A DNA stretch of 34,424 nt, from the NCBI GenBank assembly GCA_012519525.1, contig JAAYQB010000115.1:1-34424 (forward strand), given 5' to 3'. The notes below the pieces were generated by a model. That model saw only the letters and a list, made by a program, of their open reading frames with translations. It did not search any database and was not told where the DNA came from. This stretch comes from Bacteroidales bacterium (GTDB lineage: Bacteria; Bacteroidota; Bacteroidia; Bacteroidales; WCHB1-69). Position numbers and translations under genes: made by a program. Shown here piece after piece: positions 1-34,424 of this stretch (position 1 is its first letter; each line of letters begins with the position of its first letter).

Positions 1-104
1 AAAATTATAAAACTATTAAAAGTATCAAAAAAATGAATAATTTTGCAACTTTAAAGATAAAATAAAAAATAATATATGAATTTGTATATTTGTTTCGTAA
101 ATTA
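1..104 (+). repeat. Cassette-junction repeat, copy A (only the 3' promoter-bearing part; truncated by the window start)
   Basis: Aligns without gaps to 3152-3255 (copy C), with 7 mismatches in 104 nt by manual alignment. Carries two TAnnTTTG -7 boxes at 38-45 (TAATTTTG) and 85-92 (TATATTTG). The second lies 61 nt upstream of the ATG at 153. Confidence 0.85.
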
Positions 105-152
105 GATATTATGGGCAAGGCTAAGAAACCACTACTGCATAAATAAAGAACC

Positions 153-2057
153 ATGTATAAAGAGAATTTATTTGAACTAATACGGAAAGAAGAAGTGATA
201 ATCTGGGCAGGAGCAGGCATGTCATTGTACGCAGGTTATCCTTCTGCGAAAAGATTAGCTGAAATTCTTATTGAAAACCTGACATCTAAAGAAAAAGAAA
301 GAATAGATATTAATATTCCTCTTCCCGAATTAGCCGAAGAATTTTATAGATTAAAAGGAAACAATAAGAATAGTCTGCTTCAAATATTAAATGAAACTTT
401 TCAGAAAAAAGCGGAATCAACAGACACCCATGATAGGTTGGCTATAATTCCACATTTCAGTACAATAATTACAACAAATTATGATTCTTTATTTGAGGAT
501 TCATATGGTCAAAAGGCACAGAAAATATATAAAACAACTCAGATTCCTTACATCAATAATAAGAAGACACAGATATTTAAAATTCATGGTGATTTAAGTG
601 AACCTGAAAGTATAATTTTAACTAAATCAGATTATAACAAATTCTTTAAGGATAATGAAGATAATGGCACATTTTGGTCAGTAATACGAGAAAGATTAGC
701 TACTAAAGCTGTATTATTTTTAGGATATAATTTAGAAGACCCGAATGTTTCTGTCATATTTGACAGAATTACTGATTCATTAGGAGAAAATAGAAAAGAA
801 TGTTTTTTAGTTGCACCAAAACTTCCTCAGCATAAGGCAAATAATCTTATAAAGAAAGGGATTCATTACATAGATTCTACTGCTGAGGAAATAATATCAG
901 AGTTACTTTTAAATTTAAAAGAACATATAATTTCAGATATTGAAAGAGGAAAGACATCAGCAGATACTTTTCGTCATTTTTTGGCAAACATTGACTTGCT
1001 TCCAGATTTAAAAGCAGATAATGATAGTTATAAAGTTACTTCATTAAAAGGAACTAAAGCAGGTATTCATGGAACTGCGAACTTTACTTTCAAAAATGAA
1101 AAAGATTTTATAAAGGAGCTTAACGACTTTACACATGGAAAAAAGTTTGGAACATTGGAAATTCCTGGAGATAAACTATTAAATGCTGAATTTTGGTATG
1201 GCGGTGTTAAATTTCCAGATTCAGAGGGCATATTAAAGCTTGAGTTTAAAAGTGTGCCAACATTAGAAACCAAAATTGATGTAAGATTTGATGATGGTTT
1301 TGACTATCAAAACACTCCTATTAAACTATATGGTTCGCCTAATTTAATTGAGATACATCTTGAAATTGAGAATGCAGATATTGTAGTTAAAGTAGATTTA
1401 GAAACAATGCCTGAAATAAAAGTTAACATGAATTATAAGCACAAAGAGGTTTGTAAAAATGTTAAAACTGAAATAGAACTATTTACCTTATTAATGAAAC
1501 TTGCAGAAGGAAGAATGTTTACTGTTTTTCCGGAAAATGGGAATGCAATATCCAAAGCATTCCCAAAATCTACAGAACTTTTAGAACACGCAACGTTTTT
1601 TTATTATTATTTTACAAACCTTAAAAAGATTGAGAATCATTATAATGTTAGGTTTTCAAATATTCATATAAATAGCATTAATGATGAAACCTTAAAAACA
1701 GTTGAATATATTGTAGCAGTATTTGAGGAGGTATATTTGGATTTAGATTGGGATGATGAATTAATAATGACTCTGGTTGATGATTATTCTGATGAAGTTA
1801 TTGAACAATTCGAAAATGTGAATAAGGTTAGTACGCCTTTTGTTGCTCATAATAAGGTTGAAGAAATAATGGAACTGCATGGTGAAAAAATTAACCTGGG
1901 ATATAAGAAAGTAGAATTTATGGATACTTATGTCACAAACATTGAAGCTATTAAGAAAAGGGAAGATAATGTTGTTAGAATGAAAAGTCGAAGTAAGAAA
2001 ATGCATCTTTCCTATACAAAAGATTTAAATGAAGAAAATATAAAGTCCAGACCATAA
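153..2057 (+). CDS. SIR2_2-type (sirtuin-like, putative NADase) domain protein with an unknown ~370-aa C-terminal domain
   Basis: 634-aa ORF. The N-terminal ~265 aa carry SIR2_2-like signatures: WAGAGMS (res 18-24), TTNYD (Asn109 codon 477-479), KIHGD (His145 codon 585-587) and LFLGYNLEDPN. I recognise no motif in the beta-rich C-terminal part. Confidence 0.75.
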   Translation: MYKENLFELIRKEEVIIWAGAGMSLYAGYPSAKRLAEILIENLTSKEKERIDINIPLPELAEEFYRLKGNNKNSLLQILNETFQKKAESTDTHDRLAIIPHFSTIITTNYDSLFEDSYGQKAQKIYKTTQIPYINNKKTQIFKIHGDLSEPESIILTKSDYNKFFKDNEDNGTFWSVIRERLATKAVLFLGYNLEDPNVSVIFDRITDSLGENRKECFLVAPKLPQHKANNLIKKGIHYIDSTAEEIISELLLNLKEHIISDIERGKTSADTFRHFLANIDLLPDLKADNDSYKVTSLKGTKAGIHGTANFTFKNEKDFIKELNDFTHGKKFGTLEIPGDKLLNAEFWYGGVKFPDSEGILKLEFKSVPTLETKIDVRFDDGFDYQNTPIKLYGSPNLIEIHLEIENADIVVKVDLETMPEIKVNMNYKHKEVCKNVKTEIELFTLLMKLAEGRMFTVFPENGNAISKAFPKSTELLEHATFFYYYFTNLKKIENHYNVRFSNIHINSINDETLKTVEYIVAVFEEVYLDLDWDDELIMTLVDDYSDEVIEQFENVNKVSTPFVAHNKVEEIMELHGEKINLGYKKVEFMDTYVTNIEAIKKREDNVVRMKSRSKKMHLSYTKDLNEENIKSRP

Positions 2058-2216
2058 TATCGTGTAAAAAGCATTGGGGTTTAATAGGTTATTCAAGGAT
2101 TGTAGCCCGCTTCAACTTTTCATATAGCTTGATAAAAAATCGCCCTCAATCCCCTACTTTTCATACATGTAAACGTTACCACCCAAGCGATTAAATAAAA
2201 CTTCAACAGAAATATG

Positions 2217-2390
2217 CACAAAGTGAAAAAACAACACAATTGAATTATGGTAAGGATGTCAAAGAGGAACAATAAAATGAAGCTAATTGGCAGATAAAAA
2301 ATTATAAAAGTATTAAAAAAATGTATACTTTTGCAATCTTAAAGATGAAGTTCTTTTATTAAAATAAAAACATTAATAAATAAAAAACGA
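2217..2390 (+). repeat. Cassette-junction repeat, copy B (5' module + promoter + type-a leader)
   Basis: The 5' module at 2231-2318 differs from 3085-3172 at only 3 positions by eye. The -7 box TACTTTTG lies at 2326-2333, 65 nt before the ATG at 2398. The downstream leader (2316-2390) matches copy E (12171-12245). Confidence 0.85.
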
Positions 2391-2397
2391 TACAGAC

Positions 2398-3078
2398 ATG
2401 AGAAAAACAATTGTTTTTGGAGTAATTACAGTTCTAATTGGACTGATTTCGTGTGAAAAGGACAATGATACGAAACCGAACGACAGTGTTGTTTATGACA
2501 CTATTAAACCATTGGATTATTTTCCTGCATTTCCGGGTTCATATTGGATTTATGATAATAATGACACCTTAAAAGTTGCAAACCAATATGAGAAATATAT
2601 ATTCAATTCAGCAGGATATACTGCGAAACCTGATTATGATACTTTGATTTTGCCAAAACTCATATTAAATGGAATATTTAATCCAACTGATACTTTCGCC
2701 TATGTTAATGGATACTCCATTTCGCAAGCCAAAGGAAGTAGTTATAGAGACCCAGCCTTTAAGGAATTACTTTCTTTAACCGAAGGCGCTGAATTTACAA
2801 TTGGAGGTGCAATTCAAGGTCATAAGATAACAGGTAAAACAATAAAAGTAGATACGACAATTTATTTAGGAACGACTGAATATAAAAACGTGATAATTAC
2901 TATTCAATTTGACTATGCTTGCGTTTCAGGGTCAGGCGGCTCTCCGGAAGATTGTGCAACTTTAAGAGAATATTATGCAAAGGATATTGGATTGATAAAA
3001 CGAGAAACGAGAAATTATCCAATAGATACTGATTTTGTTAAAGATATTGAATTAATAAAATATAAAATTATAAAATAG
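2398..3078 (+). CDS. Small lipoprotein, unknown function
   Basis: 226-aa ORF. The N-terminus MRKTIVFGVITVLIGLISC has a hydrophobic signal plus a lipobox Cys, followed by the acidic stretch EKDNDTK. No enzymatic motif recognised. Confidence 0.7.
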   Translation: MRKTIVFGVITVLIGLISCEKDNDTKPNDSVVYDTIKPLDYFPAFPGSYWIYDNNDTLKVANQYEKYIFNSAGYTAKPDYDTLILPKLILNGIFNPTDTFAYVNGYSISQAKGSSYRDPAFKELLSLTEGAEFTIGGAIQGHKITGKTIKVDTTIYLGTTEYKNVIITIQFDYACVSGSGGSPEDCATLREYYAKDIGLIKRETRNYPIDTDFVKDIELIKYKIIK

Positions 3079-3084
3079 CTAGCG

Positions 3085-3255
3085 ACAACACAATTGAATT
3101 ATGCTAAGAATGTCAAAGAGGAACAATAAAATGAAGCTAATTGGCAGATAAAAAATTATAAAACTATTAAAAGTATCAAAAAGATGAATAATTTTGCAAC
3201 CTTGAAGTTAAAAAAGAAAATAATATATGAATTTGTATATTTGCTTCGTAAATTA
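3085..3255 (+). repeat. Cassette-junction repeat, copy C (5' module + promoter + type-b leader)
   Basis: Starts 6 nt after the stop codon at 3076-3078. The 5' module matches copy B, and 3152-3255 matches copy A. -7 boxes lie at 3189-3196 (TAATTTTG) and 3236-3243 (TATATTTG). Confidence 0.9.
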
Positions 3256-3282
3256 TACGTTATGCACCACTTTAGAACGACA

Positions 3283-4425
3283 ATGAAACAACTGACTATC
3301 ATTTTTGGGCTGACACTTGTAGCAGCGACAAATATTTTTGCTCAAACTGCAATTACAGCGGACAGTTTAGATAAAAAAATTGCCGCCCATTTTGACAAGT
3401 ATAGACCAGAACTTTTCCGTTACAGCGGACTGACAACCTACGGTGAGACACAGACAACCTTTGACAAAAAACAAATTGAAACAGAACTGCAACTTTTCAG
3501 CGAAGTAAAAAATTCGAAACTCCTAAACAAGCCGACAGCAACTGTTTTTGCGTTATGCCACAACATCCTCATTCATACTCCCGACAATGGAAAATCTTTT
3601 CTAAAACTTTTGAATCAGCCGACAACAAATGAAGACATTATCGGTTTGCTGTATTTAGAAATAATTTTTGCTGGGGAATTCGGTGAACAGTTAGCGGTGG
3701 ACAATTTAGAATCCAACAATAAAGAATGGAGTAAAGCTTGGGCTGGATATTTAAGTTCATTCGCAATTTATGAATCTTCTATACCAAGAATTGAAAAAGC
3801 GTTACAACAAACTGACGACACCGAAATAAAACAAGACCTCATCAGTGCATTGATGTATATCAGTAATCCGAAGTCAATAGAAATTATAAAACAGATTATT
3901 GAAACGGCAAAAAATGATGAAGTGCAGACAAAAGCAATTTTTGCTTATGCAGAGCTTGCGGGTTACGATGGAATAAAATATTTGGAGAGCGTCAAAACTA
4001 TCGGAGAAAAATCAAAAGAAGAAAAAAAATCAAGCATTGACTGGCTGAAAAAAGAAACAAGTCCCAAAAATAAATTTGGGACTGAAGTAACCAATGACAT
4101 TGATTTCATTAAAAGATTTGGAGACATTAAATCACCCGCCATCATTTGGATGGACAAGGAAGGATTACTGAATGAAAAAAAAGCAAAAAAGCCAACACCC
4201 CTGACAAAAGACAAGAAAGATAAACTACTTGACTTGCTAATTGAATCAAAAGGTTTCGGACTTGAAGCAGTAAAGGGACAATTGTTTTTAAGTATTGAGC
4301 CAACAGACATTGATAAACTTTTAACGCTGCGACAAATGTGTGTTTATTCACCCAACAATTTTACAAAGGGACGACTAAACACAATTGAAATATTAGTTCG
4401 GTATTTACGCAATGCAAAAAAGTAA
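3283..4425 (+). CDS. Secreted protein, unknown function (possible HEAT/ARM-like helical repeats)
   Basis: The track ORF starts at 3184, but its first 33 codons lie inside repeat copy C and its promoter boxes. The internal Met at 3283 begins MKQLTIIFGLTLVAATNIFAQ, a typical signal peptide. The middle region (DTEIKQDLISALMYISNPKSIEIIKQIIETAKNDEVQTKAIFAYAELAG) looks like HEAT-type repeats. Confidence 0.65.
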   Translation: MKQLTIIFGLTLVAATNIFAQTAITADSLDKKIAAHFDKYRPELFRYSGLTTYGETQTTFDKKQIETELQLFSEVKNSKLLNKPTATVFALCHNILIHTPDNGKSFLKLLNQPTTNEDIIGLLYLEIIFAGEFGEQLAVDNLESNNKEWSKAWAGYLSSFAIYESSIPRIEKALQQTDDTEIKQDLISALMYISNPKSIEIIKQIIETAKNDEVQTKAIFAYAELAGYDGIKYLESVKTIGEKSKEEKKSSIDWLKKETSPKNKFGTEVTNDIDFIKRFGDIKSPAIIWMDKEGLLNEKKAKKPTPLTKDKKDKLLDLLIESKGFGLEAVKGQLFLSIEPTDIDKLLTLRQMCVYSPNNFTKGRLNTIEILVRYLRNAKK

Positions 4426-4509
4426 AAGCGGTGCATAACATCGGACTTGCGAACCGTTGGCAGCAAGGGTGAGAACAACCCATATATTTAAATTATTAAA
4501 TTAAAAAGT

Positions 4510-5103
4510 ATGAGAACAATATTATTGAATATTTTTATAATCGCATTAACATTAACTGCTTGTAATAAAAAAGATGACGATGAAATTGGAAAAAATGTAA
4601 AAGACCCTTATAAATTACCATGGAAGACAGAGAATATTCATTATGAGAATTTGTCAATGTGTAATGGAAGCCATTCGTCGGGATATAAACTTTATTACAA
4701 GGATTCATTATTAATGGAGGAATGTACCCTTGGAAGTACTAGAATATCTAATTCTTTGTTGATTAATGATTCAATCCTTCATCTTTTCGTTATTAGAAAA
4801 AGCAACAGTAGCTATGATTTGTTGACTAAAAATGGCGGACATAGTTGGGAGGAAATCCACGTTGGACCCCCTGAAATTTATAAAATACATTATGTGAATT
4901 TAGAATTGGTTTACTGTGTGACTATAAATCAGAATGATTTATATTTTACCGGCATCTGGAAAAGTAACCTTTCTAATTTTAAGGATAGCCTGACTAAGGG
5001 AAGACATTATATCACAGATTTAGGGACAAATATTTCAGACATGGATTCAACAGTGATAACATTAAATGATAGTGTTGATTTTGTGATAAAGTTTAAAGAT
5101 TAG
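4510..5103 (+). CDS. Small lipoprotein, unknown function
   Basis: 197-aa ORF. The signal MRTILLNIFIIALTLTAC has a lipobox Cys followed by NKKDDDE, which is K-(D/E)n and resembles the Bacteroidetes lipoprotein surface-export signal. There is one Asp-box-like element (TKNGGHSWEE). Confidence 0.7.
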   Translation: MRTILLNIFIIALTLTACNKKDDDEIGKNVKDPYKLPWKTENIHYENLSMCNGSHSSGYKLYYKDSLLMEECTLGSTRISNSLLINDSILHLFVIRKSNSSYDLLTKNGGHSWEEIHVGPPEIYKIHYVNLELVYCVTINQNDLYFTGIWKSNLSNFKDSLTKGRHYITDLGTNISDMDSTVITLNDSVDFVIKFKD

Positions 5104-5177
5104 TAGAAAGCCTGCCCCCACTCACTCAAATCCAGCTTCACTGAACTCGCTCTGACTCGGTTATAATCCAAGTATTT

Positions 5178-5310
5178 TACAAAGCGAGAAAACACAACAC
5201 AATTGAATTATGTAAGGATGTCAAAGAGGAACATAATCCTAATTGGCAGATAAAAAATGATAAAACTATTGAAAGTATAAAAAAAATATATACTTTTGCT
5301 TCGTAAAATA
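5178..5310 (+). repeat. Cassette-junction repeat, copy D (5' module, 6 nt shorter, + promoter + short hybrid leader)
   Basis: 5178-5193 (tacaaagcgagaaaac) matches 2217-2230 of copy B. The 5' module at 5194-5276 matches B and C apart from a 6-nt shorter centre. The -7 box TACTTTTG lies at 5291-5298, 40 nt before the ATG at 5338. It is followed by gcttcgtaaa, as in copies A and C. Confidence 0.85.
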
Positions 5311-5337
5311 AATGTTATTGATAATTAAACAAAGGAA

Positions 5338-6606
5338 ATGATAAACACATTGCATAAAGAACAGAAATCGGGTATTTTGTTATTGCTGGGTTCAAAAACA
5401 TTTGAAAGCTTAGCTTTCTTTTTACTAATGGCAATATTTTTTCCATTCTTGAACGAATCCTTAGGAATTGATTCGTCAAAAGTAGGATTTTATTATACTT
5501 TATTTTATGGAACCATTGGGATAACAAGTTTTATTTCAGGATTTTTAGGCGACAAACGAAACAGATTTCATGTTGTTACAATAGGATTTCTACTATTAAC
5601 AGTAATGCATTTGGCAATTGCATTTCTGCCCGGCAATAATTTTTTAATACTTGCAACATTAATCCTATTAGGACTTGGAAAAGGACTCATATCGCCCAAT
5701 ATGGTTGTCTTTCTTGGGAATATTTACAATGAAAAAGAGAACAAAATAATTGGATTGTCCGGATTTATTTTGTTTTCATTCGCAGTTAGTACTGGAGCTG
5801 TAATAGCCCCTCTACTTTCAGCTTTTTTAAAAAATAATTGGGGTTTTTATTCCCTATTTGCGTTTATATTTGCTTTACTCTCATTTATTTTATTTCTAAA
5901 ATTCAAAAACCACTATAATAAACTTAACATTGTTGCCGACAGGAAAGATTATGTTGAAAATACCGACATAAAAAAACTAAATACATTGATACTGTTTTCA
6001 ATTCTTACAATCGGGATTTTCATAAATTTTGTACTCTACCAAAATAGACTGACTTTTACACATGCCATACATGACTTTTTCGAAAATGGATTTGAAATTA
6101 CTCAAGTATTCAATAATATTGACAACTATATTTCTTTCATTATCTTAGCTCTATTTGCATTTTTAATTTTAAAAATAAAGCGTTTAAATTGGAGTAAAAT
6201 TTTTAATGTAATTCTCATTGGGCTTATTGTTGCAATCATTGCATTTATAGTAATAGCAACTTCTTTATCAATATCTCAAGCGATAAATAGTCTATTTATA
6301 CAATCGTATATTTTCATCTTAATAGCCGAGACATTGATTTCTCCTATAATATTCTATATAACATACAGATGTTCACCTTTAAAACACAAAGGACTTTTTC
6401 AAGGAATATCATTTATATTTAGGGGAATCGCAAATCAATTATTATTCTTAGGATTATTGATGTATAATAAAAATGCTTTAATGGCATTTATTGGATTTGC
6501 AATCATTCTTACAATTTCTGCTATTTTAATATTAATCTTAAAAAAGAAAGTGAACAATAAACTAACTGAAATAGAAAGAAATATAGAAGCCGATAACATA
6601 CAATAA
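5338..6606 (+). CDS. Polytopic membrane transporter, MFS fold, divergent POT/PTR2 (peptide transporter)-like
   Basis: 422 aa, about 12 hydrophobic segments by eye. POT-like patterns are SGFLGDKRNRF (cf. GGxxAD) and GLGKGLISPN (cf. GxGxFKPN). The ExxERFxYY signature looks degenerate (KTFESLAFF). Confidence 0.5.
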   Translation: MINTLHKEQKSGILLLLGSKTFESLAFFLLMAIFFPFLNESLGIDSSKVGFYYTLFYGTIGITSFISGFLGDKRNRFHVVTIGFLLLTVMHLAIAFLPGNNFLILATLILLGLGKGLISPNMVVFLGNIYNEKENKIIGLSGFILFSFAVSTGAVIAPLLSAFLKNNWGFYSLFAFIFALLSFILFLKFKNHYNKLNIVADRKDYVENTDIKKLNTLILFSILTIGIFINFVLYQNRLTFTHAIHDFFENGFEITQVFNNIDNYISFIILALFAFLILKIKRLNWSKIFNVILIGLIVAIIAFIVIATSLSISQAINSLFIQSYIFILIAETLISPIIFYITYRCSPLKHKGLFQGISFIFRGIANQLLFLGLLMYNKNALMAFIGFAIILTISAILILILKKKVNNKLTEIERNIEADNIQ

Positions 6607-6642
6607 AATTCAAATTATTTATATTTGTAAAAACTTAAAAAA

Positions 6643-7371
6643 ATGAGAACGATAACAACAACAATTTTGATTCTGATTTGCATTGGAAATACATTGGGAC
6701 AAAACAATGAAAAACTTGCGAAGAAAATCACTAAAAAGATGTGCGACTGTATTGGATTTATAGATAAATATGAAAATTTAAATGCAAAACTTGACAGCTG
6801 TTACGACTTGGCTCTCAATGACATTATAATGAATGCTACACCTAAAGAAATCCAAATCATTGGAAATACAGAAGAATTTAATGAAGTTAAAAATCGAATT
6901 GGAAAACTCATTAAAGTGGATTGTGATGCAGTAAAAAATGTTATTATTCAAGAAGTGCAATCGTCAATAAATGAAAGTAGTTATCCCACTAATTTCACAA
7001 CAAAGGAATTAAAAGAAGCAAAAAGAAATTTAGATTCTTATGACGGAAAAATCATTGCTTTTGATGGTAAAATAGTTGAAGTAAAATCACTTGGAGAAAA
7101 CAAACCCTATTTGAAAGTTGAACTTGAAAATGGAGAAACAGTTTGGATTGGTTCTATGGTAAACAGTCAATTCGACAAAGTAGGTAATTCAATACGATTT
7201 TTAGGATATTTTTTACTAGTTAAAAAAGGTGAAATTGAATTCAATAACTCTGGATTTCACATTCTTGCATTTGCTGAAATAGACTTGAAAACAAAAAAAT
7301 TAGCTATTATGCCGGGGTCGGAATCTCAGATAAAAGAATGGGGACAAGGAAAAATACCAAATACAAAATAA
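6643..7371 (+). CDS. Secreted protein, unknown function
   Basis: 242-aa ORF with the N-terminal signal MRTITTTILILICIGNTLGQ. No recognisable catalytic motif. Confidence 0.65.
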   Translation: MRTITTTILILICIGNTLGQNNEKLAKKITKKMCDCIGFIDKYENLNAKLDSCYDLALNDIIMNATPKEIQIIGNTEEFNEVKNRIGKLIKVDCDAVKNVIIQEVQSSINESSYPTNFTTKELKEAKRNLDSYDGKIIAFDGKIVEVKSLGENKPYLKVELENGETVWIGSMVNSQFDKVGNSIRFLGYFLLVKKGEIEFNNSGFHILAFAEIDLKTKKLAIMPGSESQIKEWGQGKIPNTK

Positions 7372-7382
7372 ATCAATTAACA

Positions 7383-7976
7383 ATGAAACAGTTCACATAC
7401 ATATTAACATTATTGCTTTTGGCAAGTTGCGGACAGCCGAAAGCCGAACAGGCAAGCACGACTGCTTCCGATACGACTACAACAGAGAGAGTTGACCTAA
7501 AAGATAGACTAAAACCAATTAAAGCGAATTTTAAGAGAATTAACGCTATTAGCAATTGGTGTTCCATTGAAACCGAAGAATTGTGGGAAACGACTGAAGG
7601 AGGAGAAGCAAAATTTTATTATCAAAAGGGGATATTAGAAAAAATTGTAACACACCACTATGGCGAAACATTTCAACTACTGACAGAATATTATTTACTG
7701 AACGGCGAACTTTCATTTGTTTTTGCAAAACACTACCAATACAATCGGCATGTATATTACGACTCAACAGCAATGATAGAAAACAATGATACTGAGGTGT
7801 TTGACGTTGAAAAATCGAAAATAACCGAAAAGAGAAGTTACTTTGAAAACGGAAAATTATTTCATCAAATCAATCAAGAGTCCGATTCACCGCTTACGGA
7901 CGACTATTTACTTCAAGAAGAAAAAGAAATAAAAACTTATTTTGACCAGCTTATTGGAATGACGAAAAAGAAATAA
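7383..7976 (+). CDS. Lipoprotein with MORN-variant / YwqK-like repeats (possible immunity-type protein)
   Basis: The track ORF begins at 7338, overlapping the previous gene. The Met at 7383 gives MKQFTYILTLLLLASC, a signal plus lipobox. There are three YYxxGxL-type elements: FYYQKGILEKI, EYYLLNGELSFVF and SYFENGKLFHQI. Confidence 0.55.
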   Translation: MKQFTYILTLLLLASCGQPKAEQASTTASDTTTTERVDLKDRLKPIKANFKRINAISNWCSIETEELWETTEGGEAKFYYQKGILEKIVTHHYGETFQLLTEYYLLNGELSFVFAKHYQYNRHVYYDSTAMIENNDTEVFDVEKSKITEKRSYFENGKLFHQINQESDSPLTDDYLLQEEKEIKTYFDQLIGMTKKK

Positions 7977-8058
7977 AAACCGAAAATCCGAATTTTCAAT
8001 TTTATAGTATCTCATAAATTTCATTATCGTGGCATATATGATGCCTTTGCATAGCACT

Positions 8059-9471
8059 TTATCTATTACTAAAACTATCCCAATCCCATGGTGCAGCGGT
8101 AGAATCACCTTTTATTGGTAAAGGAAATTTTGTTGCGTATCTACCTTCGCCGTATTCAGCATCGTAGCATTTCATTATTTTTTCTGCAGGCAAGTGACTT
8201 TCCGGATTGTATATTTTCTTTTCTTTATACAAGCGTTCTTGAATAGAAATAGCGTCTTGCGGTAAATCATTGAAAGGTCTGCATTCAGGATACACTTTGT
8301 CTATCAAAAACTCTATCATTTCTTGCGAATATTTTACACCATATAATTCGACACTTAGTTTAAATGTAATATGCTTAAAGATATCGTAAAAGTCCATATC
8401 GTAATACTTTTTCAGTTGTTTTAGTCTTACTTTAATTATTCCTGGCGATGTCTTTTGTGTTTCTCTAATCATTTCTGGTCTTTCTTCAAATGGATACATT
8501 GCCCATGGTTGTATTTCTTTAGCAAAAGAAACATAGGATAAGCTCCATATATACATATCGTCAATAATATCGTCCCATCTATCTTCAATGTTTCCATGTT
8601 TTGCTATTTGTGGCTTATATTGCCTTTCTATGCGTTCAAGAGTTATTTTCAATTCATCGGGATTTGGAATTTTTAGCTCTGATAATTCTGCTAATTTATC
8701 AAAAGCTTCTAATTTTTTATGTTCCATTTCTGTTGCAATAGTACCTTTTCCTAAGGCTTCTGCTATCCTTAATCTAAAAGCCATTCCTGCTCGCACCGCA
8801 GTATGTCCTTCTTCCATTAATTTATCTAAACCTTTTTCTATAAGCAATCGCAAAAAGCGTGGATATGTCATGCCGGGTTCTTCGCCAAGAGCAATAGCCT
8901 TTTCAATTGGTGCTACAAGTAAATCATCGCGAAACATTTTGTCAACCTCAACATCATTCTTGTGCATATTAGGTTTATCTTTTAATTCTTCATCAATTTC
9001 TTTAAAAGCCTCTTCTTTTTTATATTTTATTAGCGAATCAGATAACTTGATTTTAGAATGCTGTTTCAAATAATCAATTTGGCTGCTTGCATTTGCCTTT
9101 GCATCAAAACTTCTAGCCATTTCTATAGTTTTTTGTTTTTCTTCTTTGATTTTTTTTATTGTATCTCTTAATGCGTCTAAATATCTTTTCAGCAGCATAG
9201 CATCGCTATTATCATCTGAACCTGAAGATTGAGAACTTTTTATTAATACATTGGTGTAGTGAGTACTGAATTTTAAATAAAGGTCTTCTTTGAGCATTTC
9301 CATGCTAAAAGCAGTCATATCATCATGTTTTTGTGCTAAGTCTTCCATTCTGGTTAGAATTTGGCACATTATATCAAAATCTTCGCCACTCACATTGGCT
9401 TCTTTGCATTCCCGAACCATTTTTCTATAAGGCGAAAGCATTGGATCGAGCATTAATGGGTCTATTGGCAT
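8059..9471 (-). CDS. Hypothetical cytoplasmic protein, 470 aa, no recognisable domain
   Basis: Long uninterrupted ORF. The antisense 161-aa ORF at 8588-9073 is a shadow. Charged and helical composition. No signal peptide, TM segment, Walker A, nuclease or HTH motif seen by eye. It lies downstream of the 218-aa ORF, 10 nt apart. Confidence 0.7.
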   Translation of the reverse strand: MPIDPLMLDPMLSPYRKMVRECKEANVSGEDFDIMCQILTRMEDLAQKHDDMTAFSMEMLKEDLYLKFSTHYTNVLIKSSQSSGSDDNSDAMLLKRYLDALRDTIKKIKEEKQKTIEMARSFDAKANASSQIDYLKQHSKIKLSDSLIKYKKEEAFKEIDEELKDKPNMHKNDVEVDKMFRDDLLVAPIEKAIALGEEPGMTYPRFLRLLIEKGLDKLMEEGHTAVRAGMAFRLRIAEALGKGTIATEMEHKKLEAFDKLAELSELKIPNPDELKITLERIERQYKPQIAKHGNIEDRWDDIIDDMYIWSLSYVSFAKEIQPWAMYPFEERPEMIRETQKTSPGIIKVRLKQLKKYYDMDFYDIFKHITFKLSVELYGVKYSQEMIEFLIDKVYPECRPFNDLPQDAISIQERLYKEKKIYNPESHLPAEKIMKCYDAEYGEGRYATKFPLPIKGDSTAAPWDWDSFSNR

Positions 9472-9481
9472 AATTTTATTT

Positions 9482-10138
9482 TTAAAGGTTAATAATAGAT
9501 TTGTACTGAGCGATTTTTTCTTTTATATGCTCATCTTTATATGGAAGATGGCGTTTATGGCGATGCTCCATTATAATGTCAGGATTATGTTCCCATTTTT
9601 CTGTAAGATTTTTTAAAAGTTCTTTTTCATCTTTATAGGAAGAAATAATAATTTCTTTTACTAAATCAACTATTTTCATAAAATAGCTTTTATACTCGCT
9701 TGGCACTTCAGCATTTGAATAAATATCAATTTCATCTAATTGTTTCCAACAATCAATAAATATTTGGTTGGATTCGTCTAGTTGTACATCTATCATGTTG
9801 CTAGTTTCAGTTTCGTTTACAAAAACCATTGCCTCATCTATATCCTGATACTCGTCTATTTTTTCCAAAACCCTTTCCGAAGCCTTTACTCGCACAACCT
9901 CCTCAAACTCACTCAGCATTTTATTTTCCATTATATATCTATCTTTTATCAAAGCTATTCCGCATAAGTGATTTAAATTTCCTAATTTGTCTTTAAATTC
10001 TTCCAAAGTATTACAACTTTGTATAGCTTCAGAGAGCTTTTTTTCAGCTTCGTAGCTGTTTTTGTAATTAGGATTATTAGCATACCGCTTTGCTCTTACG
10101 GCATAATATTCCTTATACTCTTGTAATAAATCTGACAT
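9482..10138 (-). CDS. Hypothetical cytoplasmic protein, 218 aa, no recognisable domain
   Basis: First gene of a two-gene minus-strand operon. Acidic, helical composition with no motif recognised. A promoter box lies 62 nt upstream. Confidence 0.7.
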   Translation of the reverse strand: MSDLLQEYKEYYAVRAKRYANNPNYKNSYEAEKKLSEAIQSCNTLEEFKDKLGNLNHLCGIALIKDRYIMENKMLSEFEEVVRVKASERVLEKIDEYQDIDEAMVFVNETETSNMIDVQLDESNQIFIDCWKQLDEIDIYSNAEVPSEYKSYFMKIVDLVKEIIISSYKDEKELLKNLTEKWEHNPDIIMEHRHKRHLPYKDEHIKEKIAQYKSIINL

Positions 10139-10199
10139 ATTGTTAACGTTTTACATTTAATAATTTTGCTTTTTTTTAAGTATTTCCAACATTTTTTTG

Positions 10200-10207
10200 C
10201 AAAGTTA
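10200..10207 (-). promoter_or_regulatory. Bacteroidetes -7 promoter box (TAACTTTG on the minus strand) for the 218/470-aa operon
   Basis: The plus strand reads caaagtta, the reverse complement of TAnnTTTG. It lies 62 nt upstream of the start codon at 10138. Confidence 0.45.
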
Positions 10208-10314
10208 GTAATTTATTTTGAATTTACACCCTTTTTACAATTTGAATTAAAAAAAAACAACAATATTTTTTAGGTAGTTTTTATTTTTTTATCAAACGAT
10301 AAAGAATTTATTTA

Positions 10315-10322
10315 TATATTTG
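10315..10322 (+). promoter_or_regulatory. Bacteroidetes -7 promoter box (TATATTTG) for the small-ORF/MTase/REase operon
   Basis: TAnnTTTG match, 86 nt upstream of the ATG at 10408, within the 269-bp AT-rich divergent intergenic region. Confidence 0.45.
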
Positions 10323-10407
10323 CAAAAAAAATAAACTTATTTAAAATGAAGAAAACGATTCTACACAGGGTGCATTGCAGGATTGAATAAACTAAAAATA
10401 TAATCAA

Positions 10408-10611
10408 ATGGATATAACGCAATCAAATGAAATTCTTTTGTCTATTACAGTTGAAGACTTGCAATCAGAAGCAATAGAGAAAATAGGAAGAAAATTAAAT
10501 GATGATGAAATTCGTATTGCAAAAAAGGGATTGGAAAACGGATTGCTTACAAACATAGATGTTGTTTATTCAACAATTTTTAATGAGATGATTGATTATG
10601 AAAGAAATTAA
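10408..10611 (+). CDS. Small (67 aa) protein of unknown function, first gene of the RM operon
   Basis: The ORF overlaps the methyltransferase start by 20 nt, suggesting translational coupling. It sits where a controller (C) protein would, but I see no obvious Xre-type HTH. Confidence 0.5.
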   Translation: MDITQSNEILLSITVEDLQSEAIEKIGRKLNDDEIRIAKKGLENGLLTNIDVVYSTIFNEMIDYERN

Positions 10612-11461
10612 AACTGATATACTTGAAGGCGACAGCAAAGAAATCTTAAAAACTTTAGCTGATAATTCCATTGATTTAATCGTTACCTCACCGCCGTATG
10701 CCGACAGGCGAAAGCAAACTTATGGAGGTGTAAGTCCCGAACGTTATGTTGAATGGTTTTTACCCATAAGCAAAGAACTTTTAAGAGTTTTAAAACCTGA
10801 TGGAACTTTCATTTTAAATATTAAAGAGAAGGCTGAAAACGGTGAGCGTAATACTTATGTTATTGAATTAATTTTAGCTTTACGAAAACAAGGCTGGCTT
10901 TGGACTGAAGAATTTATTTGGCATAAAAAAAATTCATATCCGGGCAAGTGGCCTAATCGCTTTCGTGATGCTTGGGAAAGACTGTTACAGTTCAACAAAA
11001 CTAAAAAATTCAATATGTATCAAGATGAAGTAAAAGTGCCTGTTGGCGATTGGGCAAGCGGACGATTAAAAAATTTGAGTGAAACAGACAAAGTTAGAGA
11101 TAATTCAAAAAATGGAAGTGGTTTTGGAAAAAACATTTCTAATTGGGTAGGCAAAGAAACCGTTTATCCGAATAATGTTTTACATTTATCAACCGAATGT
11201 AACAATAAAAATCACAGCGCTGCATTTCCTGATGCTTTGCCTGAATGGTTTATAAAATTATTTACGAAAGAATACGACACGGTTTTAGACCCTTTTGCAG
11301 GTTCGGGAACAACATTAAGAGTAGCTAAAAATTTATATCGAAATTCCATCGGAATTGAAATTATGCCCGAATACATTGATATTATTAAACGTCAAATTCA
11401 GAAAAGAGAAATTTTATTATTTGAATCCAATACAGAATATGAAGCAATTAAATCTAAATGA
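10592..11461 (+). CDS. Beta-class N4-cytosine/N6-adenine DNA methyltransferase (N6_N4_Mtase type)
   Basis: Motif IV, DLIVTSPPYA (SPPY at 10688-10699), is N-terminal. Motif I, LDPFAGSGTT, is near the C-terminus, which is the beta permutation. SPPY rather than DPPY favours N4-cytosine. The start could instead be the ATG at 10598. Confidence 0.85.
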   Translation: MIMKEIKTDILEGDSKEILKTLADNSIDLIVTSPPYADRRKQTYGGVSPERYVEWFLPISKELLRVLKPDGTFILNIKEKAENGERNTYVIELILALRKQGWLWTEEFIWHKKNSYPGKWPNRFRDAWERLLQFNKTKKFNMYQDEVKVPVGDWASGRLKNLSETDKVRDNSKNGSGFGKNISNWVGKETVYPNNVLHLSTECNNKNHSAAFPDALPEWFIKLFTKEYDTVLDPFAGSGTTLRVAKNLYRNSIGIEIMPEYIDIIKRQIQKREILLFESNTEYEAIKSK

Positions 11462-12167
11462 AATAAATGAATATGTAGAAACCCATATTTCACATTTCCA
11501 TAATAAAAGACTTGAATATGTGCGTAATAAAATTGATTTAACAAAGATTTTAAAACAAAAAAATCCGTATCTATTTAAGGCTAAAAACATTATAGATGCA
11601 CATGATTTAATAAAAGGATTTTTAGATGCTTTTTTGCAATCGCAAGAAGAAACAATTTTTGGCAATTTTATAGAAGAATTGGCAATTTTTGTTTGCGATA
11701 AAGTTTACGATGGAAAAAAGTCGGAGTTAACGGGTTTAGACTTAGAATTTGAAAAAGACAATATAATCTATATTGTTGAAATTAAAGCAGGTTGGAATTG
11801 GGGTAATAGTAGTCAAATAAAACAATTGAAACTCAACTTTAACAATGCTAAAAAAATATTAAAAAAACAAACAGACAAAAAAATTATAGCTGTAAACGGT
11901 TGTTGTTTTGGAAAAGATAACAAACCTCAAAAAGAAGGATATTTAAAACTTTGCGGTCAAAGGTTTTGGGAATTAATTTCGGGAAATGAAAGACTATACA
12001 TTGATATTATTGAACCTATTGGGCATAATGCAAAACAAAAAAATGAAGAATTTTATAATGCTTATATTCAAGTAATAAATAATTTAACATTAGAATTTTC
12101 AAAAGATTTTTGTAATAATGGTGTTATTGATTGGGAAAAATTAATAAAATTTAACTCTGCAAAATAG
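11439..12167 (+). CDS. Putative type II restriction endonuclease, PD-(D/E)XK fold
   Basis: The Met at 11439 (MKQLNLNEINEYV) overlaps the methyltransferase end by 23 nt. The track start at 11355 lies deep inside the MTase gene. A candidate catalytic pattern is GLD(101)LEF...IVE(114)IK(116)AG. Its position directly after the MTase supports the call. Confidence 0.55.
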   Translation: MKQLNLNEINEYVETHISHFHNKRLEYVRNKIDLTKILKQKNPYLFKAKNIIDAHDLIKGFLDAFLQSQEETIFGNFIEELAIFVCDKVYDGKKSELTGLDLEFEKDNIIYIVEIKAGWNWGNSSQIKQLKLNFNNAKKILKKQTDKKIIAVNGCCFGKDNKPQKEGYLKLCGQRFWELISGNERLYIDIIEPIGHNAKQKNEEFYNAYIQVINNLTLEFSKDFCNNGVIDWEKLIKFNSAK

Positions 12168-12170
12168 TAA

Positions 12171-12245
12171 TAAAAAATAATATATCTTTGCAACCATAAA
12201 GATAAAGTTCTTTTTAAAATAAAAATATTAACAAATAAAAAAAAC
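12171..12245 (+). repeat. Cassette-junction repeat, copy E (promoter + type-a leader only; lacks the 5' module)
   Basis: Aligns to 2316-2390 of copy B: aaaaataatatatctttgcaaccataaagataaagttctttttaaaataaaaatattaacaaataaaaaaa versus aaaaaatgtatacttttgcaatcttaaagatgaagttcttttattaaaataaaaacattaataaataaaaaa. The -7 box TATCTTTG lies at 12183-12190. Confidence 0.75.
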
Positions 12246-12294
12246 TGTCCTAATATAGGGGGGCACTTAAGTAATCCGGATATTTTAAAAGATT

Positions 12295-13290
12295 ATGAGT
12301 ATTAATATTGAAAACTTTAATCAAGAAGTCAATTGTGTTTATAAAGAAGAACAATACTCCGTTCGAGATAATGGAGCTGTATTACGACACTCTCCTATAA
12401 ACAAACGAGCACGACCAACTGACAACAAATGGACTTTTGGAAAACTAAATATTAAGACAGGATATTTGGAAATTGCTTCGATTCGTATTCATAGAATAGT
12501 TGCAACCGCATTCCACGGTGAACCACCAACGAAAGAATACGTTGTTGACCACATAGACACTAACAAGCAAAATAATAGACCCGACAATCTACGTTGGGTA
12601 ACAAGATTAGAAAATGTTTTGCTTAACCCAATTACCGCAAGACGTATTGAAATTGTCTGTGGAAGCGTTGAAGCATTCCTTGCCGACCCTTCAAAATTTC
12701 GGGACAAATTCTCAGATCCAAACTATAAATGGATGTGTACTGTTAGTCCTGAAGAAGCGCAAGCAAGTAAAGAAAGATTATTGGATTGGGCAGAAAGTAA
12801 AAAACCATTACAAGGAGGTTCACTAGGCGAATGGATTTACAATCGAAGCAAGTCAAATCAAGTTGCTGACTATATTGAAGAAAAATTAGAATTTATAAAA
12901 TCCCTAACTCCAAATGCTGTACAAAAAGTCCGAAATTGGAAAACACCAAGTGAATTTCCTTGTTGTCCACAGGAAAACACTCACAATCCAATAGCTGACT
13001 ATAGTGCAAACTTAAATATAGGAAACGTATTTTCTCGAAACCAATATACGAGTTCAATTATTGAACGTTTTGCAATCTCCAAAGATGAAAAAACATTATG
13101 GATTATGTGCAAAAGTGGAGACGAAAACCCCATAAAACCTTATTCTTTAGCTGAGATAACCTATCAAAATAATGTTTTCGTTCATGATAGTCTTGGAACT
13201 TTTTTTGAGAAAGACGGAGCGGAAAAACAATTTACTCTTGCTCAAGGGTTTGAATGGACAGGAGTTGACACTATCGATGATTATTGTTAA
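12295..13290 (+). CDS. HNH (HNH_3 / homing-endonuclease-type) nuclease with an unknown C-terminal domain
   Basis: IHRIVATAFHGEPPTKEYVVDHIDTNKQNNRPDNLRWVTRLEN is a typical HNH_3 pattern, preceded by a NUMOD4-like N-terminus (YKEEQYSVRDNGAVL). The last ~190 aa are unassigned. Confidence 0.75.
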   Translation: MSINIENFNQEVNCVYKEEQYSVRDNGAVLRHSPINKRARPTDNKWTFGKLNIKTGYLEIASIRIHRIVATAFHGEPPTKEYVVDHIDTNKQNNRPDNLRWVTRLENVLLNPITARRIEIVCGSVEAFLADPSKFRDKFSDPNYKWMCTVSPEEAQASKERLLDWAESKKPLQGGSLGEWIYNRSKSNQVADYIEEKLEFIKSLTPNAVQKVRNWKTPSEFPCCPQENTHNPIADYSANLNIGNVFSRNQYTSSIIERFAISKDEKTLWIMCKSGDENPIKPYSLAEITYQNNVFVHDSLGTFFEKDGAEKQFTLAQGFEWTGVDTIDDYC

Positions 13291-13438
13291 AATGAAGTTT
13301 GAACAAAAAAAACCGAACCGCTAACACAGATTTCGCCTCAGACGAACTAATATGTAAATTAAACCCTTCAATACACTTACACCCCTACCCGCTCATTGAG
13401 CGATACTATCTCAAAAAAACATAATTTTTTAATTTTTC

Positions 13439-16219
13439 TTACACCACAAAATTCACGATTTTTTTAGGAACAATAATTATTTTTTTAGGCGTAGCTCCTT
13501 TGAGCCATTTTTGAGTTTCGGGTGCTTGAAGAACGGCTTTTTCTATTTCATCTTTGTTCATATCAATCGGTAAGCTAAGCACAAAACGCATTTTCCCGTT
13601 AAACGAAATAGGATAATTATACGCCGATTCGGTTAAATATTTGGTTTCCAAAACAGGAAATGACGCATAGCTAATGCTTTCTTTATTTCCTAATAGTGAC
13701 CATAGCTCTTCGGCTATATGAGGTGCAAAGGGTGAAATCAAGACGGCAAGAGGCTCTAAAACAGCTCTTTTATTGCATTTTAAATCGCTTAGCTCATTAA
13801 TGCATACCATAAATGCACTAACCGCCGTATTGTAGGACATTTTTTCGATGTCTTCTTCTACTTTTTTAATTGTTTTGTGCAATACTTTTAATTCCTCATC
13901 GGTCGGTATTTCGTTTGTAATACAAAATTGCTCTTGTGCATCATGGTATAACTTCCAAAACTTTCTTAAAAAACGAAATACCCCTTCTATTCCTTTGATA
14001 TCCCAAGGTTTCGATTGTTCGAGAGGTCCTAAAAACATTTCATACATTCGCAGCGTATCGGCACCGTATTTTTCGATAATATCATCGGGATTTTGCACAT
14101 TGTACAATGATTTCGACATTTTCTCGATTTCGTGTCCGCAGATGTATTTTCCGTTTTCCAATATGAATTCCGCATTTTCGTATTCGGAACGCCATTTTTT
14201 AAAAGCATCCAAATCTAAAACATCATTATCTACAATATTGATATCAACATGAATAGCGTCCGTATCGTATTGTTCTTTCAGGTGATAAGAAACAAAAGTA
14301 TTCGTTCCTTTCACACGATACACAAAATTAGACCTGCCTTGTATCATGCCCTGATTGACTAATTTTTGGAAAGGCTCGTCCATATAGGTTAAGCCTAAGT
14401 CGTAGAGAAATTTATTCCAAAAACGTGAATACAATAAATGTCCCGTAGCATGCTCAACCCCACCTATGTACAGGTCCACATTTTTCCAATATTTATTGAT
14501 TTCTCTAGAAAAATACTCTTTGTCATTTTTCGGGTCCATATAGCGTAAATAGTAGGCGTTGGAACCTGCAAATCCGGGCATAGTATTGTAATCGAGACGA
14601 TAGCCATTGTAAGTCCAGTTTTTAGCACGTGCCAAAGGCGGTTCCCCTTCCGAAGTGGGCAAATAAGCATCTATATCGGGCAATCGCAAAGGCAATTCCG
14701 ATTCGGGCAGTGTATAAGGAAGACCCTCTTTGTAATAAATCGGAAAAGGCTCACCCCAATAGCGCTGACGGCTGAATATAACATCTCTTAAACGGTAATT
14801 AACAGTACCATAACCTATTTTTAAATCAATAATTTTTTCAATGACTTTTGTCATCGCTTTTTCCACTTCCATGCCGTTGATAAAATCGGAATTGATACAA
14901 GTGCCGTTTTTTGTTTCTTTAGCATCAGTCCACGCAGCAATGTCTTCGGCTTGCTCTCCTATTGGAAGAATTACTTGTGTTATAGGCAATTGAAAATGTC
15001 GTGCAAAAGCAAAATCGCGACTGTCGTGTGCCGGAACCGCCATAATGGCTCCCGTTCCGTATCCAATCAATACATAATCGGATATCCAAATAGGAAGCAA
15101 GGTTTTAGTAAAAGGATGAACGACATAAGAACCTGTAAATACACCGCTTATCTTTTTTACTTCTGCCAATCGTTCGCGTTCGCATCTGTTTTTCGCTTGT
15201 TCTATATATTGCTCTACAGCTTGTGCTTGCTCGGCAGTAGTCAAACACTTAACAAGCGGATGTTCAGGGGCTAACACCATAAAGCTAACGCCAAAAATCG
15301 TATCGGGACGTGTCGTAAACACATCTAATGTAGCTTTTTGATTTTGAATAGGAAACCGTATAAATGCACCTTCGCTTCTTCCTATCCAATTGCGTTGTAT
15401 TTCTTTTAAGGAATCCGACCAATCTATTCTGTTTAAACCTTCCAACAATCTATCTGCGTAAGCTGTGATTCGTAAAAACCACTGTTTCATCGAGCGTTGT
15501 TCTACCGGACAACCTCCCCTCACCGATGTTCCATTGACTACTTCGTCGTTTGCCAATACGGTTCCTAAGCCCGGACACCAATTGACCATACAATCGGAAA
15601 GATAGGCTAAACGATAATGCATTAATAGCTCTTGCTTTTCTTTTTCCGTTTTGCTGTTCCATTGTTCAGCAGTCAATTGCAATTTGCTGTCGGTTGCTGC
15701 ATGGGTGTCTTTAGTTCCCGACTGCTCCAAGATTTCTATTAAACGACTAATCGGCTGAGCTTTTTGTGTACGATGACAGTAGTAATGATTAAATAATTGA
15801 ATAAAAGTCCATTGCGTCCATTTATAATAGGCAGGGTCTGATGTTCTCACTTCCCTATCCCAATCAAACGATAAACCCAATTTATCCAATTGTTCTTTAT
15901 AGCGTTGGATGTTTTTTTCGGTAGTAATAGCGGGATGTTGTCCCGTTTGTATAGCATATTGTTCGGCGGGCAAGCCAAAAGCATCAAAACCCATAGGATG
16001 AAGCACATTATAGCCTTTTAAACGTTTATAGCGACTATAAATATCGCTTGCAATGTATCCTAAAGGATGTCCCACATGCAATCCCGAACCCGAAGGATAA
16101 GGAAACATATCCAATATATAAAACTTGGGCTTTGACGAAAAGTTTTCCGCTTTAAAAGTTTTATTTTCCGCCCAATATTTTCTCCATCTATTTTCTATAT
16201 CATTGAAATTATATTCCAT
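13439..16219 (-). CDS. leuS: Leucyl-tRNA synthetase
   Basis: 926 aa. The N-terminus [22 protein letters not shown]...[18 protein letters not shown] contains the HIGH motif. A KMSKS motif ([10 protein letters not shown]) is present. Length and overall pattern are typical of bacterial LeuRS. Confidence 0.97.
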
Positions 16220-16250
16220 ATCTTGTATTTTGCCATATTTAAAAATTTTG

Positions 16251-16258
16251 CAAAGATA
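16251..16258 (-). promoter_or_regulatory. Bacteroidetes -7 box (TATCTTTG on the minus strand) upstream of leuS
   Basis: The plus strand reads caaagata, 32 nt upstream of the leuS start at 16219. Confidence 0.4.
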
Positions 16259-16306
16259 GTAAAATAAAAATAATGATTGGATAATCCAATTAAGATTAAA
16301 CTATTT

Positions 16307-17617
16307 TCATTCTTCTATTCTACGGATATTTGCTCCTATATTCTGCAAACGAATATCAATGTTTTGATAACCTCTATCTATCTGTTCTATATTGTATATC
16401 GTACTTTTTCCATTTGCCGAAAGTGCTGCTATCAGCAACGCTACTCCTGCTCTGATATCGGGCGAACTCATGGTAGTACCTCTTAATGGGAATTGATGAT
16501 TTAAGCCGATAACAGTTGCTCGGTGAGGGTCGCATAAAATAATTTGTGCTCCCATATCAATCAATTTATCAACGAAAAACAAACGGCTCTCAAACATCTT
16601 TTGATGAATCAACACACTTCCTTTCGCCTGAATAGCAGTTACTAAGACAATACTAATAAGGTCGGGCGTAAAACCGGGCCAAGGGGCATCGGCAATGGTC
16701 ATAATAGAGCCGTCCATAAAAGTTTCTACTTCATAACTCGATTGAGCGGGAATGTATAAATCCTCTCCTTTACGTTCCATTTGTATGCCTAAACGTTGGA
16801 AAATTTTAGGAATAATACCCAAATGCTCATAGCCCACATTTTTAATTGTAATTTCGGACTGTGTAATGGCTGCCATTCCTATAAAACTTCCTATTTCAAT
16901 CATATCGGGCAACAAACGATGAGTGGTACCATGCAGTTCTTTAACACCTTCTATAACGAGTAAATTAGAGCCTACGCCGCTGATTTTAGCTCCCATTCTG
17001 TTCAGCATAGTGCATAGTTGATACAGATAAGGTTCGCAGGCTGCATTGAAAATGGTCGTTTTTCCTTCGGCTAAAACAGCCGCCATTACGATATTGGCAG
17101 TTGCCGTTACCGAAGCTTCTTCAAGGTGCATATAACATCCCTTTAATTGCCTGGTTGTTAGCTTATACAGCATTTTATCTTTGCACACTTCCATTTCCGC
17201 ACCCAAATTCAGCAAGCCGACGAAGTGAATATCTAATTTCCTACGACCTATTTTATCGCCTCCGGGCTGCGGTGCCATTCCTTTCTTAAATCTTGCCAAC
17301 AAAGGACCTAAAATCATAATAGAGCCTCGCAAGCGATTAGCTTGTTTAATAAAATCATCCGTTTGTAAATAGTCGAAATCAACATCAACGCTTTCAAAAG
17401 AATAAGTGTCGGACGAAAGCTGCACCACTTTAACACCCATTGCCCTTAATAGCCCGATAAGTCTATTCACATCAAGTATATTAGGAATATTGGAAACAAC
17501 AACTTTTTCTTTTGTCAATAAAACTGCACAAAGTATTTGTAATGCTTCGTTTTTAGCTCCTTGTGGAATCAATTCTCCTTTTAATCGATTACCGCCTACT
17601 ATTTCAAATTTTGCCAT
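16307..17617 (-). CDS. murA: UDP-N-acetylglucosamine 1-carboxyvinyltransferase (Asp variant at the catalytic Cys position)
   Basis: 436 aa. MAKFEIVGGNRLKGELIPQGAKNEALQILCAVLLT is a canonical MurA N-terminus. The active-site loop reads PQPGGDKIGRRKLD. Confidence 0.95.
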   Translation of the reverse strand: MAKFEIVGGNRLKGELIPQGAKNEALQILCAVLLTKEKVVVSNIPNILDVNRLIGLLRAMGVKVVQLSSDTYSFESVDVDFDYLQTDDFIKQANRLRGSIMILGPLLARFKKGMAPQPGGDKIGRRKLDIHFVGLLNLGAEMEVCKDKMLYKLTTRQLKGCYMHLEEASVTATANIVMAAVLAEGKTTIFNAACEPYLYQLCTMLNRMGAKISGVGSNLLVIEGVKELHGTTHRLLPDMIEIGSFIGMAAITQSEITIKNVGYEHLGIIPKIFQRLGIQMERKGEDLYIPAQSSYEVETFMDGSIMTIADAPWPGFTPDLISIVLVTAIQAKGSVLIHQKMFESRLFFVDKLIDMGAQIILCDPHRATVIGLNHQFPLRGTTMSSPDIRAGVALLIAALSANGKSTIYNIEQIDRGYQNIDIRLQNIGANIRRIEE

Positions 17618-17653
17618 GATGAATCTTTTTATATGTTATACTGTTTAATTTTT

Positions 17654-18973
17654 TCAATAATGAGTAATTTTTAACGCTGTTTTAGAAGATGTTGTCAAGC
17701 GATAACGATTATCCGAACGCTTGCCTATCACCCAAAGAATATCTCCATTTCCATTGCAAAGCAAATCTATTTCCTGCTTTTCAAATAAAGACATTTTATT
17801 ATCAATAAAAAAATCGCTTAATTTCTTGCTCCCTTTCATACCGAAAGGAAAAAACACATCGCCTTCTTTCCATTTGCGAACAAGCAAAGGAAATTCTATT
17901 TTATCCGCATCAAAATAAGCTACTTCTGTCCTATCTTCTATTTCAAAACCTTGACAATAAGGCAAACGTTCCAACAATAAACGATATTCTTGCATTTTAT
18001 TATTCGCAAATCTATCTTCTATCACTATAAAAGCAGCTTGTTTTTCAATAGATTTTATTTGAATACTATTTCTATCTTTTAACAAACAATAAGCGGAAGA
18101 ATAAAACATTTTTCCCGACTCATTGTCTAAAATGTCGACGATATTTTCCGTTTGAGTCCTATTAAATCCAAAAGGACTGATAAATTCGTATAAGTAAGTC
18201 GTAAGGTTGTTTAGTTGTTTTAGCTTTTGTATATCAATCGTATAGACAGCATCGTTTTCCGTCATCATTTCCGCCTCTACCTCCTTGATGTGCTGACTGT
18301 AAATCGCTTCTTGTTGTTGTAATATTTCGATGGTTTCGTGTAACACATCATCATAATTGGCTTGCATTTGTTTCAATTTGGGCAAGATATGATGTCGAAT
18401 ATAATTTCTCCTATAATAGTCGTCTTCATTTGATTTGTCTTCTCGGTAAGCAAGTCCGAATTGATCGGCATAAGCAATTATTTCTTGACGACTAAAACGC
18501 AAAATAGGACGAATAATGTGTTCGTTTTTCTCTTTGATTCCACACAAACCTTTTATGCCTGTTTTGCGAAGCATATTGATAAAAAACGTCTCTAACACAT
18601 CATCGCGTTGATGAGCGGTAGCAATGCAGTCGTATTGTATTTCTCGCATCAGCGAATGAAACCAATCGTATCTTAATTCTCTGGCTGCCATCTGTATGGA
18701 AATACCGCATTTTTCGGCATAGCCTTGCGTATCGAAGCGAACGGAATAAAAAGGAATATCGTAGTGCAAAGCCAATTGTTTGACAAAATTTTCGTCCTCG
18801 TCGGCATCTTTTCCTCTCAATTGAAAATTACAGTGAGCAATAGACACATTATAAGAGGTTTGCTTAAACAAATGCAGCATAACCACCGAGTCTATTCCAC
18901 CGCTAACCGCCAACAACACCTTATCGGAAGGACGGATTAAAGTGCTTATATGTAAGAAAAATCTGTCAATCAT
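17654..18973 (-). CDS. tilS: tRNA(Ile)-lysidine synthetase
   Basis: 439 aa. PP-loop motif LLAVSGGIDSVVM. Length and the C-terminal domain are typical of TilS. Confidence 0.9.
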   Translation of the reverse strand: MIDRFFLHISTLIRPSDKVLLAVSGGIDSVVMLHLFKQTSYNVSIAHCNFQLRGKDADEDENFVKQLALHYDIPFYSVRFDTQGYAEKCGISIQMAARELRYDWFHSLMREIQYDCIATAHQRDDVLETFFINMLRKTGIKGLCGIKEKNEHIIRPILRFSRQEIIAYADQFGLAYREDKSNEDDYYRRNYIRHHILPKLKQMQANYDDVLHETIEILQQQEAIYSQHIKEVEAEMMTENDAVYTIDIQKLKQLNNLTTYLYEFISPFGFNRTQTENIVDILDNESGKMFYSSAYCLLKDRNSIQIKSIEKQAAFIVIEDRFANNKMQEYRLLLERLPYCQGFEIEDRTEVAYFDADKIEFPLLVRKWKEGDVFFPFGMKGSKKLSDFFIDNKMSLFEKQEIDLLCNGNGDILWVIGKRSDNRYRLTTSSKTALKITHY

Positions 18974-19134
18974 ACATTAAAAAACAAGTAGAAAAAGCCA
19001 AATAGATAAAAAATTATTCGGTTATTTTTTTATATGCAAAGGTACAACAAATATATAAATAGAAAATAAGATAGTAACAATTAAATTAAAATAAAAAAAA
19101 CAATAATTTGTATGATTTATCGTTTGTTTTGCAC

Positions 19135-19142
19135 TATCTTTG
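19135..19142 (+). promoter_or_regulatory. Bacteroidetes -7 box (TATCTTTG) upstream of the DPSL gene
   Basis: TAnnTTTG match, 62 nt upstream of the ATG at 19204. Confidence 0.4.
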
Positions 19143-19203
19143 TTATGTTTAGAATATAATAAAATATAAATAAATCATTTAATAATCATTAACACACATT
19201 ATT

Positions 19204-19716
19204 ATGGGAAAAGAAGCAAGAAAAGTATCAGCACTTGATATTAAAAAATTAATAAAAATGCTAAATGCTGCTTTATCGGAAGAGTGGTTGGCATACTATC
19301 AATATTGGATAGGTGCTCGTTTAATGGAAGGACCTATGCGAAGCGAAGTAGAAGCCGAACTATTGGTTCATGCCGACGAAGAATTAGGACATGCCGTATT
19401 GGTTGCCGATAGAATTATTCAATTAGGCGGAACGCCCGTTATCAATCCGAAAGACTGGATGAAATTAGCAGGTTGCGGCTATGCAGAGCCGGCAGATCCT
19501 TATATTGAAGTGATTCTTGAGCAAAACTTAACAGGCGAACGCTGTGCCATACAACGTTATCAAGAAATTGCCGATTTCACTGCTGGTAAAGACTTTGCAA
19601 CACACCAAATGGCAGTACAAATTTTAAACGATGAGTTGGAACACGAAGAAGATCTCGAATCTTGGCTGAAAGACATTCATCGCTTAAAAGAAGAAATCAA
19701 AAAGATAAGATTATAA
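19204..19716 (+). CDS. Dps-like (DPSL) ferritin-superfamily antioxidant protein
   Basis: 170 aa. LDIKKLIKMLNAA..., di-iron ligand-type EELGH and ELEHEED, and the cysteine pair AGCGY / ERCAIQ. As I recall it, the Sulfolobus solfataricus DPSL has ...LDIKKLVDKL..., SACSDAY, EQCAIR and EEIEHE. Confidence 0.75.
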   Translation: MGKEARKVSALDIKKLIKMLNAALSEEWLAYYQYWIGARLMEGPMRSEVEAELLVHADEELGHAVLVADRIIQLGGTPVINPKDWMKLAGCGYAEPADPYIEVILEQNLTGERCAIQRYQEIADFTAGKDFATHQMAVQILNDELEHEEDLESWLKDIHRLKEEIKKIRL

Positions 19717-19733
19717 CACATTGTCACATTAGG

Positions 19734-19768
19734 ATAGCTATGGAATCTTTTCCATAGCTATTTTTTTT
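19734..19768 (+). terminator. Rho-independent terminator after the DPSL gene
   Basis: Perfect 12-bp stem, atagctatggaa (19734-19745) with ttccatagctat (19750-19761). The loop is tctt, and the stem is followed by a T8 run. Confidence 0.8.
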
Positions 19769-20119
19769 GTAAAAATGAATTTTTCCACAAAAAGAGCTAC
19801 CATTAATTTTCGCATAAAAATATAGCTTGAAAAATTGCCATTAATAGCCGTATGTTTTTTCTAAAAAAAACACCTTTTCCTTCCAAATTATGCTATTTTT
19901 TCCAAAAACGGAATAACAATAAAAATGAAATAAAAAATCATTTTCGAGATAAAACATCAATATTTGAAGTAGTTAAGTTGAAAATAACACTGTTTTTATA
20001 AACTGTTAATAATATGACAATTAAATATTTATTAAAATTTTTCTATCAGATTATCCACTTATTAACATTTAGCTATTGAAACATTATTATAAAATAAGCG
20101 TAATATCAAAAAAAAATTG

Positions 20120-20127
20120 TACTTTTG
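20120..20127 (+). promoter_or_regulatory. Bacteroidetes -7 box (TACTTTTG) upstream of the zeta-like kinase gene
   Basis: TAnnTTTG match, 82 nt upstream of the ATG at 20209 and only 16 nt upstream of the alternative ATG at 20143. Confidence 0.4.
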
Positions 20128-20208
20128 CAAAGTTGATAAACCATGTTTTGGATGTATAAACATTTATTAAGAAAATATTATTTTTTCATCTTGAAAAAAA
20201 CGAAACAA

Positions 20209-20778
20209 ATGCCCAATTTATTTATTATTTCCGGATGTAACGGTGCAGGCAAAACAACTGCGTCTTTAACCGTATTACCCGAAACTTTAGCCTGTTTAGA
20301 GTTTTTAAATGCCGATGAAATTGCACGTGGTTTATCCCCTTTAAACCCTGAGAAATCAGCGATAGAAGCAGGTACTGTGGTAATTAAAAAGATAGAGCAA
20401 CTCTTGGAAAGCAAAACCGATTTTGCAGTAGAAACCACTTTATCAACGAAAATGTTTGCCAAAACAATAGAAAAAGCAAGACAACTTGGCTATACGATTA
20501 CCTTGCTTTACTTCTGGCTCGATTCCATTGAGTTGGCAGTCGAAAGGGTAAAAATAAGAGTAACCGAAGGCGGACACAATGTGCCTCCTTCTACCATTGC
20601 TCGCAGGTATCTTTCAGGATTGAAAAACTTATTTAATTTATATATTCCTATTTGCGATTATTGGATGATTTTTGATAACTCAAAAATGCACGCCGAGCTT
20701 ATCGCAGAAGGATATTTTAAAGACAACATTAACATCAAGAACAATAATACTTATAGTAACATAAAAAAGTTAGCTTAA
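20209..20778 (+). CDS. Zeta-toxin-family P-loop kinase/ATPase (COG4185-like)
   Basis: From the Met at 20209: MPNLFIISGCNGAGKTT (Walker A close to the N-terminus, as in this family), then FLNADEIARGL and VETTLS. The track start at 20143 would add 22 atypical residues. Confidence 0.7.
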   Translation: MPNLFIISGCNGAGKTTASLTVLPETLACLEFLNADEIARGLSPLNPEKSAIEAGTVVIKKIEQLLESKTDFAVETTLSTKMFAKTIEKARQLGYTITLLYFWLDSIELAVERVKIRVTEGGHNVPPSTIARRYLSGLKNLFNLYIPICDYWMIFDNSKMHAELIAEGYFKDNINIKNNNTYSNIKKLA

Positions 20779-20779
20779 T

Positions 20780-20932
20780 ATGACAAAGAAAAACAACAGT
20801 ATTAGAGAAAAAATTCTTTTAGGATTAGAGCTTACGCACACGAAATTAATTCGTACTAAGAAAGAAAGAAACTTTGTATTAGTAGTTTCCGATGAAGGAA
20901 AAGTAGTAAGGGTAAACCCAAAAAACTTATAA
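20780..20932 (+). CDS. 50-aa ORF immediately downstream of the zeta-like gene (possible partner/antitoxin)
   Basis: Not in the ORF track because it is under 60 aa. The ATG at 20780 lies 1 nt after the TAA at 20776-20778. Translation: MTKKNNSIREKILLGLELTHTKLIRTKKERNFVLVVSDEGKVVRVNPKNL, stop at 20930-20932. Confidence 0.4.
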   Translation: MTKKNNSIREKILLGLELTHTKLIRTKKERNFVLVVSDEGKVVRVNPKNL

Positions 20933-21154
20933 GCATTTTCCATTTCTTAGCATCCGAATTAATTGGCTGATAAATAACCATTTAGCCAAGAGCAGCATAA
21001 AAGATAAATCCCCATCTATTTTTAATTTTTAAAAAAGTGGATGGTTTTACTATGCACCTACCCTATCCTTCATAGAAATTTAATTGAAGAAAAAAAATAA
21101 TTCTCTTTCCTTTGCGTTTATTGTATCGCCTTGGCATTTGTCAAGATAAATTTT

Positions 21155-22315
21155 ATGATTTTGCCTATGAAGAGTTCGTATTTTTTAATTTTTATTTCCA
21201 TTGTAAGCATCGTTTATTTTTCTCTGCATTACTACCTGTATATAAGAGCAATGCAGGTGTTTTCTTTTCCCGTAGGAATTAAAAAATACATTTCCATTGC
21301 ATATATACTGCTGTCAAGTTTTTTTATTATAGGCATGTTTTTACAGCACTCTTATTCATCCTTATTGAGTGATATCATTTATAAAATAGGTGCTATATGG
21401 CTTGTCTTTTTTCTGTATTTTCTACTCACGGTCGTTTTTATCGATTGTATACGCTTATTGGATTACTTTTTTCATTTTTTACCTGCTTACTCTTCCTTTC
21501 AAAAAACAGTGCTTGGAAGTGTTGTTGTCGGCGTCGTTGCTTTGACGGTATTAATAGGTCATATCAATGCCAAATCAATACGCATAAACAACATTAACTT
21601 ACAAATAAACAAACAAATAGAAGGAAATAAAACGTTAACTATTCTTATGGTTTCCGATGTCCACTTAGGTGCCGTTATCGGCGAAAAAGGGGAAAAGAAA
21701 CTTTTGCAGATAGTCGAAGAACAACAACCTGATTTAGTTTTACTTTGCGGCGATATAATTGATGGAAACATAGCTAGCCTACGAAGAAAAAATTTAGGCA
21801 AACATCTTCAACAAATGAAAGCACCGCTTGGCGTATTTGCCGTAAGCGGCAATCACGAATACATTGGCAATATAGAACTTGCTATGGATTTTTTAGAAAA
21901 CTGTAATATTAAAGTATTACAAGACCAAGCTATTACACTGAGCAATGGTATACAAATAGTCGGCAGAAAAGACAGACAAAGCAAATACAGTATCAACGAC
22001 ACTCCCCCTCTTCCTTTGAAAAATTTAATAAGCAATTTGGACACTGCACGACCTATTATTGTAATGAAACATCAACCTAATCAATTAAATGAAGCGGCTA
22101 AAAATGCCGTTGATTTGCATTTGTCGGGACATACGCATCACGGACAACTTTGGCCCATTAATTACATTACACAAAGTCTTTTTGAAGTTAGTTATGGCTA
22201 TAAAAAAATCAACAACACTCATTTTTACGTTTCTTCCGGATTTGGCACATGGGGTCCGAATGTACGTATAGGAAACAGACCTGAAGTTGTTTTATTTACT
22301 ATTGAATTTCAATAA
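21155..22315 (+). CDS. Membrane-anchored metallophosphoesterase (YkuE-like calcineurin-fold phosphatase)
   Basis: Four to five N-terminal TM segments, then MVSDVHLG, LCGDIIDG, GNHEY and SGHTHHGQ. The ATG at 21155 is preferred over the TTG at 21131. Confidence 0.85.
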   Translation: MILPMKSSYFLIFISIVSIVYFSLHYYLYIRAMQVFSFPVGIKKYISIAYILLSSFFIIGMFLQHSYSSLLSDIIYKIGAIWLVFFLYFLLTVVFIDCIRLLDYFFHFLPAYSSFQKTVLGSVVVGVVALTVLIGHINAKSIRINNINLQINKQIEGNKTLTILMVSDVHLGAVIGEKGEKKLLQIVEEQQPDLVLLCGDIIDGNIASLRRKNLGKHLQQMKAPLGVFAVSGNHEYIGNIELAMDFLENCNIKVLQDQAITLSNGIQIVGRKDRQSKYSINDTPPLPLKNLISNLDTARPIIVMKHQPNQLNEAAKNAVDLHLSGHTHHGQLWPINYITQSLFEVSYGYKKINNTHFYVSSGFGTWGPNVRIGNRPEVVLFTIEFQ

Positions 22316-22347
22316 ATAATTTAAATTTAACTACAGTGATACTTTAA

Positions 22348-23256
22348 ATGGGGACAACATCTAATTTCGGTGAAATAGCAGCCTTTTTAAGTGCTGTTTT
22401 TTGGACTATTAGTGCCTTACTTTTTAAATCGGCGGGACAAAAAACAGGTGATGTAAACCTCACTATCGTTCGTCTTTTTTTAGGTTTTATCTTTTTAAGC
22501 GTTTTTATTACTTTTTATCGTGGCATGCCCTTCCCTACCGATGCTACTGCAGAACAGTGGTTTTGGCTGAGTTTATCGGGCATAGTCGGTTTTGTATTGA
22601 GCGACCTTTTTCTTTTTAAAGCTTACACCCTTATAGGATTTCGCAACTCGATGTTAATCATGACTCTAATGCCGGCTATTACGGCATTGTTCGGTCGGCT
22701 GTTTTTAAACGAAACCTTATCGTTGATGAATAAATTAGGTATGTTACTCACCATTATCGGTGTTGCTTTAGCTATTTTAAAACGAGAAAAAAAAGACAAA
22801 CATATCTCTGTTAAATCGTCAATCAAAGGAATGTTGTTTGCATTTGTAGGAACTATTGGACAAGCAGGATGTTTAATATTGAGTAAGTTAGGCATGTCAA
22901 ACAACTATAATCCGTTTGCTGCTGCTCAAATCCGCATTATTACCGGACTTATCGGTTTTATGATACTCATTAGTCTTACAAAAAGATGGAAATATGTTTA
23001 TACGGCAGCTATTACTACTATTAAAGCGAAAAAAACCATTATTTTAGAATCAATCTTTGGTCCTTTTTTAGGTGTTTCTTTTTCTTTATTAGCCATTCAA
23101 TACACCAAAACGGGAATTGCTTCCAGCATTATGTCTATCGTGCCTGTTTTACTTATCGTTCCCGTTATTTTCCTTTACAAGCAAAAAACAGCTGTTATAG
23201 AAGCTATCGGTGCTATTATCAGCCTTGTGGGAATTTCTTTGTTTTTTAGTGCGTAA
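22348..23256 (+). CDS. EamA/DMT-family transporter
   Basis: 302 aa, about 10 TM segments arranged as two similar halves, which is typical DMT topology. Confidence 0.7.
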   Translation: MGTTSNFGEIAAFLSAVFWTISALLFKSAGQKTGDVNLTIVRLFLGFIFLSVFITFYRGMPFPTDATAEQWFWLSLSGIVGFVLSDLFLFKAYTLIGFRNSMLIMTLMPAITALFGRLFLNETLSLMNKLGMLLTIIGVALAILKREKKDKHISVKSSIKGMLFAFVGTIGQAGCLILSKLGMSNNYNPFAAAQIRIITGLIGFMILISLTKRWKYVYTAAITTIKAKKTIILESIFGPFLGVSFSLLAIQYTKTGIASSIMSIVPVLLIVPVIFLYKQKTAVIEAIGAIISLVGISLFFSA

Positions 23257-23258
23257 AA

Positions 23259-25877
23259 TTAAAGATTGTTTAACTTTTCTTCCAACAAACGTTTTTTCTC
23301 TATAGCATCGGCTAACTTCTTACGTTCCAACTCTATAATTTTATCCGGTGCATTTTTAATAAAGTTTTCGTTGCTTAGCTTTTTGTTGACGGCATTGATA
23401 AAGCCTTGCGTATAATCTATTTCGCTTTTCAATTTCTGCTCTACTTCCGCTTTGTCTATCTTGGCTTGGTAAGGAATAAAAAACTCTTGATTTTGAACGA
23501 TAAAGCTTAAGCTATCTTCTACTTTCTCACTTACTTCTTTTAATTCGGAAAGATTGCATAGTTTTATTAATACCTCGCTATAAAAAGTTTTTTTATCGTT
23601 TGATAAAACAAACAATTTCAAACTTTCTTTTGGCGGTATATTCTGTTCGTTACGCAATCTTCTCACCTGCTCAACTATCTGCATAGTAAAGGAAAAATCG
23701 TTTAAAATACTAAGATTAATTTCTTCTACCTCAGGCATATTGCTTACGATGATATCGCCTTCATCATTCCCTTTGAGTGCATGCCATACTTCTTCCGTAA
23801 TAAAAGGCATAAAAGGATGTAAGACTTGCATTAATTTGGCAAACAAGTCAATAGTTACCTGATAGGTAGTTCTATCAATCGGCTGTTGGTAAGCAGGTTT
23901 CACTATTTCTAAGTAAGTGGAACAAAAATCGTCCCATATACATTTGTAAATGTTCATCAAAGCCTCCGACAAGCGATATTTTGAAAAATCATCTTCAATA
24001 TTGCTCATTACCTGATTAAGACGTGATTGCATCCATGCAGCTGCTGTTTGCGAAGCGGCAGGAACGCCAATCTTATCGTCTACCTTCCAAGTTGTAAGAA
24101 GTCGCAAAGCATTCCATATTTTATTATTAAAATTACGTCCTTGCTCGCAAAGGCTTTCGTCAAACATTAAATCATTCCCCGCAGGCGAACTTAAAAGCAT
24201 TCCCATACGAACACCATCGGCACCGTAAATATCCATTAACTCAATCGGGTCGGGTGAATTACCCAAGGATTTCGACATTTTTCTGCGTAATTTATCCCTC
24301 ACCATTCCCGTAAAATACACATGGCGGAAAGGAATTTCTTTTCTATACTCCATGCCTGCCATTATCATTCTGGCTACCCAAAAAAAGATAATATCGGTAG
24401 CGGTAACCAAGGTAGCCGTAGGATAATAATAGTTAATATCTTCATTGTCAGGATAACGAATGCCATCAAATACGGAAATGGGCCACAACCATGAAGAAAA
24501 CCAAGTGTCTAAAACATCTTCGTCTTGTTTTAAATCGTTGATAGAAAGTTGCAAGTCCGGATATTTTTCCTTGGCAATTGCAAAAGCCTCTTCTAACGAT
24601 GCGGCAACAACTATTTCGTTGTTCGGCAAATAATAAGCAGGAATACGATGTCCCCACCATAATTGACGGCTTATGCACCAATCTTTAACATTCTCCATCC
24701 AGTGATTATACACATTTTTAAGCTTTTCGGGAAAAAATTGTATGATGTCGTCGGCAACAACTTTAAGTGCGGGCTGCGCTAAGGTTTCCATTTTACAAAA
24801 CCATTGTTGCGAAAGTTTTGGTTCTATGACCTCCTGTGTACGTTCCGAAAAGCCGACTTTATTCACATAATCTTCTATTTTAACCAAATTGCCCTCTTTC
24901 TCTAAAAGCGGCACTATTGCTTCGCGTGCTTTGAAACGGTCAACACCTACAAGTAATTGAGCATCTTCGTTTAAAGTCCCATTATCATTAAAAATATTGA
25001 CAGTTTCCAAATTGTGTTTTATTCCCAATTGATAATCGTTGATGTCGTGTGCGGGGGTAATTTTTAAAGCTCCCGTACCGAATTCTTTATCAACATATTC
25101 ATCAAAAATTAAAGGAACCGAACGCTTGATTAAAGGCACTAAAACTCTTTTTCCCTTTAAATGCGTATAACGCTCATCGTCGGGATGTACACACACAGCC
25201 GTATCGCCCAGAATCGTTTCGGGACGTGTAGTAGCTATGGTAATATATTCATTATCCGATTTTTCAATTTTATATCGTACATAATACAATTTCGATTTCA
25301 CTTCTTGATACACCACTTCTTCGTCGGAAACAGCCGTCAGAGCTTTCGGGTCCCAATTTACCATTCGGACGCCACGATAAATCAAGCCTTTATTGTACAA
25401 ATCAATAAAAACAGCCATAACCGATTCGGAAAGGACTTCGTCCATTGTAAAACGAGTTCGCTCCCAATCGCATGAGACTCCTAACTTTTTTAACTGCTGA
25501 AGAATAATGCCTCCGTGTTTTTCTTTCCATTCCCATGCGTGTTTCAAAAAATCTTCTCGTGAAATATTTTTCTTTTCTATCCCCTTTTTTTGCAATAACT
25601 CAACAACTTTGGCTTCCGTGGCAATCGAGGCATGGTCGGTACCCGGCACCCAACAAACATTGAATCCTTTCATTCTTGCTCTACGAATCAAAATATCTTG
25701 TATCGTGTTGTTTAACATATGTCCCATATGCAAAACACCGGTAACATTAGGGGGTGGAATAACAATAGAATAAGGAAGACGATGATCGGGTTGCGAATGA
25801 AAATAGCCCTTTTCCATCCAATGCCGATACCATTTGTCTTCTATTAACTGCGGATTATATTTTGATGAAACTTCCAT
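23259..25877 (-). CDS. valS: Valyl-tRNA synthetase
   Basis: MEVSSKYNPQLIEDKWYRHW..., PPPNVTGVLHMGHMLN (HIGH), RRKMSKSLGN (KMSKS) and a C-terminal coiled coil. The start is set at 25877 because a -7 box lies inside the extended track ORF. Confidence 0.97.
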   Translation of the reverse strand: MEVSSKYNPQLIEDKWYRHWMEKGYFHSQPDHRLPYSIVIPPPNVTGVLHMGHMLNNTIQDILIRRARMKGFNVCWVPGTDHASIATEAKVVELLQKKGIEKKNISREDFLKHAWEWKEKHGGIILQQLKKLGVSCDWERTRFTMDEVLSESVMAVFIDLYNKGLIYRGVRMVNWDPKALTAVSDEEVVYQEVKSKLYYVRYKIEKSDNEYITIATTRPETILGDTAVCVHPDDERYTHLKGKRVLVPLIKRSVPLIFDEYVDKEFGTGALKITPAHDINDYQLGIKHNLETVNIFNDNGTLNEDAQLLVGVDRFKAREAIVPLLEKEGNLVKIEDYVNKVGFSERTQEVIEPKLSQQWFCKMETLAQPALKVVADDIIQFFPEKLKNVYNHWMENVKDWCISRQLWWGHRIPAYYLPNNEIVVAASLEEAFAIAKEKYPDLQLSINDLKQDEDVLDTWFSSWLWPISVFDGIRYPDNEDINYYYPTATLVTATDIIFFWVARMIMAGMEYRKEIPFRHVYFTGMVRDKLRRKMSKSLGNSPDPIELMDIYGADGVRMGMLLSSPAGNDLMFDESLCEQGRNFNNKIWNALRLLTTWKVDDKIGVPAASQTAAAWMQSRLNQVMSNIEDDFSKYRLSEALMNIYKCIWDDFCSTYLEIVKPAYQQPIDRTTYQVTIDLFAKLMQVLHPFMPFITEEVWHALKGNDEGDIIVSNMPEVEEINLSILNDFSFTMQIVEQVRRLRNEQNIPPKESLKLFVLSNDKKTFYSEVLIKLCNLSELKEVSEKVEDSLSFIVQNQEFFIPYQAKIDKAEVEQKLKSEIDYTQGFINAVNKKLSNENFIKNAPDKIIELERKKLADAIEKKRLLEEKLNNL

Positions 25878-25897
25878 GTATGTATTTTTAAAGAGTG

Positions 25898-25905
25898 CAA
25901 AAATA
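25898..25905 (-). promoter_or_regulatory. Bacteroidetes -7 box (TATTTTTG on the minus strand) upstream of valS
   Basis: The plus strand reads caaaaata, 21 nt upstream of the Met at 25877. This supports the shorter valS start. Confidence 0.4.
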
Positions 25906-25985
25906 CATCTTTTTTGCATATATAACCTACGTATTTTGAAAGATAAAGAGATTTTTAACGGATTTTAACAATAAGAAAATGAATA

Positions 25986-26870
25986 TTAAATATTTTCGAT
26001 TGCTTCTTCAGGGCTTATCCATTGATAAGTCGTATCGCGTTTAAACCAAGTAATTTGACGTTTAGCATAACGTCGCGTGTGGGTTTTAATGTTTGCAATG
26101 CTTTCTTCCAAAGTGGATTTCCCTTCTAAATACTCAAAAATCTCCTTGTATCCCACTGTGTTAAGTGCATTCAAGTAACGAAGAGGATACAATGCCTTTG
26201 CTTCTTCTATCAATCCTTGTGCTATCATTTGGTCGGTGCGACGGTTGATACGTTGATACAATATTTCGCGAGCTACATCTAAACAATATTTTTTGACAGT
26301 AAACTGCCTTTCTTTCTGATTTTGTTTACGTTGCGAACTGTAGGTCTTTCCCGTTTGCAAGCAAACCTCTACGGCTCTCAGAATACGATGAGGGTTGTTT
26401 TTATCAACAATTTCATAATATGCCGGGTCTAATTCGGATAATTGTTGCAACAAGACATCTATTCTATTGTTTCGAATATGCTCCGTTAACTCTTTACGTA
26501 AATGAGGGTCTGGGTCAGGGAAATCATCCACCCCGTAGCAAAGTGCATCTATGTACAAACCGCTTCCTCCGCAAGCTATTACCGTGTCTTTTGTCTGAAA
26601 ACATTCATTCAACACCGACAAAGCATCGGTTTCAAATTTATAAATATTATAATAGTCATGCACCGACAAATGTCCTATAAAATAATGCTTTACCTGCTTT
26701 AAGTCTTCATCGGAAGGAACTGCCGTTCCTATTTTCATTTCCTTATAGAATTGACGGGAATCGGTTGAAATAACACAAGTATTATAACGCTTTGCCAATG
26801 CAATACTTACGTCTGTTTTGCCTGAAGCAGTAGGTCCTGCAATAAGTAGTAAGGTTTTATTTGTTTTCAC
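25986..26870 (-). CDS. miaA: tRNA dimethylallyltransferase
   Basis: 294 aa. LLIAGPTASGKTDVSIALAKRY P-loop, then ISTDSRQFYKEMKIGTA. Confidence 0.93.
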   Translation of the reverse strand: MKTNKTLLLIAGPTASGKTDVSIALAKRYNTCVISTDSRQFYKEMKIGTAVPSDEDLKQVKHYFIGHLSVHDYYNIYKFETDALSVLNECFQTKDTVIACGGSGLYIDALCYGVDDFPDPDPHLRKELTEHIRNNRIDVLLQQLSELDPAYYEIVDKNNPHRILRAVEVCLQTGKTYSSQRKQNQKERQFTVKKYCLDVAREILYQRINRRTDQMIAQGLIEEAKALYPLRYLNALNTVGYKEIFEYLEGKSTLEESIANIKTHTRRYAKRQITWFKRDTTYQWISPEEAIENI

Positions 26871-26878
26871 CCAAGCAA

Positions 26879-27484
26879 CTACAAATTAGGATTATCGATG
26901 AAATCAGAGGTAAAACCGTCTAATTCATTTTCATCGAAATACACTTCATCATCATCTTCGTCTATGTTTTCATCTGTCGAAGTAGAATTTTCTTCTGCAA
27001 ACAACTCATTATCATGTGTTATCAAAATATTTTTTTGAGGCAATTCACCTGAACTGAATATACAAACGGGATATTTTTTATTAGGTTTTGCTTCGTAGGA
27101 TTTGAGCAATTCTATATAAAAAGTTCGTAGATTCAAAAAATCATGTTCGTAGATAATACGCTGATGAGGATCGTCCATATAATCGCTCAAAACGGCATTT
27201 TCCATCGTAATCATGGGTTCTATAGCAGGTGCATTTTCATCTTCTTCCATTAGCTCTTCGGGTTCATCCATATCGGTCGACATATCTACCAATGTTATTT
27301 CACGACGTTTGTTCCACTTACGGTCGCAGATATGAAAAGATGCCAACTCTTCGGAACTCAAGCCATTAATGCTAGCTATAATCGCATTATGGAAATCTTT
27401 AAAACTATGTTTTGCACATATTTCGTAATCTCTTACAAAATCGTCTACATCATCAAATAATAGTCGGAATTTATATACGTACAT
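26879..27484 (-). CDS. Hypothetical protein, possibly pRiA4b ORF-3-like N-terminal domain with a strongly acidic tail
   Basis: 201 aa. The N-terminus YKFRLLFDDVDDFVRDYEICAKHSFKDFHNAIIASINGL...SFHI follows the pattern of PF07929-type domains. The C-terminus is rich in D/E. It lies 8 nt upstream of miaA, so the two are probably co-transcribed. Confidence 0.35.
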   Translation of the reverse strand: MYVYKFRLLFDDVDDFVRDYEICAKHSFKDFHNAIIASINGLSSEELASFHICDRKWNKRREITLVDMSTDMDEPEELMEEDENAPAIEPMITMENAVLSDYMDDPHQRIIYEHDFLNLRTFYIELLKSYEAKPNKKYPVCIFSSGELPQKNILITHDNELFAEENSTSTDENIDEDDDEVYFDENELDGFTSDFIDNPNL

Positions 27485-27546
27485 AATGATATTTTTTTTA
27501 CAAAAGTATATTTTTTTTTATCACAAAAAGACAATTCATGCAATAT

Positions 27547-28950
27547 TTATTCTTCATCTGCAAACATAGGATCCCAAGGGGGAAGTTGTATGGGTTTTTG
27601 ATTGAAATAATCCAATAGGACTTTCTTAACGTACTTCTTTTCGACAACAAGGCGAAACATATATTCGTCAAACCATTCATCGGTCATGATTAAAAAACCA
27701 TTGTGTCCTATGGTTCCCCAGCTGTTTTCGATTAACCACTTGATGGGTTTTCCCTCTTTATCAAGATCGACACCGCACAAACTCATTGCATGAGCCGAGC
27801 TACTTGCAAAGGTTTCAATGCGTTGCTTTTTATTCATTGAAAAAGTAGTGCCTAATAAAGAAGCGTAATCGTAGTTATTGATATCAAGACTTCCATTATC
27901 GCGATAAAAAAACTTACCCACATCGCAGGAAAAATACATACTCGTACTGTCTTTAAGAGAAGCTATTGCCATTTCTTTAATGTCTTCCATCGGCAAATTA
28001 AGGTATTTCCAATTCCCGCCGTCATACACATGGCGGTCATATTCAATCTCATACACTTTATAATATTCGCGTGTAGGATCGTTCATAAACATTAAATAAT
28101 TGCTTAAATCTTCGTTTACATATTCTTTATAAAAAGTCAAAGGTGTATATTCTTTTGTATGAATCGGTTTGCCGCTGTTGTCTTTCAATGTCCATGTAAA
28201 ATCAGTTGGCGGTTGACCTAAATTCAACACCAATATTCTGTAAACAGTTGCCAGCATTTCGGTTTTTCTTTTCAATAATGCGGCTTCGTTCATATTTTTT
28301 TGACTTCCCATTTCACGCAATTCCAAACCATATTCTCTTAATTTTAAAGATAATAAGTTACTCATACGCCCTGTGTTTTCGCTCGTATTGGTTTCGGGCA
28401 TAATTTCTTTAGGAACAAGACCGTATTTTGTAACCAAATCTTTGACACCGGTAAATTGTCCCCCATCTCCTATCGGATTTTTAAACAGCCATTCTACCGT
28501 TTTATCGTTTTTATCTTTATGACGCGTATCAATAATGGCTTGCAAAAACAAATTTGACTTTTCCAATTGATCCCAAAAGAAAACATAGTTTTGAGAAAAT
28601 TCAAAATTACTTAAATTATACTTAGCTATCATCTTAGCTCTGAAGACATTCAATCCGGTAAAAATCCAACACCTACCCGAAGATTTTTGATTGGTCATGC
28701 CTTTGATATTCACTTTATTTGAAAAATAAGTATCTACATTTTTCACAACTTCATTATTGGCAGCCAATTTATTAATATCATTATTGGCTATTGCATTTCG
28801 CAAGGCTTTGTCTTCGGCTGTATTTTTATAGGCTTTACTTATTTCTTCCAACATTTTACTATCAATCCCTTTGGTGTTTTGCTGAGCATATAGCTGTGTG
28901 AAAACAACAAATAACAACAAAAATAAACTTAAACTTCTCTTTTTTAACAT
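27547..28950 (-). CDS. pepC: Aminopeptidase C / bleomycin hydrolase family cysteine peptidase (C1B), with signal peptide
   Basis: 467 aa. The active-site context is QKSSGRCWIFTGLN. The signal peptide is MLKKRSLSLFLLLFVVFTQLYAQ. Confidence 0.85.
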   Translation of the reverse strand: MLKKRSLSLFLLLFVVFTQLYAQQNTKGIDSKMLEEISKAYKNTAEDKALRNAIANNDINKLAANNEVVKNVDTYFSNKVNIKGMTNQKSSGRCWIFTGLNVFRAKMIAKYNLSNFEFSQNYVFFWDQLEKSNLFLQAIIDTRHKDKNDKTVEWLFKNPIGDGGQFTGVKDLVTKYGLVPKEIMPETNTSENTGRMSNLLSLKLREYGLELREMGSQKNMNEAALLKRKTEMLATVYRILVLNLGQPPTDFTWTLKDNSGKPIHTKEYTPLTFYKEYVNEDLSNYLMFMNDPTREYYKVYEIEYDRHVYDGGNWKYLNLPMEDIKEMAIASLKDSTSMYFSCDVGKFFYRDNGSLDINNYDYASLLGTTFSMNKKQRIETFASSSAHAMSLCGVDLDKEGKPIKWLIENSWGTIGHNGFLIMTDEWFDEYMFRLVVEKKYVKKVLLDYFNQKPIQLPPWDPMFADEE

Positions 28951-29095
28951 ATTATTTTATTTTTTTAATTTCTACAAAAATAGTATAAAAATTTTTAATT
29001 ACGGACAAAGGCATAAAAATTTGTGAAGTTAATAAAGAAAAACAAATACATCCACATTTTAGCCCTTGCCGTCTTTCAAGCTCAGTATTAAGTCA

Positions 29096-29611
29096 TTACT
29101 GCAATATGCAAACGGCAGCTTGTTTAAATTTTGTTGCTTCTTTCACTTTAACACTGATATCAAAAGTAGTGTTTTGTATTTCTACCCTTCCGAAAGTAAG
29201 CATCTGTTCCGACATTTTTTGAATGTCTTCGGGTGAAATATCGTATTTAATACGGTAAACCACTACCACCACAAATCCAGCCAATTCGGCTTTAGGCGTA
29301 ACTTTCTCTTTGGATACCAAATTAATTAACTCTCCGTTAGCCAACTTTAACACAAGCGGACTTCCTTTTTCCAAATCTTCCGTCAATTGACCGGCTGCTT
29401 TTTCAAAACGAAGTTCCAAACAATAACTTTTATCTTCCTTATGCAAAGTAATTTCCCAATCACTGTCTAATTCGACACTGATTCCTTTAACGGCTTTTCC
29501 CGTTATTTCATCAACTTTGTCATAATTGTATTTGCACTTTTGTGCTTGTAGCATACTGCTTATTGCCAAAAAGGCAATCATAATTCCCGAAATTTTAATG
29601 TGTGTTCTCAT
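29096..29611 (-). CDS. Secreted protein, unknown function
   Basis: 171 aa with the signal peptide MRTHIKISGIMIAFLAISSMLQAQ. A -7 box (caaaagta on the plus strand) lies at 29636-29643. Confidence 0.6.
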   Translation of the reverse strand: MRTHIKISGIMIAFLAISSMLQAQKCKYNYDKVDEITGKAVKGISVELDSDWEITLHKEDKSYCLELRFEKAAGQLTEDLEKGSPLVLKLANGELINLVSKEKVTPKAELAGFVVVVVYRIKYDISPEDIQKMSEQMLTFGRVEIQNTTFDISVKVKEATKFKQAAVCILQ

Positions 29612-29737
29612 CTTGTTTATAACTTATATTTTTTACAAAAGTAGTATTTTTTTTTATCAAATTGTTTTTATTTCTTATTTTTCAAAAAAAACACATAAAA
29701 TAGTGTAGCATTTGTCGTAACAAAAGAAATAAATGAG

Positions 29738-29745
29738 TATCTTTG
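29738..29745 (+). promoter_or_regulatory. Bacteroidetes -7 box (TATCTTTG) upstream of the LKR-like gene
   Basis: TAnnTTTG match, 44 nt upstream of the ATG at 29789. Confidence 0.4.
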
Positions 29746-29788
29746 CATTTCAAATTCAATTTTAAATTAAAGCTAAATATATAAACGT

Positions 29789-31105
29789 ATGAAACGAATA
29801 GGTATCAGAGACGAAGACAAATACGCAATGGAACGCCGTTCGGCATTAACTCCCAAGCATGCACAAGCTCTTATCGAAAAACATGGAATTCAAATAGATG
29901 TATTATCTTCTAAAAAAAGAGCTTTTACCGATAAAGAGTTTTTGGAAAAAGGATGCAATATAGTTGATAACTTGGATGACAACCGCATTATATTCGGTAT
30001 CAAAGAAATACCTATTGATAAAATTGCTTCCGATAAGACCTATATTATTTTTTCACATGTTATTAAAGGGCAAGCACACAATATGCCTATGTTGAAAAAA
30101 TTTATGGAAAAAAAATGTAGTTTAATTGATTATGAATGCATTGTTGATGACAACAACAAACGTTTAATCTTTTTCGGACATTATGCAGGTTTGGCAGGAA
30201 CCATTAATACGCTTTGGGCTTTCGGTTTGCGAACAGCACATTTAGGCATAACCACTCCTTTTGAAAAATTACGTCAAACACACACCTACTTCTCTTTAGA
30301 CGAAGCACTCGAAACCATAAAAGAAATAGGAAAAGACATTACAACCAATGGATTACCTAAAGAATTACTGCCTTTAACCATTGGCATTACAGGTTATGGC
30401 AACGTATCGAAAGGTGCACAAGAAATATTAAAGCATTTGCCTGTTATAGAAATTACACCGGAAGAATTGTTAGAACTGAAGCAAAAAGCTACTTATTCCG
30501 ATAAACATATTTATAAAATTGTCTTTTACGAAAAGCACATCGCTAAACATAAAAAAGGTACGGCATTCGATTTGAATGAGTTTTTTACTCAACCAGCTAA
30601 TTTCACAAGCAATTTTAATCAATACACCCCGCATTTGAGTATATTGTTAAATTGTATGTATTGGGACGACAGGTACGACCGACTGATAACAAAAGACTAT
30701 CTTGCAGACTTGTATTCAAATAAAAATCTTCGTTTACACGTTATCGGCGATATCACATGCGACCCCAACGGTTCAATTGAGTTTACCCACATGGGAACCG
30801 AAATTAACGACCCTATCTTTGTGTACCACCCTATCACACGTCAACCTACTTTTGGACACAAAGGCGAAGGTGTTGTGGTTATGGCAGTTGACATTTTACC
30901 CAGCGAGCTTCCTCGTGATTCTTCCAATGCTTTTGCCGATGCACTCACACCTTTTGTCAACGACATCGCTTCTTGTGATTTCTCAGCAGATTATGAAAAT
31001 CTTAGTTTGCCGGCACCTATTAAAAAAGCACTCATTCTTCATAATGGAAAATTAACACCTAAGTACGCATATATACAAGCACATCTCGATAAATTTTCCG
31101 AGTAA
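29789..31105 (+). CDS. Lysine-ketoglutarate reductase / saccharopine dehydrogenase-like (AlaDH/PNT fold) protein
   Basis: 438 aa. The N-terminus IGIRDEDKYAMERRSALTPKHAQALIEKHGIQIDVLSSKKRAFTDKEF parallels the LKR domain pattern (RRED.N.WERR.PL.P.H). There is a GITGYGNVSKGA dinucleotide-binding-like loop. Confidence 0.6.
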   Translation: MKRIGIRDEDKYAMERRSALTPKHAQALIEKHGIQIDVLSSKKRAFTDKEFLEKGCNIVDNLDDNRIIFGIKEIPIDKIASDKTYIIFSHVIKGQAHNMPMLKKFMEKKCSLIDYECIVDDNNKRLIFFGHYAGLAGTINTLWAFGLRTAHLGITTPFEKLRQTHTYFSLDEALETIKEIGKDITTNGLPKELLPLTIGITGYGNVSKGAQEILKHLPVIEITPEELLELKQKATYSDKHIYKIVFYEKHIAKHKKGTAFDLNEFFTQPANFTSNFNQYTPHLSILLNCMYWDDRYDRLITKDYLADLYSNKNLRLHVIGDITCDPNGSIEFTHMGTEINDPIFVYHPITRQPTFGHKGEGVVVMAVDILPSELPRDSSNAFADALTPFVNDIASCDFSADYENLSLPAPIKKALILHNGKLTPKYAYIQAHLDKFSE

Positions 31106-31117
31106 CACAACAGAAAA

Positions 31118-31621
31118 ATGAAAAACTTTAGTTTTCAATTATCAAAAAAAAAAGTTGTCATTATAGGATGTTGTTTGATTTTTTTACTGTTGATTATTAA
31201 CCGTATACGTATATGGTATCAATTTAATAAAATAAAAGGCATATACATTGAATGGACAAGTGCCGGTAAAAATGCCAATATAGCTTATTTACTTGATTTT
31301 TTTCAAGACACTGCCTTTGTGCAAAGTATGATAAGCGACATACACACTCCTTATACGATTGGATATATTGATAAACAACACAATGCATACAAGCAATTGG
31401 ATTATACGCTTCTGTTAAAAAGCGGAAGTAAAATTACCGTATTAGCCAATAAAGAAAACAAAGAAGATGTACGCGAATTTGTTTTCTTTTCGTTTTGGCT
31501 TCCTTATATCATTATTGCTATTGCTATTTGTGGGGTTTGGGCTTTGATACTGCATGTGTTTTTTGAAAGAACAGATAAATTCATTTATTCTTTTCGGAAA
31601 AATAAAGAAAACGAAATGTAA
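31118..31621 (+). CDS. Small membrane protein, unknown function
   Basis: 167 aa with one N-terminal and one C-terminal hydrophobic segment. Confidence 0.5.
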   Translation: MKNFSFQLSKKKVVIIGCCLIFLLLIINRIRIWYQFNKIKGIYIEWTSAGKNANIAYLLDFFQDTAFVQSMISDIHTPYTIGYIDKQHNAYKQLDYTLLLKSGSKITVLANKENKEDVREFVFFSFWLPYIIIAIAICGVWALILHVFFERTDKFIYSFRKNKENEM

Positions 31622-31664
31622 TTTTTTTATACATTTGTACGTTAATTTTTTTTAATAAAAATTT

Positions 31665-32690
31665 ATGATTAAAAAGACAATTATTTTCTTATCGCTTATT
31701 CTTTTTTTATTTACTAATTGTAAAAAGAAGGATTTTAGCTTAAATGGTGAATACGAAGATATTACCATTGTCTATGCTTTATTAAATCCCGACGACACTT
31801 TGCATTATATCAAAGTATATAAAAGTTTTTTGAGCGAAGGCAATATTTACGATGCAGCGAAAGACATTAACAATTATAGTTATATTGACAGTATAGAAGT
31901 TAAAATGGAAGAATACAATGGAAATCAGCTAATTCAAACCATTTATTTCGATACCACTACCAATATTCCAAAAGACAGCGGTATTTTTGCTTATCCTTTG
32001 CAAGTTTTATACACATGCCATGCAAAATTAAACAGAGATTACACTTATAAGCTAATTGTTAGAAACTTATATACTCAAAAAACCACAATTGCCACTTCCG
32101 AAATGGTCGGTACCGTAGGCGTTAAATATCCGGTGTATTATCCCGGAAAAATCAACCATATCACTTTTTTACCCAGAAAACAACAAATAGAATTGGTAAA
32201 AGGAAAAAACATAGCTGTTTGTCAAGCGGCTTACCATTTTTATTATACGGAAGTAAATTATAAAGGCGAACGCCGACAACAAAAACCCGTTATTTGGAAA
32301 GTAGGCGAATCAAAATCGAATTATATTTCCTATGTAGGGGAAACGCTGCTGAAAAAAATAAAAGACGAAGTCAAAGAAAACAAAGATGTGGACTATCGTC
32401 TGACCGACTCCATTGTGTTGCACGTATATACGGAAGCTCATGATTTATACTTATATTTATTAAGCATATCCGCCTCTACGGGTTTAAATCAAGAACGCCT
32501 TGAATACACCAATATGAAGAGCTATCATTACAAAGACAATCAGTTAGTTGAAGACAACAATGCTTTGGGTGTATTTTCGTCAAGAGGGCATTTTTCGTTA
32601 ATGTTTGACGAATTTTCGAAAAACACCAACGATTCATTAGTAAACGGCAGATATACACGACATTTAAAATTTAAAAAATACGATTATTAA
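31665..32690 (+). CDS. Lipoprotein, unknown function
   Basis: 341 aa. The signal plus lipobox is MIKKTIIFLSLILFLFTNC, followed by KKKD. Confidence 0.65.
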   Translation: MIKKTIIFLSLILFLFTNCKKKDFSLNGEYEDITIVYALLNPDDTLHYIKVYKSFLSEGNIYDAAKDINNYSYIDSIEVKMEEYNGNQLIQTIYFDTTTNIPKDSGIFAYPLQVLYTCHAKLNRDYTYKLIVRNLYTQKTTIATSEMVGTVGVKYPVYYPGKINHITFLPRKQQIELVKGKNIAVCQAAYHFYYTEVNYKGERRQQKPVIWKVGESKSNYISYVGETLLKKIKDEVKENKDVDYRLTDSIVLHVYTEAHDLYLYLLSISASTGLNQERLEYTNMKSYHYKDNQLVEDNNALGVFSSRGHFSLMFDEFSKNTNDSLVNGRYTRHLKFKKYDY

Positions 32691-32700
32691 TTAGTTCGGT

Positions 32701-33561
32701 TTGAAAATAAAAGATTTTTTCGATAAGGGTTATAGAGAAGGTTTTAAAGAAAAACTAAAGTTTGTGGTGATGAACAAACACACTTACGAAGAAAAATTCA
32801 GTTTCGATATCACTCTCATTAAAGTTTTTGTTTTCCTTACTATTTCCAGCCTTGTTTTAATAGCCGTTACAACGGTAATTATTACGGTAACTCCTCTTCG
32901 AGAATACATTCCGGGATACGGCAGCAGCAAACATGGGAAAAAAATACTTGTTTTACAATCTCGACTCGATTCTTTGCAAAAGACCATCAATGCTTATGAC
33001 GTATACAAAGAAAACATCAGAAACATATTTGTTACCGAAGATTTTTCGAAAGATACGCTTGCCTTTCAACGGGTAGAACTTAAAAAAAACAAAATAGATA
33101 AATTTGCCTTTTCCAAAGAAGACAGTATGCTAATGCAATTAAAAGTTCGGGATAAAAAATCAATTGCCGACCGCTCAATTGCCGTTGCAAAACACAAAGA
33201 AAAATCCTACGCTTTGTTATATACTCCTTTTTTGGGAAAAATAATTTCGCCATTCAATCCCATTGAAGAACAGTACGGAATTCAGCTTTTATGCGATAGA
33301 AGTTCAGCCATTTTTGCCATTGCATCGGGCAATGTAATATTGGTGAGCAAAAACACCAAAGGCGAAAATATTATTACCATACAACATCCCGGTAATATGA
33401 TAAGCGTTTATAAGTTCAAAGGTGATGTGCTTGAAGGACAAAAAAACATTGTAAAACAAGGACAAATTATAGGGAAAATGTCAAACCTACCCAACGAAAT
33501 CTATTTCGAATTATGGATAAACGGCAAAGCTGTCAATCCCGAAGATTACATTAGCTTCTAA
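32701..33561 (+). CDS. M23/LytM-domain protein with degenerate metal ligands (probable non-catalytic, EnvC/NlpD-like)
   Basis: One TM segment and a coiled region, with a C-terminal LytM-like domain at about 33223-33561. The canonical HxxxD and HxH positions read QYGIQL and EIYFEL. The start is a TTG at 32701, with an alternative ATG at 32770. Confidence 0.6.
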   Translation: MKIKDFFDKGYREGFKEKLKFVVMNKHTYEEKFSFDITLIKVFVFLTISSLVLIAVTTVIITVTPLREYIPGYGSSKHGKKILVLQSRLDSLQKTINAYDVYKENIRNIFVTEDFSKDTLAFQRVELKKNKIDKFAFSKEDSMLMQLKVRDKKSIADRSIAVAKHKEKSYALLYTPFLGKIISPFNPIEEQYGIQLLCDRSSAIFAIASGNVILVSKNTKGENIITIQHPGNMISVYKFKGDVLEGQKNIVKQGQIIGKMSNLPNEIYFELWINGKAVNPEDYISF

Positions 33562-33572
33562 GTCTTTTAGCA

Positions 33573-34271
33573 ATGAAAAATTCCATTTTATACGAAGATA
33601 ATCATCTGATTATTATAAATAAAAAAAGCGGTGAAATTGTTCAAGGCGATAAAACAGGCGATGAGAGCTTAATAGACAAAGTAAAATCGTATTTAAAAAA
33701 CACCTATCAAAAGCAAGGCAATGTCTTTTGCGGGCTTGTTCATCGTGTAGACCGTCCGGTAAGCGGCATTGTGATTTTTGCTAAAACTTCCAAAGCCTTG
33801 TCGCGTATGAATGCGATTTTTAAAGAACAAAAAATACAAAAATTCTATTGGGCAATTGTCAAAAACAAACCTCAAGACGAATGCGGCACTTTGGTACATT
33901 ACCTCAAAAAAAATGAAAACCTCAATAAAAGTTTTGCCGTTAACAGTGAAAAAAAGGGCTATCAACGTGCCGAATTAATTTACACCTATCTCCTATCCTC
34001 AGAGCATTATCATTTATTGGAAATAGAGTTAATAACGGGCAGACATCATCAAATACGTGTTCAATTATCGGCTATAGGTTCCACCATAAAAGGCGATTTA
34101 AAATACGGATATCCACGCTCTAACAGCGACGCTTCAATCAGCCTTCACGCTCGAGCAGTAAAATTTACACATCCCGTATCCAACATAGCATTAACCATAG
34201 AGGCTCCCCTTCCCAAGGATTCCTTGTGGATGTATTTCAAAGAAAAAATGAAAGAAAAAAATAGGCTGTAA
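33573..34271 (+). CDS. RluA-family pseudouridine synthase
   Basis: 232 aa. The catalytic motif is GLVHRVDRPVSGIVIFAKT, followed later by TGRHHQIRVQLS. Confidence 0.85.
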   Translation: MKNSILYEDNHLIIINKKSGEIVQGDKTGDESLIDKVKSYLKNTYQKQGNVFCGLVHRVDRPVSGIVIFAKTSKALSRMNAIFKEQKIQKFYWAIVKNKPQDECGTLVHYLKKNENLNKSFAVNSEKKGYQRAELIYTYLLSSEHYHLLEIELITGRHHQIRVQLSAIGSTIKGDLKYGYPRSNSDASISLHARAVKFTHPVSNIALTIEAPLPKDSLWMYFKEKMKEKNRL

Positions 34272-34327
34272 TTATTTTTATTAGTGTCCGATAAAATGTG
34301 CTTTTTTGCTTATGTTTATAACTGAAA

Positions 34328-34357
34328 AAGGGCTGAATCCGTTATTGAAATCAGCCC
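34328..34357. terminator. Hairpin flanked by an A-run and a T-run (possible bidirectional terminator)
   Basis: aaaaAGGGCTGA-14 nt-TCAGCCCTgatttt, an 8-bp GC-rich stem. A second 7-bp hairpin, attttcc/ggaaaat, lies at 34359-34376. Confidence 0.4.
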
Positions 34358-34424
34358 TGATTTTCCGCATGGAAAATTTATTGATAACAATGATTTATAT
34401 TAAAACCATTTCATTGCTCGAACA

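What the first reader, a model, noticed from the sequence alone, without database searches (positions are those of the whole stretch)
1..5310. A promoter-carrying junction repeat punctuates a same-strand gene-cassette array (integron- or rAID-like architecture)
Seen directly:
- Copies lie at 1-104 (A, cut by the window edge), 2217-2390 (B), 3085-3255 (C) and 5178-5310 (D). A partial copy E lies at 12171-12245.
- A versus C shows 7 mismatches in 104 nt. The 5' module acaacacaattgaattatg.taag.atgtcaaagaggaac...ctaattggcagataaaaaat differs at only 3 positions between B (2231-2318) and C (3085-3172).
- Every copy carries one or two TAnnTTTG -7 boxes 40-105 nt before the next start codon. In copy C the repeat begins 6 nt after the preceding stop codon.
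- Each repeat is followed by 1-3 plus-strand genes of unrelated function: SIR2; a lipoprotein; a secreted protein plus a lipoprotein; a transporter plus a secreted protein plus a lipoprotein; HNH.
- The region is visibly more AT-rich than the housekeeping half.

Established: integron cassette arrays, and the recombinase-associated acquired interbacterial defence (rAID) clusters described in Bacteroidales, are same-strand arrays of heterogeneous small genes with features suggestive of active gene acquisition next to a recombinase gene.

Inference: this may be a gene-capture array in which each captured unit brings, or receives, its own promoter. No recombinase is visible. The window starts inside a copy, so the array and any recombinase would lie upstream.
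Basis: partly seen in the sequence, partly recalled or inferred. Interest (0 to 1): 0.75.

Follow-up and report, generated by a model that had tools for sequence, protein, structure and literature searches.

The report
Integron-like cassette cluster, promoter-bearing junctions
A strain-variable row of defence and surface-protein genes in an uncultured Bacteroidales bacterium is built from integron-style gene cassettes whose junctions carry a repeated promoter, yet no recombinase lies at the locus.

Summary
It is a mosaic of modules: X, core, promoter P, and leader U1 or U2. The array runs about 15 kb, from a housekeeping SLT gene 1.6 kb upstream of the window to leuS at 13.4 kb.

Three lines support cassette capture:
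- Related strains carry different gene sets between the same repeats.
- Module X (window 2050-2183) matches, at E about 1e-13, a covariance model built from more than 100 attC-like hairpin sites. Those sites lie in an array of at least 85 kb in Persicobacter that is headed by a tyrosine recombinase.
- Homology among U2 copies stops exactly at a GTT. The six bases after it are the reverse complement of the six bases before the AAC at the far end of the same cassette: 6/6 for two cassettes and 5/6 for two more. SIR2 homologues in two other genomes share their 5'UTR from that same GTT.

Against membership, no recombinase lies within 10 kb upstream or 21 kb downstream. Core and P do not fold like attC, and some sites are decayed.

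Verdict: a recombinase-less, CALIN-like offshoot of the Bacteroidota rAID/integron-like family, with a promoter inside each junction unit. It is a new variant of a known kind.

The parts
1..110 (+). Copy A (cut by the window edge): promoter module P plus leader U2, ending in GATATT. TT at 109-110 takes the place of the R' crossover. -7 boxes lie at 38-45 and 85-92.
   Evidence: The full copy is at L002 9683-9958.
111..2183 (+). SIR2 cassette: 5'UTR starting ATGGGCAAGG, ORF 153-2057 (ThsA-like SIR2 NADase domain), and its own attC-like site.
   Evidence: SIR2 domain matches: Pfam and PADLOC and PDB sequences. The 5'UTRs of homologues in L042 and L044 become similar exactly after GTT. The R'' box GACCATAAT matches the expected GCCCATAAC.
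2050..2183 (+). Module X: a full-length attC-like recombination site. R'' lies at 2050-2058 and overlaps the SIR2 stop codon; it reads AAT where the family has AAC. L''/L' arms follow, and the R' GTT is at 2175-2177.
   Evidence: cmsearch with model R1 gives 57.8 bits, E 9e-13 to 1e-13, covering model positions 1-134. Its DNA matches the Persicobacter array.
2178..2397 (+). Copy B junction unit: spacer 2178-2230, core 2231-2302, promoter module P (-7 box 2326-2333) and leader U1 to about 2387.
2398..3078 (+). 226-aa lipoprotein gene, with no family match. It is shared by strain types 1 and 2 and is disrupted by an IS in some strains.
3085..3261 (+). Copy C junction unit. It runs from an R''-like ACAAC 6 nt after the stop codon, through core, P (-7 box 3189-3196) and U2 (-7 box 3236-3243), to TACGTT at 3256-3261.
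   Evidence: Homology among U2 copies ends at this GTT.
3262..4458 (+). 413-aa cassette. It starts with ATGCAC directly after the GTT, encodes a HEAT-like secreted protein, and ends in a mini-site.
   Evidence: The start hexamer and the distal R'' are exact reverse complements. This is the only 6/6 match among 372 AAC/AAT positions in 6 kb, and it lies at the predicted place.
4431..4464 (+). Mini attC-like site Jx: R'' GTGCATAAC at 4431-4439, R' GTT at 4456-4458, and no L stem. It is probably a deletion derivative. The 197-aa cassette starts after it with GGCAGC.
   Evidence: R1 gives 12.1 bits, E 0.07-0.6, which is marginal. The hexamer rule holds.
4510..5103 (+). 197-aa lipoprotein gene.
5104..5316 (+). 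Copy D junction unit: a degenerate R''-like GCCTGCCCCCAC, the core (ATAATC subvariant, 5184-5259), P (-7 box 5291-5298) and a shortened U2 ending AAATGTT (GTT at 5314-5316).
   Evidence: Strain type 3 diverges from the window inside P of this copy.
5317..10275 (.). Variable segment: MFS transporter, 242-aa secreted protein and 197-aa lipoprotein on the + strand, and 470-aa and 218-aa genes on the - strand. One strain type has a single 227-aa lipoprotein cassette in its place.
   Evidence: The hexamer rule was not satisfied for this segment.
10408..12167 (+). 67-aa gene plus a type II restriction-modification pair (N6_N4_Mtase and EcoO109I-like endonuclease).
12164..12245 (+). Copy E: partial P (-7 box 12183-12190) plus leader U1, ahead of the HNH gene.
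12295..13360 (+). HNH endonuclease gene (12295-13290) followed by a degenerate 5' half of an X-type site (13297-13360). This is the distal end of the array, next to leuS (13439-16219, minus strand).
   Evidence: The local alignment to the X site of copy A scores 25, against a shuffle maximum of 17.

Best explanation
The locus is a recombinase-less cluster of integron-type gene cassettes. It is the Bacteroidota counterpart of a CALIN and belongs to the same kind of system as the recombinase-associated rAID arrays.

Shown:
- Each cassette begins right after a GTT and ends in a site that opens with a matching ...AAC box.
- The array is strain-variable, and its repeat was found only here.

Inferred:
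- A tyrosine recombinase of the NF040815 'site-specific tyrosine recombinase/integron integrase' family inserted the cassettes. It is either encoded elsewhere in the genome or has been lost.
- In this lineage the inter-cassette unit (core-P-U2, about 180 nt from ACAAC to GTT) contains a Bacteroidota sigma-A type promoter. Each cassette inserted at the GTT would therefore be transcribed from the junction rather than from one distant promoter.
- Several sites have decayed: AAC has become AAT, L stems are broken, and some are mini-sites. Present-day turnover is therefore probably mostly homologous recombination between the 130-380-nt repeats and the flanking core genes.
For: Reference family:
- Persicobacter pPP2 carries a same-strand array of at least 85 kb with more than 100 sites, headed by a co-oriented 379-aa tyrosine recombinase.
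- 97% of cells in the L stem form standard pairs, against 26-45% when the partner columns are slid. 13 of its 15 pairs show changes on both sides.
- 76 of 105 cassettes obey the exact hexamer rule, against 3-9 after permutation.
- Ancylomarina has the same architecture.

This locus:
- Model R1 finds window 2050-2183 at 57.8 bits (E about 1e-13).
- It finds the site after the 246-aa gene of strain type 2 at 65.7 bits.
- It finds the site after the 341-aa gene at 27.6 bits.
- U2 copies stop being similar exactly at GTT.
- The hexamer rule is exact for the 413-aa and rSAM cassettes and 5/6 for the SIR2 and 246-aa cassettes, in each case at the predicted position.
- SIR2 cassettes in L042 and L044 share their 5'UTR from GTT| onward, and L044 shows the expected R'' GCCCATAAC.
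- Three strain arrangements plus an IS variant exist.
- The core repeat was found only at this locus.
Against: - No recombinase lies within 10 kb upstream or 21 kb downstream.
- Core and P are not matched by R1. Their arms are no more complementary than shuffled sequence, and folding z-scores are about 0 or positive.
- The X sites here are AT-rich and thermodynamically weak.
- The hexamer rule fails for the MFS segment and for the spacer-core unit that follows X. No GTT boundary could be defined for the U1-type junctions.
- The right-hand boundary of the type-1/type-3 replacement lies in unique sequence. This fits homologous exchange better than site-specific exchange.
- Among contigs with an identical LeuRS, the content is uniform.
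- Promoter activity rests on motif and position only.
Confidence: 0.6

Rival explanations
1. A variable hot spot driven only by homologous recombination (like the neisserial 'minimal mobile element'), combined with promoter reuse. A native promoter region was duplicated in front of successive horizontally acquired genes. Strains swap blocks by RecA-dependent exchange in the repeats and flanking core genes. The attC-like pieces are inert relics that arrived with some of the genes.
For: - No local recombinase.
- Patchy mosaicism among repeat copies suggests gene conversion.
- One replacement boundary lies in unique sequence.
- The flanks are 99% identical between strain types.
- Promoter reuse is documented in prokaryotes (PMC3575422).
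Against: Homologous recombination cannot explain three things:
- Repeat homology ends exactly at GTT in seven different junctions.
- Start hexamers match distal AAC boxes 6/6 twice and 5/6 twice, at the predicted places.
- SIR2 5'UTR homology across three genomes starts at the same GTT.
Confidence: 0.22
2. The repeat is itself the mobile thing: a MITE-like or IS-derived outward-facing promoter element that inserted between genes already present.
For: - It is a discrete repeat of about 180-330 nt upstream of unrelated genes.
- An IS is active at the locus in some strains.
Against: - No terminal inverted repeats or target duplications.
- Its 5' and 3' extents vary.
- Every copy found lies at one locus.
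- No phage or viral match, and among plasmids only the match of module X to the Persicobacter array.
- What varies between strains is the genes, not the presence or absence of the repeat between the same genes.
Confidence: 0.05
3. An active rAID or integron whose recombinase simply lies further away on the chromosome or on a co-resident element and services the array in trans.
For: - The recombinase family is very large in Bacteroidota (7977 hits at E<1e-20).
- Formation of CALINs in trans is an accepted route (PMC8618304).
- X scores as a full-length site.
Against: - Several sites are decayed.
- Content is uniform across many samples.
- The genome-wide search could not be run.
Confidence: 0.3
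4. The repeat is conserved only as a shared regulatory region (a common operator and promoter, forming a regulon) and plays no part in recombination.
For: - P is the most conserved module and holds a well-placed TAnnTTTG box.
- P occurs without the core in copies 0 and E.
Against: This does not explain the GTT/AAC boundary logic, the strain-variable content, or the confinement to one locus.
Confidence: 0.08

Closest known systems
rAID-1 (recombinase-associated acquired interbacterial defence) arrays of Bacteroidales (Ross et al. 2019; bioRxiv 10.1101/471110; PMC12247911)
   Same: - A co-oriented array of short, heterogeneous, low-GC genes, many of them lipoproteins or secreted proteins.
- Repetitive intergenic sequences 'reminiscent of integrons'.
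- The host belongs to the same order.
   Different: - There is no 5' XerD-like recombinase. The array abuts a housekeeping gene.
- The contents include anti-phage-type genes (SIR2, restriction-modification, HNH), and no recognisable T6SS immunity family was found.
- The rAID-1 intergenic motif itself could not be compared.
[quoted passage not shown] 2016, as summarised in PMC8618304)
   Same: - Cassettes run from GTT to a distal site that opens with a complementary ...AAC box.
- The site is a structured R''-L''...L'-R' hairpin with bulged bases.
- There is no integrase at the cluster.
- Defence genes occur as cassettes (compare bioRxiv 10.1101/2024.07.02.601686).
   Different: - The recombinase of the reference arrays is co-oriented with the cassettes and scores below the IntI cut-off (TIGR02249: 198 bits against a cut-off of 265).
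- The junction unit here contains a promoter, whereas integron cassettes are mostly promoterless and read from Pc.
- The sites were found with a custom model, not with IntegronFinder's attC model.
Recombinase-headed cassette arrays of Persicobacter psychrovividus pPP2 and Ancylomarina sp. YFZ004
   Same: - The site family is the same: R1 gives 58-66 bits for the X sites and 100 bits in Ancylomarina.
- The hexamer rule is the same.
   Different: - In those arrays R' lies about 20-35 nt before the next ATG in most cassettes, with no repeated promoter unit.
- They carry the recombinase and, in Persicobacter, more than 100 cassettes.
Promoter reuse / putative mobile promoters (Nijveen, Matus-Garcia and van Passel 2012, PMC3575422)
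   Same: A near-identical promoter region lies upstream of non-homologous genes.
   Different: Here the copies are confined to one array and are bounded by recombination-site boxes.

Membership tests
Integron (classical) | Adjacent intI gene (tyrosine recombinase with the IntI-specific insertion) | tested here: not met
   No Phage_integrase-type protein is found in the window or in the 10 kb upstream.
Integron (classical) | attC sites: R''(..AAC)-L''...L'-R'(GTT..) hairpins at the 3' end of each cassette | tested here: inconclusive
   The custom model R1 finds one full site in the window (2050-2183, E about 1e-13), one marginal mini-site (4431-4464) and one weak site just upstream of the window. 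Core and P are not matched. IntegronFinder's attC model was not available.
Integron (classical) | Cassette rule: the bases after the GTT crossover are complementary to the bases before the AAC of the same cassette's site | tested here: met
   The match is 6/6 for the 413-aa and rSAM cassettes and 5/6 for the SIR2 and 246-aa cassettes, each at the predicted position. The rule fails for the MFS segment.
Integron (classical) | Single attI plus Pc at the head; cassettes mostly promoterless | tested here: not met
   A promoter-like module precedes each cassette or cassette group. The array head (J0) abuts the SLT gene.
CALIN | Two or more attC sites close together with no integrase nearby | tested here: met
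   The R1 sites at L002 9589-9723 and window 2050-2183 lie 2.2 kb apart, and relics occur at 4431-4464 and 13297-13360. This holds in the sense of this site family only; it was not tested with IntegronFinder.
rAID-1 | 5' XerD-like recombinase at least 44% identical to BF9343_RS08045 | tested here: not met
   No recombinase is present at either end of the array.
rAID-1 | Two or more co-directional downstream genes with GC of 41% or less | tested here: met
   Seven + strand genes lie between 153 and 7976. The island has 30.7% GC against 35.0% for the rest of the window.
rAID-1 | Conserved intergenic motif shared with published rAID-1 clusters | not testable with these tools
   The motif logos are figures only, and no Bacteroides rAID sequence could be fetched.
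rAID-1 | Genes are orphan T6SS or other polymorphic-toxin immunity genes | tested here: inconclusive
   The lipoproteins and secreted proteins match no family. The only hints are weak MORN_2 and HEAT matches.
MITE / IS-derived element | Terminal inverted repeats and target-site duplication; dispersed copies | tested here: not met
   No terminal inverted repeats were found, and all copies lie at one locus.
Known RNA family (Rfam 15) | Match to a curated covariance model | tested here: not met
   There were no hits at gathering threshold in the window, and none at E<=1 in 1-5400.

The most novel reading that the evidence does not exclude
The core-P-U2 unit may be a new class of recombination site: an attC/attI hybrid with a built-in promoter. 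A Bacteroidota integron-like recombinase acting in trans would drop cassettes directly behind a live promoter at every position. That would make a 'self-expressing' cassette array able to live anywhere in the chromosome, away from its recombinase.
Probability: 0.25. Interest if true: 0.8.

Novelty: new variant of a known kind. Interest (0 to 1): 0.62.

Why it matters
In classical integrons only the cassettes near the single Pc promoter are expressed. Distal cassettes form a silent reserve. An array whose junction units each carry a promoter would keep every captured defence or surface gene switched on, which is a different trade-off between cost and readiness.

The work also gives the 'repetitive intergenic sequences' of Bacteroidota recombinase-associated arrays a concrete anatomy: an R''-L''...L'-R' hairpin with strong covariation and an exact hexamer rule. 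I did not find this described in the papers I could search.

It shows that anti-phage genes such as a ThsA-like SIR2 travel as such cassettes between Bacteroidota genomes. Finally, it supplies a covariance model that could be used to map these arrays and their recombinase-less offshoots in gut and digester Bacteroidales.

Tried and rejected
- **Rfam.** No match at gathering threshold or at E<=1.
- **Folding.** The whole junction B folded as RNA on either strand gives z of +0.4 to +0.9. The core and the local X sites folded as ssDNA give z from about -1.3 to +1.9, none significant. Duplex energy between the 5' arm of the core and the 3' arm of U2 is no better than for shuffled arms. Core-P-U2 is therefore not a classical folded attC.
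- **MITE reading.** No terminal inverted repeats.
- **Public collections.** There is no match in phages and none in viral contigs. The one plasmid match became the key lead. The core 20-mer gave one hit among 185,579 species genomes, in an unrelated SAR116 alphaproteobacterium, which I take as chance.
- **Sister species.** Species with 84% and 76% LeuRS identity have no island beside leuS.
- **Identical-protein look-ups.** Look-ups for LeuRS and the 197-aa protein returned almost only the window's own arrangement.
- **Core as a cassette junction.** Treating the 3' end of the core (CTAA|TTGGCAG) as a cassette junction gave one 6/7 coincidence. The U2-GTT boundary explains the data better.
- **Hexamer rule failures.** The rule was not satisfied for the MFS segment, for the 197-aa cassette (only a degenerate box), or for the spacer-core unit after X. 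The apparent similarity between the sequence after X's R' and the start of the 194-aa cassette is not significant.
- **U2 and the Persicobacter recombinase-proximal region.** The resemblance is weak and low-complexity and was not used.


Full report
**1. Observation**

Copy A versus C shows 7 mismatches in 104 nt. The 88-nt module differs at 3 positions between B and C. Copy C begins 6 nt after the preceding stop codon. The first 13.3 kb of the window has 30.7% GC, against 35.0% for the rest.

TAnnTTTG boxes sit 19-111 nt before the next start codon in every copy. The motif is not enriched in the window overall (56 found, 58 expected). It is similarly placed upstream of many housekeeping genes, which is the normal position of the Bacteroidota -7 element (the promoter consensus is established knowledge).

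**2. Anatomy and extent**

I fetched contigs that encode the identical SIR2 protein. They show that the array does not continue far upstream.
- The full copy A and one more copy (P+U1 only) precede a 341-aa gene.
- Beyond that gene lie housekeeping genes: an SLT-domain protein, a T9SS-sorted FG-GAP protein, an M23/LysM peptidase, an epimerase, gmk, an aminotransferase and a histidine kinase.
- Downstream, the island ends at leuS (13439-16219). The rest of the window is housekeeping.
- No integrase or recombinase lies within 10 kb upstream or 21 kb downstream.

An alignment of twelve junctions from three strain types shows a mosaic of modules (alignment A2):
- X, about 134 nt, followed by a spacer of about 55 nt
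- the core (ACAACACAATTG...CTAATTGGCAGAT), in two subvariants
- the promoter module P
- one of two leaders, U1 or U2; U2 carries a second -7 box

LeuRS homologues place the organism among uncultured Bacteroidales. The samples appear to be anaerobic-digester metagenomes, judging from their accession series.

**3. Distribution and variation**

The invariant core 20-mer gave only one hit among 185,579 species-representative genomes, in an unrelated SAR116 alphaproteobacterium, which I take as chance. It has ten matches in seven metagenome stretches, and every one maps to this same locus. Profile searches find no core or P copy in the flanks or in sister-species loci. The two closest sister species have no island beside leuS.

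Content varies within the species, while the flanks are 99.0% identical:
- **Type 2 strains** replace [341-aa][SIR2] with three other units: a sugar transferase plus a B12-radical-SAM gene, a DUF4062 gene plus a Schlafen/AlbA_2 ATPase gene, and a 246-aa gene.
- **A type 3 strain** replaces window 5317-10275 with one 227-aa lipoprotein gene.
- **Some strains** carry an IS in the 226-aa gene.

Most samples nevertheless carry the window's arrangement. The third, absence of a recombinase, counts against it.

**4. The key lead**

Junction B gave no match in phages. In plasmids it matched, weakly but specifically (77% over 75 nt), an intergenic repeat of Persicobacter psychrovividus plasmid pPP2.

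That region is a same-strand array of small genes covering at least 85 kb. At its 5' end is a co-oriented 379-aa tyrosine recombinase whose gene spans the record origin. NCBIfam NF040815, 'site-specific tyrosine recombinase/integron integrase', matches it at 226 bits. The integron-integrase model TIGR02249 gives 198 bits, below its cut-off of 265.

The array holds more than 100 inter-gene sites. Each has this architecture:
- (6 nt)AAC, the R'' box
- a long bulged stem, L''/L'
- a variable centre
- ...CCGTT(6 nt), the R' box

Three results support the reading of these sites as attC-like:
- In an alignment of 31 distinct sites, 97.3% of cells form standard pairs, against 26-45% when partner columns are slid. 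13 of the 15 L-stem pairs change on both sides.
- The six bases after the GTT of one site are the exact reverse complement of the six bases before the AAC of the next site in 76 of 105 cassettes. After permuting the hexamers the count is 3-9. This is the signature of integron-type circular cassettes.
- Ancylomarina sp. (class Bacteroidia) has a homologous recombinase, a co-oriented array and the same sites, one of which scores 100 bits.

The recombinase family is very large in Bacteroidota.

**5. The same logic in the window**

I built covariance model R1 from the Persicobacter sites and searched the loci with it:

| Site | Location | Score |
|---|---|---|
| Module X after SIR2 | window 2050-2183 | 57.8 bits, E about 1e-13, full length |
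| Equivalent site after the 246-aa gene (type 2) | L011 2224-2091 | 65.7 bits |
| Site after the 341-aa gene | L002 9589-9723 | 27.6 bits, stem broken |
| Mini-site Jx | window 4431-4464 | 12 bits, marginal |

A degenerate half-site also follows HNH.

Independently of the model, homology among all U2 copies ends exactly at a GTT. The cassette rule holds from that GTT:
- **413-aa cassette:** starts GTT|ATGCAC and ends at GTGCATAAC. This is 6/6 and the only such match in 6 kb.
- **rSAM cassette:** starts GTT|GTGTGC and ends at GCACACAAC, which is the first nine bases of the next core. This is 6/6.
- **246-aa and SIR2 cassettes:** each scores 5/6 at the predicted position.

SIR2 homologues in two other Bacteroidota genomes are also flanked by R1 sites (82 and 35 bits). 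Their 5'UTRs become similar to the window's exactly after GTT...GCCGTT|ATGGGCAAGGCTAA against the window's ...GATATT|ATGGGCAAGGCTAA. L044 shows the expected R'' GCCCATAAC. Neither genome has a recombinase within 10 kb.

**6. Interpretation**

The genes are integron-type cassettes. The promoter therefore belongs to the junction unit, not to the captured gene.

In the reference arrays R' lies only about 20-35 nt before the next ATG in most cassettes, and no such promoter unit is present. Here it is interposed at every unit. Core-P-U2 does not itself fold like an attC and is not matched by R1. Several sites are decayed.

I therefore read the locus as a recombinase-less offshoot, analogous to a CALIN, of the Bacteroidota rAID/integron-like family. 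It was built by site-specific recombination. It is now probably maintained and exchanged mainly by homologous recombination between the repeats and the flanking core genes. One replacement boundary in unique sequence fits that view.

Whether a family recombinase elsewhere in the genome still services the array could not be tested.

**7. Cassette content**

- A ThsA-like SIR2 NADase-domain protein
- A type II restriction-modification pair and an HNH endonuclease
- In other strains, a DUF4062 plus Schlafen-ATPase pair
- An MFS transporter
- Several lipoproteins and secreted proteins with no family match

This resembles the defence-rich cassette content reported for chromosomal integrons (bioRxiv 10.1101/2024.07.02.601686). 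In its lipoproteins it loosely resembles rAID arrays, but no immunity family was identified.

**8. Comparison and novelty**

By definition the locus is neither an integron nor an rAID-1 system, because both require the adjacent recombinase. It works like their cassette arrays and fits the CALIN concept (PMC8618304).

Three things are new relative to what I could find:
- the promoter-bearing junction unit
- the explicit attC-like anatomy and hexamer rule for co-oriented, recombinase-headed arrays in Bacteroidota
- SIR2 as a travelling cassette in this family

I rate it a new variant of a known kind, with interest 0.62.

Noticed in passing
L001 12756-14081 (same position as window about 2900-3080): Some strains carry a DDE_Tnp_1 (IS4/IS5-like) transposase inserted in the 226-aa lipoprotein gene, which truncates it to 186 aa.
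   Followed up: partly
L011 3380-5074 versus L014 1313-2935: The Schlafen/AlbA_2 plus HATPase_c_4 protein of type-2 strains contains an (E-G-T-I/V) tandem tract whose length differs between samples (564 aa against 540 aa).
   Followed up: no
L038/L039 (Persicobacter psychrovividus pPP2, about 318-404.6 kb): An array of at least 85 kb with more than 100 cassettes is headed by a co-oriented tyrosine recombinase whose gene spans the record origin, so it is missing from the gene table. One ORF-poor cassette of about 640 nt (start GTT|ATCTCTGCTAAAA) recurs dozens of times. The contents include SUFU-like, DUF4272, DUF4279, DUF6678 and TNT-toxin-related genes.
   Followed up: partly
L041 14631-14764 (Ancylomarina sp. 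YFZ004): One attC-like site is nearly the same type as a Persicobacter site (100 bits). This suggests that cassettes or sites are shared between the orders Marinilabiliales and Cytophagales.
   Followed up: no
Protein hits P0242-P0360: Many full-length homologues of the 634-aa SIR2 protein sit on contigs of only about 2-3 kb. This would be expected if the gene is usually flanked by repeats that break assemblies.
   Followed up: partly
window 13297-13360: The sequence after the HNH stop codon is homologous to the 5' half of the X site that follows the 341-aa gene. It is a decayed terminal site next to leuS.
   Followed up: yes
window 27490-27519 and 29625-29654: A 30-nt repeat (87% identical) holds TACTTTTG on the minus strand, just upstream of two minus-strand genes (201-aa PRiA4_ORF3-like and 171-aa). 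It is probably a shared promoter.
   Followed up: no
window 20143-20778: A Zeta-toxin/AAA_33-like kinase gene, with small unannotated ORFs beside it, lies in the housekeeping half. It may be a toxin-antitoxin module.
   Followed up: no
L013 12029-12079: The radical-SAM ORF of type-2 strains reads into the repeat. Its last 17 codons and its stop codon are encoded by the core (…QQHTTQLNYGKDVKEEQ*).
   Followed up: partly
window 8059-10138 (minus strand): Two genes of 470 and 218 aa have no match in Pfam, NCBIfam or PADLOC. They lie in inverted orientation inside the otherwise same-strand array and are absent from type-3 strains.
   Followed up: no
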